From positions 512,001 to 576,000 of the forward strand of contig CAVSDR010000003.1 in the NCBI GenBank assembly GCA_963726745.1: a DNA stretch of 64,000 nt, in the 5' to 3' direction. Positions 1 through 64,000 of the stretch are shown piece by piece (the stretch's first letter is position 1; each line of letters starts with the position of its first letter). Made by a program: the position numbers and the translations under genes. The DNA comes from an uncultured Verrucomicrobiae bacterium (GTDB lineage Bacteria; Verrucomicrobiota; Verrucomicrobiia; Chthoniobacterales; UBA10450). The notes under the pieces are model-generated. The model had not been told where the DNA came from. It saw only the letters and a list, made by a program, of their open reading frames with translations, and did not search any database.

Positions 1-688
1 GGCCTCGACGCTGCCGTAGCTCTGCCACATGGTGAGGAGTTCGCGGCAGAGGCGGACATTCTGCTCGATGATATTCAACTCCTTCGCGGAGGTGGCAGTC
101 TTGCCGTTCTCGGCTTCGGAGGCCTCGAGCTTTTTCGCGAGCAACTGCACGTAACCCCAGACGATCGTGAGCGGGTTTCCGAGATCGTGCACGAATTCCG
201 CGGAAGCCTGGCCGAGCGAGGCCAGCCGCTCCTTTTGCGCAAGCTCCTTGAGCAAGCGGTTGTTGAGCTCGCGGATCTCGGTCGCCGCCGTGTCGCCAGT
301 GCGCTGGACTGCGGGTGCGCTCGACGTTGCGGCTGATGACATCCCGCATTTCATGCGCATCGAAAGGCTTACTGATGTAGTCGTTTGCGCCCAGGCGGAG
401 CGCTTCCTGCGCGGTCTCGAGCGCGCCAAAGCCGGTGAGCATGATCACGGCGACGTGCGGATCGATCTCGCGAATGAGACGGAGACCATCGATGCCGTTG
501 GTTCCGGGCATGCGGATATCGGTGATGACCGCATCGGGATGCTTCTCGCGAAGAAGACGCAATCCATTTTCCACCGAGTCGGCCAGATGTACCTGATAGT
601 TTGGCTTCAGGAGCATGCGGAGACTTTCGCGCGGCCCCATCTCATCATCGATAACGAGGACTTGAGGAAGTTCAGGGCAGGCGGTCAT
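1..688 (-). CDS. Hybrid receiver-domain/histidine kinase (REC-HisKA), runs off the window start; one extra base near 310
   Basis: Manual translation from ATG at 688: MTACPELPQVLVIDDEMGPRESLRMLL..VITDIRMPGTNG..IMLTGFG..ANDYISKPF (complete receiver motifs). After a +1 shift at about 310 it reads KERLASLGQASAEFVHDLGNPLTIVWGY (H-box). Absent from the ORF track. Confidence 0.85.
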   Translation of the reverse strand, partial: MTACPELPQVLVIDDEMGPRESLRMLLKPNYQVHLADSVENGLRLLREKHPDAVITDIRMPGTNGIDGLRLIREIDPHVAVIMLTGFGALETAQEALRLGANDYISKPFDAHEMRDVISRNVERTRSPAHWRHGGDRDPRAQQPLAQGACAKGAAGLARPGFRGIRARSRKPAHDRLGLRAVAREKARGLRSRERQDCHLREGVEYHRAECPPLPRTPHHVAELRQRRG

Positions 689-710
689 AGGAGAAAGCAA
701 AGCCAGAGAA

Positions 711-726
711 AGCTAAGGCCGTGCCG
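711..726 (-). promoter_or_regulatory. Putative sigma54 (-24/-12) promoter for the REC-HK gene
   Basis: Minus strand CGGCACGGCCTTAGCT matches GG-N10-GC with the GGCACG core, about 22 nt upstream of the ATG at 688. Confidence 0.5.
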
Positions 727-748
727 TGGCCGAATGGAATCTTTCGAC

Positions 749-764
749 CGGCACGCTTTGCGCA
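749..764 (+). promoter_or_regulatory. Putative sigma54 promoter for the ketosynthase-kinase operon
   Basis: CGGCACGCTTTGCGCA has GG-N10-GC spacing with the GGCACG core; the TT before GC is not conserved. Confidence 0.4.
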
Positions 765-919
765 TAAAATCCGCCGCCGCATTGGCTGCCAAGAAACAGC
801 CGCCATTGGAAGATGCAACTTGTGAATCCGAAACGATCTGCGCCATATACATAAAGTTTACGAATGCGTAAAGACTGGTTTTGGAGCGAAAACAGCAGCG
901 CACGTGACAGTTACTGGAA

Positions 920-2164
920 ATGCATAAGCGAAATCGGGTGGTGGTGACGGGGATGGGCGTACTCGCTCCAAACGGCACCGGGTTAAAGGCCTTTTGGGAA
1001 TCGCTTCTGGAGGGACGAAGCGGGATCGGGCCGATCACGCTCTTCGATGCCACCGGCTACAAAAGCCGGATCGCGGGCGAGGTAAAAGACTTCGATCCGC
1101 TGGATTATATGGAGGCAGAACTAAAACCAAAGCGGATGGCACGGCATACGCAGTTGGCCTACGCCGCAACCATGATGGCGCTACGCGACGCAGGCCTGGA
1201 CCTGAACAATCTTGAACTCCCGAGCCCGACCCCGGTAATCATCGGGGTAAGCATGAATGCGATGGATGTGGTCGAGCGAGCTTTTCATGTTGTGCAAAAC
1301 GTGAGTCCGAATCGTGCGGCCCCCACAACCTCGGCTGCTTCCATCCCACAAGCGCCGGCGAACGTGATCGCTGATCGCTTGGGTGCCTGTGCGAATGCTT
1401 CCACCGTTTCCTCGGCCTGCCCTTCTGGACTCGACGCCTTGGCCGATGCCGCAGCGATGATCCGCAGCGGAGAGGTTGAATTGGCCGTAGCCGGCGGAAC
1501 GGACGCCCCAATCACTCCATTGGTGATGGCCAGCTTTATCGCCAGCGGCCTTAGTTCGCATAGAAACGACGAGCCCGAAAAAGCGAGTCGGCCCTTTGAT
1601 ATCGATCGCGACACTGGCGTCATTTCCGAAGGCGCAGGCATCATGATTCTCGAAAATCTAGAACGGGCGGAGGCTCGGGGCGCGCGGATTTACCTGGAGA
1701 TCGAGAGCTACGGGAAACAGCGCGACCGCGATCCGGAACGGCCCGCGTCTGGCCTGGAGGACTCGATGCACATCGCGCTGGGTAATGCCGGCTGGACCCC
1801 GGACGACGTGGATTACATATCCGCCTACGGGCCCGGTCACCCGATTCTTGACGCGGCTGAAATCCGGGTAGTGAAGAAATTCTTCGGGGCTCGCTCGTCC
1901 CTGATCCCGGTGAACTCGATTAAAGGCTCAACCGGGAATGCGCTCGCCGCGGGGGGGCCGTTTCAGGTGATCGCCTCCGCCCTCGCGATTCAGCACCAGC
2001 TGATCCCGCCGACGGCCAACTGCGATGTCCTGGATCCGTCCATCGACATGGATATCGTCCGATTTAAGCCGCGCAGGATTAAATTGAGCCGGCTTTTGAT
2101 CAACGTTCGCGGTCTGGGGGGAAGCGCCAGCACCATGGCCGTGAGCCAAGTAAATGGCCGATGA
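920..2164 (+). CDS. FabF-like beta-ketoacyl synthase family protein with altered catalytic residues (Cys kept; His to Tyr; His to Asn)
   Basis: RVVVTGMGV start and ASRPFDxDRDxxVISEGAG motif. Active-site segments SACPSG, ISAYGPGH and SIKGSTGNAL correspond to TACAT, VNAHATST and STKSMTGHLL in the canonical FabF at 56641. Confidence 0.9.
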   Translation: MHKRNRVVVTGMGVLAPNGTGLKAFWESLLEGRSGIGPITLFDATGYKSRIAGEVKDFDPLDYMEAELKPKRMARHTQLAYAATMMALRDAGLDLNNLELPSPTPVIIGVSMNAMDVVERAFHVVQNVSPNRAAPTTSAASIPQAPANVIADRLGACANASTVSSACPSGLDALADAAAMIRSGEVELAVAGGTDAPITPLVMASFIASGLSSHRNDEPEKASRPFDIDRDTGVISEGAGIMILENLERAEARGARIYLEIESYGKQRDRDPERPASGLEDSMHIALGNAGWTPDDVDYISAYGPGHPILDAAEIRVVKKFFGARSSLIPVNSIKGSTGNALAAGGPFQVIASALAIQHQLIPPTANCDVLDPSIDMDIVRFKPRRIKLSRLLINVRGLGGSASTMAVSQVNGR

Positions 2165-4683
2165 GTGGAGCGGCCATCTCCACCCTCATTGCGATTGCAG
2201 TCCAAGTCGCACTGGGATTAGCGGTCTACCAAGCGAATCGCCACCGTCGAGCAAACCAAAGCTTTCTACTGCTCTCGGGGGTGATTGGCATCTGGCTGGG
2301 AAGTCTCTACCAAACTATGACGGTGAGCCGCAGCGGCGAAGCGCTGTTCTACATCCGGCAAGCATCGGCCGCCGGGGCCTACATCTTGGTTGCTTTTCAC
2401 ATCCTTCGTTTGTCGATGCAGACAGGCGAGCACTCCTGGAAAGTCATTTTTTTCAAGGCCCGCTGGTGGCTGGGGATGGGCACGGCCGTTGCGGTTTTCT
2501 GCCAGACAAACTTTTTCCTGAAAGGAGTCAGCTGGACGCAGTCAGCAACATCTGGAGTTCCGACGCCAACGCCGGTCTACGGAACGGCTGCCTTCGTCTT
2601 CGTGGCCTATTTCATCATCGCGGGCGTTTCCTACGTGGTTGGATATGCCCGCGATCTGCGCCGCTCCAGCGGACGCCAGCAGGCTGAGATCGCCTTTATC
2701 CTCATCGGCGCGGTCGTGACGCTGGCCACTGTGCTGATCGCCTTTGTCCTGCGCTTCTTTGTTGATCAATCCCGGTTGATCTGGTTCGCGCCTTTTCGGA
2801 TCGTTCTCTTCAGCCTCATCATTGCCTACGGCATCGCGACCCAAAAGATCATGGAGGTGGGTCTCTTTATAAGGCGCGCGATTGGCTACAGCCTTCTCAC
2901 CCTTTACCTCCTCGCGCTTTACGGAGTCGTTTGGTGGCTGGTTCTCACCGTGGCGGGGCCCGTCTTTGCCGGTGATGCCTCCCGCATCGCCCATGTCCTG
3001 GCCGCCATCGCGATTGCTTTCGCCATGGCCCCTGCACGGGGAGTTTCTCAAGGCGTGGCCGACCGGCTATTCATAGGATCACGCCGCCTCGATTTTCGCG
3101 CCACGGTGAACAAGGCCATTGCCATCCTCCGGTCAGTCAGCACCATCAGCGAGTTGCTCGAAAAATTTGCCACCACCATCGCCGAGGCGGTGGATACCGA
3201 CCGCATCCTCATTCTGCAGCCGAGTCGCATCGGCTTTGCCCAGCAATACCCCCCATTGCCTGCGACCGGAAGAGTCGGCTTGATCGAGCTGAGTAAAGAC
3301 GATCCGCTGATTCGGCACCTCGAAATGAGTCCGGAACCGATCGTCCTGGACGAGATCAATCTCATCCGGCCGACTCCGCAAATGGAGCGTGTCGCCCGAC
3401 GAATGGGCTCGATTCAGATTGCGGTCGCCGTCGGCATTTTCTCCCGCGACCAACTTGCCGGCGTCCTGCTTCTAGGGCCTCGCCGCTCTGGCCAAATCTA
3501 TGGGAGCGCCGAGCAAAACGCACTGCAAGTGCTTTCGGGGCAGCTCGCGGTGGCGATCGAAAACGCGCACCTCTTTACCGAAGTGCAGAACGCGAAGATC
3601 TACAACGAAACCCTGCTGCAAAACATGACCACGGGGGTAATCGCGGCCGATGTGGACGGGCTGATTTCCGTCTTCAACCGGGAGGCGGAGCAGATCACCA
3701 ATCTGTCCTCGACAAATCTCGTGGGCGAAGCGGTCTACGTTTTACCGCTGGCCTTGCGCGAGGTCATCCAGGACACCCTGCGCTCCGGCGAGCGGCAGGA
3801 GAATCGGGAGCTCGAGCTGCAGGCAAAAGGCGAGGAAGTGATCGTGCGCGCGAGCAGCTCGGTCTTCCACGGCGAGGATGGGACCATGCTCGGCGCGATG
3901 ATGGTGTTGACCGATGTGACCGCGCTGAAGCGCCTGGAATTGCAGATTCGCCGGAGCGATCGCCTCGCCAGCCTGGGCACGCTTTCCGCCGGGATGGCGC
4001 ACGAAATCAAGAACCCGCTGGTCTCGATCAAAACCTTTGCGCAACTCTTGCCAGAGCGGTATCAGGACAGCGATTTCCGCGAGACTTTCTCGAATCTCAT
4101 CGGGCACGAGATCGACCGGATCGACTCCCTCGTGAACCAATTGCTCCGTTTCGCCAAGCCGACCAAGCCGCTCCTCAAGCCCGTGCACTTGCACGAAGTG
4201 CTGGAAAAGTCGCTCATGCTCGTCGGGCACCGCCTCTACCAGAAAGAAATCAAATTAACTCGTTCGTGGAATGCGGATGTGGATACTATCCGCGCTGATG
4301 GCGACCAGATGGAGCAGGTTTTCCTTAACTTTTTCCTGAACGCCATGGACGCGATGCAGCAGGGCGGCGAGCTCACCGTCTCCACCGAAATCCGCCCCGC
4401 AAATGACTGGGCGGCGCTCAAGGGCACCGGTCGCAGCGGCGAAATCCTGCGCGTGACCGTGCGCGACAACGGCGAGGGCATCAAGGCCGAGAACGTGGCC
4501 CACGTCTTCGATCCATTTTTTACCACCAAGGACTACGGCACCGGCCTCGGCCTTTCCGTGGTCCATGGGATTGTGCAGGAACATGGCGGCCAAATCGAAG
4601 TAGAGAGCGAGCTCGCCCAGGGAACCTCGTTCCACATCCTCCTCCCCTTGGTGCGCTTCGTTGAGGAGGTCGCCGCCGCATGA
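2161..4683 (+). CDS. Multi-pass membrane sensor histidine kinase (7TM-like N-terminus, GAF, PAS, HisKA, HATPase_c)
   Basis: About 9 hydrophobic helices in the first 290 aa, GAF-like segment ending LAVAIENA, PAS (TGVIAAD..FNREAE), H-box AHEIKNPL, N-box NFFLNAMDA, DNGEG, FDPFFTTK, GTGLGL. ATGA overlap with the upstream gene. Confidence 0.93.
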   Translation: MSGAAISTLIAIAVQVALGLAVYQANRHRRANQSFLLLSGVIGIWLGSLYQTMTVSRSGEALFYIRQASAAGAYILVAFHILRLSMQTGEHSWKVIFFKARWWLGMGTAVAVFCQTNFFLKGVSWTQSATSGVPTPTPVYGTAAFVFVAYFIIAGVSYVVGYARDLRRSSGRQQAEIAFILIGAVVTLATVLIAFVLRFFVDQSRLIWFAPFRIVLFSLIIAYGIATQKIMEVGLFIRRAIGYSLLTLYLLALYGVVWWLVLTVAGPVFAGDASRIAHVLAAIAIAFAMAPARGVSQGVADRLFIGSRRLDFRATVNKAIAILRSVSTISELLEKFATTIAEAVDTDRILILQPSRIGFAQQYPPLPATGRVGLIELSKDDPLIRHLEMSPEPIVLDEINLIRPTPQMERVARRMGSIQIAVAVGIFSRDQLAGVLLLGPRRSGQIYGSAEQNALQVLSGQLAVAIENAHLFTEVQNAKIYNETLLQNMTTGVIAADVDGLISVFNREAEQITNLSSTNLVGEAVYVLPLALREVIQDTLRSGERQENRELELQAKGEEVIVRASSSVFHGEDGTMLGAMMVLTDVTALKRLELQIRRSDRLASLGTLSAGMAHEIKNPLVSIKTFAQLLPERYQDSDFRETFSNLIGHEIDRIDSLVNQLLRFAKPTKPLLKPVHLHEVLEKSLMLVGHRLYQKEIKLTRSWNADVDTIRADGDQMEQVFLNFFLNAMDAMQQGGELTVSTEIRPANDWAALKGTGRSGEILRVTVRDNGEGIKAENVAHVFDPFFTTKDYGTGLGLSVVHGIVQEHGGQIEVESELAQGTSFHILLPLVRFVEEVAAA

Positions 4684-6686
4684 CCCTGCCTCCGGTCTGC
4701 ATCTTGTACAGTCAGGATGCCGACCTTGTCCGGCGCGTAAAAGCCTTCCTGCGGCTCGTCGCCCAGGTGCGTCACGTCGGCCAACTCGACCGGCTCGATG
4801 CCGTCCTGCAACAGGCCAGCCCGGCGTTGCTCTTCCTTGACCTGCGCGCGGAAGGCGCGCGCGATCTCGTCGGCCAGGTGCAAAAGGAGTGGCCGGAAGT
4901 TTTACTCACCGCGCTGGGTGCGCCGCGCTCCGAGCCGCTGCGCGAGGCCGAACAATGCGGCATCTATGCGGTGGAGGATTTGCAACTCGATCGCCGGCGC
5001 TTCCAGGCACTCGTTAGCCGCGGCTTCGATCACCTCCGCTTGATGCAAGAAAACCGCGAGCTGCGCGACCAAAACAACGCCACCCCTACGCCGGAACCGC
5101 CGCGCCGGCTGGACCAGACGCCCGACCGCTACGCCCCTTCCATGCCGCTGCTGCGCTTCCCGCGCGTCTTCCGCCGCTTCGATAATGTCGAGACGCTGCT
5201 CGCGACCGTCGTGGAAGGTGTGGCCGATGCCGCCGGGGTCACGCGCGTGGGTATTTTCTCGCGCATCCGCCAGAGCGATCGCTACCGCCTGCGCGCCGGG
5301 CTGCGTTGTCTCCAGGAAACTTACGAGATCGAATATGGCGAGCGCGACGCCCTCGTGCGCTGGTTCGAGCTGCATGCGCATTTGATTTGCCGGAACAATC
5401 TCGCGCAGGCTTCCGATGCTCCGCAGCGCGCCCTCATGCGCCGCGCGCTCGATACTTTTGGCGCCGAGGTCATCGTCCCGCTCTACGCTCGCGGGAGCAT
5501 CATCGGCTGGCTCTTCTTTGGCCACAAAGTCACCGGGCAACGCTTCGAATATCCCGACCTCGAGAACCTGATGATGCTCGCGGAGCATGTCTCGACCGTG
5601 CTCGAGAATGCCCTCCTCTACGAGGAAGTGACGGTGCAGAAAACTCTCGCCGAGACGCTCCTGAAATCGATTCCGCCGGGCATTGTTGCGACCGACGAGG
5701 ACGCGATCATTCGCTGGTTCAACCCGACCGCCGAACAAATCCTCGGCCTGCGCGCGGAGGACGTGATCAACCATCCCGTCGAGGCCGCCGGCACCCGGCT
5801 CGCCTCATTCCTGCGCGAAACTCTCGAGGCGAAATCCCATCTTCCTTCGCAGCAATGGATCGACGCCAACACCCGGCGTTCTCTCTCGGTGGAGACGCGG
5901 CGCCTCGTCGGCGAACGCACCCCATTGGGCGCCGTTGCGGTAGTGCAGGACCTGACGAACGAAGAGAGCCTGCGGCAAAAGAAAGACCTGCTCGATCGCG
6001 CCGCTTTCTGGACCGATCTGGCCGCAAGCATGTCGCACGAAATTCGTAATCCGCTGGTCGCGATCAAAACCTTCGCGCAGCTCCTGCCGGAGCGCTTCGA
6101 GGACGAGGATTTCCGGCGCGACTTCAATCACATCGTCGTCGAGGAGGTCGATCGCCTCGATAAGATCATCAGCCAAATCAACGACTTTGCGCATCCGCCG
6201 GAGTTGATCATGCGCCCGATCGACCTGCGTGCTTCCGTGCGCCGCGCGCTCGAGGTCGCACGTGAGAAGTTTCACACCAATGGCACCCCGGTGGAAATCG
6301 ACCTGCCGCCCGATCTCCCTCGCGTCCTCGGCGATGAAGGCGCACTCACCGAAGCCTTCGCCCATCTCGTTGCCAATGCCGCCGAGGCCACTCACGGCCA
6401 GGCGAAACCGAAGATCACCCTCGCGGCCAAATCCATTCGCACCGGCGAGGCCACCAGCGGCGTCGTCGTGATCGTGCAGGATAACGGCGGCGGCATTTCG
6501 CCCGATCTGAAGGACAAAGTCTTCTCGCCTTTCTGCACCACCAAGGCCCGCGGCATGGGCCTGGGCCTCCCGATCGTCAAGCGCACCGTGTTCGATCACA
6601 ACGGCCGCGTGGACATCGACTCGAACCCGCAGGGCACCTCCGTCAGCGTCATGCTTCCGGTGACGGAGTTGCGGCTTTCTTCCTAG
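4680..6686 (+). CDS. Cytoplasmic histidine kinase (degenerate receiver-like N-terminus, GAF, PAS, HisKA, HATPase_c)
   Basis: H-box SHEIRNPL, DNGGG, FSPFCTTK, GMGLGL, GAF ending VLENA, PAS GIVATD..FNPTAE. ATGA overlap with the upstream kinase. Confidence 0.9.
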   Translation: MTLPPVCILYSQDADLVRRVKAFLRLVAQVRHVGQLDRLDAVLQQASPALLFLDLRAEGARDLVGQVQKEWPEVLLTALGAPRSEPLREAEQCGIYAVEDLQLDRRRFQALVSRGFDHLRLMQENRELRDQNNATPTPEPPRRLDQTPDRYAPSMPLLRFPRVFRRFDNVETLLATVVEGVADAAGVTRVGIFSRIRQSDRYRLRAGLRCLQETYEIEYGERDALVRWFELHAHLICRNNLAQASDAPQRALMRRALDTFGAEVIVPLYARGSIIGWLFFGHKVTGQRFEYPDLENLMMLAEHVSTVLENALLYEEVTVQKTLAETLLKSIPPGIVATDEDAIIRWFNPTAEQILGLRAEDVINHPVEAAGTRLASFLRETLEAKSHLPSQQWIDANTRRSLSVETRRLVGERTPLGAVAVVQDLTNEESLRQKKDLLDRAAFWTDLAASMSHEIRNPLVAIKTFAQLLPERFEDEDFRRDFNHIVVEEVDRLDKIISQINDFAHPPELIMRPIDLRASVRRALEVAREKFHTNGTPVEIDLPPDLPRVLGDEGALTEAFAHLVANAAEATHGQAKPKITLAAKSIRTGEATSGVVVIVQDNGGGISPDLKDKVFSPFCTTKARGMGLGLPIVKRTVFDHNGRVDIDSNPQGTSVSVMLPVTELRLSS

Positions 6687-6755
6687 AAATCAGCCGGCGC
6701 GCTCGCAGCCGCCTTTAGGCTTTTGCCGGGAAGCTTTTCGGTTAGCTTCGAGCCC

Positions 6756-7703
6756 ATGATCGTCACCACCGACCAGCTTTACAAAGTCGCCTACAAGAAA
6801 TTCGCCGTCGGCGCTTACAACATCAACAACCTCGAGCAGACCATGGGGCTCTTCCGCGGCAACGTGCAGAGCAAAGCCCCGTTCATCATCCAGCTGTCTA
6901 AAGGCGCGCGGAATTACACCGACAAGCGCATGCTCGAAGCGATCATCCGCACCGCGGAGGAAATTTTCCCCGACGCAATCTTCGCGGTGCATCTCGACCA
7001 CGGCGACGAACAGACCTGCTACGACTGCATCGATAGCGGCTTCTACAGCTCGGTCATGATCGATGCGAGCCACGAGTCCTTCGAGGAAAACATCGCCATC
7101 ACCAAGCGCGTGGTCGAGCGCGCGCATGCCAAGGGCATCAGCGTCGAGGCGGAGCTCGGGATGCTCGGCGGCGTGGAGGAAGACATCAAAGTCGACGAGA
7201 AACACGCCTGCCTAACGAACCCTGAAGAAGCGGTCGAGTTCGTCAAGCAAACCGGCTGCGACTCGCTCGCGGCCGCGATCGGCACCAGCCACGGCGCCTA
7301 CAAATTCAAGGGCCAGCAGTCGCTCCGCTTCGACGTCATCGAGGCGATCTCCCAGAAGTGCCCCGGGATGCCCATCGTGATGCACGGCAGCTCCAGCGTG
7401 CCGGTCGAAGAGGTCAAACGAATCAACGCAGCCGGCGGCCAGCTCGACCCGAGCGCGCGCGGGGTGAACGAAGAGGAATACCTTCCGGCCGCCAAACTCG
7501 GCGTGACCAAGGTGAACATCGACACCGATGGCCGCCTCGTCTGGACGCGCGTGCACCGCGAGTTCTTCCGCGACAAGCCGGCCGAATTCGACTTCCGTCC
7601 GCCGGGCAAAGTTTTCATGCAGGCCTACGCCGATTTCATCGCGCACAAGAACGAGAAGCTCGGCTCGGCCGGCAAGCTCGACGAGATTCGCGCGAGCCTG
7701 TGA
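6756..7703 (+). CDS. fba: Class II fructose-bisphosphate aldolase
   Basis: AVGAYNINN, VHLDHG, VEAELG, AIGTSHG, VMHGSS and KVNIDTD motifs; start taken at MIVTT. Confidence 0.93.
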   Translation: MIVTTDQLYKVAYKKFAVGAYNINNLEQTMGLFRGNVQSKAPFIIQLSKGARNYTDKRMLEAIIRTAEEIFPDAIFAVHLDHGDEQTCYDCIDSGFYSSVMIDASHESFEENIAITKRVVERAHAKGISVEAELGMLGGVEEDIKVDEKHACLTNPEEAVEFVKQTGCDSLAAAIGTSHGAYKFKGQQSLRFDVIEAISQKCPGMPIVMHGSSSVPVEEVKRINAAGGQLDPSARGVNEEEYLPAAKLGVTKVNIDTDGRLVWTRVHREFFRDKPAEFDFRPPGKVFMQAYADFIAHKNEKLGSAGKLDEIRASL

Positions 7704-8720
7704 CGTTTACCGTCCAGGAATTGGCGGCGATTTCCGGCGGTGAGATCGTGGGCGATCCGCAGCAGTGTGTCACCGGCGCGGCGCCGCTCGGCGAGGCTGG
7801 CGAAGGTGACCTGACCTTCTTCGGCCACCCGAAATACGCCGCGCAACTTCGGCGCACCAAAGCGTCGGCTATTTTTGTCCCGGCCGATTTTGCCGAAGCG
7901 ACACCAGCGGTCCAAATCCGCGTGGAAAATCCCGCGAGGGCGTTCCAGGAAGTCGTCCTCAAGCTCGCGCCCGAGCCGGTGCGTTTCGCTCCCGGAATCC
8001 ATCCAAGCGCCGTGATCGCAGCGGACGTGAAGCTCGGCGCAGATGTCTCCGATCCAGCCGCATGCGATCATCGAGGCAGGCGTGGAAATCGCCGAGCGCA
8101 CCGTCATCGGCGCGAACTGCTATCTCGGTCACGGAACGAAGGTCGGGGCGGATTGTTTGCTCTATCCAAACGTTGTCGTCCGCGAACGCACCGTCATCGG
8201 CGCGCGCGTGATCTTGCACAGCGGCGTGGTCCTCGGCGCGGATGGTTTTGGCTTCGAGATCGTGGAAGGCCGCCAGCAAAAAGTCCCGCAAATCGGGATC
8301 GTGCAGATCGATGACGACGTGGAGATCGGCGCGAACAGCACCGTGGATCGCGCACGCTTTGGCCGCACCTGGATTCAGCAAGGTGCGAAGATCGACAACC
8401 TGGTCATGATCGCGCACAACGTCGTGGTGGGCGCGCATTCCGTGATCGCCGCGCAGACCGGCGTCGCCGGCAGTTCGCGCCTCGGCGCTTATGTCATGAT
8501 CGGCGGGCAAGCCGGCATTACCGGACATGTGGAAGTCGGCGAGCAGGTGATCATCGGTGCCAAAACCGGCGTCTCGAAAGATCTTCCCGCGAAGAGCGGG
8601 ATCTGGTGGGGCATCCCAGCCGCGCCCATTCGCGAGTCGCACGAGCAGCTCGCGTGGATTCGCCGGCTGGGGAAACTCTTCGCGCGGGTAAAGGCGCTGG
8701 AAGAGAAGCTCGGGAAATAG
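7700..8720 (+). CDS. lpxD: UDP-3-O-(3-hydroxyacyl)glucosamine N-acyltransferase; one extra base near 8049
   Basis: N-domain (GTG 7700, TFTVQELA..GDLTFF..NPARAF..GIHPSAVI) and hexapeptide repeats with GADGFGF, DNLVMIAHN, GITGH lie in two frames joined at GTCTCCGATC. Confidence 0.9.
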
Positions 8721-8796
8721 CCGGCAACTTCACGCCGCCTAACGAGTCCCCGCTTTTTCCGGGAAGAACCGGCGCAGCGTGAAGCTTGCGCGGCCG

Positions 8797-8812
8797 TGGC
8801 AAGGCACCTGCT
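8797..8812 (+). promoter_or_regulatory. Putative sigma54 promoter
   Basis: TGGCAAGGCACCTGCT is a close TGGCA-N7-TGCW match, followed by an AT-rich stretch and the ATG at 8848. Confidence 0.55.
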
Positions 8813-8847
8813 TTATAGTAATTATAAGCCGAACCAGCCACCCAACT

Positions 8848-9297
8848 ATGAAACTTCTCTCCCGCGCCGAGACCGAATTCCTCATCATCGACGACGATCC
8901 CGCGATCGCGAAATTCCTCGTCACCTACCTGCAGCAAAAAGGCCACACCTGCGAGTCGCTCACCGAAGGCTTCCGGACCGCCGCTTGGCTCGAGCACAAT
9001 CGTTGCGACGTCGTGATTGTGGATTTGAACATGCCCAAGGTGGACGGCATCTCGCTGATTACTTACATCCGCGAAATGAGCACCACGCTTCCGATCATTG
9101 TCTTCACCGGCGTGGGCTATGATGAAGAGCGCATGCACACCGCGCTCCGCGCCGGGGCCAACGGCTACGTGAGCAAGAATCTCCCGGTGGAACAACTTTA
9201 CTGCGTCCTCTCCCGCGTCCTCGCCACCTGCCAGCAGCGCGCCCGGCGCGATGCGCTGAACGTCCGCGCGCACCACGCGCTTGCCGGCGCCGCCTAA
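8848..9297 (+). CDS. Single-domain response regulator (receiver only, short C-terminal tail)
   Basis: LIIDDD, VDLNMPKVDG, VFTG and GANGYVSK motifs. Confidence 0.88.
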   Translation: MKLLSRAETEFLIIDDDPAIAKFLVTYLQQKGHTCESLTEGFRTAAWLEHNRCDVVIVDLNMPKVDGISLITYIREMSTTLPIIVFTGVGYDEERMHTALRAGANGYVSKNLPVEQLYCVLSRVLATCQQRARRDALNVRAHHALAGAA

Positions 9298-9698
9298 CGG
9301 CTGCGCTGCTCCGCAAGCAGGGCGCGCAGTCCATCCGAGGAAATGTATTCCGCGCCGCAGGCGCTCACGGTTTCCTGCTCGAGGTAGTCGTCGGTCGCGA
9401 CCAGCAGTTGATACTTGGCGGCGTAGTTGCTCGCCAGCCGCTCGATGATGGCGTCGGCTGTTTGCCCGGCGCGCGAATAAAAAATCTGGATCTCGCCCGG
9501 CTCGGCGGCGGTGTCGACCGCGGTCCCTTTGCCGTCGAAGACCGCGATCACGCGCACGCCGGTCCAATCCTGGTAATCTCGCAGTTGCCGAATGAGGGCA
9601 TCGCGCGCGAGCGAGGTCCGGCGTTGATGGAGCGCGCGCAATTCCGGCCAGGCGAAGATGACGCTGTGGCCATCGACGATGAGATACTCCACCTGCAC
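9294..9698 (-). CDS. NYN/PIN-domain (YacP/Rae1-like) putative ribonuclease
   Basis: LIVDG(H), VFDG, TADAIIE and VATDD acidic motifs. Confidence 0.82.
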   Translation of the reverse strand: MQVEYLIVDGHSVIFAWPELRALHQRRTSLARDALIRQLRDYQDWTGVRVIAVFDGKGTAVDTAAEPGEIQIFYSRAGQTADAIIERLASNYAAKYQLLVATDDYLEQETVSACGAEYISSDGLRALLAEQRSR

Positions 9699-9761
9699 GC
9701 TGGCACCTATAGAGGCAGCGAGGAGCGGCGCAAGAACGCGGGCGCAGCCCGCGGGGGCGGC

Positions 9762-9953
9762 TTACTCAGCGCTCGCGGCTGCGGCGGGAACGGGAGCAGG
9801 CGAAGCCGCGGCTGCGGACTTCTTGCTCTTGGCCTTGGCGGCCGGGCGACGGGCACCTGCAGCGACGGCGGCTTCTTTTGCCTTCGCCTTCTTGCGCTCG
9901 AGATAGGCTTCGCGCCGCTTGCGTTTCACTGTCCTGCGATGTTGCTGACCCAT
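9762..9953 (-). CDS. Small basic Lys/Arg/Ala-rich protein (63 aa)
   Basis: MGQQHRRTVKRKRREAYLERKKAKAKEAAVAAG..; compositionally coherent ORF filling the intergenic gap. Confidence 0.6.
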   Translation of the reverse strand: MGQQHRRTVKRKRREAYLERKKAKAKEAAVAAGARRPAAKAKSKKSAAAASPAPVPAAAASAE

Positions 9954-10089
9954 AACCACGTTCCCTATAGGCGGCGGCGAGACGCTGCGCAATAGGAAGT
10001 GCGCAAACTTCTCCGGCGCACGCGGTTCGAGGTTGCATTGATTATCGCATCCCGCTAGAACTCGCACTCCTGCCGCCGGCAGCCTCCCC

Positions 10090-10866
10090 ATGCCCAAGAT
10101 TCTCATCAGCATCTCGATTCTCTTTCTGACGCTTTCCGCCGTTTTCGGGGTGATGAACGCGAACAAAGCGCACGCTCTACGCGACCACGCCGAGCGCACC
10201 GAGGCCGCCCGCGCGCAGGCGGAGCAGGCCAAGCTGGCCAAGGAAAAGGAACTCAAAGCCAAGGAAGTGGCCGCCGCCGCGGAAGCCGCGAAGAACGCGG
10301 AGGTGATCGCGAATGCCGAGGCCGACCTGGTGAAGTCGCAGACCGAAAAGAGCGAGTTGCAGGCTAAATTGCAGTCGACCCAAAACGAAATCGCCGACCT
10401 GCGCACGAAGCTCGATGAAGCGATGACGAAGTTGCCCGTCTCCGACGGCACCGGGTTGCCGATGCCGGGAGCCGACAACCTCCAGGTGCAGCTCGAGGAA
10501 ACGCGCCACCAACTCGAGAGCGCGGAGCGCGAGAAGCAGGTCCTGGCGGACAAGATTCGCGAAGTCGATGCGCAGAAGGAAGAGCAGCAGCGCCGGCGCG
10601 CCGTGCGGAACAGCCCGGGCCTGCGCGGGACCGTGCTCGCGGTCAATCAGGCGTATAACTTTGTGGTCCTCAATCTCGGCGCCCGCCAGGGCGTCGAAGC
10701 GAACAGCGAGCTCCTGATCCTGCGCGGCGGGAGCATGATCGGGCGCATCCGGATTTCCTCGGTTGAACCAGCTACCGCCATCGGCGATATCATCAGCAGC
10801 AGCCTGCCACGCGGTGTGCAGGTGCAACCTGGAGATACCGTCATTTATGCTGGCACGAGTTCGTAG
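10090..10866 (+). CDS. Membrane-anchored coiled-coil protein with a C-terminal small beta-barrel domain
   Basis: N-terminal TM/signal, long E/K/A heptad region, C-terminal GTVLAVN..FVVLNLG..QGV..GDTV. Confidence 0.8.
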   Translation: MPKILISISILFLTLSAVFGVMNANKAHALRDHAERTEAARAQAEQAKLAKEKELKAKEVAAAAEAAKNAEVIANAEADLVKSQTEKSELQAKLQSTQNEIADLRTKLDEAMTKLPVSDGTGLPMPGADNLQVQLEETRHQLESAEREKQVLADKIREVDAQKEEQQRRRAVRNSPGLRGTVLAVNQAYNFVVLNLGARQGVEANSELLILRGGSMIGRIRISSVEPATAIGDIISSSLPRGVQVQPGDTVIYAGTSS

Positions 10867-11071
10867 TTCTTCTTTCTATCGGTTCACCATGGTGACGCTG
10901 CTCGCGGGCAGCACCCTTCTCTGCGCTTCCTGCGCGACCAAGCAGGACCCACAAATCGTCTCCGATGGCACACCGGGACGCGAGTCCGCGCTGCCGTGGA
11001 ACAAGCAGGAGAAGTGGGAAGGCGCAGGGCAATTCGGCGGTCTCGCCGAAGGCATGCAGGGCCGCCGCTAG
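10847..11071 (+). CDS. Small putative lipoprotein (alternative start 10889)
   Basis: Hydrophobic stretch ending LLCASC, followed by ESALPWNKQEKWEG. Confidence 0.6.
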   Translation: MLARVRSSSFYRFTMVTLLAGSTLLCASCATKQDPQIVSDGTPGRESALPWNKQEKWEGAGQFGGLAEGMQGRR

Positions 11072-12366
11072 ATCCAGCAACCCGCGGGAATCACCGCGTT
11101 CTTCGGCACCACCACGATGCCGTCGCGGATGAAGTAATTCTCGCCGTCGAAGTTCTCCGGCTTCCCTTCCGGGGTAATGACCACGCCGTCGGCGATGCGT
11201 GCGTTTTTATCAATGATCGCGCGGTCGATCACGCAATTGCGCCCGATGCCCATCGGCGGCAATCCCGAGGGCACGGTCTCGGGCTCGATCTCGTAGTAGT
11301 CCGCGCCCATGACCACGCTGTTGCGAATGGTCGCGCCGGACTTGATCACGCTGCGCACCCCGATGACCGAGCGCTCGATGTGCGCATCGGAAATAATGCA
11401 GCCATCGGCGATGATCGCCTGCCGCAGCGCCGCGCCATTGATCTTGCTGCCTGGGAGAAACCGCGGGTGCGTGTAGATCGGCGCCGCCGCCTCGAAGAAG
11501 CTGTATTGCGGGAGGAGATCGGTCAGGTCGAGATTCGCTTCGTAAAAGGCGCGGATCGTCCCGATGTCTTCCCAGTAGCCGTCGAAGATGTAGCCGCTGA
11601 CAACTCGCTGCTTAATTGCCTGCGGGATGATGTGCTTTCCGAAGTCTGCGAGATCGTTCGCGAGGCATTCCACGAGCACGTCGCGCGTGAAGACGTAGAT
11701 GCCCATCGAGGCCTGGAAAAGGTCTTCGCCCTCGGGCGCGCCGATGGATTCGCGCAGCTCCGCCCCGAGCTTCATCTCGTCCAGGATCGCCGGGTCTTTC
11801 GGCTTTTCCTCGAAGCGCGTGATCCGGCGATTCTCGTCGCTCTGCATGATCCCGAAATCGGAGGCGAGCGCGCGACCCACCGGTTTCATCGCCAGGGTAA
11901 TGTCCGCCTTGGAAGCGATGTGTTGATGGAGCAGCAGGCGGAAATCCATCCGGTAAAGCTGATCGCCGCTGAGGATGAGAAAGTAATCATACGGCTGCTC
12001 GAGGAAGTAGCGCATGTTCTGCCGCACCGCGTCGGCCGTGCCCTGGTACCACTCGGAAGTTTCCGGGGTTTGCTGGGCCGCGAGAATGTCGACAAAACTG
12101 CGCGAGAAGTTGTCGAACTTGTAGCTCGCCTGGATGTGGCGATGGAGCGACATGGTGTTGAACTGCGTGAGCACGTAGATCGAGCGCAGCCCGCTGTTCA
12201 GGCAATTGCTGATCGGGATGTCGACCAGCCGATACTTCCCGCCCAGCGGCACCGCCGGTTTCGCGCGGTCCTTCGTCAAGGGAAACAAACGCGTGCCCGC
12301 ACCGCCGCCCATGACGATGGCTAAAGTTCGTTGAGTCGTTCCCGGTGGCAGCGCAGGCGTTTGCAT
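11068..12366 (-). CDS. glgC: Glucose-1-phosphate adenylyltransferase
   Basis: GGGAGTRLFPLTKDRAKPAVP, WYQGTADAV, LSGDQLYRMD, ASMGIY and WEDIGT motifs; start uncertain (12366 or 12390). Confidence 0.95.
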   Translation of the reverse strand: MQTPALPPGTTQRTLAIVMGGGAGTRLFPLTKDRAKPAVPLGGKYRLVDIPISNCLNSGLRSIYVLTQFNTMSLHRHIQASYKFDNFSRSFVDILAAQQTPETSEWYQGTADAVRQNMRYFLEQPYDYFLILSGDQLYRMDFRLLLHQHIASKADITLAMKPVGRALASDFGIMQSDENRRITRFEEKPKDPAILDEMKLGAELRESIGAPEGEDLFQASMGIYVFTRDVLVECLANDLADFGKHIIPQAIKQRVVSGYIFDGYWEDIGTIRAFYEANLDLTDLLPQYSFFEAAAPIYTHPRFLPGSKINGAALRQAIIADGCIISDAHIERSVIGVRSVIKSGATIRNSVVMGADYYEIEPETVPSGLPPMGIGRNCVIDRAIIDKNARIADGVVITPEGKPENFDGENYFIRDGIVVVPKNAVIPAGCWI

Positions 12367-12489
12367 TTCTTGGCTCACTTCTTCGCACATCCCTGGCCGC
12401 TTTGTCTCCCTCGAATCCTGCGGGCGCCCGCTGCTGCTCAGCGCGGTGGTCAAGGGAAGATGGAGGTGCTACCATGCGCCCTCTCTATT

Positions 12490-14362
12490 ATGTGCGGCAT
12501 TGTTGGCTACGTAGGTAAGGCGCAGGCGGGTCCGATTCTTCTCGATGGGCTCCGCCGCCTGGAGTATCGCGGCTACGACTCTGCCGGGGTCGCGATCGTC
12601 AACGGCGCCGGCATCGAGACGCGCAAATGCGCCGGGCGCATTGCGAATTTAGCCAGCCTCATGACCGAGCAGCCGCCCTCGGGCCACTACGGCATCAGCC
12701 ACACCCGCTGGGCCACGCACGGCGAGGTCACGGATGAAAACGCCCACCCGCACTTCGACCAAAGCGGCCAGCTCGCGCTGGTGCACAACGGGGTGATCGA
12801 GAACTACGCCGCGCTCAAGGAAGACCTCTTGCGCGAGGGCGAGCACACCTTCGTTTCCGAAACCGATACCGAAGTGCTGGCCCATCTCATCGGCAGCCTT
12901 TACGACAAGTCGGCCGCGGGCAGCCCCGATCCCGACGAAGGACAAGGCGCGGCTCGTGAACGCCGTCCGCGCCGCCTTGAAGCAGGTCATCGGCACCTAC
13001 GGGATCGCCTTGATCCATCGTGACATTCCCGATTTTCTCGTGGGCGCGCGGCGCGGCTCGCCACTCGTCCTCGGCGTCGGCAAGGAGGAGAACTTCCTCG
13101 CCAGCGACGTCAGCGCCGTCGTCGCTCACACCCGCGACGCGGTTTACTTGAACGACTTCGACATCGTCGCGGTCGAGCCGGACAAATTTGAGATCAGCTC
13201 GGTCCGCGGCGAGGCCGGCAATTACACCCTGAGCAAAGTCGAGTTCTCCGATGAGGACATTCGCAAGGGCGACTTCCCGCATTACATGCTCAAGGAAATC
13301 TTCGAGCAACCCTCGAGCGTGCGCGACGCCATGCGCGGCCGGCTCAACGCCGACGAGTGCACCGCGAAAATGGGCGGCTTGAACATGACGCCGGAGCAGT
13401 TGCGCGATGTCAGCCGCATCGTCCTCACCGGCTGCGGCACCGCGCTCCACGCCGGCATGATCGGCGAATACATTCTCGAGCAGCTCGCGGGCATTCCTAC
13501 GGAAGTGGAATTTGCCAGCGAGTTCCGCCATCGGAACACGCCCATGATTGGCGGCACGCTCGTCTTTGCCATCAGCCAGAGCGGAGAAACAGCCGACACG
13601 CTGGGCGCCTTGCGCGAAGCGCGCCGCAAAGGCTATCGCACCCTCGGCATCTGCAACAACGTCGCGAGCACGATCGCGCGCGAGAGCGACGGCGGCGTCT
13701 ACATGCACGCCGGGCCGGAGATCGGCGTCGCCGCGACCAAGTCCTTCACCTCCCAGGTCACCATCCTCACGCTCCTCGGCCTCTTGTTAGGCCGGATGCG
13801 CCACCTCTCCACCTCCGAGGGCACGCGCATCATCGCCGCACTCGAAGCCCTGCCCGGCCAGATCGAGCAGGCGCTCAAATTAAGCGACGAGATCAAGCGC
13901 ATCGCGCAAAAATATGTCGCCGCCGAAGGGATGCTCTTCTTTGGCCGGCAGTTTAACTATCCAGTCGCGCTTGAAGCAGCGCTTAAGGTTAAGGAGATCA
14001 CCTACCTCTTCGCCGAAGGCCACCCGAGCGCGGAGCTCAAGCACGGCATCATCGCCCTGGTGCGGCCCGAGTTGCCGTCTGTTTTCATCGCGCCGGACGA
14101 CGCCGTCTTTTCGAAGAACATCAACAACATCGAGCAGGTCAAAGCCCGCCGCGGCCCGGTCATCGCCATCACCACCGGCGAAGGCGCCGAGCGTTTGCAG
14201 AGCGTCGCCGACGACATCATCACCCTCCCGGCCTGCGAGGAATTTATCAGCCCCATCCTGACGGTGATTCCCACGCAATTGCTCGCCTACCATCTCGCGG
14301 TCGAGCTCGGCCGCGACGTCGACAAGCCGCGCAATCTTGCGAAGAGCGTGACCGTGGAATAG
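12490..14362 (+). CDS. glmS: Glutamine--fructose-6-phosphate transaminase; one extra base near 12931
   Basis: MCGIVGY, LEYRGYDSAG, HTRWATHG; second frame has SQSGETADT, VAATK and PRNLAKSVTVE. Confidence 0.95.
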
Positions 14363-14382
14363 CCAGCGCTTTCCGCGCGCGG

Positions 14383-14916
14383 CTAGATCTTCGCGTAGAC
14401 GCCGATCAAGCGGCGCTTCGACGGGACGTGATTGCGAAAATCGCTCACGAACCCGGTCTTGTTGCGGATTTCCACGTGGCCCGCACCGCGGCCGCCATAC
14501 ACGAGGACGGCGCCAATCGGGGCCTGGAAGGGATCGCGCACCGCCAGCTTCTTGAAGCCGTAGCTGCGCATCAATTCATCGCCCGCCTGTTTTGCGTAGA
14601 CGGTTTTCGGGCGGCTGCTAACGGCGCCGGAGGCAAGGAGCGCATCCTTCACGTAATGCCAGCAGCGCGACTTCGAATGCGCCCGGGCCCGCTCTTGCGC
14701 GATCGTCGCTGCGCGAAGCATGCGCTTGTCGAGGCGCGGATCGATTTTAGCCAGCGGATAGACGATGCGGTCATGGCGAAACTTCTCCACCACCGGCACC
14801 GCGGTCAGGCGGCCAGTCTTGCGGTCGTGGTAGACAAACTTCGACTTCGCCTGCGCAGTCCCGAGCGAGCCAAGGAGGCAAACCGCCGGGAGAAGAAAGA
14901 GGGCAAACCGCTTCAC
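14383..14916 (-). CDS. Secreted Cys/His papain-like (CHAP/NlpC-P60-type) putative peptidoglycan amidase, paralog 1
   Basis: Signal peptide, SRCWHYVKDAL (Cys), GAVLVY..GAGHVEI (His). Confidence 0.65.
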   Translation of the reverse strand: MKRFALFLLPAVCLLGSLGTAQAKSKFVYHDRKTGRLTAVPVVEKFRHDRIVYPLAKIDPRLDKRMLRAATIAQERARAHSKSRCWHYVKDALLASGAVSSRPKTVYAKQAGDELMRSYGFKKLAVRDPFQAPIGAVLVYGGRGAGHVEIRNKTGFVSDFRNHVPSKRRLIGVYAKI

Positions 14917-15008
14917 TGCGCGCGGTTATGCCGGAAAGAGGAGCGCAGGGCAAGCCTGCTTACCAGAAATTATAGTCCGGCCTCCGCTGCCGCGGAAAAT
15001 TTAGCCAG

Positions 15009-15579
15009 CTAGATCTTGGCGAAGACGCCGATCAAGCGGCGCTTCGACGGGGCGGTGTTGCGGAAATCGCTCACGAACCCGTTCTTGTTCCGGATCTCGA
15101 CATGGCCGGCGCCTTTGCCGCCATAAACCAAGCACCGCACCGACCGGCGCAGCGTAGGGATCGCTCACCGGGAGACGCTTGAAACCGTAGTTGCTGACCA
15201 ATTCCTCGCCCGCCTGCTTGGCGAGCGCGGTCTTCGGATACGAGCTCACGGCGCCAGCGGCCAGGAGCGCTTCCTTGACGTAGCGCCAGCAGCGCGACTT
15301 CGAGTGCGCGTGGGCCCGTTCCTGGGCGATCGTGGCCGCGCGGACCATCAGCGGATTCATCTTCGGGTCGACTTTAGCCGGCACGATCTTGCGCTTGGCG
15401 GAATCGTCCACCAGCGGCACGGCGACGGTCTTGCCCGCGGCGTCCTTGATCACAAAAGCGGACTGCTCGGCTTTCGCCTTGGGGTTGTTCCGCACCGCGT
15501 CGAACGATGGGAGGGCGGCGTGGAGAGAAGCAGCCGCAAACGAGCAGCAAACAATGGTGCAAAGGGTAACTTTTCGCAT
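15009..15579 (-). CDS. Secreted Cys/His putative amidase, paralog 2; one extra base near 15130
   Basis: SRCWRYVKEAL; after correction the C-terminus reads VYGGKGAGHVEIRNKNGFVSDFRNTAPSKRRLIGVFAKI-stop, closely matching paralog 1. Confidence 0.65.
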
Positions 15580-15736
15580 CAGGAGCGCCCCATATCGGCT
15601 GGAATGAAGGGGGAGGCAACCAGTTTCTTAGATTTTTCTCCGCTCGCGGAAGAACTCCGGCGCCGTCCAGCCTGTGTTTGCGTTCGCAAAGGGATTGCCG
15701 GCGGCCGCGCGCCCTCGCTATTCTAGCCAGCACTTT

Positions 15737-17389
15737 GTGAGACCCAACGGCCGCAGCGGAAAGGTCAGCTTCATCCTGGCGTTCGTCTTTGCCGGGCTCG
15801 GTTCCGTTGGCGCGCGCGAGCCGTTTTACGAAGGCCTCGGCGATTACACCCGCAAGGTCACCACCGAGTCCGCGGAGGCGCAGCGTTACTTCGATCAGGG
15901 ACTCGCCTTCCTCCACGGGTTTAATCACAGCGCCGCCATCCGCTCGTTCCAGCAGGCGGCGGAACTCGATCCCGCGTGCGCCATGGCCCACTGGGGCATC
16001 GCGCTCGCCTCGGGGCCGCACATTAATTACCCGCTTGTCCCGCCGGCCGCCGCCGCGCTCGCTTCCCGGGAAATTGCGCTCGCGCGAGAACACGCGGCCA
16101 AGGGCACGCGAGTCGAGCAGGCGTTGATCGATGCCCTCGCCCGGCGCTACGCCCAGCCGCAGCCGGAAGATCGTGCCCCGCTCGACCAAGCCTACGCCAA
16201 GGCGATGCGCGCGGTCTGGAAACAATTCCCCAAGGACCCCGATGCCGGCGTGCTTTTCGCCGAGGCGATGATGGACCTCGCGCCGTGGAATCAATGGACC
16301 CCGGAAGGGAAGGCCAATCCCGGGACCGAGGAGATCATCGCCACGCTCGATGCGGTCTTGAAATTGAATCCGCGCCATCCCTTCGCGAACCATCTCTACA
16401 TCCACGCGGTCGAGGCCTCGCCGCATCCGGAGCGGGCCGACGCCGCCGCGGCCCGCCTGCGCCGGCTCCAGCCCGGGCTGGCGCACAACGTCCACATGCC
16501 TTCGCATATCGACATCCGCCGCGGCCGCTGGCAGCAGGCCATCGCGAGCAACGCCCAGGCCATCGCGGACGACCGAAAATATCGCGAGCTCCTCGGCGCG
16601 AAAGCGCCTGGCCTCGTCCCGCTCTACGCCGCGCACAACCAGCACATGCTGGCCTACGCCGCGCTCATGACCGGGCAAAGCCAGCTCGCGCAGCAAACCA
16701 TCCGGGAGATGGTGACCGATTTGCCGGCTGATTTCCTGCGCGAGAACGCGCCGATGATCGAGACCTTCGTAGCCCTCCCTCTCGAAGTCATGATTCGCCT
16801 CGGCCGCTGGGATGAGATTCTCGCTGAGCCGGAGAATTACCCGGACTACATGCCGTTCACCCGCGCCTTCCACCACGCGGCGCGCGCGGTCGCCTTCGCT
16901 GCCAAAGGCCAGCCGGAAGCGGCCCGCAAAGAGCAGGCTATTTTCCGGGAACGCGCCGCCGCCATCCCGGAGGAGACCGCGCTGGGCAACAACACCGGCC
17001 AGGCCGTCCTGGCCCTCACCGGCCGCATGCTTGAAGGCGAAATTCTGGTCGCGGAAAACCAGGTCGAGCAGGGGCTGGCGGAATTGCGCGCGGCCCTCGC
17101 CCTCGAGGAAGGGTTGAAGTACGACGAACCGCCTTCCTGGATGATTCCACTGCGCCACGCGATCGGCGCGAACCTGATGCGCGAAGGCCGCTTCGCCGAG
17201 GCCGAGAAAATCTATCGCGAGGACCTGCAGCGCCTGCCCGGAAACGGCTGGGGACTCTTCGGCCTGGCCGAAAGCCTGCGCGCCCAGAAGAAGCCGGAAG
17301 CCGCCGCTGCCCGGGCACGCTTTGAGAAAGCCTGGTCTCATGCCGATCTCCAGATCACCAGCTCCTGCCTTTGCCGGCCGGGTCTTTGA
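15737..17389 (+). CDS. Secreted TPR-repeat protein
   Basis: Signal-like N-terminus; helical TPR-like repeats (AQRYFDQGL..HGFNH, HPFANHLYIHAVE, HMPSHI, GRFAEAEKIYREDL). Start uncertain. Confidence 0.8.
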   Translation: MRPNGRSGKVSFILAFVFAGLGSVGAREPFYEGLGDYTRKVTTESAEAQRYFDQGLAFLHGFNHSAAIRSFQQAAELDPACAMAHWGIALASGPHINYPLVPPAAAALASREIALAREHAAKGTRVEQALIDALARRYAQPQPEDRAPLDQAYAKAMRAVWKQFPKDPDAGVLFAEAMMDLAPWNQWTPEGKANPGTEEIIATLDAVLKLNPRHPFANHLYIHAVEASPHPERADAAAARLRRLQPGLAHNVHMPSHIDIRRGRWQQAIASNAQAIADDRKYRELLGAKAPGLVPLYAAHNQHMLAYAALMTGQSQLAQQTIREMVTDLPADFLRENAPMIETFVALPLEVMIRLGRWDEILAEPENYPDYMPFTRAFHHAARAVAFAAKGQPEAARKEQAIFRERAAAIPEETALGNNTGQAVLALTGRMLEGEILVAENQVEQGLAELRAALALEEGLKYDEPPSWMIPLRHAIGANLMREGRFAEAEKIYREDLQRLPGNGWGLFGLAESLRAQKKPEAAAARARFEKAWSHADLQITSSCLCRPGL

Positions 17390-17432
17390 GGGCGACGAAT
17401 CCGGGCACCCACTCGCTTGCGAACTGTCCCTG

Positions 17433-17894
17433 ATGAACACCGAAGACCGCGAAAAAATCGTCACCGAATTGAAGCGCGCTTACGCCGCCGAGCTCGAGAC
17501 GGTGCAAAATTACCTGGCTAACTCGATCGACCTCGATGGCGTCCGCGCCGAGGAGATCAAGAAAGCGCTCAGCCTCGACATCCAGGAGGAGCTGGGCCAC
17601 GCGACCATGCTCGGGAAGCGGATCAAGGTCCTCGGCGGCCGCGTTCCCGGCTCGCTCGAGCTGGAGCGCCTGCAGAAATACATGCAGCCGCCGGAGAACT
17701 CGACCGACCTGACCGCGGTCATCCGGGGCGTGATCGAGGCCGAGGATGCCGCGATCGCGCAATACGAAAAGATCATCAAGCTCTGCGACGGCGCCGATTA
17801 CGTGACCCAGGACCTTGCGATCACCATCCTTGGCGACGAACAGGAACACCGGCGCGCTTTCGTCGGTTACCTGACCGAGTTTGAGCGCAAATAG
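17433..17894 (+). CDS. Ferritin-like (bacterioferritin-like) diiron protein
   Basis: E..EELGHA..EAEDAAI..DEQEH four-helix diiron pattern. Confidence 0.85.
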   Translation: MNTEDREKIVTELKRAYAAELETVQNYLANSIDLDGVRAEEIKKALSLDIQEELGHATMLGKRIKVLGGRVPGSLELERLQKYMQPPENSTDLTAVIRGVIEAEDAAIAQYEKIIKLCDGADYVTQDLAITILGDEQEHRRAFVGYLTEFERK

Positions 17895-17905
17895 ACAGCA
17901 ATCTC

Positions 17906-18427
17906 TTGCCTCCCCCACCCGCAGCCACCACTGCCCTTCCCTGTGACCTTCGGCGCGCGACCACGAGCGACGCCGGTGTGATCGCGGAGCATCGCGCCCG
18001 CATGTGGCAGGACATGGGCGACGTCACGCCTAAGTTTTTCGAGGATCTGCGCACGCAATCGGAAGCCTGGCTACGGCCGGCGCTGGCAAGCGGCGAATAT
18101 GTCGGCTGGCTGGCGCATGTCACCGGCGAGATCATCGCCGGCGCGGGCGTGCAACTCCGCCGGGTGATGCCGCACCCCGCAAAAAGAGACGGCCAAACGA
18201 TGCGCGTGGCCGAGGGCCGGCATGGCCTCGTGATCAATGTTTTCACCGAGCCAGCCTGGCGCCGCCGCGGCGTTTCCGGGGCGCTCCTCGCGGAGATCAT
18301 TCGCTGGGCCACGAGCGAACAGCTCGACCGCCTGACGCTGCACGCTTCGCCCGCCGGCCAGCCACTTTACCAGCGCTTTGGTTTCGTCCGGACGAACGAG
18401 ATGCGGCTCGAGCCGGGCGCGCGCTAA
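17906..18427 (+). CDS. GNAT family N-acetyltransferase
   Basis: NVFTEPAWRRRGV, LHAS..GQPLYQRFGF. Confidence 0.85.
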   Translation: MPPPPAATTALPCDLRRATTSDAGVIAEHRARMWQDMGDVTPKFFEDLRTQSEAWLRPALASGEYVGWLAHVTGEIIAGAGVQLRRVMPHPAKRDGQTMRVAEGRHGLVINVFTEPAWRRRGVSGALLAEIIRWATSEQLDRLTLHASPAGQPLYQRFGFVRTNEMRLEPGAR

Positions 18428-18496
18428 ACTTGCGCCGGAATCCGCCCGCGCTTACCAGACGTTTCACCAAAGAACCTCAACCGGAGATAAAAACTT

Positions 18497-18925
18497 ATGC
18501 CAGCACGTAAAGGATCAGCAGTTTGGGAAGGGACCCTGAAAGAGGGCAAAGGATCGATGAAACTCGGGAGCGGCGCCTACGAAGGACCGTTCTCGTTCCA
18601 CTCGCGCTTCGAGGAAGGCACGGGCACGAATCCCGAGGAATTGATCGGCGCGGCGCTCGCCGGCTGTTTCTCGATGGCGCTTTCCGCGAACCTGGAAAAG
18701 GCCGGCAAACCCGGCAAGCGCGTCCAGACCACAGCGAATGTGAAGCTGGAAATGGTCGATGGCGGTCCGAAGATCACCACCATCGAACTGGTGAACGAAT
18801 CGGAAGTCCCGGGAATGGATGACGCCGCCTTCCAGGAGCAGGCCGAGAAAACCAAGACCGGCTGCCCGGTTTCCAAGGCCCTCGCTGGAACGGAAATCAA
18901 GCTGACCGCAAAGTTGGTTGGCTGA
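18497..18925 (+). CDS. osmC: OsmC family peroxiredoxin
   Basis: GTNPEELIGAALAGCFSMAL and CPVSKAL motifs; GGAG ribosome-binding site upstream. Confidence 0.93.
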   Translation: MPARKGSAVWEGTLKEGKGSMKLGSGAYEGPFSFHSRFEEGTGTNPEELIGAALAGCFSMALSANLEKAGKPGKRVQTTANVKLEMVDGGPKITTIELVNESEVPGMDDAAFQEQAEKTKTGCPVSKALAGTEIKLTAKLVG

Positions 18926-18950
18926 CCTCTTCGAACTCCCGCAAACAAAT

Positions 18951-18988
18951 CGGGCGGCAGGAGTTCATCCTGCCGCCCGTTCTTTTTT
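18951..18988 (+). terminator. Intrinsic terminator between convergent osmC and the M20 peptidase gene
   Basis: Perfect 12-bp stem CGGGCGGCAGGA / TCCTGCCGCCCG with a 5-nt loop, followed by TTCTTTTTT. Confidence 0.85.
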
Positions 18989-19005
18989 GGCCGTGAAGTC
19001 GTCGG

Positions 19006-20506
19006 CTATTTCCCCAGCTCGTAGAGATATTCCACAAACGACATCGCCGCCCCGTCGAAGCCTTGGATCTTCGGGTTCGCTCGACTCGATCAGGTAATAC
19101 TCATCCGGCGCGTGCGCCCCACTGCCGTGGCCGAGGCCGAAGTGCCCCGAGGCGAGGCTGAGCGGCGCATTCGTGAAGACGTAACCCGGATACGAACCGG
19201 CGTTGCGGGGCCACATGATCGCCTCAATCCCCATGCCCTTGAGCGTGGCGATCTGCGCCTGGATCAGAGGCGCGCTCGCCGGCGTGCTCGTCGGATCGTA
19301 GCCGCCGCTCATGTTTACCTCGATGTCGCCAAAGCCCTTCTTCTGCAGGTGCGCTTTCAACGCCGCGATCGCCCCGTCCGCGGTCATGCCGGGAACCAGC
19401 CGCAGGTCGAGCTTCGCCTCCGCGCGATGCGGCAGCACCGTCTTCCCGCCGGGCCCGGTGTAACCCGCGACCAAACCCTCGATGTTCACCGTCGGCTGCG
19501 ATTCCAGCCGCTCGTTCGCCTCCACCCACGGGAGGTCGCCGATCCATTTTTTCACCCCGAGCTGCTCCTTGCTCTGCGCTTCGCTACGAATCTTGGCCGC
19601 GTCCGCGATCATCTTTTTCTCCTCCGCGCTGATCGGCGTTGGCTTCGGATAACCCTCGATCGCGATCTCGTTCCCATCGTCCGAAACGAGGGTGTCGAGC
19701 GCCTTCACTAAATGCCAGACCGGGCTGTCGACCATCGCCTTGAGCGACGAGTGGATGTCTTTCGCCGGGCCGCGGCCCCACTTTTCGCCGCTGGCAATGA
19801 GCTGGACCTCGATCACGCCTTTCGCGCCCAGGCTCACCTGCACGTTGCCCTCGCGATCCTGCGTCGCCGAGGGCATGAAAACGCCGACTGTTTTCTTCAA
19901 GGCCGCTTCCACTTCCGGCGTGTGCACGATCTGGCCGATGTGCGGCGAGCCGATCTCCTCCTCGCCTTCCGCCACCAGGACGATGTTTACCGGCATGGTT
20001 TTGCCCGCGCCCTTGATCGCGTGCAGCGCCGCGAGCAACGCGGCCTGCGGACCCTTTTGGTTGACCGCGCCGCGGCCGACGATCGCCTTGCCCAGACCGG
20101 GCTTGTCGACCAGCGCGGCATCGAGCGGGGGCGAGGTCCACTCCTTCGGGTCGAATTGCTTCACGTCATACATGAAATAAAGGCCCACGGTGTTCTTCGC
20201 GCCCGCATCGAGCGTAGCGAAGACGCCCGGCTTGCCCTCGGTCTTGATCACTTTCGCCTGCTGAAAGCCGGCCTCCTTGGCCAGCTTCATCATATACTCA
20301 GCGCCTTCTGCGGAATTCAGATCCTCCGCCGCGATCGAGGGCAGCTTGATCCAATCTTGCAGGCGCTTGACCGCTTCGTCGTGGCGCTTGGCGATCTCCG
20401 CCTTGATCGGCGCGAGGTCGGTCTCGGCAGCTCGCAGCGGCGGCGCGAAAGTGCTGGCTAAGGCGAATACGGAGAGGGTGGATGCGACGAGGAAAGTTCG
20501 ACTCAT
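19006..20506 (-). CDS. M20/M25/M40 family metallo-hydrolase, secreted; one extra base near 19080
   Basis: GRGAVNQKG, EGEEEIGS, DIHS and AHAPDEY motifs; the corrected C-terminus reads NPKIQGFDGAAMSFVEYLYELGK-stop(19006). Confidence 0.88.
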
Positions 20507-20589
20507 GACGTTGGATATCGACCTCGCCGCGCCGCGGCGCAACCGCCTAAAGGCATGGACTCGTTAGCCGGGCAGCGCATACTTCCCGC

Positions 20590-21720
20590 ATGGAGAAAGC
20601 GAACGTCAGCCGGGCCAGCTTCCGCACCGCCTTTGTTCTCCTGCTCGTGCTCGGCGTCTCGCTGCTTTTTCTCGCGGTCATCTGGCCGTTTGCGAAGCCG
20701 CTCCTCCTGGGCGCACTGCTCGCCGGCCTCTTCCGTCCGCTCTACCACTGGACCCTGCGCCGCCTCGGCGGGCGCGAATCGCTCGCCGCCGCGCTCACCC
20801 TCCTGATGTTGTTCCTTCTCATCGTCGGCCCGATCAGCGCCTTTCTCGGCGTGGTCGTGCAACAGGCGGTGAGCGTCAGCACGGAGGCGCTGCCTTGGGT
20901 GCAGGATCACCTCGGCTCAGCCAGCGCTTTCAACGCGCACGATTGGCTCGTGGGCCGCTTCCCGAGCGTGGCCAATTACATCCCGCAGCAGGAACGAATC
21001 GCCGCCAACGCCGCGCGCCTGGCCAAGGCGGCCGGCAGCTTCCTGGTGGCCGGGGCGACCCAGTTCACCGCCGGCACCGCGGCCTTTCTCCTCGATCTTT
21101 TCGTGATGCTTTACGCGATGTTTTTCTTCCTGCGCGACGGCCGGAAAATAATCGAGCGCGTCTTCTATTACATCCCGCTCGATCATCGCGACGAGTCCCG
21201 CCTGCTCGAGCGCCTTTCCTCGGTCACGCGGGCCACGGTCAAGGGCACGCTCGTCATCGGCATCATCCAGGGCGCGCTCGCCGGGCTCGCCTTCTGGGCT
21301 GTGGGTCTCGACGGCGCGGCCTTTTGGGGAACGCTCATGGCGCTCCTCTCAGTGGTGCCCGGGATTGGTTCCGCGCTCATCTGGGTGCCCGCAGTCATCT
21401 ATCTCTACGTCATCGGCGAAACCTTGCGCGCCACCTTGCTCCTCGCCTGGTGCGCCGCCGTCGTCGGCACGATCGATAACGTCCTCCGCCCCACCCTCGT
21501 GGGGAAAGATGCCAAGATGCCTGACCTTCTGATCCTCGTGGGCACCCTCGGTGGCCTCTATCTCTTCGGGCCCATGGGCTTCATCGTCGGCCCGCTGGTC
21601 TGCGGACTTTTCCTGACCGTCTGGGGCATCTACGGGACCACCTTCAAAGACATCCTCCCGTCAGTCCGTAATCTCGAGACCGGCCAACTCGAAAAGCCCA
21701 CCGATACCATGCGCGACTAG
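20590..21720 (+). CDS. AI-2E family transporter
   Basis: Multi-TM protein with FFFLRDG, IDNVLRP and GFIVGP motifs. Confidence 0.9.
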   Translation: MEKANVSRASFRTAFVLLLVLGVSLLFLAVIWPFAKPLLLGALLAGLFRPLYHWTLRRLGGRESLAAALTLLMLFLLIVGPISAFLGVVVQQAVSVSTEALPWVQDHLGSASAFNAHDWLVGRFPSVANYIPQQERIAANAARLAKAAGSFLVAGATQFTAGTAAFLLDLFVMLYAMFFFLRDGRKIIERVFYYIPLDHRDESRLLERLSSVTRATVKGTLVIGIIQGALAGLAFWAVGLDGAAFWGTLMALLSVVPGIGSALIWVPAVIYLYVIGETLRATLLLAWCAAVVGTIDNVLRPTLVGKDAKMPDLLILVGTLGGLYLFGPMGFIVGPLVCGLFLTVWGIYGTTFKDILPSVRNLETGQLEKPTDTMRD

Positions 21721-23858
21721 AGCAGAAGACTTTCCTGCTGCGGCGCTTTCGTCTCGGCGGTCACGCCGGCAAATTTCTTCACCAGGTCGTCCAGCTTCCC
21801 GACGTAGTAGTCGACATTTTCATCGCGCGCCTGCGGGTCGAAGTCGCTGGCTAATTTCGCCGCCTCATAGGCCGCGACCTTCTTCGGCGTGGCCTTGATG
21901 TAGTAGCTGATCTGGTCGCCCGGCTTGTAGTTCCGGCCGCTGGCCAGTGCGAGTTCGTAGGCCGCCGCGCGGTTCCGCCCGCCGCCGCCGATCTTCGCGC
22001 GATACTTGTCGAGCGAGTCCTGGAGCGTGTCCGTCTTCATGAGCAACTCGATCGGCATCTCGCCGCTCCGCATCCGCTGCTCGTATTGTTCGCGCAGTTC
22101 CGGGATCGACTCCGGTTTCCCCTGCATCAGGAGCTTGATCATCTCCTCGAGGAAGACGCGCTGGAATTTCTCCAGCCCGCGCGACTTGAGCGCGCCGCCC
22201 TTGATGATCACCTCGCCGTCCTTCGCGAGGAGCGCGTAGTTCTTCGCCTTGTAGCTGAACATCGCCTCGAATTGCTCGTCGAACTCCACCTCGATCCCTG
22301 GCGGCAGCTCCTTGCCTAACGAGTCGCGCAACTGCTCCGCGTCCGCTTTCGGCGGCGGGACAAAATAAATTCCGTCGGTGTCGACCTCGATTACCTGCGC
22401 GCCCTGCGCCTTCAGCCATTCGATCATCTGTCGGAGCAGGTCGCGCCCGATCTGGGTCACGCGCGCGGCCGCGTCGAAGTCGGCGAAGTTCCCCTGCGCG
22501 AAGCCGAGGTAGCCGTAGAAGCTGTTGATCAGGATTTTGAAAGTGTTCTGGAGCGCGTGGAAATGCCGCTGCCGCGCGGTGTCCTTCTCCGCGCGCATGC
22601 TCGCTTTCGCCTCCAGCCGAAAGGTGCGCAGATCGGTCAACAGATGCCGGAAGATCTGCAGCTGGTCGGTCGTCGGGAAGCAATCGAACTGCAGCATCAC
22701 GCTCGGGTAAAGCGAAGCGATGTCGCAATGCCAGACATCGCGCGCCACGCCAGTAAAGAAGATGTCGGTGTAGCCGCCCTCGAAGCCGCGCGCCGTCGGC
22801 ATCTCCGGGATGCTATGGCGCTGGCGCAGGTATTCGCGCAGGAAGAGCGCATTGATCCGGGTGGCGTTTCCGCGCACGATCACGTCCTGGTAGTTGTAGG
22901 GAAAAATTTGCGCCTGGATGAAGTAGCTTGGGCTCAGTAACTCCGCGATCGCCCTTGTTTCCCGCACCGCGCAGAGCGCCGGAGCTTCCGCTTTTTCGCA
23001 GAACCCGAAATGCTGCGCCACGTCCGCCCGCTCGAAGCCGCTGAGCGCGCGCATCCCGACGTCGTAAAACTGCGCGAGCAGGAAAGTGTCGACAAAATGC
23101 CGGCCATCGACCGCGAACTTCGGGTAATCGATCGTCTTCTCCGCGATCTGCAGGCGCGACGGGCGCGAACGGAGGAAGCCACCACTCCGGCCCCAGTCGA
23201 GCTTGGTCTTCGCCTTGCGTGCGCGGGCCACGAGATACGGCAGATCGAAGCGAAAGAGGTCGTGCCCCTCAATCACGTCCGGATCGCGCTCCTTGATCAG
23301 ACTCGTTAGGCGCTTGATCGCCGCGTGCTCGGACGCCTCGGCGTTGTCCGCGTCGATCACGATCAACTCCTCCCAGCCGCTGTTATCCGAAAGCGCGATG
23401 CTGGCGATGGGCTGCTGCGAGGCTTCGGCCAGATCGCCTTCGCCGGAGAGCGGAATAATCTCGAGCTGCAAGCGCTTCAATTCCTCCAACGCCATCCCCT
23501 TGAAAAGCGTGCGCCCGGTCGCGCTCAAGTAGTGTTGCACCGGATCGCTCAGGGCAAAGAAGTCGCGCCCGGCTTTCTTCAAGCCATTGCGCAGCGCGAT
23601 CAATTCCTTCCAGCTCTCGACCGTGACCAGCCAGTTGTAGCGCAAGTCGCCGGCTAATTTCTCAGCGTTCGTTAGGCCGAGATCGGCCACGTCGCCATCG
23701 GCCCAGAGGAAAGGCCGGAAGGGCTCGACCTCGACCGCCGTGCTGCCATCCTTTTCCCGGCGGTAAACCCGCATCGTGCCGGTGTCGCCTAGCTCGAGCG
23801 CGACGATGCGCGCGCTCGGGTCCGCGCCGAAGAGCAATTGGTTGTCCTCGAAAGCCAC
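21717..23858 (-). CDS. polB: Family B DNA polymerase with a degenerate 3'-5' exonuclease domain
   Basis: Polymerase motifs DIASLYPS, KILINSFYG and DTDG are intact; exonuclease motifs are altered (see findings). Confidence 0.88.
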   Translation of the reverse strand: MAFEDNQLLFGADPSARIVALELGDTGTMRVYRREKDGSTAVEVEPFRPFLWADGDVADLGLTNAEKLAGDLRYNWLVTVESWKELIALRNGLKKAGRDFFALSDPVQHYLSATGRTLFKGMALEELKRLQLEIIPLSGEGDLAEASQQPIASIALSDNSGWEELIVIDADNAEASEHAAIKRLTSLIKERDPDVIEGHDLFRFDLPYLVARARKAKTKLDWGRSGGFLRSRPSRLQIAEKTIDYPKFAVDGRHFVDTFLLAQFYDVGMRALSGFERADVAQHFGFCEKAEAPALCAVRETRAIAELLSPSYFIQAQIFPYNYQDVIVRGNATRINALFLREYLRQRHSIPEMPTARGFEGGYTDIFFTGVARDVWHCDIASLYPSVMLQFDCFPTTDQLQIFRHLLTDLRTFRLEAKASMRAEKDTARQRHFHALQNTFKILINSFYGYLGFAQGNFADFDAAARVTQIGRDLLRQMIEWLKAQGAQVIEVDTDGIYFVPPPKADAEQLRDSLGKELPPGIEVEFDEQFEAMFSYKAKNYALLAKDGEVIIKGGALKSRGLEKFQRVFLEEMIKLLMQGKPESIPELREQYEQRMRSGEMPIELLMKTDTLQDSLDKYRAKIGGGGRNRAAAYELALASGRNYKPGDQISYYIKATPKKVAAYEAAKLASDFDPQARDENVDYYVGKLDDLVKKFAGVTAETKAPQQESLLL

Positions 23859-23915
23859 GGTGGACGGTGCCCGACTTCCCCGCCGCTGACAACCGTGCGC
23901 GCGCCGCCGGCGCGC

Positions 23916-25158
<1,243 letters not shown>

Positions 25159-25175
<17 letters not shown>

Positions 25176-26745
25176 AGCCAGGGAGAGTGAGGAATTCCGC
25201 AAAGTCATCGTCGGTCGTGATCCGGTCGAACAGCTCCCGCGCGTCTTCAAAACGGTCGCCTTCAAAGCGTTTCACCCGGCCGAGTTCCTCGGCGAGCACG
25301 CTCCGGAAAAGCTCCTTCGTCACCTTCCGCCCGTCATCGAGTTTGCCTTCGGGATGGCGAATCCATTGCCAGACCTGCGCGCGCGAGATCTCCGCAGTGG
25401 CGGCGTCTTCCATCAAATTAAACAGCGGGACGGCGCCGCTCCCGCGCAGCCACGCTTCGAGGTATTGCACCCCCACGCTGATGTTCTGCCGCAGGCCGGC
25501 CTCGGTGATCGGGCCGCTCGGGCCAAAGTCCAACAAGTCGTTAGCCGACACTTTCACCTCGGCGCGCGCGCGGTCGATTTGGTTCGGCTCGGGCATCGCC
25601 GCGTTGAAAGCCTCGAGCGCGAGCTGGACCATGCCGGGGTGCGCCACCCAGGTGCCGTCGTGCCCGTCGGCCGCCTCGCGCTCCTTGTCGGTGCGCACCT
25701 TGGCAAAGGCGGCCGCGTTCGCGGTCTCGTCGTTTTTCACCGGGATCTGCGCGGCCATGCCGCCCATCGCGAAGGTCTTGCGCCGGTGACAGGTCTGGAT
25801 GCAGAGGAGCGAATAGGAATGCATGAAATGCGTCGTCATCGTGATCAAGCCGCGGTCGCCTAACAAGAAGTCGGGCTTGTTCCGGAAACGCTTGATGCAG
25901 GAGAAAATGTAATCCCAGCGGCCGCAGTTCAGCCCGGCGGAATGCTCGCGCAGCTCGTAGAGAATTTCGTCCATCTCGAAGGCGGCCGGGATGGTCTCGA
26001 TGAGCACGGTCGCGCGGATGGAACCTTGCGGCAGACCCAGTTCCTCCTGCGCGAGCCGGAAGACGTCGTTCCAGATTCGGGCCTCGAGATGGCTCTCCAT
26101 CTTCGGCAGATAAAAATACGGGCCGCTCCCGCGCGCGCGCAGTTCCTGCGCGTTGTGAAAGAAGTAGAGCCCGAAGTCGAAGAGCCCGCCGCTGACCGGC
26201 GCGCCATCGACCAGGAGGTGCTTCTCCACCAGGTGCCAACCGCGCGGCCTAACGAGCAAAGTCGCTGTCTGTTCCTTGAGGCGGTATTCTTTCCCCGCGG
26301 GATTGGTGAAGCTGATCGTGCGCCGAATGGCATCGCGCAGATTGATCTGCCCCTCGACCATGTTTTCCCACGTGGGCGAGTTCGCATCCTCGAAATCGGC
26401 CATGAACATTTTCGCGCCGGAGTTGAGCGCGTTGATCACCATCTTGCGATCGGTCGGGCCGGTGATCTCGACGCGGCGATCGCGCAGGTCGGCCGGGATG
26501 GAGGCGCAGGTCCAGTCGTCTTCGCGGATCGCTTTGGTTTCCGCGAGGAAATCGAGCGTGCCGCCCGCGTCGAGCATCGCCTGGCGTTCCTGCCGACGCT
26601 CGAGCGCTTCGCGGCGGCGGGCATCGAAGGCGCGATGCAACTTCGCGACGAAGGCGAGCGCCTCCGGCGTGAGGATTTCCGCAAAGCCGGGACGGAGCGC
26701 GCCGCGCACTTCAACGCCGGGAGGAAGCTTGGGATCGTGAGCCAT
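25159..26745 (-). CDS. aceB: Malate synthase A
   Basis: [30 protein letters not shown] and [11 protein letters not shown] motifs. Confidence 0.96.
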
Positions 26746-26835
26746 AGGTTCACTAACGAATCGCCTGCGCCGGAGTCTTCGCGCTCATCTGCATCCCGTT
26801 TGGCGAGGCGCGCAACCTTGCGTATGCTCGCGGCC

Positions 26836-28173
26836 ATGAAGCTTCGCCTCCTTTTCGTGGCCGCGCTCGCGCCCGCGCTCTCCACCTTCGCCCAGCAGAC
26901 CCCGCAACAGATCGCGGAGGCGGAGTTGCCCTCGCTCCTCACGATCTACAAGGATCTCCATGCGCATCCGGAATTGTCCGGGCATGAGGAGAAATCTTCT
27001 GCGCTGATCGCGAAGGAACTGAAGGCGCTCGGCGTCGAGGTGACGGAGAAGGTGGGGAAATACGAAAAGCCGGGGAGCGTTCCTTTCGGTGTCGTGGGCG
27101 TGATGAAGAACGGCGCCGGCCCGACCGTGCTCGTGCGCACCGATATGGACGCGCTCCCGGTAGAGGAGGAAACCGGCCTGCCCTACGCGAGCAAGGACAC
27201 GGCGAAGAACGACGAAGGCAAGGAAGTAAAAGTGATGCAGGCCTGCGGACACGACATTCACATGTCGTCGTTTATCGGCGTAGCCCGCGCCCTTGCGAAG
27301 CTGAAGGATCAGTGGAAAGGGACGATCATTTTCGTGGGACAACCGGCGGAAGAACTCGGCACCGGCGCCCGCGCGATGCTGAACGACGGCCTCTACACCC
27401 GCTGGCCAAAGCCGGATTTTGCCATCGGATTTCATGACAAGGCCGACCTGCCCGCGGGGAAAATCGGCGTGACCGAAGGCTACACCTACGCGGCGGTGGA
27501 TTCGGTCGACGTGACCGTGCACGGCATCGGCGGCCACGGCGCCTACCCGCACAAGACGAAAGACCCGGTGGTCATGGCGGCGGAGATGGTCATGCTCTGG
27601 CAGACGATCGCCTCCCGCGAAAACAACCCACTCGACCCCGTGGTCGTAACCGTCGGCTCGATCCACGGCGGGACGAAGCACAACATCATTTCCAACGAAG
27701 TGAAGATGCAGCTGACGGTGCGCACTTATAAGAAGGAAGTGCGCGACCGGGTGCTGGCTGCGATCGCGCGGATCGCCAAAGGCGTAGGTGTCGCCGCCGG
27801 CCTGCCGGACGACAAGCTCCCGCAAGTGACGGTGCGCGAGGGCGAGTTTACACCTGCGACTTACAACAATCCCGAGCTGACCAAGCGCCTCGTGGCCGTG
27901 TGGAAGAAGTCGTTAGGCGCGGACAACGTCGAGATGGTCGATGCGACCATGGGCGGCGAGGATTTCTCGGAGTATAGCCTGCCGGATCACTCCATCCCGG
28001 CGGTAGATTTTCACGTGGGCGCGGTCGCACCGGAAACGATCGCCGCCGCGCAAAAGAACGGCACTTCGCTTCCCAGCCTGCACTCGAGCAAATTCGCGCC
28101 CGTGCCCGAGCCGACCATCCGCACGGCCGTGATCGGCGTGACCGCCGCGGTGCTCGACTTGATGAAAAAGTAG
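26836..28173 (+). CDS. M20D family amidohydrolase, secreted
   Basis: HAHPELS, RTDMDALP, ACGHDIH, QPAEE, GGHGAYPH and MGGEDF motifs; signal peptide MKLRLLFVAALAPALSTFA. Confidence 0.9.
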   Translation: MKLRLLFVAALAPALSTFAQQTPQQIAEAELPSLLTIYKDLHAHPELSGHEEKSSALIAKELKALGVEVTEKVGKYEKPGSVPFGVVGVMKNGAGPTVLVRTDMDALPVEEETGLPYASKDTAKNDEGKEVKVMQACGHDIHMSSFIGVARALAKLKDQWKGTIIFVGQPAEELGTGARAMLNDGLYTRWPKPDFAIGFHDKADLPAGKIGVTEGYTYAAVDSVDVTVHGIGGHGAYPHKTKDPVVMAAEMVMLWQTIASRENNPLDPVVVTVGSIHGGTKHNIISNEVKMQLTVRTYKKEVRDRVLAAIARIAKGVGVAAGLPDDKLPQVTVREGEFTPATYNNPELTKRLVAVWKKSLGADNVEMVDATMGGEDFSEYSLPDHSIPAVDFHVGAVAPETIAAAQKNGTSLPSLHSSKFAPVPEPTIRTAVIGVTAAVLDLMKK

Positions 28174-28458
28174 CGCGCCCACCCTGCGTGGGTCTTCCCT
28201 GCGCAGTTCCTTGGGTCGTCGTCATAGAAGTGCAAAAAATGCACCAATACGGCGCACCGATAGAGATTGCTTTTCTGGCGTCCGGCCGTCACGCTCGCGC
28301 TCACTAAGGAGGGCTCGACGCCCTGTGAAGTTTTCGATTCAGCGGCAGACTTTAACTCTCCTAAGCTCCCTGCGGCTGATGTGCCCGCGGGTTTTGGCAA
28401 ACGCTTGGACCGTCACCCGAAGTAAGCCGGTCGCACCGGCATTGTGCAGTTTCTTCGT

Positions 28459-31400
28459 ATGAAAGCTTTCACTGCAAAATATCGCTCGGGCTTGGTCGTT
28501 TTTTCGCTTCTTGGAGGTCTGGCCTTGCTGGCTCTCGCGCAGGGAGACTTCTTTAAGAAGTCAAGTAGGCCGGGCAGGAAGCTGAGTCGTAAGGAAGCCG
28601 CGGGAGACCATCCGGATGAAGCCCTGAGATTTCGTCAGCTGCAATTGCAGGATGAGAATGGCGAGATCGCGCCGGACGGGTTGCAGAAAGCGCTGGATCA
28701 AATGGCGGCCATGAACGTTGCCCAAGCCAGGGAAGCCAAAGCCTCCGGCCGGGCCGTGCCACCCAAGGTCGCCGGAATCGATCCCGGCGCATGGACTTGG
28801 CTGGGCCCGGGCAACATTGGCGGTCGCATCCGCTCGATGGTCATCGATCCCACCAATGCGAATAGAATTTGGGTCGGCAGTGTCGGCGGCGGCATCTGGC
28901 GTTCCACGGATGCCGGGGTGTCGTGGCAACCGGTGGCAGGTTTCAGCGCCAACCTCGCGGTATCGTCGATGGTGATCGATCCCACAAACGCCAGCGTGCT
29001 TTACGCCGGGACGGGCGAATCCTTTGCGGCGAACACGGGCTCGTCCGAAGGCCTGAACCCGGCCGCAAACGGACTCCGTGGAAACGGCGTCTACAAGTCG
29101 ACCGACGCGGGGGTTACTTGGAGCCAACTTCCGACCACAAGGCCGGGTGATCCCGCGGTGTGCGGCGGTGGACCAGCGCCGACCTCGGGTTGCCCGTGGT
29201 CCTACGTCAACCGTCTCGCCATTTCTCCGGATGGCAGCACTCTCTTGGCGGCGACTGTCAATGGCACCCAACGATCCACGGATGGCGGAGCGACCTGGAG
29301 CGCCACCCCCAGCTTTAGCGGCAACATCCAGGATTGCCGCTTCAGCCCGACGAACAGCGGCCGGGCCATTGCCTCGCGGCCTAGCCCGAGCGCGGCCAGA
29401 TATTCCACCGACGGGGGGCAAAGCTGGATTTCCGCCACCTTCACGCCCCCGCTTAACGCCAGCGCCGGCGGGACCGGGCGGATCGAGTTAGCTTACGCGC
29501 CGAGTAATCCTTCGATTGTCTACGCTTCGGTCGATCAATTCACCGGGGCAGCTCCTAATCAAACTCAGGGCGATATCTACAAGAGCCTCGACGGTGGACA
29601 GACCTACACCAGAGTGAATGCCTCGAACCCGGGCAATACCTTCCTCGGCGGGCAGGGCGGATATGACAACGTCATTTGGGTGAATCCCTTTAATCCTAAC
29701 TTTGTCGTCCTCGGCGGGATCAACATTTATCGCAGCACTGACGGGGGACTGAACTGGACTGCCATAGCCAATGGAGGAAACGGATCGGCTCATTCCGATC
29801 ACCATGGGATCTTCGCTTCGTCGAACTTCGATAACACGAGCAATAAAACCGTCTATTTCACAAACGACGGAGGCATCTACCGCGCGAATGATGTTTCCAC
29901 CGTCACTCTTACGAGCGGCTGGCAGGCGCTGAACAATACCCTGGGGGTCACCCAGTTCTACGGCGCAACCGCCAGCGCGGACGGTGTCATCGTCGGCGGC
30001 ACTCAAGACAACGGCACGGTCCGCTACACCGGTGATCCGCAAGCCTGGACAACTATGTTTGGCGGTGACGGCGGTTTCTGCGCCGCCGATCAGACCGATA
30101 ACACTTACTTCTACGGCGAGTACATCAATCTAGGAATCGTGCGAAGTAACGATGGCGGAGCTTCAGCGAGCTATATCTATTGCAACCCCGTTCCGACGTC
30201 TCCCAATGGCGGGCCCTGCACCGGCGCTGGAATTACCGACGCTTTCAACGGCGCCAACTTCATTGCACCCTTCATCCTCGATCCGAGCAACCAAACCACC
30301 ATGCTCGCGGGCGGCCTGAGTCTCTGGCGAAGTAACGATATCAAGGCGGCCGGTCTGCCCACGTGGGCCGCGGTTAAAGCCCCGACCGGAAATGCCAGCC
30401 CCGTTAGTGCAATTACCATCGCGCCGAACAACTCCGATTTTGTGGTTGTCGGGCACAACGACGGGCAAATCTTCCTGACCTTCAACGCCACCGCCGCCAG
30501 CCCGAACTGGAGCAAGGTAAGCAACGGCACCCCCGCTCGTTTCGTCACGCGCCTGGTGATCGATAGCACCCGCAGCCCGAATTGGATTTACGCCACTTTC
30601 GGGGGGTTTAGCTCGGACAACATTTATCGTTCTCAGGATTTCGGCGCCACCTGGACTTCCGTTGCAGGCGCCGGTGCGACCGGCGTCCCCAGCGTACCCG
30701 TCCGCAGCCTGGTGATTAATCCCCTGCGCGCAGATTATCTCTACGTCGGAACTGAAATTGGCGTCTTCGCCTCCGAGGATGCCGGGGCCACATGGAAGGT
30801 CCCGCACGACGGTCCAGCAAACGTTTCCGTCGATGAGTTATTCTGGCAAAAGAATAACCTAGTCGCGGTCACTCACGGCCGCGGCCTTTACCGTGCGGGC
30901 GCGAGCCTTAACTGGACGGGCTCGGGCAATACTAATCGCTGGTCGAACGCGGATAACTGGGGTCCGGCGCCGCCGGCCACCGGCGATACACTCGCTTTCG
31001 GGGCCTCTCCGCAAACGATGATTCTGGCGGATTTCAGTTCGCGCTTGACCTCTGATCCCGCCGCCAACGATCGGCAGCCGGCGCTAAGTCTCTCGTCGAT
31101 AACCTTCGCCAGCGGCGCGCCTCCTTACACGATCGAGCTTTATTCCGCTGTCACCGGCGGTTTCGTCTACAATGCAAACCTGATCCTGACCGGCCTTGGT
31201 GTAATCAACAATTCGGGCCAGGCGCAAAATTTCCTGCTCGATGCCGGCACCGTGGGCATCAATGCGCCGGCGGCGCCGGCCAGCACGATGACGTTCAGCA
31301 ACAGCGCCTCCGCTGGCAGCGCCACTTACACGCTCAAAGGCGGCGAGACCACCCAGTTGAATCCGGGCATCGGCCTGCTCCGCTCAGAGGCGGCCGCGCT

Positions 31401-33909
31401 TTTTTTCAATAACACCGCCACGGCGGCCAGCGGAAATTTCGTGGTCAATGGCGGAGCCGGCAACGGCGGACGCTGGGCCCGGGTGGAGTTGCACGACGCG
31501 ACCACCGCGAGCACCGCGACCTTCACTAATGGCGCCGGTCGACCGGGACCGAACTTCCAAAACCAATCACCGGCCAGCGTGGACGGCTTTGGCGGCCAGA
31601 CCAATTTCTACAACAATGCAGTCGCCGGCACGGCTCGTTTCACCAACCTGGGCGAGACGGCCACGGGCGGAAACGGCGGCGGCACGCAATTCTTCGATAA
31701 CACCAACGCCGACCACGGCGTTTTTATGAACAACAGCAGCCCGTCCGGTAACGATGGCGGGACAGGTGGCTTTACCTCTTTCGCCGGCACGGCCAGCGCA
31801 GGCTTCGGGGTTTTCATCGGTCAACCAGGTCTAGGAACTTTCAGCCGTGGACAGACTGGCTTCTTCGAAAACTCCACCGCCGGAAACGGCACCTTCGAGA
31901 ACACCGGCGGCGACAATACTTACAGCTCGGGCGGCGTGACCTTCTTCCGCGACAATGCGACCGCGGGAAACGGCACCTTCAATAACTACGGCACCGGGCA
32001 GCTCTCCTTCGCCGGCGGACAGACGCTTTTTTACGACAACTCAAATGCTGGCGCCGGCACATTCACCAACGTCGGCGGCATCTTCGGTCCGCCGGGAACG
32101 ATTGAATTTGCCGGCAACTCGAGCGCCGCCAATGGGACTTTCTACGTCACTGTATCCAACCGCGGCGGCCTGCTCAATTTCCGGAACAATGCCAGCGCTG
32201 GCCAGGGGCATTTCTTCACGCCCGGCGGTGGCGGCGACGTGAACTTTTATAACTCCAGCACGGCTGCCAACTCGACCTTCAACCTCGCGAGCAACAGCAT
32301 CAGCGGGCCCTTCGTTCGCTTCCGCGACCAGAGCAACGCAGGGAACGCCAGCTTCGACGTCAGTCCCAGTGGGAACCTGCAATTCTATGAGACCTCCAGC
32401 GCGGCGCAGTCGCACATCGTCCTCCGCGGCTTCGGCGCCGGCCCAGGTGGTGGCGCTTCTCTTTACGTTCTCAGCACCCTCGGCAATTCCTTGGTCGACA
32501 TGGAAGGTGCGACAGCTTCTTCCGGAACGCTGAACTCCGGCGGACCGGGCGCGAGCTTCAGCGGCAGCGCGGCCACGGCGGGAGACGCGGTCATCAATGT
32601 AAAGGGCGGCACCGCGGCGGGAGCGGCGGGCGCCACCCTCCAGTTTGGCCAGTTCGCGACCGCGGGTAATGCGACGATCACGATCGGTGGCGGCAGCAAC
32701 GGCGGCAGCGGCGGATCCGTTCTCTTCTCCGGCTACTACGGCCTCGTCAGCGGCGGGACTTCGCGCATCATTGCCAATGCCGGCGGCACCCTCCAGGTCA
32801 GCGGGAACATTCCCAACGGCACGCCGGCGCCGGAAGGCACCTCTTTCGGCTCCATCGAAGGTGCCGGCACTTTCATCCTCGGCAATACCCTCCTCGTCAC
32901 CGGCACCAGAAATACGAATACGACCGTCTCCGGCGTGATCACGGACGGCGGCTCAGGATTCAGCGCAGGCGGCATGTTAACCAAAGTCGGCAGCGGCACA
33001 TTCACCCTCAGCGGCCCAAACAGCTACACCGGCCTAACGAAGGTGAATGCCGGCAAACTCATCGTGAACGGCTCTATTCCCGGCGCAGTCCGGGTGGCCA
33101 GCGGCGCAACGCTCGGCGGCAGCGGAAGCATCGGCGGAGCCGTGACGCTTGACCCAGGCGGCATCCTCTCCCCGGGAAACAGCCCGGGAACGATCAGTCT
33201 GGGCTCGCTCGCGCTCGCGGCCGGCAGCAGCCTTCTGATGGAGATCGGCGGGACGACGCCCGGTACGACCTACGATGCGGTCAGCAGCGCGAGTAACATT
33301 TCCCTCGACGGCACCTTGACGATTAGCCTAACGAATGGTTTTACCCCTGCCCCGGGAAACACGTTCAACATCCTGACCGCCGCCGGCACGGTCAGCGGCG
33401 CATTCAGCAATGTCGTCAGCGGTGCGCGCCTGCACGACGCCGACGGGAGCGGCTCTTTCCTGGTCACAGTCAACAGCGGCGGCGTCACCCTCTCCTCGTA
33501 TCTTGGGCCTGCCTCCAATTTCAGCAGCTGGCAAAACGGGCATTTCACACCGCAGCAGCTGAACGACCCAACGATCAGCGGCCCGAACCAAGATCCTGAT
33601 GGGGATGGCGTATCGAACCTGCTCGAATACGCCCTCAACGGCGACCCACTCGACGCTGCCTCAAACAACCGTCCGGTGGAGTCACACGACGCGACTTATT
33701 TTTCGATCATTTACACCCGAGTGCTGGCTGCGAGCGACCTGGATTATCAAGTGCAACAAGCGACCAGTGTTGGTTCCTGGAGCAACGTGACGCCGGTAAA
33801 TCAAATTTTAAGCGACAACGGTTTCGTCCAGGTGATCAAAGCGCAGGTTCCGCGGAGCAATGCCCTCGGCGGAAAACTCTTCCTCCGGCTGAGCGTGACC
33901 AAACTGTGA
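28459..33909 (+). CDS. Large secreted protein: BNR/Asp-box beta-propeller, beta-helix repeats, autotransporter-associated beta-strand repeat and a C-terminal DxDGDG domain
   Basis: Signal peptide; about 9 (R/K)SxDxGxxW repeats; about 16 FxxxxxAGxxxF repeats; LTKVGSGTFTLSGPNSYTGLTKVNAGKL; SPGNSPG; C-terminal DPDGDGVSNLLEYAL..FLRLSV. Confidence 0.88.
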   Translation: MKAFTAKYRSGLVVFSLLGGLALLALAQGDFFKKSSRPGRKLSRKEAAGDHPDEALRFRQLQLQDENGEIAPDGLQKALDQMAAMNVAQAREAKASGRAVPPKVAGIDPGAWTWLGPGNIGGRIRSMVIDPTNANRIWVGSVGGGIWRSTDAGVSWQPVAGFSANLAVSSMVIDPTNASVLYAGTGESFAANTGSSEGLNPAANGLRGNGVYKSTDAGVTWSQLPTTRPGDPAVCGGGPAPTSGCPWSYVNRLAISPDGSTLLAATVNGTQRSTDGGATWSATPSFSGNIQDCRFSPTNSGRAIASRPSPSAARYSTDGGQSWISATFTPPLNASAGGTGRIELAYAPSNPSIVYASVDQFTGAAPNQTQGDIYKSLDGGQTYTRVNASNPGNTFLGGQGGYDNVIWVNPFNPNFVVLGGINIYRSTDGGLNWTAIANGGNGSAHSDHHGIFASSNFDNTSNKTVYFTNDGGIYRANDVSTVTLTSGWQALNNTLGVTQFYGATASADGVIVGGTQDNGTVRYTGDPQAWTTMFGGDGGFCAADQTDNTYFYGEYINLGIVRSNDGGASASYIYCNPVPTSPNGGPCTGAGITDAFNGANFIAPFILDPSNQTTMLAGGLSLWRSNDIKAAGLPTWAAVKAPTGNASPVSAITIAPNNSDFVVVGHNDGQIFLTFNATAASPNWSKVSNGTPARFVTRLVIDSTRSPNWIYATFGGFSSDNIYRSQDFGATWTSVAGAGATGVPSVPVRSLVINPLRADYLYVGTEIGVFASEDAGATWKVPHDGPANVSVDELFWQKNNLVAVTHGRGLYRAGASLNWTGSGNTNRWSNADNWGPAPPATGDTLAFGASPQTMILADFSSRLTSDPAANDRQPALSLSSITFASGAPPYTIELYSAVTGGFVYNANLILTGLGVINNSGQAQNFLLDAGTVGINAPAAPASTMTFSNSASAGSATYTLKGGETTQLNPGIGLLRSEAAALFFNNTATAASGNFVVNGGAGNGGRWARVELHDATTASTATFTNGAGRPGPNFQNQSPASVDGFGGQTNFYNNAVAGTARFTNLGETATGGNGGGTQFFDNTNADHGVFMNNSSPSGNDGGTGGFTSFAGTASAGFGVFIGQPGLGTFSRGQTGFFENSTAGNGTFENTGGDNTYSSGGVTFFRDNATAGNGTFNNYGTGQLSFAGGQTLFYDNSNAGAGTFTNVGGIFGPPGTIEFAGNSSAANGTFYVTVSNRGGLLNFRNNASAGQGHFFTPGGGGDVNFYNSSTAANSTFNLASNSISGPFVRFRDQSNAGNASFDVSPSGNLQFYETSSAAQSHIVLRGFGAGPGGGASLYVLSTLGNSLVDMEGATASSGTLNSGGPGASFSGSAATAGDAVINVKGGTAAGAAGATLQFGQFATAGNATITIGGGSNGGSGGSVLFSGYYGLVSGGTSRIIANAGGTLQVSGNIPNGTPAPEGTSFGSIEGAGTFILGNTLLVTGTRNTNTTVSGVITDGGSGFSAGGMLTKVGSGTFTLSGPNSYTGLTKVNAGKLIVNGSIPGAVRVASGATLGGSGSIGGAVTLDPGGILSPGNSPGTISLGSLALAAGSSLLMEIGGTTPGTTYDAVSSASNISLDGTLTISLTNGFTPAPGNTFNILTAAGTVSGAFSNVVSGARLHDADGSGSFLVTVNSGGVTLSSYLGPASNFSSWQNGHFTPQQLNDPTISGPNQDPDGDGVSNLLEYALNGDPLDAASNNRPVESHDATYFSIIYTRVLAASDLDYQVQQATSVGSWSNVTPVNQILSDNGFVQVIKAQVPRSNALGGKLFLRLSVTKL

Positions 33910-33930
33910 TCCTGTCGGCGCTGCGCGCCG

Positions 33931-35469
33931 CTATTTCACCTTCACGTTTTTGCGCAGGAAAGTTGGGACATCGAGGTCCTGGCCTTCCACGATCGTGGGC
34001 TCGCTTTTCTCGAAGCGGCCGCGAGTGACGCTCTCGAATTGCATTAGCTCCTGCTTGGCCACGGTGCGTTCCGGCTTGGGCGGACGAATCGGGGCCGGGG
34101 CGGGTTTGGTCTTCGGGAGGAGGACGCGCGGCTGCGCGGGCTCCGGCTCGAGCATCGGCGGCGGCTCGAGAGGTGCCGCTTCCACGGGTGGCTCCGGGGC
34201 GGGCTCCACCGTCGGCTGCCTAACGGGTTCTTCCTCGTCCACCGGCTCCGGGAAGGTGGCCTCGATCATCTGCAAGGGCGCTGGCTCCACGGCTTCCTCG
34301 AATTCCAAATTTCCCAGCGGGATTGGTTCCAATTCCGGCTCCGGCCCGGGCTCCAACTCCGGTTCTGTTTCTGTTTCCGGCTCCGGTTCGGGCTCGGGTT
34401 TCGGCTCCGGCGGGAGCTCCAACTGCGGCGTCGGCGGCACCATCTTGCTGGCTAATTTCCGCACGGGCTTCGGCGCGGCCACCACTCCGCCCTCGGCCGC
34501 GAGCGAGCTAATGATCGTGACCGCCATGCGGTTGCCCATGCGGCTATCGACGGCGGTGCCGAAAAAAATCTGCGTCTCGTCGCCCACGTGGCGATTGAGT
34601 TCGCCCATGAGAATCTCCACCTCGGAAAGCGTCATCCCCGGGCCGCCGGCCACATGCACGAGCACGCTGACCGCCTCCTCGAGCATCCGGCCGCGATCCA
34701 TCAACGGGTTCTTGAGCGCTTGGGTGAGTGCGTCGTGCGAGCGGTTGTCGGTCTCGGCTTCGCCGTAACCGAAGAGGCAGCGCGCGTTCGGATTGCGCAG
34801 CGCGGCCAGAAGATCGTCAAAGCCGATTCGCACGAGGCCAGGACGCTGGATAATGCCGGCAATCGCGCGCACGCTCTGCGTGATCGTGACATCCGCCGCA
34901 GCGAAAGCCTGATGCACGCCGGCCTTGGGCGCCACGATGTCGCCCATTTTGTCGTTCTCGAAACAGACGACCGCACTGCAGATCGCCTGCAACTGCGCGA
35001 GCGCCGCCGTGGCCTGCGCGTTGCGCCGTTTGCCCTCGAAACCGAAAGGCATGGTCGCGAAACAAATCACCATCGCGCCATTCTCGCGCGCCATCTCCGC
35101 GATGACCGGGGCTGCGCCCGAGCCGGTCCCGCCGCCCAGGCCCACACAGAGGAAAACCATCCGCGCATCGGCCAGGGCGTGGCGCAGCTCGTCGTTCGCT
35201 TCCCGCGCGGCTTCGTAACCGAGATCAGGATCGCCGCCCGCGCCAAGGCCGCGCGTGACCTCGCGGCCGAGTTGCACTTTGTGCGTCGCGACCGAGCTCG
35301 CGAGCGATTGCACGTCGGTGTTCGCGGCGATCAGGTCGCCCTTCTCCACGCCTTCGAGGACCATGCGATCGAGCACATTCGAGCCGGCGCCGCCTAGCCC
35401 GATGATCTTGATCGGGATGAGGTCGTCGTCTCTTTCCGGCAGCGTGTAATTGCGGTTCAGTTGGATCAT
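33931..35469 (-). CDS. ftsZ: Cell division protein FtsZ with a long Pro/Glu linker
   Basis: GLGGAG, GLGAGGDP, GGGTGSG, PFGFEG and C-terminal LDVPTFLRK. Confidence 0.93.
   Translation of the reverse strand: MIQLNRNYTLPERDDDLIPIKIIGLGGAGSNVLDRMVLEGVEKGDLIAANTDVQSLASSVATHKVQLGREVTRGLGAGGDPDLGYEAAREANDELRHALADARMVFLCVGLGGGTGSGAAPVIAEMARENGAMVICFATMPFGFEGKRRNAQATAALAQLQAICSAVVCFENDKMGDIVAPKAGVHQAFAAADVTITQSVRAIAGIIQRPGLVRIGFDDLLAALRNPNARCLFGYGEAETDNRSHDALTQALKNPLMDRGRMLEEAVSVLVHVAGGPGMTLSEVEILMGELNRHVGDETQIFFGTAVDSRMGNRMAVTIISSLAAEGGVVAAPKPVRKLASKMVPPTPQLELPPEPKPEPEPEPETETEPELEPGPEPELEPIPLGNLEFEEAVEPAPLQMIEATFPEPVDEEEPVRQPTVEPAPEPPVEAAPLEPPPMLEPEPAQPRVLLPKTKPAPAPIRPPKPERTVAKQELMQFESVTRGRFEKSEPTIVEGQDLDVPTFLRKNVKVK
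34330..34415 (-). repeat. Low-complexity (Pro-Glu)n coding repeat in the FtsZ linker
   Basis: Imperfect GGCTCC/GGTTCG hexamer repeats encoding PEPKPEPEPEPETETEPELEPGPEPELEP. Confidence 0.7.
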
Positions 35470-35492
35470 TTTCTTGGCTCCGAGTTTTTCCG

Positions 35493-36705
35493 TCAGCGCA
35501 TTCCACTAAACAATTTCCCAAACATCTGGCGCAGGCCGCCGCGCGGCTGGCGATCGCCCTGCACCGCCTGGGCATACTTAATCAAACCGATCGCGGTCGA
35601 GAACTGCGGATTCTCAAACGCGCTTGTGAGGCCGGACATGGTTTGCGCGTGCGCCTTCCGCGCCGGCATCTCGAAAATCTCCTCCGCCAGGTGCTCGATT
35701 CCGTTCAGGTGGCTGCAGCCGCCGGTGATGAAGATTCCTTCGCCGATGTAGTTGATGAAGCCCTCTTCATCGAGCTTCCGCTTGAGCAGCTCAAAGGTCT
35801 CGCGCAGGCGCAGATGGATGATCGTGTTCAAGGTCTCGCGCTCGATTTCCTTGCCCGCAAAACCCGAGTCGTCCTTGAGCGTGACTGTCTCGCCGGGGAG
35901 GCAATTCCCCAAGGTGACGCTGCCCTTCCTCGAGCTTTAATTTCTCCGCGCGCGTCATCGGGATGCGCAGGCCCATGGAGATGTCGTTCGTGATGTGATC
36001 GCCGCCGACCGCGAGGCAGCCGCTCTGCTTGATCGCACCGTCGACATATAAAATGTAGTCCGTCGTCCCGCCGCCGATGTCGATCACAAGCGCGCCGAGA
36101 TTCTTTTGATTCGGGGTTAACACGACCTGCGCGCCGGCGAGCGCGCTAAAGACCACGTCCTCGACATCGAGCGGCAGTTCGCGCACGCAGCGGATGGCGT
36201 TTTGGATGCGCGTGCGCACGCCGTGGATGATGTGGAAATCCGCCTCCAGCCGCTCGCCGAGCATGCCCACGGGATTGAGCACGCCCTCCTGTCCGTCGAC
36301 GTGATAGTGCTGGATAATCGAATGGAGGAAGGTGTTTGCCTGCGGGATGCTGACCTCGCGCGCGTTCAGCTTCACGTCGTCGACATCGGCCTCGTCGATC
36401 TCCTCGCGATCCTCCGGGAGCGTGACCAGGCCGCGATTATTGAAGCTCTGGATGTGCGAGCCGGTGACCGCGAGATAGACACTGCGGATCATCACATCGC
36501 TCTTTTCCTCGGCATCGACCACGGCCTCGTGGACGCACTTCATCGCGGTCTCGAAGTCGACGATCTCGCCCTTGCGGACCCCGCGCGACGGCGCCTGGCC
36601 CACGCCCAGGATCTTGATCGTGCCGTCGGGGCGCCCCTCGCCCACGACCACACAAATCTTGGCCGTGCCGATCTCCAGTCCTACCATCAAGTCGCTGCTT
36701 GCCAT
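35493..36705 (-). CDS. ftsA: Cell division protein FtsA; one extra base near 35924
   Basis: GLEIGTAK, DIGGGTT and GGDHITNDI, then ITGGCS and STAIGL in the next frame. Confidence 0.93.
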
Positions 36706-36707
36706 CG

Positions 36708-37790
36708 TTAGTTTTTCCTTCCCCGTTCCACCGGCAGGGCCTTGCGAATCTTCGCCTCCGCGCCGGTTGTTTTCTCTTTGCTCGCCGGCAGCGGACTCCC
36801 CTTCGTCCCCGGATGCACCGGCGTTGCTCGCAAAATTTTCCCGTCATTCTCGGGATCAAAAGTGTCGTCGATCACTTCCGCGGCCGTCCTCGTGAAAGTC
36901 ACGGGAATGTTCCGCTCGACCAGGAGGTTGAGGGTCTCAATTTCGCGCCCGGAATCGTCCGCCCAGACGAGGAACTGCTCGAGGCGCCGGAGTTGATCCT
37001 CGAGATTATCGAAGCCGAAGGTCACGCGCGTGCGGTTCTTGTCCGTGACTACGAGGCAATAGCCCTTGGAAGCATCGATCGCGCGCACTTGGAAACGCGT
37101 CTGCATAAAGCTGCCCATGCTCAGGCGCAGCAGCTCGAGCGCAGCTTTGACTTCGAAGGATTCGATCCGCTTGCCGGCGCTCAAGGTCTCGTTCGCTGCA
37201 CCCGTGATCACCGGCAGGCCGAGGTATTCCGGGAGGAGTTTTTTCTCGCGCATGAGCGCGCCGCGCGCGTCCACCAGGAAGGATTCGTCGGAGGTGAAAG
37301 GGTCGGCTAATTCTTTCCCGCTGGTGATCCAGGCGACGGGCTTCCGCTCGGTGATGACGATGTTGATTTCGCCCGGGAGATTGCGCGTCACCTGCACGTC
37401 TTCCGCCTGCGGCAGCGCCTGCAGCTGGTCGTGCACCCGCGCGAGGTTCACGCTGAAAATGTTCTCGCCCTCGACCAGCTCGGCGGTGCGCAGGATTTGA
37501 TCGCGCTGCAGGGTGCCGTCGGTCCGCACTTCGATCTTGCTCAAGCGGTAATCGGGGTTGTCGAAGAAGAGGCGCTTCGCGCCAAAGCGCGCGCCGTAAA
37601 CCAGCCCGCCGACGACGAGGAAGGCGAGCAGGATCTTCGACGTGATCACGAGGATGCGCTTGTTCCGGTATTGCGTCGCCTTGTGCGAGCGCACCTTCAC
37701 GTCGAGCAAATGCTGCTGCCGGCGCTGGCGGGTGTTGCTCGCGCGGCGCTGGTTGCGAATGCGGCCACCGGTCTCCTGCATCAGGCTCAT
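36708..37790 (-). CDS. ftsQ: FtsQ/DivIB (POTRA domain)
   Basis: Basic N-tail, single TM and POTRA (NIFSVNL..RNLPGEI..ERKPVA); lies between ddl and ftsA. Confidence 0.87.
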   Translation of the reverse strand: MSLMQETGGRIRNQRRASNTRQRRQQHLLDVKVRSHKATQYRNKRILVITSKILLAFLVVGGLVYGARFGAKRLFFDNPDYRLSKIEVRTDGTLQRDQILRTAELVEGENIFSVNLARVHDQLQALPQAEDVQVTRNLPGEINIVITERKPVAWITSGKELADPFTSDESFLVDARGALMREKKLLPEYLGLPVITGAANETLSAGKRIESFEVKAALELLRLSMGSFMQTRFQVRAIDASKGYCLVVTDKNRTRVTFGFDNLEDQLRRLEQFLVWADDSGREIETLNLLVERNIPVTFTRTAAEVIDDTFDPENDGKILRATPVHPGTKGSPLPASKEKTTGAEAKIRKALPVERGRKN

Positions 37791-38713
37791 CGCGCCCTCC
37801 TTTGCGCGGCGGACAACTCGATGATGCGGGCACAGAGTTGCGCGTAACCGATGCCCGCGGCCGCAGCCGCTTCCGGGAGCAGGCTCGCCTCGGTCATCCC
37901 GGGAATGGTGTTGATCTCGAGCACGCTCGGGGCGCCGTCTTCCGGGAGCATCACATCGACGCGCGAATAGACTTTGAGGCCTAACGAGCGATGCGCCCGC
38001 AGCGCCAGCTCCTGGATTGCCTGCGTCTGCTCTTCCGGCAGATGCGCCGGGCACACATGCTGGGCGGCGCCGCCCGCGCCGGGATTGAGGAAAGGATACT
38101 TGTTCGTGAAATCGTAGAAGCCGCCCTTCGGGATGATCTCGATGATCGGGAGCGCCTGCTCCCCGAGCACGCCGACGGTCAGCTCGCGGCCGGGGACAAA
38201 CTTCTCGATCAGGATGCGCTCGTCGTATTGCGCCGCTTCCTCGAGATGCTGCGCGAGCGCGCCGCTTTCCTTCACGATGTAAACCCCCACGGTCGAACCT
38301 TGGCGCGGCGCCTTGATCACCAGCGGCAAAGAAAGTGTCGGCTGTTCGCCGGGGCGCACCACCTCCCACTCCGGCGTGGCGACCTGGCCGGCATCGAATT
38401 TTTCCTTCGAAAGAATCTTGTCGAACGCGATCCGGCTCTCCTCCACCCCTTCGCCGGTGTAATCGATTCCGCGATCTTCCAGGATCTGCTGCACCTGGCC
38501 GTCCTCGCCGAAAGTCCCGTGGAGCGCGATGAAGGCCAGCTCGGTCCCGGCGGGCAACTCAAAGTCCGCCCCGCGCACATCCACCTCGCTCACTTCCGCG
38601 CCTAACGAGCGCAATGCCCGGGCCACGCCGGCGCCGGTGGCGAGCGAGACCTCGCGTTCCGCGCCCGGTCCGCCTTTCAAGACGGCGATCTTTTTGCCTG
38701 CCACTTCGCTCAC
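37787..38713 (-). CDS. ddl: D-alanine--D-alanine ligase
   Basis: GGPGAEREVS, ALHGTFGEDG, YDFTNKY and EINTIPGMT motifs. Confidence 0.95.
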   Translation of the reverse strand: MSEVAGKKIAVLKGGPGAEREVSLATGAGVARALRSLGAEVSEVDVRGADFELPAGTELAFIALHGTFGEDGQVQQILEDRGIDYTGEGVEESRIAFDKILSKEKFDAGQVATPEWEVVRPGEQPTLSLPLVIKAPRQGSTVGVYIVKESGALAQHLEEAAQYDERILIEKFVPGRELTVGVLGEQALPIIEIIPKGGFYDFTNKYPFLNPGAGGAAQHVCPAHLPEEQTQAIQELALRAHRSLGLKVYSRVDVMLPEDGAPSVLEINTIPGMTEASLLPEAAAAAGIGYAQLCARIIELSAAQRRAR

Positions 38714-41007
38714 GCTTCCTCCCCCACGATTTGCACTTCGGTTTCCAATTCGATCCCGCGCTGCTCGCGCGCGGCGGTCTTGATCCGGTGGATCAACTCC
38801 AGCACCTCCACTGCGGTCGCGCCGCCGTCGTTGACGATGAAATTTCCGTGCACTTCCGAGACGCGCGCCGGGCCGACGGCGCTGTTCTTTAGTCCCAATT
38901 CGTCGACTAATTTTCCCGCGGGGCAGGCGCCCGGGTTTTTGAAAATGCAGCCCGCGCTCGACGCCGCCGGCTGACTCGTGCGGCGCTTGTTTTGCGACTC
39001 GTCCAGCCGGCGCAGGATCTCGTCCTTCGAAGCCGGCAAGCCGCGGAAGACCGCGGAGACCGCGTAGTTTTTCTCCAGCGCCGGAACGTGCCGGTAGTGC
39101 ACCTCGAGTTCGGCCGCGGGCTTGATTTCCGCCTGGCCTTCGGCGTTGAGGAATCGCATCGAGACGACGTTGTCAAAAGTCTGCACGCCCATCGCGCCGG
39201 CGTTCATCCGCAGCGCGCCACCGACTTCGCCCGGGATGCCTTCCATCCATTCGAGCCCGCCGAGGCCGGCGGCTTTTCCGGCGTAGGCCACCTGCTTCAG
39301 TTTCGCGCCCACGCCGGCGGTGATCTCGTTGCCTAAAACCGTGATCCGCTCGAATTCGCCGCCTGCCGGATGCACGACCACGCCGCGAATGCCGCCGTCG
39401 CGCACGAGCAAATTCGAGCCGCGACCGATGACGAAGAGCGGCAGATTTTCCCGCCGGCAATAGCGAATGATCTCGGCGAACGCGCGCTCGTCGCGCGGCT
39501 CCACCCAGAATTGCGCCGGGCCGCCGACGCGCAAGGTGGTGTGCTTTGCCAGCGGCTCGTAAAGCCGGACGGCGCCTTCCGGGCCTACGATTTCGCGGAG
39601 TTGCTCGACGATCACGAGGTCGGCCGCGAGGAGCGAAAGCTGTTCATGGATGTTGCCCGCGCCCAGGCTGAGCACGAGGTCGCCGTCCTCGAGGTAATTC
39701 CCGAGGTCGCAGTGGAGTTGGCTCAGCCGCGGCTGGAATGTGACCTGCCGATGGCCGCGCGCCGCGATCTCATCCACGATCGTTTGCCCGGTGATCCCCG
39801 GAATGGGCGCTTCGCTCGCCGGGTAAACGTCGGCCACGAAGACGCGGTCGGCCTTTTCGAAAGCGGCGCCAAATTCCTTGCGCAGCGCTTTCGTGCGCGA
39901 GTAACGATGCGGCTGGAACATCGCGAGCACACGGTTGCGCCCGGCGGAACGTGCGGTCGCGAGCGTGGCGCGGATCTCGGTAGGATGGTGCGCGTAATCG
40001 TCCACCAAGAGATAGCGCGGGCTGGAATACTTGATCTCGAAACGCCGGCGCGCGTGCTGGAATTGGCCTAACGAGCTGACGATTTTCTCGAAGGGAACGC
40101 CCAGTTCGGTCGCGAGGGCGATCACGCCGAGCGCATTGCTCACGTTGTGCCGCCCGGGGACGTTCAGGACCGCTTCGCCGAGCTTTTCGCCGCGGCGAAA
40201 GACGCAGAAGACCGAGGCGAAATCGCGCAGCTCGATATCGGCGGCAAAATAGTCAGCACCTTCACGCAGCCCGTAGGAGACGACGCGCTCGCGGCCGCCG
40301 CAGAGGCGCGTGGCGTTGGCGTCATCCGCGCAGTAGAAAACCGTCCCGCTGGTCTGCGCGCAAAGTTGCGTGAAGACGGCATCGATCGCCGCGAGATCCT
40401 GGTAAAAGTCGAGATGCTCTTCCTCGATGTTCAGGATGAGCGCGTGCTCCGGATGGAAGAAGCGCAGGGTCCCATCGCTCTCGTCGCCTTCGGCGATGAA
40501 ATATTCGCCGCGCGGATTCCAATGCGCGTTCGAGCCCAGGATCGGAATCTCCGCGCCGACGTAATGTGACGGGTGCATCCCGCCTTCGCGGAAAACATGC
40601 GCCGCCATCGAGGAGGTGGTGGTCTTGCCGTGCATCCCCGCGATCACGATCCCGCGTTTACCCAGCATGATCGCAGCCAGCGCCTCGGCCCGGCGGATGG
40701 TCATGGTGCCGTTGGCGTGCGCCGCTGCGAGGATCGGGTTGTCCTTTTTGATCGCGGAAGAATAGACAACGAGCTCGGCATCGGCCGCGTCTTCCGCGAC
40801 GTGTTTCACGTGAAAGCGCAGGCCGAGACGCTGCAGGCGCGCGGTCTCCATCGAGCCCACGCGATCCGAGCCGCTGACCTGGTGACCGAGCTCGAGCAAG
40901 AGCGCGGCGATGCCGCTCATCCCGCTCCCGGCCACGCCTAACAAGTGGATGCGATGCCGCTCCTGCGTGAGCATTTTCTGGAGGGCAACGTCAGCGCCGG
41001 GCTTCAT
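38710..41007 (-). CDS. murC: Fused UDP-N-acetylmuramate--L-alanine ligase / UDP-N-acetylenolpyruvoylglucosamine reductase (MurC-MurB)
   Basis: MurC motifs GVAGSGMSG, GMHGKTTT, EGDESD and DDYAHHP, in frame with MurB motifs GRGSN, GIPG, MNAGA, SAGCIFKN and HGNF. Confidence 0.93.
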   Translation of the reverse strand: MKPGADVALQKMLTQERHRIHLLGVAGSGMSGIAALLLELGHQVSGSDRVGSMETARLQRLGLRFHVKHVAEDAADAELVVYSSAIKKDNPILAAAHANGTMTIRRAEALAAIMLGKRGIVIAGMHGKTTTSSMAAHVFREGGMHPSHYVGAEIPILGSNAHWNPRGEYFIAEGDESDGTLRFFHPEHALILNIEEEHLDFYQDLAAIDAVFTQLCAQTSGTVFYCADDANATRLCGGRERVVSYGLREGADYFAADIELRDFASVFCVFRRGEKLGEAVLNVPGRHNVSNALGVIALATELGVPFEKIVSSLGQFQHARRRFEIKYSSPRYLLVDDYAHHPTEIRATLATARSAGRNRVLAMFQPHRYSRTKALRKEFGAAFEKADRVFVADVYPASEAPIPGITGQTIVDEIAARGHRQVTFQPRLSQLHCDLGNYLEDGDLVLSLGAGNIHEQLSLLAADLVIVEQLREIVGPEGAVRLYEPLAKHTTLRVGGPAQFWVEPRDERAFAEIIRYCRRENLPLFVIGRGSNLLVRDGGIRGVVVHPAGGEFERITVLGNEITAGVGAKLKQVAYAGKAAGLGGLEWMEGIPGEVGGALRMNAGAMGVQTFDNVVSMRFLNAEGQAEIKPAAELEVHYRHVPALEKNYAVSAVFRGLPASKDEILRRLDESQNKRRTSQPAASSAGCIFKNPGACPAGKLVDELGLKNSAVGPARVSEVHGNFIVNDGGATAVEVLELIHRIKTAAREQRGIELETEVQIVGEEA

Positions 41008-42089
41008 GCGTTGGTATATCGCTCCATGGTATCCGCGACAAGCGCAGCGGCGTTTTTTGGCGCGAGGCGCGCGCTCTTTTCCGCCATCTGCCGGCGGCGC
41101 GGCTCGTCCTCGAGTAATTCGCGAATGGTGCGCGCGAGCGCGTCGCCCGCGAGATCGGCTTCACGCACGAGCAGCGCCGCCTCGGCGCGGGCGAAAATCT
41201 CGGCGTTGCGCGTCTGGTGATCGTCGGCCGCGTAGGGAAACGGGATCAAGATTGAGGCGAGTGAAAAGGCCGCCAATTCCGTGAGGCTGGCCGCGCCGGA
41301 GCGGGCGATCGCGAAGTCGGCCGCGCTGTAGACTTCCTCCATTCGATGATGAAAAGCGGCCACGAAGGCGGGGATTTTTTCGCGCTGATAATTATCCGCC
41401 AGGAGACGTTCGTCGCGCGCGCCCGTGAGGTGGATCACCTGCAGCGGCACGCCCTGAAGCGCGGGGAGCGCGCGGATCATCGCCTGGTTGATTCCGGTCG
41501 CGCCCTGGCTCCCGCCCATGACCAAAAGCGTCGGCAAATTCTCCTCCAGGCCAAGCCGGCGGCGCGCTTCGCTGCGCTCGATCCGCTGGAGATCGGTGCG
41601 CACCGGCGTGCCGGTAAATTCCGTGCGCACTTTCGGGAAAAAGGGCGCGCATTCGGCGAAGCCAAGCAGGACCGCGCGGACCATGCGCGCGGTCAGGCGA
41701 TTGGCCTTTCCGGGCACGGCGTTCGACTCGTGGATGAAGGTGGGAATCTTGCGCATCCGCCCGGCGAGCACCGGCGCGGTGGAAGTGAAGCCGCCCATGC
41801 CGAGGACAACGTGGGGTTGAAATTGCCGGTAGATTTGGCGGCAGCGCGTGAGGCTTTCGTGGAAGCGCTGGAGAAAGCGGACGATCGCGGGCGAGAAGGG
41901 CGAAGGCAGGCCCACCGTGGGCAGCTTTTCGAAGCGGAACTCCGGATGCTGCGAGACCGCGAGCGAGTCGATTTCCTTCTCGGAAATGAAGAGCAGCACC
42001 TCGTGGCCGCGCGCGCGCAGGACCTCCGCGACCGCCAGGCCGGGAAAGAGATGGCCGCCGGTGCCGCCGCATGCAATGACTGCGTTCAT
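41004..42089 (-). CDS. murG: Undecaprenyldiphospho-muramoylpentapeptide beta-N-acetylglucosaminyltransferase
   Basis: GGTGGH, HESN, GGSQGA, RSGA and HQTRNA motifs. Confidence 0.95.
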   Translation of the reverse strand: MNAVIACGGTGGHLFPGLAVAEVLRARGHEVLLFISEKEIDSLAVSQHPEFRFEKLPTVGLPSPFSPAIVRFLQRFHESLTRCRQIYRQFQPHVVLGMGGFTSTAPVLAGRMRKIPTFIHESNAVPGKANRLTARMVRAVLLGFAECAPFFPKVRTEFTGTPVRTDLQRIERSEARRRLGLEENLPTLLVMGGSQGATGINQAMIRALPALQGVPLQVIHLTGARDERLLADNYQREKIPAFVAAFHHRMEEVYSAADFAIARSGAASLTELAAFSLASILIPFPYAADDHQTRNAEIFARAEAALLVREADLAGDALARTIRELLEDEPRRRQMAEKSARLAPKNAAALVADTMERYTNA

Positions 42090-42091
42090 CG

Positions 42092-43237
42092 TCAAATGCG
42101 CGGAGTCAGGCGCACGGGGAGCGCGCTGCGTTTGCGGTTGATCGCGGGTTCGAGATTGCCCTGCCGATAGATGCTCAGGAGCAGGCCGACGCCAAATAAA
42201 CAGGCCGCGAGATTCGAGCCGCCGTAACTCACGAAGGGAAGCGGCAGGCCTTTATTCGGCAGGAGCGCGGTGGTCACGCCGATGTTCACCGCGGCCTGGA
42301 GCGCGAGCAGCGACACCACGCCCGAGCCGAGGAGCAGCCCGAAGCGATCGCGCGCATGGAGCGCGATCGTCATCCCGCAGACGATGATGACCACGAAGAG
42401 AAAAACAACCAGCAAGCTCACCCGCAATCCGAGTTCCTCGCCGATCATCGGGAAGATGAAATCGGTGTGCGCGTAGGGCAGGTAAGCCATCTTTTGGCGG
42501 CCGTTGCCGAGGCCCAGCCCTTCGATCCCGCCGCTGCCCCAGGCGATCAACGCCTGCATCTGCTGCAGGCCGGCATCCTGCGCATACTTCTCGAGATCCA
42601 TAAACGCGAGCAGCCGGCTCATGCGCTCGGGCATGGTCATGGCCGCGACCAAAATTCCGCCAACCCCGGCGAGCGCGAGCCCGGCCAGCACGATCCCATT
42701 CGCCCCCGCGATGAACATCATCGCGAAGGCGGTCGCGCCGATGAGCGCGGTCGAGCCGAGGTCGACCTCGAAGACGATCAAGGCCAGCAAACCACCGACG
42801 ATCGCGAGCGGAATGGCGAAACCCTGGAGGAGCTTGCCGCTGGCCTTTTCATGTTTCGAATACCACCAGGCGAGAAAGAAAATAGCCGACACTTTCGCCA
42901 GCTCGGAGGGCTGAAAGGTCAAGCCGTGCAGCCCGATCCAGCGGCGCGAGCCGTTGATCCGCTGGCCGATTGGCGGGATGAAACAGAGCACGAGCATGAC
43001 CGCGGCAAGCCCAAACCAGATCCACCAGGTGCGCGCCCAGAAGTGGTAATCCATCAGGGCTGCGATCGTGCAGACGACCAGGCCCACGCCTAGCCAGACG
43101 GCCTGGCGTTTTACGAAATAATAGACATCGCCATGGCTATCGCGGGCAAAAGCACTGGTGCTGAAAAGCATCACCAGCCCGATGGCGAGGACGCCGAGCA
43201 CGGCCAGGAAGAGGAAATAAGCGCTTTTGCGATGCAT
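42092..43237 (-). CDS. ftsW: SEDS peptidoglycan glycosyltransferase FtsW
   Basis: NGSRRWI, FQPSELAK, AHTDFIF, GEELG and LPFVSYGGS motifs. Confidence 0.95.
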   Translation of the reverse strand: MHRKSAYFLFLAVLGVLAIGLVMLFSTSAFARDSHGDVYYFVKRQAVWLGVGLVVCTIAALMDYHFWARTWWIWFGLAAVMLVLCFIPPIGQRINGSRRWIGLHGLTFQPSELAKVSAIFFLAWWYSKHEKASGKLLQGFAIPLAIVGGLLALIVFEVDLGSTALIGATAFAMMFIAGANGIVLAGLALAGVGGILVAAMTMPERMSRLLAFMDLEKYAQDAGLQQMQALIAWGSGGIEGLGLGNGRQKMAYLPYAHTDFIFPMIGEELGLRVSLLVVFLFVVIIVCGMTIALHARDRFGLLLGSGVVSLLALQAAVNIGVTTALLPNKGLPLPFVSYGGSNLAACLFGVGLLLSIYRQGNLEPAINRKRSALPVRLTPRI

Positions 43238-43250
43238 GCGAAACGGCTGG

Positions 43251-43775
43251 CTATTTCTTCGCTTTCGCCTTGGCGGGAATGATCAGTTTCTGGCCGATCT
43301 GGAGCTTCCGGGGATCGTCGATATGATTGACCGAAAGCAGCTCGGACTCGGAAACCTTGAGCTTCTTCGCGATCTTCACCGGGTTGTCGCCTTTCGCCAC
43401 CGTGTAGGTGTTTGCGCTCTCGTTGGCGACCGGGAGCGCGCGCGGGATCGCGCTCTCCTCTTCGCCCTTCGCCGCGGAGGCGGCGACCGCGCCGGCCGGG
43501 GTGCTGTCAGTTTTCGCAGCCGGCGTGCTCGCGGCGACGGCGGCCGGCGGGAAAGCGCCCTGCCGGCTCTTGATCGTGTTAAAGGCGATGATCCCCGCCA
43601 CGGCGACGACATGCAGGATGAGCACGATCAAAAGCGCGCGCGAAAGCTTCATGTTCGGCTCCGCCATTTCCTCGAAGTCGGCATCGTCATTTCCCGCGAA
43701 ACGACGAGCGGTGGAAGCGCGGAGTTTTTTCTTCGGACGACTGAAGACGGCGAGGGTGAATTTCGGGATTTTCAT
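43251..43775 (-). CDS. Membrane-anchored LysM-domain protein
   Basis: TM ALLIVLILHVVAVAGIIAF and C-terminal LysM YTVAKGDN..IAKK..LQIGQKLIIP; overlaps the murD stop. Confidence 0.88.
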   Translation of the reverse strand: MKIPKFTLAVFSRPKKKLRASTARRFAGNDDADFEEMAEPNMKLSRALLIVLILHVVAVAGIIAFNTIKSRQGAFPPAAVAASTPAAKTDSTPAGAVAASAAKGEEESAIPRALPVANESANTYTVAKGDNPVKIAKKLKVSESELLSVNHIDDPRKLQIGQKLIIPAKAKAKK

Positions 43776-45109
43776 GAGCGAGATTTTTTGAGCGCGTGGA
43801 CCAACGCGCGGAATTGATCGCCGCGGTCGGCGTAGCTTTTGAACATGTCGAACGAGGAAGTTCCGGGAGAGAAAAGGACGACCTCGCCGGGCTGCGCGAG
43901 CGCGTGTGCGCGCTCCACCGCATCGGCAATCGAGACCGCGATCGTGCATTGCGTGGTCTCCTCCCAATCGCGGCAGATGCGTTCCGCCATTTCGCCGATG
44001 AGCACGGTCGCGCGGACCTTCTCCTGCACCAGCGGACGCAGCGTCTCGTATTCGAAGCCTTTGTCTTTCCCGCCAGCGATCAAGATCACCGGCTTGGTCT
44101 GCGCGAGGAGCGCCTTCTCGACCGCGTCGAGGTTGGTCGCCTTGGAATCGTTGATGTAGGTGACGTCGTCGAGCTCGCGCACGAATTCGAGCCGATGCGG
44201 CCGCGGCTGATACTCACAGAGCGGCGGGACCATCTGGGCAAAGGTGAGCCCGCGCGCGAGGCCCACCGCCAGCGTGGCCATGAGGTTTTCGAGGTTGTGC
44301 GAGCCGCGCAGTTTCGTCTCCGCGAGGCGCAGGACGGTCTCGCCGCGATAAACGATCGCGCCCTCCGCGAGGCGGAAGTCGGCCTGGTCTTCGTAAGCGC
44401 TGAACGTGGTCACCTGCGCCTGGAGCGGCGGCATCTCCTCGGCCGCGTTCAGCACCGCGAAGTCGTCGGCGGTTTGGTAATCGAAAATGCGCAGCTTGGC
44501 CGCGCGGTATTCGCCTAACGAGCGGTAGCGATCGAGATGGTCCGGGGCGAAATTGAGCCAGACGGCGATCGACGGCCGGAAGGTGCTGATGGTCTCGAGC
44601 TGGAAGGAGCTGACCTCGACCGTGATCACGTCGAGGTCGCGCCCTTCGCGCGCCACTTCCGAGAGCGGCTTGCCAATGTTGCCGCAGGCGATCGTGCGCT
44701 GCCCGCAGGCATTGAGCATTTGCGCGAGCAACTCGGTCGTCGTGGTCTTGCCGTTGGTCCCGGTGATTGCGATCACCGGCACCTGGTTGAGCGAACGCCA
44801 GCCCAGCTCGAGCTCGCCGATCATCTCCACTCCGCGCGCGGAAAAATTCTGCGCCAGCGGCGTGGCCGGATCGATTCCCGGGCTGAGCACAATCACTTCG
44901 TAGTGCGCCGAGTCTTTCTCCGCGGCTGCCCCGCAGACAACTTCGATCCCGCGCGCACGCAGGCCTTCGATCGTGGTCTTGAGAATCGTCTGCTCCTCCG
45001 CGCTATCGAGCACGGTCACAGCCGCGCCCTCATCCTTCAGCAAGTGCGCCGCAGCAGTGCCGCTGAGGCCCGCGCCGAGGACGGCAACTTTTCGGTCGGT
45101 GTAACGCAT
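43772..45109 (-). CDS. murD: UDP-N-acetylmuramoyl-L-alanine--D-glutamate ligase
   Basis: GTNGKTTT, EVSSFQL, DHLDRY and NDSKATN motifs. Confidence 0.95.
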   Translation of the reverse strand: MRYTDRKVAVLGAGLSGTAAAHLLKDEGAAVTVLDSAEEQTILKTTIEGLRARGIEVVCGAAAEKDSAHYEVIVLSPGIDPATPLAQNFSARGVEMIGELELGWRSLNQVPVIAITGTNGKTTTTELLAQMLNACGQRTIACGNIGKPLSEVAREGRDLDVITVEVSSFQLETISTFRPSIAVWLNFAPDHLDRYRSLGEYRAAKLRIFDYQTADDFAVLNAAEEMPPLQAQVTTFSAYEDQADFRLAEGAIVYRGETVLRLAETKLRGSHNLENLMATLAVGLARGLTFAQMVPPLCEYQPRPHRLEFVRELDDVTYINDSKATNLDAVEKALLAQTKPVILIAGGKDKGFEYETLRPLVQEKVRATVLIGEMAERICRDWEETTQCTIAVSIADAVERAHALAQPGEVVLFSPGTSSFDMFKSYADRGDQFRALVHALKKSRS

Positions 45110-46209
45110 TATCGCAGTTTCAAGGTGGCCAGCCCAAGGAGGGCGAAGACGGCGGAGAGAATCCAGAACCGCACGATGACGGTGTTTTCCTTCCAGCCGC
45201 TGAGTTCGAAATGGTGATGGATCGGCGACATTAAGAAGATGCGCTTGCCGGTGGTCTTGAAGCTCAGGACCTGGAGGATCACGGAGACGGCCTCGATCAC
45301 GAAGACGCCGCCGACCACGGTCAGCAGCAGCTCCTGTTTACAACAGATCGCGACCACGCCGATGAGCCCGCCGATCGCGAGCGAGCCGGTGTCGCCCATG
45401 AAAACTTTAGCCGGGTGACAATTGAACCAAAGAAAGCCAAGACCCGCGCCGACGAGCGCCGCGCAGACGATCGTGAGTTCGCCGGTGAAGGGATAAAACG
45501 GGACCTGCAAATACTCGGCGATCTTGAAATTGCCGCCGGCATAACTCAGCAGCGCGTAGGCAAACGCGACCGTGATCGTGCAGCCGATCGCAAGGCCGTC
45601 GAGCCCGTCCGTGAGGTTGACCGCGTTCGACGAGCCGGCGATCACGATCGCGAAAAAGAGGAAGGTGAAGAGGCCCATGTTCGCCAGCACCGGCGCCTTG
45701 AAAAACGGCAGGTAGAGCGAACGTGCCTGCACCTCGATCAAAGGATTCGTTAGGAAAACCAGCGTGACCACGCCCGCGACCGCGAGTTGCACGAGTAGCT
45801 TCACGCGACCGCTGATCCCGTCGGATTTTTTCTTTGTGACCTTGAGGTAGTCGTCGGCAAAACCGAGCACGCCGAGCGTGGTCATGGCAAAGAGCGCGAG
45901 CCAGACGAAGCGATTATCCGGGCGCGCCCAAAGGACGCTGGAAACGAAAACCGCACCGATGATGAGGACGCCGCCCATCGTCGGCACGCCCTTCTTCCCG
46001 CCGTGCAATTCCGCCAGGCGATGCACTTCCGCGGCGGTGCGGATCGGTTGGCCGACCTTTAGCGAGATGAGCTTGCGGATGATGAGATTGCCGAAGACGA
46101 GTGTGAGCGTGAAAGCGGTGATCGCCGCCGCCACCGAGCGAAAAGTGACGTAGCTGAAGACGTTGAAACCGCCGATGCGCTCGCTCAGGAGATGGAGGTA
46201 AAACATCAT
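45109..46209 (-). CDS. mraY: Phospho-N-acetylmuramoyl-pentapeptide transferase
   Basis: PTMGG, NAVNLTDGLDGL, FMGDTGS and PIHHHFE motifs. Confidence 0.96.
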   Translation of the reverse strand: MMFYLHLLSERIGGFNVFSYVTFRSVAAAITAFTLTLVFGNLIIRKLISLKVGQPIRTAAEVHRLAELHGGKKGVPTMGGVLIIGAVFVSSVLWARPDNRFVWLALFAMTTLGVLGFADDYLKVTKKKSDGISGRVKLLVQLAVAGVVTLVFLTNPLIEVQARSLYLPFFKAPVLANMGLFTFLFFAIVIAGSSNAVNLTDGLDGLAIGCTITVAFAYALLSYAGGNFKIAEYLQVPFYPFTGELTIVCAALVGAGLGFLWFNCHPAKVFMGDTGSLAIGGLIGVVAICCKQELLLTVVGGVFVIEAVSVILQVLSFKTTGKRIFLMSPIHHHFELSGWKENTVIVRFWILSAVFALLGLATLKLR

Positions 46210-47597
46210 CGCGCGTGAGTCCTTTCGGCAGCGGTGCTGAAGAGCTCGAGCACGCGTTCCATGCGCGCGGTGCGACTGCCTTTGAGCAAGACGAGATCGC
46301 CCGCGCGCGTCTCCTCGGCGAGCAACTCGGCGGCGGCGGCCGCGTCCAAGACGCTGTCTGTTTTCGCGAGACCGGCAGCGCGCGCCGCGCGGGCGATCGC
46401 TTCCGCCTGCGGGCCGACGACAATCAACCGATCGATCCCAAAAGCGGCCGCGGCTTCGCCCACTTCCGCGTGGCCGCGCTCCGATTCCGTCCCGAGTTCG
46501 CCCATGTAACCGAGGACGGCGAAGCGCGTCCCCTCGGTCCGGAGCTCGATCAAGGTGCGTAAGGCAGCCTTCATCGACTCGGGATTTGCGTTGTAGCTGT
46601 CGTCGAGAAAGCGCACGCCGCGCACCTCGCGCAATTGCAGGCGCGCTTTCGTGAGCGGGGTGGAGGCGAGCCCGGCGGCGGCTTCTTCCAGCGAGATGCC
46701 AAAAGCGCGCGCGGCCGCGATCGCGAGCATGGCGTTTTGCACCATGTGCAGGCCGGGCACAGGCAATTGCACCCGGCAGCGATGCGCCCCCTCGAGCACG
46801 GTGAACTCGCTCCCGGCGGAGGTCTGGCGAATGTCCTCCGCGCGCAGGCTCCCACGCTCGATCCCGGCGCGGATGACCTTCGCGCGCGTCCGCTGCGCGA
46901 TCACTTCGCTGAAGGCGTCGTCCGCATTCAAGATGACGAAGCCCCCGGCGCCGACCGCTTCCGCGAGCACGCCTTTTTCCTGCGCGATCGCTTCGCGCGA
47001 GCCCATGAACTCGATGTGCGCGGTGCCGATGTTGGTGATGATGGCGGCGTCGGGCCGGGCAATCTTCGCGAGCGGGGCGATCTCGCCGGGGTGATTCATC
47101 CCAATCTCCCAGACGGCGATTTCATCCTGCGCGCCGGCCTCGAGGATGGTGCGCGGCAGGCCGACGTGGTTGTTGAAATTGCCTTCCGTCTTGGTCACGC
47201 GAAAGCGGCGCGCGAGCGCAGCGGCGAGGAAATCCTTCGTGCTTGTCTTCCCGTTGCTCCCGGTAATGCCGATGACTTTCAGGCCTAACGAGCGGCGATA
47301 TTCCGCCGCGATCTGCTGGTAAGCGGCCAGCGTGTCGGGCACGAGGACGACCGCCAAATTAGCCGGCAACTTCACGTCGCATTTTTCGTCGACCAAAGCC
47401 GCGCTCGCGCCGCGTTCCGCGGCCTGCGCGAGGAACTGGTGGCCATCGAAGTTCTCCCCGCGCAGCGGCACGAAAAGGTCGCCGGGCTGGAGCGTGCGCG
47501 AGTCCGTGCTCAGGCGCGTGATCTCGCTGGCAGAAGCGCCGGCAACGATTTTGCCGCCGGCCCACTCCGCGATTTGGGAAAGAGAAAGCCGCTCCAT
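46206..47597 (-). CDS. murF: UDP-N-acetylmuramoyl-tripeptide--D-alanyl-D-alanine ligase
   Basis: TGSNGKTSTK, NFNNHVGLP, EIGMNH and DSYNANP motifs. Confidence 0.95.
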   Translation of the reverse strand: MERLSLSQIAEWAGGKIVAGASASEITRLSTDSRTLQPGDLFVPLRGENFDGHQFLAQAAERGASAALVDEKCDVKLPANLAVVLVPDTLAAYQQIAAEYRRSLGLKVIGITGSNGKTSTKDFLAAALARRFRVTKTEGNFNNHVGLPRTILEAGAQDEIAVWEIGMNHPGEIAPLAKIARPDAAIITNIGTAHIEFMGSREAIAQEKGVLAEAVGAGGFVILNADDAFSEVIAQRTRAKVIRAGIERGSLRAEDIRQTSAGSEFTVLEGAHRCRVQLPVPGLHMVQNAMLAIAAARAFGISLEEAAAGLASTPLTKARLQLREVRGVRFLDDSYNANPESMKAALRTLIELRTEGTRFAVLGYMGELGTESERGHAEVGEAAAAFGIDRLIVVGPQAEAIARAARAAGLAKTDSVLDAAAAAELLAEETRAGDLVLLKGSRTARMERVLELFSTAAERTHAR

Positions 47598-49079
47598 CTA
47601 TTCGAACTCCAGGGGCTTTCCTTCGAGCGCGCGGCGGGCCACCTGGAGGTCATCGAAGGGGATCGTGTGGTCGGCAAATTCCTGGTAGGTCTCGTGGCCT
47701 TTGCCGGCGATGAGGACAATGTCGCGCGGCTGCGCGAGCATGATCGCGCGCGTGATCGCGGCGGTGCGGTCGGTGATTTTTTCGTAGCGCTCGGAGCGAA
47801 AACCTTTTTCCACCTGCGCGATGATCGCCTCGGGATCTTCCTTGCGCGGGTTGTCGGAAGTGATGATCCCGAAGTCGGCGTTTTGGTCGACCGCGGCCGC
47901 CATCAACGGGCGCTTCGCGCGGTCGCGATCGCCCCCGCAGCCGAAGACGACGATGATTTTCCGCGGCGAAAGTTCGCGCAGCGTCTTGAGGACATTGAGC
48001 AACGCGTCCGGCGTGTGCGCGTAATCCACGAAGACCTGGAATTGCCGCTTCGCCGGGACGGCCTCGAGCCGGCCGGGCACCTGCGGAGATTTCGCCAGGC
48101 TGGAGATCGCGTCCCGCAGGCTTACGCCCATGCTGCTGGCGGCGGCGAGTGCAGCCAGCGAGTTGGCGACATTGAAACGGCCGATGAGCGGCACGCGCAC
48201 GAGGTAGCTCTTTCCCTGCGCCTCGAGTTGATAGGAGGTGCCGGAAAATTCCGGGCGATAATTCGAGGCGCGGAAGTCGGCCCGCACGCCCAGGCCGTAG
48301 GTGATGACCCGGACGTCTTTCGGCAAACGGTCGAGCAACTTCTCGCCGTAGCGGTCGTCGAGGTTCACGATCGCGGTGGGCTTCTTCTTAAATTCCTGAC
48401 CCGCAAGACCGGTGAAGAGCTTGAGCTTGGCCTCGAAGTAATTCTCCATCGTGCCGTGAAAATCGAGATGGTCCTGCGTGAGATTAGTGAAGACGGCCAC
48501 GTCCCACTCGAGCCCGCGGGTGCGCTCCTGCGCGAGCGCGTGCGAGGAGACTTCCATGGCCGCGGCCTTGCAGCCGGCGTTGGCGATTTGCGCGAGGAGC
48601 TCCTGCAGCTCGAGCGACTCCGGCGTGGTCCGGATAGCCGGCAGGATGCGCTCGCCGATCTCGTAGCGCACGGTCCCGATCAAGCCGCAGCGCAGGCCAG
48701 CTTTTTCGCAGATGTGCTTGATCAAAAACGTCGTCGTCGTCTTGCCGTTGGTGCCGGTGACCGCGGCCATTTTTAGCCGGCGCATTGGGCGGTCGTAAAA
48801 GGCGGCCGCGAGATCGGCCAGGGCGGTGCGAGTGTTCTCCACGTTCACCTGCGTGACCCGCGCCTGCTGCATCGGGTGATCGACCACGATGACGGAAGCG
48901 CCGCGCTCGACCGCCTGGTCGACGAAGGCGTGGCCGTCGCTCTTCTCGCCGCGGAGCGCAACGAAGATGCTGTTCTTGCCGACGCGCCGCGAGTCGTACG
49001 CGAGGCTCTCGACCTGGCGATCGGCCGGGCCGACCACCGAACGAGTGGTGAGGCCGGCGAGAAGATTTTTAAGCAGCAT
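47598..49079 (-). CDS. murE: UDP-N-acetylmuramoyl-L-alanyl-D-glutamate--2,6-diaminopimelate ligase
   Basis: TGTNGKTT, MEVSSH, DYAHTPD and the DAP-specific DNPR motif. Confidence 0.95.
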   Translation of the reverse strand: MLLKNLLAGLTTRSVVGPADRQVESLAYDSRRVGKNSIFVALRGEKSDGHAFVDQAVERGASVIVVDHPMQQARVTQVNVENTRTALADLAAAFYDRPMRRLKMAAVTGTNGKTTTTFLIKHICEKAGLRCGLIGTVRYEIGERILPAIRTTPESLELQELLAQIANAGCKAAAMEVSSHALAQERTRGLEWDVAVFTNLTQDHLDFHGTMENYFEAKLKLFTGLAGQEFKKKPTAIVNLDDRYGEKLLDRLPKDVRVITYGLGVRADFRASNYRPEFSGTSYQLEAQGKSYLVRVPLIGRFNVANSLAALAAASSMGVSLRDAISSLAKSPQVPGRLEAVPAKRQFQVFVDYAHTPDALLNVLKTLRELSPRKIIVVFGCGGDRDRAKRPLMAAAVDQNADFGIITSDNPRKEDPEAIIAQVEKGFRSERYEKITDRTAAITRAIMLAQPRDIVLIAGKGHETYQEFADHTIPFDDLQVARRALEGKPLEFE

Positions 49080-49099
49080 GATGCGGGCGGCAGGAATTC

Positions 49100-50857
49100 C
49101 TAACGACGGGCCGGCAGGGGCAAGGAGACGCGTTCCATCGGCAGCGCACGTTTGATCTCTTCCTGCTGCGGCTCGAGATCGAGGTAGCGCGCGGCCTGCT
49201 CGGCAATGCGCGCGAAAATGGGCGCGGCCACGGTGCCGCCGTAATTCTGTTCCGGGGTCTTCGTCTTGGCGTCGTCCAGGGTGACCAGGGCGACAAAGGC
49301 CGGGTTTTCCGCAGGCATGTAGCCGGAAAAAGAGACGACATATTTGCCGTGCTCGTAGCCGCCGTTCTTGAGGTCGACTTTTTGCGCCGTGCCGGTCTTC
49401 CCCGCGATCGTAAACCCAGGCACCGCCGCGCCGGCCGCGGTCCCACGATCGCTGACCACGCCGCGGAGGGCGTCGCCGATTTGCCGCGCGGTTTGCGGGC
49501 TGATGACCTGGCGGAGGACGGTGGGCTCGGACCGGCTGACGACCTCGCCATCGGCGCGGGTGATCGAGCGGATGATGCGCGGCGTGATCAGTTTGCCGCC
49601 GTTCGCGATCGTCGCCATCGCGGTGCACATCTGCAAAGGCGAGACATCGACCTCGTGGCCCATCGGGATGCGGGTGATCGAAATCTTGCTCCAGGACTGC
49701 GGCGGATGGACCGTGCCGGAAGTCTCCGAGGGCAGCTCCACACCGGTCGGTTCGCCAAAGCCGAAGCGACGAATGTACTCGTAGAATTTCTGATCGCCGA
49801 CGGACATGGCCAGCTTGGCCGCGCCGATGTTGCTCGATTTGATCAAGATGTCCTGGACGGTGATCTCGCCGTAGCCGTGGTGATCGTGGAGCGGGCGGCC
49901 GCCGTAATTCCAGACGCCGTTTTCGCAGAAGATGGTCGTATCCGGCCGGACTTTCCCTTCGTTCAAGGCGGCCGCGGCAGTCACGATCTTGAAGGTCGAG
50001 CCCGGCTCCATCCTGTCGCTGATGGCGCGGTTTTTCATCTCTTCGGGTTTGGCCTCGGAGCGCTTGTTCAGGTCGTAATGCGGGCGATTGGCCATGGCCA
50101 GGATCTCGCCCGTGTCGGGTCGCATGAGGATGATCGTGGCCTTCTCGGGATGATATTCGCGCATGGCCGCGTCGAGCTCGTTCTCGACGATGTTCTGCAG
50201 GTGAAGATCAATCGTTAGGCTGACGCGGAAGCCGTCGCGCGGGGCGCGTTCTTGCCCGCGATAAAGCACAATCTCACGGCCGGCGCGGTCGTGTTCGATG
50301 TAGCGATAGCCATCCTGCCCGTGGAGGTAATCTTCCATCGAGGCTTCCACGCCCTCGATGCCCTTGTGGTTGAAATCGGTAAAGCCGATGACGTGGCAAA
50401 GCATCGAGCCGTTCGGGTAGACCCGGGCGGTGTCGCGCTCGAAGTATATGCCGCGCAGCTTCTCCGCGCGCAGGGCGCGCGTGATTGCCTCCGGCACCTG
50501 GCGCTTGAGCACGACATAACGCCGATCGCCGCTGAGCTTGCTGGCTAATTCCGCCGCGGGCAGGTCGAGCGCCTGCGCCAGCACCGGGACGACCTGATCG
50601 AGCTTCGTAATGTGGGTGCAATCGGCCACCACCGTTTCGACCGGGATGTTGTGCGCCAGGACCTCGCCATTCGTGTCCACGATCGCGCCCCGCTCGGCGA
50701 AGATCCCCTGCCTGTGGACGTGCTTGTCGGCCGCTTCCGCCGCGCGCGCATCGTGCTGGCTAAGCTGCAAGTAAACCAACCGGAACGAGAAGGCGCTGAA
50801 CATTACCGTGAAGGCAATGCACACAGCGGCGCAACGGGTCCGGCTGTTCCACTTCAT
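49100..50857 (-). CDS. ftsI: Penicillin-binding protein 3 (class B transpeptidase)
   Basis: STFK (SxxK), SSN (SxN) and KTGT motifs; N-terminal TM. Confidence 0.92.
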   Translation of the reverse strand: MKWNSRTRCAAVCIAFTVMFSAFSFRLVYLQLSQHDARAAEAADKHVHRQGIFAERGAIVDTNGEVLAHNIPVETVVADCTHITKLDQVVPVLAQALDLPAAELASKLSGDRRYVVLKRQVPEAITRALRAEKLRGIYFERDTARVYPNGSMLCHVIGFTDFNHKGIEGVEASMEDYLHGQDGYRYIEHDRAGREIVLYRGQERAPRDGFRVSLTIDLHLQNIVENELDAAMREYHPEKATIILMRPDTGEILAMANRPHYDLNKRSEAKPEEMKNRAISDRMEPGSTFKIVTAAAALNEGKVRPDTTIFCENGVWNYGGRPLHDHHGYGEITVQDILIKSSNIGAAKLAMSVGDQKFYEYIRRFGFGEPTGVELPSETSGTVHPPQSWSKISITRIPMGHEVDVSPLQMCTAMATIANGGKLITPRIIRSITRADGEVVSRSEPTVLRQVISPQTARQIGDALRGVVSDRGTAAGAAVPGFTIAGKTGTAQKVDLKNGGYEHGKYVVSFSGYMPAENPAFVALVTLDDAKTKTPEQNYGGTVAAPIFARIAEQAARYLDLEPQQEEIKRALPMERVSLPLPARR

Positions 50858-51213
50858 CTGCGGTTCGAGACAGGAATGAGGTCATCGCCCGACGCGGAAG
50901 GCAGCGGCACACTCAAGCGCACGATGCTTTCGTCCGGAATCGCGACCATCTTGAGATAGCCTTCCTTGAGCCGGCGCTGGAGCGCAGAGCGCGAGGTGAG
51001 CGCGGCGATCTGGACATTCGCGACTTCGTTTTCACTTCGGATCCGGGCGAGCTCGTTCTCGAGCGCCTTCTTGTTATCGCCCAAGTGATAGAGCTGGACG
51101 TTGAGGTAGACGTAGACCAATCCGGTGAGGCCGATGAAGGCCGCGAGAATGATCCAGCGCGCCAGCGAAGGCGCGTTCAGGGTATTGAATTGCGGACGGC
51201 GGGTGCGTTGCAT
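50854..51213 (-). CDS. ftsL: FtsL-like cell division protein
   Basis: Short basic tail, one TM and a coiled coil; lies between rsmH and ftsI. Confidence 0.7.
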   Translation of the reverse strand: MQRTRRPQFNTLNAPSLARWIILAAFIGLTGLVYVYLNVQLYHLGDNKKALENELARIRSENEVANVQIAALTSRSALQRRLKEGYLKMVAIPDESIVRLSVPLPSASGDDLIPVSNRR

Positions 51214-51215
51214 GG

Positions 51216-52139
51216 TTAGACTTTCTCGGCCACGCGCAGCTTCGCGCTGCGGGACCGTGGGTTGGTGCGCTGCTCCTCGAGGCCGGGTTCAACCGGCTTC
51301 GAGGTGACGGGACGAAAGGCGTAGTCGGGATTGCGCCGCGGCTCGGGCCATTCCGGGCGGTCAAGCCACTCGCGGCTGCGATCGCGGAAGAAATTTTTCA
51401 CGATCCGGTCCTCGAGTGAGTGGAAGGTGATGACGGCAAAACGCGCGCCGCTTTCCAGCCGCTCGCCGATCACGCGCAGCCCCTCGGCGAGCGCGCCAAG
51501 TTCGTCGTTCACTTCCATGCGAAGCGCCTGGAAAACCTGCGTCGCCGGATGCCGGCGGCCGTGGCGCCAGACGATTTTCTCGATCGCTTTCGCCAGCTGC
51601 AGGGTGTCGCGGAAGGTCTCGGCCTTGCGGTGCTTGACCAACTGGCTGGCTATTCTGCGCGCGGCCGGCTCTTCGCCGAGATCGCGGAAGAGCTGGGTCA
51701 ACTCCTCTTCGCTATAGTTATTGACGATGTCGGCCGCGGTCAGCTCGCGCCGCGGGTCCATCCGCATATCGAGCGGGCCGTTCCGCATCACGCTGAAGCC
51801 GCGCTCGGCGTTCTCGAGCTGGCGCGAGGAAACGCCCAGGTCGAGGAGCGCGCCGCCCAGCCGCGCAATCCGGAGCTCGTCGAGCACACGCGGGGCTTCA
51901 CGGAAATTCACCTGGCGCAAGGTCACGCGGCCGCCGAAGGGCGCGAGACGCTCGCTGGCAAAGCGGATGGCGTCCGGGTCCTGGTCGAGCCCGAGAACGT
52001 CGGCCCCGCTTTGCAGGATGAGCTCGCTGTGGCCACCTCCGCCGCAGGTGCCGTCGAGCACCAGGGCCCCGGGACGCGGCGCGAGCAGCTCGAGCGTTTC
52101 CGCCGAGAGCACGGGGCGATGGTAGGTGAAGTCTTCCAT
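51216..52139 (-). CDS. rsmH: 16S rRNA (cytosine1402-N4)-methyltransferase (alternative start 52214)
   Basis: DGTCGGGGHS, DLGVSS, FHSLEDR and NPRSRSAKLR motifs; GAGGAGG upstream of ATG 52139. Confidence 0.95.
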   Translation of the reverse strand: MEDFTYHRPVLSAETLELLAPRPGALVLDGTCGGGGHSELILQSGADVLGLDQDPDAIRFASERLAPFGGRVTLRQVNFREAPRVLDELRIARLGGALLDLGVSSRQLENAERGFSVMRNGPLDMRMDPRRELTAADIVNNYSEEELTQLFRDLGEEPAARRIASQLVKHRKAETFRDTLQLAKAIEKIVWRHGRRHPATQVFQALRMEVNDELGALAEGLRVIGERLESGARFAVITFHSLEDRIVKNFFRDRSREWLDRPEWPEPRRNPDYAFRPVTSKPVEPGLEEQRTNPRSRSAKLRVAEKV

Positions 52140-52227
52140 TTCCTGTGCCTCCTCCTCAATGATCAAGGGCCCGGTGGCGAACCGAACCGGGCGTTCCAAC
52201 AAAAGTGCGTTCATCCGTTTTCCCTCG

Positions 52228-52683
52228 CTACAGGCCGACCAATTTTGCCACGTGCTGGTAGGTGGCGTTTTCCTCTTCGTGGGCGCGTTTCCACTTCGCC
52301 AGGTTCCAGATTTCGAAACGGCCACGGCCGCCCACGAGCTCGACCTCGCCCTTCAGTGCAAGCGCGCGGCATAGGTCTTCCGGAAGGACCAGGCGGCCCT
52401 GCTTGTCGGCCGAGCCGTGCTGCGCCCGGGCGTGTAAGTGGCGCAGGAAAATGCGGCGATCAGCCGGCGAAATCGCGGGATTCTGCTCCACCTCCTGGTT
52501 CATGCGCACGAAAGCCGCGGGCGACAGGACGATGAGAAATTGCCCCTGCGGCTCCGGGACGATGATGAAGTCCTCCGGTTCGCCCTTGCGCCAACGCGAG
52601 GGAATGGTGAGTCGATTCTTCTCGTCGATGGCGTGACGGAAGTTCCCGGCGTAGAAGGTCTGAGATTGAGGTTCGGTGTCCAT
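52228..52683 (-). CDS. mraZ: dcw cluster transcriptional regulator MraZ
   Basis: Two DxKxR motifs (IDEKNRLTIP, ADKQGRLVLP) and FEIW; first gene of the dcw cluster. Confidence 0.92.
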   Translation of the reverse strand: MDTEPQSQTFYAGNFRHAIDEKNRLTIPSRWRKGEPEDFIIVPEPQGQFLIVLSPAAFVRMNQEVEQNPAISPADRRIFLRHLHARAQHGSADKQGRLVLPEDLCRALALKGEVELVGGRGRFEIWNLAKWKRAHEEENATYQHVAKLVGL

Positions 52684-52706
52684 TACGCCAGTGGAGGACG
52701 ATCGCG

Positions 52707-52743
52707 CCATTTCAATCCACTTCGTCCCACTGTTAACCACTTT
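52707..52743 (-). promoter_or_regulatory. MraZ-binding box array
   Basis: Minus strand AAA-GTGG-TTAACA-GTGG-GACGAA-GTGG-ATTGAA-ATGG: four boxes at an exact 10-bp period just upstream of mraZ. Confidence 0.8.
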
Positions 52744-52809
52744 GCGTGCCGAGGGTCAACGAAATAAATCCCTGTTTGCGGGGAATTTTCCGGCCCGTTA
52801 CCGTGACCC

Positions 52810-53274
52810 ATGTTCCCTCGCGGTTTTGCCGTCATTTTCACCGCCGCGGCCCTCGCGTTTTCCGCCGCCAAAGCGCAGCTGCCCACGAGCGCCGCGAGCA
52901 CTGCCATCCGCGTGACCGTTTCCCAAAACGCCGATGGCACCCGCACGAGCTACGAAACGAATCCGGCCGAAAAACGCGCGACGGCCACGACCACCGACCA
53001 TCGCGGCAAGGTCATCGGTGTGATCCGTTACACCCTGGACGACGCCGGCCGCTACGCCACCGGCGAAGCCTTCGGGCCAGGGGACAAGTTCCTCTTCCGC
53101 TCGGCCTACAAATACGACGGCATCGGCCGCGTGGCCGAGGAGACGCGGATGAACCAGGAGAACGTCCTGCAGATGAAGTTGGTCTTCGCTTACGACAGCA
53201 ACGGCAAGCAGGCCGGCTATTCCGTCTACGATCCTGCTGGCAAAAAGATCGGCGAGACTTCGCGGAAACGCTGA
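52810..53274 (+). CDS. Secreted protein with YD/RHS-like beta repeats
   Basis: Signal peptide; YTLDDAGR, YKYDGIGR and FAYDSNGK repeats. Confidence 0.7.
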   Translation: MFPRGFAVIFTAAALAFSAAKAQLPTSAASTAIRVTVSQNADGTRTSYETNPAEKRATATTTDHRGKVIGVIRYTLDDAGRYATGEAFGPGDKFLFRSAYKYDGIGRVAEETRMNQENVLQMKLVFAYDSNGKQAGYSVYDPAGKKIGETSRKR

Positions 53275-53344
53275 GCCCGCGGCCCGGACCCGCGCCGACC
53301 GCCGCTATTGCGGCCTGCCGGAATCCCATTTAAGAACACTCAGG

Positions 53345-54010
53345 ATGATCGACTACATCCAGAAGGGCGGGCTGCTCATGTGGCCTATCCTGGTCTGCAG
53401 CATCATCTCGATCGCTGTTTTCGCGGAGCGCCTCTTTTACTTCCACCGCGCCAGCATTCACGTGGGCGAGTTTCTCCAGGGACTCTCGAACCTGGTCGCG
53501 CGCCGCAATTTCGCCGAGGCGCTGCATGAATCTGCCGGCACGCCTGGCCCGGTCGCGCGCGTGATCCATGCCGCAATCATCCGGCACGAATCCCCGCGCT
53601 CGGAACTGCGCGAGATCGTGCAGGAAGCCGGCCAGCTCGAGGTGCCGAAGCTGGAGCGCTTCCTCGGGGTGCTCGCGACGATCGCCTTTCTCACTCCGCT
53701 CCTCGGCCTGCTCGGAACAGTCGCGGGAATGATCGACGCCTTCGGCACGATCAGCTCAAACGGGGGCTTCGCCACCGTGACCGAGCTCTCGAATGGCATC
53801 TACAAGAGCTTGCTCTCGACCGCCGCTGGACTGGTCGTGGCCACGCCTACCTTTGTGGCCTACAGCTATCTCTCGTCACGGGTGAACACGATCATGCACG
53901 AGATGGAACGCGCCGGGATCGAGGTGGTGCACATGCTCACGGATCACGATGCGCCCAGCGACATCATCACCTTCCAGCCGCCGCGGGAAGTGGCGCGAGG
54001 CGAAAAGTAG
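53345..54010 (+). CDS. exbB: MotA/TolQ/ExbB proton channel protein
   Basis: PLLGLLGTVAGMIDAF and LSTAAGL motifs. Confidence 0.9.
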   Translation: MIDYIQKGGLLMWPILVCSIISIAVFAERLFYFHRASIHVGEFLQGLSNLVARRNFAEALHESAGTPGPVARVIHAAIIRHESPRSELREIVQEAGQLEVPKLERFLGVLATIAFLTPLLGLLGTVAGMIDAFGTISSNGGFATVTELSNGIYKSLLSTAAGLVVATPTFVAYSYLSSRVNTIMHEMERAGIEVVHMLTDHDAPSDIITFQPPREVARGEK

Positions 54011-54037
54011 CGCTTCCGCTACCGACCGACGCGCATC

Positions 54038-54442
54038 GTGAAACTCACCCGCACGAAAGAATTCCACTTCGGCTGGCTGGGCGTGATCTCGATGATCGAC
54101 GTCGTCTTCCTGCTCATTTTTTTCCTCGTCCTGAGCTCGAATTTCATCCTCCAGCCGGGCATCTCCGTCTCCCTGCCGCTCTCGAGTTTCAGCCTCGGCC
54201 CGCAGGTTAACCCGCAGATCATCAGCATCACCGGCGGACCGGCGCCGGCGGTTTATTTCCGCGACCGGAAGGTGTCGTTAGACCAACTCGGGCCGCTTTT
54301 GGAAGCGGCGAAAAAGGAGGGCCGCCCAGTGATCATCAAGGCCGACCGCCTGACGCCTTACGAGGTCGTGGTGGCGGTCACGAACGCGACCCTCGAGCAC
54401 GGCATCACCAGTGTCTCGCTCGCAGCCGCCCCGGCGAAATGA
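54038..54442 (+). CDS. exbD: ExbD/TolR family protein
   Basis: MIDVVFLLIFF TM with the conserved Asp; IIKAD. Confidence 0.88.
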   Translation: MKLTRTKEFHFGWLGVISMIDVVFLLIFFLVLSSNFILQPGISVSLPLSSFSLGPQVNPQIISITGGPAPAVYFRDRKVSLDQLGPLLEAAKKEGRPVIIKADRLTPYEVVVAVTNATLEHGITSVSLAAAPAK

Positions 54443-55212
54443 GCCCGCCGCTCGCGCCCCCGGTGGCATACACGCCAGTGTTCAACTGGCTGCCGCCGCG
54501 CAGCCGCCGGACCGCACTGACGAGCTTCATCGCCGGTTCGATCGCGCTCCATGCGCTCTGCTTTTACCTCTTCCGCATCATCTATCCGCCCACCGTTTCC
54601 CTGCTCCCGCCGCCGGCGCGGGTAAACATAATCACCGGCGATTCGGAAGCCGGACGCGTCCTCCTCCGCTGGATCGAGGCCGAAGATCCCGCGCTCGCCT
54701 CGACCACTCAACGGCCCACGGATGCCGCGGTGCGCCAGCCGCCGGCGGCGCGTTATGTTACCTCGCTGGCCAACTACCAGCCGCAACTCCGCGACCTCCC
54801 GCCGCCGGAGCGTCATCTCGAAGTGCCCAGCGCTTATCCGCCCGGGCCCGTCCCCTCCCCGCGCCCGTCAGCCGGGGCAGGCACATCAGCATCCGTGGCT
54901 ACCACGCTGCACCTCGACCAGACCGAATCACTCGGCGCCCCCGTGCTGCCGCCGTTGTCCTTTCACGCGAGCGCCGGCGACGTCCCGGAGGCCGCGCGCT
55001 TCCGCCTCGGAGTCGATCCCGCGGGCGCGGTGCGGCATTGCTTTCTGGTCGATGCCTCGGGCGATCCCGCGCTCGACGAGCAGGCGCGCCAGCTCCTCCT
55101 CCGCGTCCGTTTTCCGGGGGCGAAAATAGACAGCAACACGCTCCGCTGGACCACCGCCACGCTGGAATGGGGCAACGATCTCGCGCCGGCGCCGGAGCAG
55201 GCCGCACCGTGA
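54439..55212 (+). CDS. TonB-like energy transducer (divergent)
   Basis: TM with SIALH (SHLS-like), Pro-rich linker and C-terminal VDPAGAV..SGDPALDEQA; follows exbBD. Confidence 0.6.
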   Translation: MSPPLAPPVAYTPVFNWLPPRSRRTALTSFIAGSIALHALCFYLFRIIYPPTVSLLPPPARVNIITGDSEAGRVLLRWIEAEDPALASTTQRPTDAAVRQPPAARYVTSLANYQPQLRDLPPPERHLEVPSAYPPGPVPSPRPSAGAGTSASVATTLHLDQTESLGAPVLPPLSFHASAGDVPEAARFRLGVDPAGAVRHCFLVDASGDPALDEQARQLLLRVRFPGAKIDSNTLRWTTATLEWGNDLAPAPEQAAP

Positions 55213-55448
55213 TCCAGGTGAGCCTGGCCGCGCTGGTCACGATCTACCTGTTGGTTTTTCTTGCGGCGGTTTTTCTCCTCTGGATAGTGGGCGAGTGGAA
55301 CCGCCGCCGGCGTGAACGCCGGGCGTTGCGTTATCGATTGCGCTGCGTGATTTGCGCCTTCGAGTTCGAAGATCGAACGCCCGCGCTGCTCCCGCGATGC
55401 CCGCGTTGCGGAAGCCTGAACGAACGACTGAAACCGGAGCAAATTTAG
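55209..55448 (+). CDS. Small membrane protein with a CxxC..CxxC zinc ribbon
   Basis: GTG overlaps the upstream TGA; TM, Arg-rich segment, CVIC..CPRC; stop is 2 nt before guaB3. Confidence 0.7.
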   Translation: MIQVSLAALVTIYLLVFLAAVFLLWIVGEWNRRRRERRALRYRLRCVICAFEFEDRTPALLPRCPRCGSLNERLKPEQI

Positions 55449-55450
55449 TT

Positions 55451-56629
55451 ATGGGAATGTGGATTGGCCGAAATCGAAAAGCGCGCGTGAGCTATGGGTT
55501 CGATGAGATCGCGCTGGTTCCGGGGAGCATCACGATCAACCCAAACGAGGTCGACACCACGTTCCGGCTGGGGCGTCGCGAAGGCGGCCCGCTGGAGTTC
55601 AAGATTCCGATTTTAGCCAGCGCCATGGACGGCGTGGTCGATGTCGATTTTGCCGTCGCCATGAGCCGCCTGGGCGGCCTCGCGGTGCTCAATCTCGAAG
55701 GCGTGCAAACGCGCTACAAAAACCCGCAGGAGGTCCTGCAAAAAATTGTCGATGCCGACAAGCTCGAGGTCACCGGCCTGCTCCAGAAAATTTACACTGA
55801 GCCGGTGCAGGAAGAACTGATTGCCGCGCGGATCAAGCAGATCAAAGACGCCGGCGCGATCGCCGCGGTCTCTTCCATCCCACAGCGCGCGGAACGCTTT
55901 GGCGCGATCGCGCAGGAAGCCGGCGCGGATATTTTCGTGGTCCAAAGCACCGTGAGCACGGTGAAACATATCTCGAGCGAATACCGCTCGTTAGACCTGC
56001 CGAAGTTTTGCCGCGACATGAAGATCCCGGTGATCGTCGGCAACACCGTGACCTACGATGTCACCCTCGCGATCATGGAATGCGGGCCATCGGCCGTGCT
56101 CATCGGCGTCGGTCCCGGCGCCGCCTGCACCTCGCGCGGCGTCCTCGGCCTGGGCGTGCCGCAAGTGACCGCGACGGTGGATTGCGCCGCGGCGCGCGAT
56201 GCTTACTTCAAGAAAAGCTCGCGCTACGTCCCGATCATCACCGACGGCGGCATGAGCAAAGGCGGCGATGTTTGCAAGGCCTTCGCCTGCGGGGCGGACG
56301 CGGTCATGGTCGGGAGTGCTTTCGCAAAAGCGCACGAAGCTCCCGGGAAAGGTTACCATTGGGGCATGGCCACCCCGCACGCGAATCTTCCGCGCGGCAC
56401 CCGCATCAAAGTCGGCGCCACCGGTTCGCTTCAGCAGATTCTTTTCGGCCCCGCGGAAGTGGACGATGGCAGCCAGAATTTAGTCGGCGCCATCACCACC
56501 TGTATGGGCAACGTCGGCGCCTCAAACATGGCGGAGTTTCAACAGACCGAAATCATCATCGCCCCGTCGATCAAGACCGAAGGAAAACTTTTCCAATCAG
56601 TCCAAAGCGTCGGCATGGGCACACGCTGA
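55451..56629 (+). CDS. guaB: GuaB3-family IMP dehydrogenase-related protein (no CBS domains)
   Basis: YGFDEIALVP, ASAMDGV, GPGAACTSR (catalytic Cys), TDGG and HWGMAT motifs. Confidence 0.85.
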   Translation: MGMWIGRNRKARVSYGFDEIALVPGSITINPNEVDTTFRLGRREGGPLEFKIPILASAMDGVVDVDFAVAMSRLGGLAVLNLEGVQTRYKNPQEVLQKIVDADKLEVTGLLQKIYTEPVQEELIAARIKQIKDAGAIAAVSSIPQRAERFGAIAQEAGADIFVVQSTVSTVKHISSEYRSLDLPKFCRDMKIPVIVGNTVTYDVTLAIMECGPSAVLIGVGPGAACTSRGVLGLGVPQVTATVDCAAARDAYFKKSSRYVPIITDGGMSKGGDVCKAFACGADAVMVGSAFAKAHEAPGKGYHWGMATPHANLPRGTRIKVGATGSLQQILFGPAEVDDGSQNLVGAITTCMGNVGASNMAEFQQTEIIIAPSIKTEGKLFQSVQSVGMGTR

Positions 56630-56640
56630 TCCCTTCCCGC

Positions 56641-57894
56641 ATGAACATCCACGATCGCAGAGTAGTCATCACCGGCATGGGCGTCGTTAGTCCCGTGGGC
56701 AACGATCTCGTCACCTTCTGGGATAACCTCAAAAACGGCGTCAGCGGCATCGGTCGGCTCGATGCTTTCGACCCCACCGGTTTTGACTGCAAGATCGCCG
56801 GGCAGGTGCGGAACTTCGATCCAAAGGATTACTTCAAGAACCCGAAGGACGCGCGCCGGACCGATCGTTTTACCCAGTTGGCAATGGCCGCGGCCAAGAT
56901 GTCGCTGGAAGATTGCGGGATCGACTTGGAAAAGACCGACCTGACGCGCTTCGGCGCGATCGTCAGCAGCGGCATCGGCGGCTTGAAAACGCTCGAGGAC
57001 CAGCACAGCGCGCTCTTGAACAAGGGGCCGACGCGCATGTCGCCGTTTACCATCCCGATGTTAATCAGCAACATGGCCAGTGGGTTAATCTCGATGGAAT
57101 ACGGCCTGCAAGGGCCAAACCTTTGCATCGTCACTGCCTGCGCCACTTCCAATAACGCCATCGGCGAATCCTGGCGGATGATTAAGTTCGGCGACGCCGA
57201 CATCTTCCTCGCGGGCGGCTCCGAGGCCGCGGTCGTGCCCATCGGCGTCGGCTCTTTCGCGAGCATGAAGGCGCTGAGCACCCGGAACGACGAACCGACG
57301 CGCGCTTCGCGTCCCTGGGATCGCGACCGCGATGGCTTCGTCATGAGCGAAGGCGCGGGTGTGGTCGTGGTCGAGGAACTCGAGCATGCGAAAGCGCGCG
57401 GCGCGAAAATCTATTGTGAACTCACCGGCTACGGTCTCTCCGCCGATGCCTACCACATGACCGCGCCGCCGCCCGATGGCAGCGGGGCCGCTCGCGCCAT
57501 GCGTATGGCGATGAAATATGCCCAAGCCAATCCGGAGGACATCGACTACGTCAATGCCCACGCTACTTCCACCGGCCTGGGCGATGTCGCGGAAACGCGC
57601 GCGATCAAGGCCGTTCTCGGAGAACACGCCTACAAGACTTCGCTCAGCTCCACCAAGTCAATGACCGGCCACTTGTTAGGCGGCGCCGGCGCGGTGGAGA
57701 TGGCTGCCTGCGCCTTGGCCATGCGCGACTCCGTCATTCCACCGACAATTAACCTCGAGAATCCGGATGAGGAATGCGACCTCGATTACACTCCGCTGGT
57801 CGCAAAGGAGAAGAAGGTGCGCATGGCGATGAATAACTCTTTCGGTTTCGGCGGACATAACGCCACCTTAATTGCGCAAGAGTTTACCGGCTAA
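56641..57894 (+). CDS. fabF: Beta-ketoacyl-ACP synthase II (canonical)
   Basis: Intact triad TACAT, NAHATST and KSMTGH; C-terminal NSFGFGG. Confidence 0.96.
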   Translation: MNIHDRRVVITGMGVVSPVGNDLVTFWDNLKNGVSGIGRLDAFDPTGFDCKIAGQVRNFDPKDYFKNPKDARRTDRFTQLAMAAAKMSLEDCGIDLEKTDLTRFGAIVSSGIGGLKTLEDQHSALLNKGPTRMSPFTIPMLISNMASGLISMEYGLQGPNLCIVTACATSNNAIGESWRMIKFGDADIFLAGGSEAAVVPIGVGSFASMKALSTRNDEPTRASRPWDRDRDGFVMSEGAGVVVVEELEHAKARGAKIYCELTGYGLSADAYHMTAPPPDGSGAARAMRMAMKYAQANPEDIDYVNAHATSTGLGDVAETRAIKAVLGEHAYKTSLSSTKSMTGHLLGGAGAVEMAACALAMRDSVIPPTINLENPDEECDLDYTPLVAKEKKVRMAMNNSFGFGGHNATLIAQEFTG

Positions 57895-57927
57895 GTAGAC
57901 AAGCGACGATTACGCGGCTGGCGATCC

Positions 57928-58404
57928 TTAGACGGTCGTGTCCGCGAAGAGCGCCGTCGCGGTAACGTCGGAGGCGTTGAAGGAAAAGCCGTGACCGCCA
58001 GTGCGCGACAGGCTTTTTAACAAAGCGCCGACTGCGACCGCGGTGCTGCTGGAGTAAAAGCGAACCAAGCCAACGGTGGTGCGTTTGCCGAAAACCGTGA
58101 TCATGATCGTGTCTTCGTCGACCGAGTTCATGAAGATGTGGTTCCCGTTCCCTTGGTGGTAGAGGGCATTGAACTCTACTTCGCCAATGCGGCGCGCCAG
58201 CTCGCAGGTGGCGGCAAAGGAACCGGCAGCAAGCGCGGCGATGATGGTCACATCCATCACCGTCATGTCGCCAAATTGCGAGATCACGTTGCCGCCGCGA
58301 TCGATCACGATCGTAAGCTCGGCCTCGGCTTTCTTCAGGAAATCCGCGAGCACGCCATCGAGCGTCGCGACGTCATCGATCGTTAGGCAGGGAATCGCGT
58401 TCAA
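57928..58404 (-). CDS. mglB: Roadblock/LC7 protein, MglB-like GTPase-activating protein
   Basis: IDRGGNVI..IAALAAGSFAATCELA..GEVEFNALYHQG..TVGLVR, the typical MglB pattern; overlaps mglA. Confidence 0.85.
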   Translation of the reverse strand: MNAIPCLTIDDVATLDGVLADFLKKAEAELTIVIDRGGNVISQFGDMTVMDVTIIAALAAGSFAATCELARRIGEVEFNALYHQGNGNHIFMNSVDEDTIMITVFGKRTTVGLVRFYSSSTAVAVGALLKSLSRTGGHGFSFNASDVTATALFADTTV

Positions 58405-59078
58405 GCTCCCACCCCCTGGATCTTGAAAGCAGCCGGCCCGGTGGTGAGCGGCGCGGCCACCGGTGGCGGCGGGGTGCTCGGGGCTTCGCTCTGCTTGCTG
58501 AATTTATGCAGCAAGATCTGCGAGACGGCATTCAAGGAGGCGAAAACATTCTGCCCGGTGCTGGAGACGACCTCAAAGCTCTGCACGCGCTTCTTCCGGT
58601 TGTTGAGCACGTATTCGAGGTAGTTAACCGGCGCGGTGTTATCCAGGTCGCGCTTGTTGTATTGCACTACGTAGGGAATCTCATCGAGCGAGACATTCTG
58701 CCGGGCGAGGTTCTCTTCCAGGTTCTTAAAGCTCTCGACGTTTTCCTCCATCTTTTCCCACTGGGAATCGGCCACGAAGACAATCCCATCGACGCTCCGC
58801 AAGACGAGCTGGCGGGTGGCATTGTAGATTACCTGGCCGGGCACGGTGTAGAGCTGGAACTTGGTCACGAAGCCTTTGATCACGACCGCGTTTAAGGGCA
58901 GGAAGTCAAAGAAGAGGGTGCGGTCGGCCGCGGTAGCTAACGAGACGAGATCGCCACGATTCTGCGGGTTAATTCGCTGGTGGATGTAAGCCAGATTCGT
59001 CGTCTTTCCGCAAAGCGCTGGCCCGTAGTAGACGATTTTAAACTGAATCTCGCGGCTGGCGTAGTTAATGATCGACAT
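58401..59078 (-). CDS. mglA: Small Ras-like GTPase MglA
   Basis: INYASREIQFKIVYYGPALCGKTTNL, DRTLFFDFLP, LYTVPGQV, VDGIVFVADSQ and QYNKRD. Confidence 0.92.
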   Translation of the reverse strand: MSIINYASREIQFKIVYYGPALCGKTTNLAYIHQRINPQNRGDLVSLATAADRTLFFDFLPLNAVVIKGFVTKFQLYTVPGQVIYNATRQLVLRSVDGIVFVADSQWEKMEENVESFKNLEENLARQNVSLDEIPYVVQYNKRDLDNTAPVNYLEYVLNNRKKRVQSFEVVSSTGQNVFASLNAVSQILLHKFSKQSEAPSTPPPPVAAPLTTGPAAFKIQGVGA

Positions 59079-59086
59079 ATGTCTGC

Positions 59087-61000
59087 TTAGACCGATTGGG
59101 TGTAGGTAATGGACAGTTCCTCGGCGAGGCGGCCGAGCTGCCGGCGGACATCGTCGGCGAGGGCGCCGTCCGCATGGGTCACGCCAAGGCAAAGGTTGCC
59201 TTGAGTAAGGAAAGTCACTTGCGCCTCGGCGCAGGAAAGGGTCATGGCCTCGAGGCGGCCGAGCTTGGTTTCGCCGAGATGGTTGGCCAGGCGCTGAAGA
59301 AAAGAGGGCGCCATCGCGCACAGACCTTCGGCCTCGAGGTTCTCGGGAAGATTGCCGGCAAGATGCAGGCCGTCATTAAAGAGCAAGGTGCACGCAGCTA
59401 CGCCCGGAAGTTTTCCGGCGAAGGCAACCACCGCCTTGGCGTCGACTGTCGCGTCGGTCTGGAGAAGTTCCTGCAAAGCGGTACGTTTTCCGTCCACCAG
59501 CGCCGGGGCGGCCAGGGGGACGGGAGCCTTTGCTTTGACCTCCGGCGCTGCGATCACGGGCGGCGGCACCGGCTCCGGTTCTGGCGCGGGAATGGCCGGC
59601 GCGCTGACCGGCGCGCTGCTCACCTGAAAGCGTTTCTCGTCTTCTTCGGCGGTCGCGGAGAAAGGGGTGATGAAGTCCGGGCCGCGTTCCGGCTCGACCT
59701 GGTCCTCGCGAAGACGGAGTGAAGTGGTTGGCAAATTCCGCAGGACATCCTGCAGCGGAAGGGCGACCGGCGTGGCGGCTTCGGTGGGATTGAAAAGCGC
59801 GCGCGCTGAGGCTGGCAAGTGGCTGGCAAATTTATCCGCCGGGATGCTCACGCGCCCGCTGGCGAGCTGTGCTTCGACGAGGGCAAACGGCAATTCGATG
59901 GTCGTTTCCTCGTCCACGCTCTCGGCCTCGCCGGCCAGTTGGAAGGGAGGGAGCGCGCGCAGAATCGGACGAAGCGGCAGGACGATTTTCGTTTCTGGCG
60001 GCGGGCTGGCGGCGGCGATGACCGCGGCGGGAATGGCGCCATCCTCGAGGCTCTTGGCCGTTAGCCAGGGCTCGCGTTTGGCCGGCTCGCTTCCGAGGCT
60101 AAAGGGAATCCGCGTGGGCGCGACGGACGGCGCAACGACTGGAGGAGGTGGAGGCGTGGCACTGGTAGGAACGGACGCGCCGTTGCCAGAGGCTGGAACT
60201 CTCTCTGCAACGGGCGCGCCCGCCCCATTCGGTGAAAGCGTGAAAGGAATACGTGTGGGCGCCGGCGCAGGCGGCGGCGGGGTTGCCGGAGCCGGAGCTG
60301 CGACCGGCGCCGGCGCGCTCACTGGGACAGGGGCAGCCACCGGTGCGCGCGGCGCGACTGGTGCGGATGAGCCGCCAAACTTATGGTTATCCTCGAGCGT
60401 GACCTGAAGGAAGGGCGTCTCGACTTCCGGCACGGCTGCTTCCTGCTGTTGATCGGCGCGCTGCTGGAGACGGGTGAATTGCTCCAGCACCTGGGCGAAC
60501 GGAAGTGGCACTTCGGTGCGGTCATCGTCTGTCAGCGGGCGAAGAAAAATATCGGGCGCCTGCTCGTAAAGTGCGCTGGTAGCCGCCATCGGACGGCCAT
60601 TCGCCATGCCGCGTTCGAGGTCCGCGGCTTTCAAGGCAATGGTGCGCGCGGCTTCGTCGCCCGTGAGCGGGCGCACAAGATCGTCCGGCAGCTGCGCGAC
60701 CAATTCCCCGAGCAAGAGCGGGATCATGCGTTCACCGGTGGAAACAATCGCGGGCACGGGCGTGGTGCGACCCGATGGCACCACCGGCGCCAGCGTGACC
60801 ACGCGTGGAGCGGCCGGAGCTGAGGGCGGGACGGCGAGCGCTTCCGCGAGCGGCATGGAAGGGCGGCTGACGTTCGGCATCACCGTCTTGCTCAGCCGAT
60901 CGGCGCCTACTTTTTCCACGGAGGCACGCGCGGTTTTTGGCGCCGCGACGAAGGTAGCCGACGACTTGCGTTTGAAGAGAGAGGTTAAGGAAAATCCCAT
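59087..61000 (-). CDS. Pro/Ala-rich protein with two internal repeat domains and a C-terminal roadblock/LC7-like domain
   Basis: C-terminus LPGVAACTLLFNDGLHLAG..EGLCAM..LCLGVTH resembles roadblock; two homologous domains of about 90 aa are separated by PA-rich linkers. Confidence 0.7.
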   Translation of the reverse strand: MGFSLTSLFKRKSSATFVAAPKTARASVEKVGADRLSKTVMPNVSRPSMPLAEALAVPPSAPAAPRVVTLAPVVPSGRTTPVPAIVSTGERMIPLLLGELVAQLPDDLVRPLTGDEAARTIALKAADLERGMANGRPMAATSALYEQAPDIFLRPLTDDDRTEVPLPFAQVLEQFTRLQQRADQQQEAAVPEVETPFLQVTLEDNHKFGGSSAPVAPRAPVAAPVPVSAPAPVAAPAPATPPPPAPAPTRIPFTLSPNGAGAPVAERVPASGNGASVPTSATPPPPPVVAPSVAPTRIPFSLGSEPAKREPWLTAKSLEDGAIPAAVIAAASPPPETKIVLPLRPILRALPPFQLAGEAESVDEETTIELPFALVEAQLASGRVSIPADKFASHLPASARALFNPTEAATPVALPLQDVLRNLPTTSLRLREDQVEPERGPDFITPFSATAEEDEKRFQVSSAPVSAPAIPAPEPEPVPPPVIAAPEVKAKAPVPLAAPALVDGKRTALQELLQTDATVDAKAVVAFAGKLPGVAACTLLFNDGLHLAGNLPENLEAEGLCAMAPSFLQRLANHLGETKLGRLEAMTLSCAEAQVTFLTQGNLCLGVTHADGALADDVRRQLGRLAEELSITYTQSV

Positions 61001-61003
61001 GGC

Positions 61004-62731
61004 TTAGTGGTCCTCCGCGGTCACGCGCCAGATTTCTTCCAGGGTCGTCAGGCCCTCGAGCGCCTTGTCGATGCCGACCATGCGGAGGGTTTTCATTCCT
61101 TCGGAGACAGCTTGGTTTTTGATCACCGCGGCGGAGGCGCGTTTGATGATCAGGCGGCGGACGGCCTCGCTCACTGGCAGCGCTTCAATGATCGCGAGCC
61201 GGCCGAGGTAGCCGCGGTTTTTGCAGCGATCACAACCGCTCCCCTGGAAAAAGACGGCGCCTTCCTGCGGCTGCATGTTCAGGCGCTCGAAGATCTCCGC
61301 CTCGGGGACGAATTCCTCGCGGCAGTTATTGCAGATGCGACGGACGAGACGTTGCGCGCAGGCCATGATGACCGAGCTGGAGATGAGGAAAGGCTCGATG
61401 CCCATGTCGTCCAGACGGGTGATGGCGCCGGCGGCGTCATTCGTGTGCAAGGTCGAGAGCACCTGGTGACCAGTGAGCGCGGCCTTGACCGCGATGTCGG
61501 CAGTTTCGTTGTCACGAATTTCACCGACCATGACGATGTCCGGATCCTGGCGCAGGATGGAACGCAGGGCGCTGGAGAAATCGAGCCCGATGTCGGCGCG
61601 CACCGCGACCTGGTTGATGCCCGCGAGCTCATACTCGATCGGGTCTTCGACCGTGATGATGTTGTAGTTCGGGCTGTTGAGCTCCTGGAGGACGGAGTAA
61701 AGCGTGGTCGTCTTACCGGAACCGGTCGGGCCGGTGACGAGGATCATGCCGTGCGGCGCGTCGATCGCCTTCTTGAATTTGCTCAACGTCCCCTCGTCCA
61801 TGCCCATCTCGTTGATCGAGCCGGTGAGGGCGGATTTATCGAGAATACGGATGACGATCTTCTCTCCGTGCGCGGTCGGGAGAATGGAGATACGCAAGTC
61901 GATCTCCTTGCCCATGACCTTGATCCGAAAGCGGCCGTCCTGTGGGACACGGCGCTCGGCAATGTTCAAGCCGGCGAGAATCTTGATGCGCGAGGTGATC
62001 GCGAGCTGGAGCGCCTTCGGCGGCGACTCCGCGACGATCAATTCGCCGTCGATGCGGTAGCGCAACTTCAGCGTGCGCTGGAACGGCTCGATGTGAATGT
62101 CGGAAGCCTTCTCCTTGATTGCCTGCACCAGGATGAGGTTAACGATCTTGATCACCGGCGCGTCCTCGGTGTCGTGGGCCAGGCGATCGATATCGATCTC
62201 TTCCTGGCGCTGCTTCCCGGACTCGACTTCGACCTCGGCCGCGGCAGAGAGATCCTCGGCCACCTGCTTGAGCACCGCGCTCATGTTCGCGCTCCCGCCG
62301 TGCACGCCGGCGAGCGCATCGGTCACGCCGCGCTCGGTCGCGATCATCGGGACGACTTCGAGCTGCACCCGGCGCTTCACGTCGTCGACCGCGACCACGT
62401 TGGTCGGATCGGCCATGGCGACGAAGAGCTTGCCGTTTAAACGCGCAATCGGGACGAGCTTATTCGCCCGGGCCATGTCGCGCGGGACGAGCGACATGAT
62501 CTCTTCCGGGATGCGCAGCTTGGCGACATTGATCGGCGGGGTGTTGAGACAACGCCCCATGCTGAAGGCCATGTCCTGCTCGGTGACGAATTGTTTATCC
62601 GTCAAGATCTTGAGCAGGCGTCCGCCTTCCTTCCGCTGGATCGCGCTCGCTTCCTCGAGCTGATTTGGCAGGAGCAGGCCGTCCTCGATCAGGACGTCGG
62701 CAATGCGTTCGGCGAAAGATTTACTTCTCAT
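61004..62731 (-). CDS. pilB: PilB/GspE family assembly ATPase
   Basis: MshEN-like N-terminus, ASDIHIEP, ERRVPQDGR, Walker A GPTGSGKTTT, VEDPIEY, LRQDPD, GEIRD, TLHTND and a CxxC..CxxC Zn site. Confidence 0.88.
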   Translation of the reverse strand: MRSKSFAERIADVLIEDGLLLPNQLEEASAIQRKEGGRLLKILTDKQFVTEQDMAFSMGRCLNTPPINVAKLRIPEEIMSLVPRDMARANKLVPIARLNGKLFVAMADPTNVVAVDDVKRRVQLEVVPMIATERGVTDALAGVHGGSANMSAVLKQVAEDLSAAAEVEVESGKQRQEEIDIDRLAHDTEDAPVIKIVNLILVQAIKEKASDIHIEPFQRTLKLRYRIDGELIVAESPPKALQLAITSRIKILAGLNIAERRVPQDGRFRIKVMGKEIDLRISILPTAHGEKIVIRILDKSALTGSINEMGMDEGTLSKFKKAIDAPHGMILVTGPTGSGKTTTLYSVLQELNSPNYNIITVEDPIEYELAGINQVAVRADIGLDFSSALRSILRQDPDIVMVGEIRDNETADIAVKAALTGHQVLSTLHTNDAAGAITRLDDMGIEPFLISSSVIMACAQRLVRRICNNCREEFVPEAEIFERLNMQPQEGAVFFQGSGCDRCKNRGYLGRLAIIEALPVSEAVRRLIIKRASAAVIKNQAVSEGMKTLRMVGIDKALEGLTTLEEIWRVTAEDH

Positions 62732-62747
62732 CGTCCTCGCGCGCTTC

Positions 62748-63644
62748 CTAAGCCCGGGCCTCCAGGCGGTAGATCTCCTGCAGGCATTTGGCGATCGCGC
62801 TCGGCCGCGCCAGATACCACGCGACCGTGTAGTCGAGCGATTGCTGCACCGCGGTGCGGCCGGCAGCGTCAAAGGGATTGCAGCACGCGACCATGATCGT
62901 GCGGCTGACGAGATCGAAGGGAACGAAGAGCCGGCCGAGCGTGAGCTCGTCGGGTAACATCCGCGCGACCTGGCGATCGACGTCGTAATACTCCAGCGGG
63001 ACGTAGGCGAACTTCGTCCGGTCGATCAGCTGCGAGAGCGCGCGGTCGAGCTTGTCCGTCTCCTGGCGGTAGACTTTGTCGAGCAGCGACGAAGCGATCG
63101 CCTGACCGCTCAGGTCCTGGTTCAACTGCTTGACGGTTGCGAGCCCGCCGGAGACTTCCTCTTCCGGCGCGAGCTGCTGCATCACCAGGAAGCGACCGAG
63201 CTCGTCGTCCCCGTGATCCGTCAGCGGGACGGAGGCGCGCTTCATGGTCAAATCCATCAACGAGCCGTTTTGCCCGCCGCCGAGCAGCGGCGCCGCGATC
63301 AAGCCGCTGCGCGGGCTGTCGGTCACGAGCGATTGGCCGGCAGCCTGGAGGCGATTCTCGATCTCGCCGAGCATTGAGAGAATCTCCGGCGCATTCGGTT
63401 CGCGCAGGAGGATGGCCTCGCATTCCTGCATCGCGAGGGTGTAGGAGCCGCCATTGAAGTAGGCCTCCGAAAGCTTGCGCGAGATGCGCAGCGCTTCCGC
63501 CGGCTTCCCGATTTTCGTGTAGGCGTCCTTGAGGATCTCGAGCGATTGATAGTCGTCGGGTTGTGTCTGAGTGATGACCTCAAACATCTCGATCGTCTGC
63601 ACGATCTGACTGTGTTCCTCTTCGGATAACGTGTGTTCCAGCAC
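62748..63644 (-). CDS. TPR protein with a C-terminal PilB/GspE N-terminal (GSPII_N)-like domain, no ATPase
   Basis: Helical TPR-like N-terminus (QPDDYQSLEILKDAY..ILLREPNAPEI); C-terminal VARMLP..FVPFD..IMVACCNPFD parallels the PilB N-domain MSLVP..LVPIA..LFVAMADPTN. Confidence 0.75.
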   Translation of the reverse strand: MLEHTLSEEEHSQIVQTIEMFEVITQTQPDDYQSLEILKDAYTKIGKPAEALRISRKLSEAYFNGGSYTLAMQECEAILLREPNAPEILSMLGEIENRLQAAGQSLVTDSPRSGLIAAPLLGGGQNGSLMDLTMKRASVPLTDHGDDELGRFLVMQQLAPEEEVSGGLATVKQLNQDLSGQAIASSLLDKVYRQETDKLDRALSQLIDRTKFAYVPLEYYDVDRQVARMLPDELTLGRLFVPFDLVSRTIMVACCNPFDAAGRTAVQQSLDYTVAWYLARPSAIAKCLQEIYRLEARA

Positions 63645-63659
63645 GGCAAGGCTCCTAAA

Positions 63660-63675
63660 AGCTAGAAGCGTGCCC
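63660..63675 (-). promoter_or_regulatory. Putative sigma54 promoter for the pilB-mglAB operon
   Basis: Minus strand GGGCACGCTTCTAGCT has GG-N10-GC spacing with the GGCACG core; lies just upstream of 63644. Confidence 0.5.
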
Positions 63676-63711
63676 CTGTCCGAAGCGGCTCGGGATTTCT
63701 GAAGTTGCTGT

Positions 63712-64000
63712 CTATTTCCCGGGTAGGCGGGTCAAAAGCTCCGCACCGATCGCCGGCAAAAGCGGCTTGATCTCGCCGGCCCGCGTCAGGATCACCACGA
63801 TGAACTTGCGGCCATCCGGCAATTCAAAATAGGCAGCATCATGACGCACTTCGCTGGTTTCGCCGCTCTTCGACCAGAGCTGCGCGCCGGGTGGGAGCGC
63901 TTCGCCGAAGAACTCCCGCACCTGGTTCTCCTCCGGCCGCGGCGGCGCCAAGGGGCGCTCGAGCAGCGCCCGCATTTCCTTGGAGGCTTCCGCGGAAACC
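63712..64000 (-). CDS. Serine hydrolase, class A beta-lactamase-like (C-terminal part; start is beyond the window)
   Basis: WSKSG (KTG-type motif), RHDAAYFELPDGRKFIVVILT. Confidence 0.7.
   Translation of the reverse strand, partial: VSAEASKEMRALLERPLAPPRPEENQVREFFGEALPPGAQLWSKSGETSEVRHDAAYFELPDGRKFIVVILTRAGEIKPLLPAIGAELLTRLPGK

Follow-up and report, generated by a model that had tools for sequence, protein, structure and literature searches.

A FabF-fold ketosynthase homolog in one operon with two sensor kinases: a candidate lipid-signal module in soil Verrucomicrobiota

In the 64-kb stretch of Chthoniobacterales DNA analyzed here (the window), a remodelled homolog of the ketosynthase FabF (KS) forms an operon with two histidine kinases, HK1 and HK2. 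A 7TM-type GAF-PAS kinase directly follows the KS gene in 54/54 loci of its clade and follows an ordinary FabF in 0/65 control loci, a linkage that an earlier note on this DNA had asked to be scored; because the loci are related by descent, these counts overstate independence. We lean toward reading the module as an operon that encodes a signal synthase together with its receptor and has a sigma-54 output, which would work like phcBSRQ of Ralstonia from unrelated parts. The note had proposed either such a system or one with an acyl-sensing ketosynthase. The signal-synthase reading is strengthened by the FadL and tailoring genes that neighbor related modules and by a sigma-54-type promoter, in addition to the linkage and a separate KS clade; in this lineage, the KS may be either a synthase or an acyl sensor.

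The operon and its divergent promoter region

The KS (414 aa), HK1 (840 aa), and HK2 (668 aa) genes lie on the plus strand (Table 1) and are joined by two ATGA stop/start overlaps; coordinates and junctions agree with the earlier description. The KS–HK1 overlap is present in 32 of the 54 clade loci. The operon had been said to contain no ACP gene, and a motif search found no ACP motif in the whole window, the sole match in the genome being on contig C6. Pfam identified neither a tailoring enzyme nor a methyltransferase among the operon genes, and no FadL match was found in this genome (94.7% complete). The normal fabF noted farther along the window is confirmed as a Cys-His-His enzyme; because it is present, gene content shows that the module KS should be dispensable for elongation.

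Table 1. Features of the module and of the surrounding window.
Feature	Position	Strand	Basis
Receiver-HisKA-HATPase hybrid kinase, 5' part	1..688	-	Pfam; ortholog in 51/54 clade loci
Sigma-54-type -24/-12 site, oriented toward the receiver-kinase gene	710..726	-	Motif score across loci
14-bp palindrome, CAAG-n-TGCA-n-CTTG type; candidate activator site	809..822	.	Conserved across family
DnaA-box-like nonamer, degenerate here (7 of 9)	821..829	.	Conserved across family
KS, FabF-fold ketosynthase homolog, remodelled active site; signal-synthase or acyl-sensor candidate	920..2164	+	Domains, fold, tree
Cys167, equivalent to FabF nucleophile Cys163	1418..1420	+	Cys in 54/54 clade loci
Tyr303, replacing FabF His303	1826..1828	+	Tyr 17, His 33, Asn 4 of 54 loci
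Asn340, replacing FabF His340	1937..1939	+	Asn 47, His 4, Cys 2, Ser 1 of 54
Remodelled gate loop: Arg397 for Phe398, Leu399 for gate residue Phe400	2108..2116	+	Clade alignment
HK1, multi-TM (HisKA_7TM-like)-GAF-PAS-HisKA-HATPase sensor kinase; candidate receptor	2161..4683	+	Pfam, Atlas
HK2, degenerate receiver-GAF-PAS-HisKA-HATPase soluble kinase	4680..6686	+	Pfam, homolog comparison
Housekeeping FabF, Cys-His-His, outside the module	56641..57894	+	NCBIfam fabF, 637 bits, over cut-off

The N-terminal region of HK1 matches HisKA_7TM slightly below the cut-off (E 4.5e-6, 27.1 vs. 28.6 bits) and is followed by the GAF-PAS-HisKA-HATPase domains in Pfam; a hydropathy scan places six segments within the first 330 aa, and the Atlas feature score to HisKA_7TM clusters is 0.96. 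HK2 starts with an additional degenerate receiver-like domain of about 130 residues, which has no Pfam match here and matches Response_reg at 33.6 bits in the homolog from locus L182. The phospho-His sites predicted from the sequences are His614 in HK1 and His453 in HK2. HK2 follows HK1 in 48/54 clade loci, and five of the six misses are at sequence ends.

The divergent receiver-HisKA hybrid gene is present as described, with its start at 688, and continues for about 465 nt beyond the start of the window. The description needs one correction, since in this assembly the gene is broken in two by a one-base insertion near 309, as judged against its ortholog in locus L033, which it matches in two frames (92% and 78%). 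Elsewhere in the window, two housekeeping-type genes are also split, and the assembled contigs of two DNA runs contained no piece clearly spanning the frameshift.

With 6/8 as the minimum score, minus-strand copies of the sigma-54-type site occur in 31/37 family loci, against 1.0 expected in shuffled sequence, and in 15/32 loci of another class (0.6 expected); under a strict pattern, it was found in none of 13 loci of family f19 and other distant groups. The palindrome lies about 80–90 nt upstream of this site and, with at most two mismatches, occurs in 27/37 family loci (0.4 expected) and 0/32 other-class loci, the motif having been derived from these same loci. The nonamer, exact as TTWTNCACA in 31/37 family loci (0.72 expected) and in 4/32 elsewhere, resembles the DnaA-box consensus. 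These conserved intergenic elements, like the receiver-like domain of HK2, are additions to the earlier note. In a scan of this genome, the sigma-54 site and the palindrome occur together at this locus alone, among 21 sigma-54-like matches, which yields no set of further targets. Six candidate sigma-54 activators are encoded in this genome, at 35–41% identity, with none singled out.

A ketosynthase homolog with a remodelled active site

The KS contains the N- and C-terminal ketoacyl-synt domains (Pfam), and it is nearest to FabF by both sequence and fold: its predicted model (pLDDT 79.6) belongs to the thiolase/FabF fold, with a Foldseek TM-score of 0.92 to Bacillus subtilis FabF (PDB 4ls8). 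It is not, however, a housekeeping FabF, as its score of 350 is below the cut-off of the NCBIfam fabF model TIGR03150 (494), and as it has a clade of its own and carries the triad Cys167-Tyr303-Asn340 instead of the Cys-His-His of FabF/KAS II.

Compared with FabF/KAS II as characterized in the literature (PMC7138838; bioRxiv 2021.02.13.431092; PDB 4ls8, 1j3n), the KS shares the fold, the Cys, the equivalents of Asp265 (kept in 52/54 clade loci) and Lys335, and docking residues, the basic region-1 ACP-docking residues K69/K71/R72 being mostly retained in the clade. In contrast, His303, His340, Phe398, Phe400, Asn404, and the pantetheine-binding Thr305 and Thr307 are all replaced, loop 2 is shorter by four residues, and there is no fab-operon context. 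In place of the GFGG gate loop with Phe400/Asn404, the KS has Arg397, Leu399, and Ala403; across the clade, position 397 is His (35/54) or Arg (19/54), and position 399 is Phe in just 9/54. According to one study, mutation of Asp265 lowers FabF transacylation 200–300-fold, and His340 is essential for condensation (bioRxiv 2021.02.13.431092).

The commonest clade triad is Cys-His-Asn (30/54 loci), and the last two catalytic positions vary widely across loci (H/N, Y/N, N/H, H/C, H/S, W/N). Position 303 is Trp in 10 and Val in one of the 11 loci of f19, members from another phylum keep Cys-His-His largely intact, and a distant kinase-linked member (L295) has Ser in place of Cys. The KS is under purifying selection (dN about 0.10 vs. 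dS of at least 2).

In trees built with FastTree and then a quick IQ-TREE run, with SH-aLRT rather than bootstrap support and with chain-length factors left out, the KS clade stands apart from housekeeping FabF (SH-aLRT 100), so that the tree test proposed in the earlier note, like the linkage test, came out in the note's favor. Within the tree, the 34 kinase-linked enzymes all belong to one 61-row group, also separate from housekeeping FabF (SH-aLRT 92), and the C6 paralog of this genome, with His-His, sits inside this wider group.

Conservation of the enzyme–kinase pairing

Of 29 additional family loci, 28 have the kinase directly after the enzyme, and the one exception lies at a contig end. 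In the reverse search, an intact enzyme lies directly upstream in 15 of 20 fetched kinase loci; three have kept the kinase and lost the enzyme, as expected of receptor-only strains, and one more has a frameshifted enzyme. Two genomes (90–92% completeness) yielded neither gene. Of the 36 genomes searched in this family of soil Verrucomicrobiota, 32 carry the module, and it is found again in other classes and phyla, where the pairing persists despite complete turnover of the flanking genes.

Accessory genes differ among these lineages. The 37 loci of the other class contain FadL (34), a p-cresol-hydroxylase-type FAD oxidase (16), methyltransferases (9), and a sigma-54 or Fis-type regulator after HK2 (21), whereas FadL is found in just 10/61 genomes of the window's family. 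Among the best 13 fetched matches of another phylum, 11 have a kinase in the operon, and seven of these operons also encode a reductase, a cyclase, a radical-SAM enzyme, or a methyltransferase (ICMT-type or other). Among the 600 matches listed in a metagenome scan, most were ordinary FabF, and a TM kinase was found in 5/80 loci. No LuxI/LuxR-type gene was seen in module loci, and each of the 54 clade loci has one KS, with no second ketosynthase.

Of all parts, the TM domain changes fastest, with a mean identity of 0.53 in the family and 0.31 in the other class. It co-varies best with the enzyme in 32 other-class loci (partial r 0.44 vs. -0.07 to 0.31); the opposite holds in 11 family loci, where HK2 does better (0.77–0.84 vs. 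0.39). Complex prediction for the KS with HK1 residues 1–585 (score 0.00, mark 0.32) speaks neither way.

Known systems, proposed mechanism, and competing readings

No published description of the KS–kinase system was found in the open PMC and bioRxiv literature. In Ralstonia, the phcBSRQ locus unites a lipid-signal enzyme and a membrane kinase with a soluble protein that combines receiver and kinase, and it includes another regulator (PMC8578825); the module likewise has enzyme, membrane kinase, and receiver-kinase together, and many of its relatives have methyltransferases. However, the constant enzyme of the module is FabF-fold whereas PhcB is a methyltransferase, which this operon lacks; the kinase is of the HisKA_7TM-GAF-PAS type and has another GAF-PAS kinase beside it; and the output appears to depend on sigma-54 rather than on the LysR-type PhcA. 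Similarly, PpyS is a stand-alone thiolase-fold ketosynthase whose signal synthesis involves no ACP or reductases of its own, and its modelled triad, Cys-His-Asn, is the commonest state in the clade (PMC4578411). PpyS is modelled on OleA, with an OleA/FabH-like scaffold, and needs Glu105, and its receptor PluR is of the LuxR type; the FabF scaffold, Tyr303, and the neighboring histidine kinases speak against identity of the KS as a PpyS-type photopyrone synthase.

The PEP-CTERM regulatory system PrsK/PrsR (PMC1569441) also combines a multi-TM GAF kinase with a sigma-54 activator, and its promoter pairs an upstream motif with a -24/-12 site; no ketosynthase belongs to the system as described there. 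The earlier note's link to PrsK-type kinases does not hold: HK1 reaches 86.7 bits on TIGR02916 (cut-off 300), over the kinase core only (residues 591–829), and a separate PrsK-PrsR-PrsT-like locus lies on contig C7, where a protein fragment scores 289 on the PrsK model beside an over-cut-off PrsR. In Sinorhizobium, a FadL-family channel serves the uptake of hydrophobic, long-chain AHL signals (PMC9938287), a likeness limited by the lack of LuxI/LuxR-type genes in module loci and of a FadL match in this genome.

In the signal-synthase reading, the KS would take an acyl group from acyl-ACP onto Cys167 and, without normal malonyl elongation, hand it to another acceptor by acyl transfer or head-to-head coupling, producing a small lipid-like signal that reductases, methyltransferases, or radical-SAM enzymes of the same operon may complete in relatives. 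The signal would enter the inner membrane and bind the multi-TM domain of HK1, with FadL presumably moving it across the outer membrane in most other-class relatives. HK1, HK2, and the receiver-kinase, whose domains are identified, could be wired as a branched phosphorelay that ends at a sigma-54 activator. In many relatives this activator is probably the one whose gene adjoins HK2; in this genome its gene would lie elsewhere. This activator would turn on the divergent sigma-54-type promoter and raise the receiver-kinase, closing a feedback loop that in relatives might also raise FadL and a modifying enzyme.

Several points count against synthesis in this genome and would also fit a binding-only protein: the missing FadL and tailoring genes, the variable catalytic positions, the replaced Thr305/Thr307, and the loop-2 deletion. 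The frameshift in the receiver-kinase gene of this assembly likewise weighs against the signal-synthase reading. In this lineage, the KS fold could be a co-receptor, a binding protein whose Cys captures acyl-ACP or acyl-CoA and which controls HK1 or HK2 through direct contact, reporting the cell's acyl pool. We consider this unlikely, even though two lineages have replaced His303 with a bulky aromatic side chain (Tyr in this one, Trp in f19), a stop/start overlap in 32/54 loci suggests matched amounts of KS and HK1, and L295 has exchanged Cys for Ser; against it, related operons place biosynthetic tailoring genes between enzyme and kinase, basal members retain the full triad, and the kinase outlasts enzyme loss in three loci. 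It is quite unlikely that the enzyme and its partners serve membrane-lipid homeostasis, making or remodelling a retained lipid while HK1 reads the membrane state and FadL imports fatty acids, with no cell-to-cell signal. PlsY-like and phospholipid-methyltransferase-like (ICMT/PEMT) partners and FadL do have ordinary lipid roles, but a partner set that differs from locus to locus and the fast-changing TM domain suit specificity more, and a phenol-oxidase-type enzyme with O-methyltransferases would be unusual for membrane lipids.

Anammox bacteria offer a precedent for a subunit resembling a chain-length factor: amxFabF2 and amxFabFmut form a heterodimer in which, as in the module, an additional homolog of FabF has changes at His positions, and radical-SAM neighbors are also seen in some module relatives (bioRxiv 10.64898/2026.05.19.726425; in the text available, "signal" is absent and "kinase" refers to reagents). 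The KS might similarly pair with an active ketosynthase elsewhere, the housekeeping FabF or the C6 paralog with its His-His and its place in the kinase-linked group, and so alter the product. However, amxFabFmut has lost the Cys (Val or Thr) and adjoins its active partner, whereas the Cys is invariant here and no adjacent active ketosynthase is found, which sets the KS outside the chain-length-factor and amxFabFmut class and makes such a role very improbable. That the KS is an incidental neighbor, a redundant FabF copy carried by synteny, is scarcely credible: flanking housekeeping genes are partly syntenic within the family, yet the pairing survives full flank turnover under strong purifying selection, and chance synteny is effectively refuted by the 54/54 linkage, the other-phylum operons, and the reverse kinase search.

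More generally, and only tentatively, FabF-derived enzymes may make lineage-specific acyl signals for 7TM kinases as a widespread, undescribed signaling class, in which the Chthoniobacterales Cys-Tyr-Asn site (with new His307 and Arg397) would provide new acyl-transfer chemistry or an acyl sensor and the DnaA boxes would tie the circuit to replication state. The system has few parts and can be expressed heterologously, and its conserved promoter is a ready reporter. If the signal-synthase reading is true, a ligand class for HisKA_7TM kinases would be named, and the ketosynthases, with active sites of the His-His, His-Asn, Tyr-Asn, and Trp-Asn types, would form a natural series in which to look for new acyl chemistry. 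The lineages that carry the module have few cultured members; if it both makes and senses a signal, it would give them chemical communication of a new build.

Structure of the module and of its enzyme

Annotation of the window agrees with the earlier note on the three genes, on the domains they encode and on the ATGA overlap at each junction. A FabF-fold ketosynthase homolog (the module enzyme) is followed by a multi-TM GAF-PAS histidine kinase (HK1) and a degenerate receiver-GAF-PAS kinase (HK2), with a REC-HisKA hybrid (the receiver-kinase) transcribed divergently. One extra base near 309 splits the receiver-kinase gene relative to its ortholog L033. This frameshift may be an assembly error, because two housekeeping-type genes of the window, LpxD-like and GlmS-like (names given by eye), also each lie over two frames, which suggests indel errors in the assembly; in contigs of two DNA sequencing runs, no piece clearly crosses the site.

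Features of the window, of its genome (G000) and of related loci
Feature	Location	Strand	Basis
Receiver-kinase	from 688		
DnaA-box-like nonamer, window copy	821-829		
Module enzyme	920-2164	+	
HK1	2161-4683		
HK2	4680-6686		
LpxD-like gene	7358-8720		by eye
GlmS-like gene	12331-14362		by eye
Housekeeping fabF	from 56641		fabF model
Lantibiotic-dehydratase-N (PEARL-like) gene	L001:12322-14478, immediately before window start	-	domain match
Second ketosynthase paralog	L268:6269-7945 (C6 ~189300-190900)		
PrsK-PrsR-PrsT-like locus	L265 (C7 ~38700-43000)		
Next-best sigma-54-type sites	G000:C2:125859	-	
	G000:C3:584338	+	
rpoN (sigma-54 factor) gene	L182:1119-2354		

Modelled with a pLDDT of 79.6, the 414-aa module enzyme has a FabF fold, for which Foldseek gives a TM-score of 0.92 to Bacillus subtilis FabF. 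It fails FabF membership, with 350 on the fabF model against a cut-off of 494, whereas the gene taken to be the normal fabF is confirmed as such by a score of 637, above the cut-off. Chain-length-factor membership of the enzyme failed, as did PrsK membership of the kinase. A separate PrsK-PrsR-PrsT-like locus exists in G000, with PrsR above cut-off, a PrsK fragment (289/300 bits) and a partial TPR.

Phe398 of FabF lines the acyl pocket. Residue numbering follows the FabF literature (PMC7138838; bioRxiv 2021.02.13.431092) and was carried over through the window's own FabF and a B. subtilis alignment. In this alignment, the module enzyme retains the equivalents of Cys163, Asp265 and Lys335, and its K69, K71 and R72 preserve the basic patch for ACP docking. 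It carries the substitutions His303 to Tyr, His340 to Asn, Phe398 to Arg, Phe400 to Leu and Asn404 to Ala; both pantetheine-binding threonines are replaced, and loop 2 is four residues shorter than in FabF. In FabF, Asp265 mutants are reported to lose transacylation 200-300-fold, and condensation requires His340 (bioRxiv 2021.02.13.431092). With Cys and Asp265 retained and His340 replaced, we read this pattern as that of an enzyme that could take an acyl group and would not carry out normal elongation. Comparison with four close orthologs gave a dN of ~0.10 against a dS of at least 2.

Distribution, linkage and phylogeny

A match of at least 54% identity occurs in 32 of 36 genomes of the soil Verrucomicrobiota family of G000 (three in pieces), and none of 24 genomes from other families of the same order has one above 40%. 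Three of the four enzyme-less genomes (66, 92, and 90% complete) also lack an HK1 match; in the fourth, the end of the enzyme gene sits at a contig edge. In a phylum sample of 401 genomes (at most four candidates scored per genome), a second tier of enzymes was found in 37 genomes of other classes, probably Kiritimatiellia, since one protein cluster grouping with this tier bears that name.

Linkage was scored in 54 loci with wide flanks (17 family and 37 other-class; 15 from a first and 39 from a second set), leaving out L179, an ordinary Cys-His-His enzyme without kinase. The kinase adjacency of homologs raised in the earlier note is borne out: HK1 directly follows the enzyme in 54/54, HK2 comes next in 48 (five of the six misses lie at sequence ends) and the receiver-kinase is present in 51, while no such kinase accompanies 65 ordinary FabF loci. 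HK1 is also next in 28 of 29 further family loci, partly from the same genomes, the sole miss being a contig end. Unpublished genomes enter the family tallies for the 36-genome search and the further loci (G001, G008, G030, G035), the promoter counts and two alignments (G001, G008, G030) and the FadL survey of 61 family genomes (G761); the 54-locus set has none among its handles.

The nucleophile Cys is present in 54/54 of these loci and the Asp265 equivalent in 52. At the His303/His340 positions the residues are His/Asn (30), Tyr/Asn (17), Asn/His (4), His/Cys (2) and His/Ser (1). Position 397 holds His in 35 loci and Arg in the other 19. An arbitrarily rooted tree of 101 rows separates 34/34 kinase-linked enzymes from housekeeping FabF and places them together in a group of 61 rows (SH-aLRT 92); the Verrucomicrobiota clade has a support of 100. 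His-His is likely the ancestral state, subject to the arbitrary root. A second ketosynthase paralog of G000 (His-His, unusual flanking motifs) falls with the kinase-linked enzymes with no kinase alongside; a 146-aa gene, cyclase/START protein-like by eye, precedes it.

The TM-domain profile of HK1 matches 71/401 genomes. Among 20 previously unexamined kinase loci, including 11 of 22 weaker matches from a further, distant family (f19), an intact clade enzyme lies immediately upstream in 15; one enzyme is frameshifted and one locus begins at a contig edge. In the other three (L349, L350, L351), the enzyme is deleted or a stub and no clade copy was found elsewhere in the genome; a kinase kept after its enzyme has gone would suit receptor-only strains, for which these are candidates. 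At the His303 position, 10 of the 11 f19 enzymes carry Trp and the remaining one Val. In the f19 loci (L356-L366) the module is compact: the receiver-kinase and the Trp303 enzyme are accompanied by a TM kinase, by a second kinase that is degenerate and by a ~290-aa protein that weakly matches the streptomycin-adenylyltransferase family; L362 also has ThiF and metallo-beta-lactamase-fold genes.

In the phylum of G454 (listed as Syntrophus sp.), a kinase lies in the operon of 11 of the best 13 matches from 301 genomes (two kinases only partial or fragmented; the exceptions are one contig end and one housekeeping FabF). Seven operons include reductase, methyltransferase, cyclase or radical-SAM genes, and three FadL. 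Of 17 lower-ranked matches, all with short flanks, a kinase accompanies one, L295, a FadL-ketosynthase-TM kinase locus in which Ser replaces the catalytic Cys. Ketosynthase and TM kinase pairs occur in 5 of 80 metagenome loci among the matches listed, and L182 has the whole module with a B12 radical-SAM gene. An rpoN gene adjoins the L182 module.

Accessory genes and promoters

A FadL-family channel, mostly divergent and followed by the receiver-kinase, is found in 34/37 other-class loci (two misses are contig ends). FAD oxidases (16/37; one has p-cresol methylhydroxylase as best solved match, E 2e-60), class I methyltransferases (7/37), O-methyltransferases (3/37) and a FeeM-like acyltransferase-aminotransferase with PlsY (4/37) also occur, and HK2 is followed by a sigma-54 activator (15/37) or a receiver-Fis protein (6/37). 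FadL is found at 0/17 family loci, in 10/61 family genomes and, by genome search, not in G000. In 16/17 family loci, a lantibiotic-dehydratase-N gene follows the receiver-kinase, in the slot held by the FAD oxidase or methyltransferase in other lineages; its product may be a sigma-54-controlled modifying enzyme in this family.

A sigma-54-type site faces the receiver-kinase/FadL operon in 31/37 family loci (1.0 expected) and 15/32 other-class loci (0.6 expected), against 5/37 and 2/32 on the opposite strand; expectations come from single-base shuffles, the counts take in the window's own locus, and extraction missed 1/38 family and 6/38 other-class loci. Its -12 element is TAGC in the family. 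A 14-bp palindrome ~80 nt upstream occurs in 27/37 family and 0/32 other-class loci, the motif being derived from the same, related and non-independent loci. A DnaA-box-like nonamer, with 53 sites in all of the 3.4-Mb G000, adjoins the palindrome in 31/37 family loci, often with a second copy ~20 nt further; alternatively, it could be a regulator's repeat site. The next-best sigma-54-type sites of G000 directly precede a PilT/PilU-family ATPase gene and a pilin-like gene run, possibly a sigma-54 pilus regulon without tie to the module.

Possible functions of the module

The enzyme keeps company with tailoring genes that vary, a membrane sensor that changes fast, a channel for hydrophobic molecules and a sigma-54 arm. 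The best reading of this combination is a signal-synthase/receptor operon, which we hold somewhat probable. Where the ketosynthase occurs with a reductase and a carboxyl-methyltransferase-like gene (L306, L308, L311), the product could be a methyl 3-hydroxy-acyl ester, resembling the Ralstonia signal. Long-chain signals taken up via FadL offer a precedent (PMC9938287). Against this reading count the variable catalytic positions and the absence of FadL and tailoring genes from G000; enzyme-receptor co-variation had opposite outcomes in two groups of loci. That the enzyme is instead an acyl-sensing co-receptor is unlikely, though the leading alternative, and a role in membrane-lipid homeostasis slightly less likely still. 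A chain-length-factor-like subunit is improbable, and a chance neighborhood is hardly credible.

Known systems for comparison include DarABC/PauR, CqsA/CqsS and the fee cluster. In function, phcBSRQ (PMC8578825) and PpyS/PluR (PMC4578411) would be similar to the module, but it belongs to neither. Within the open-access literature searched, in which no description of it was found, the module is undescribed and, with its predicted function, directly testable; it is real and conserved across phyla.
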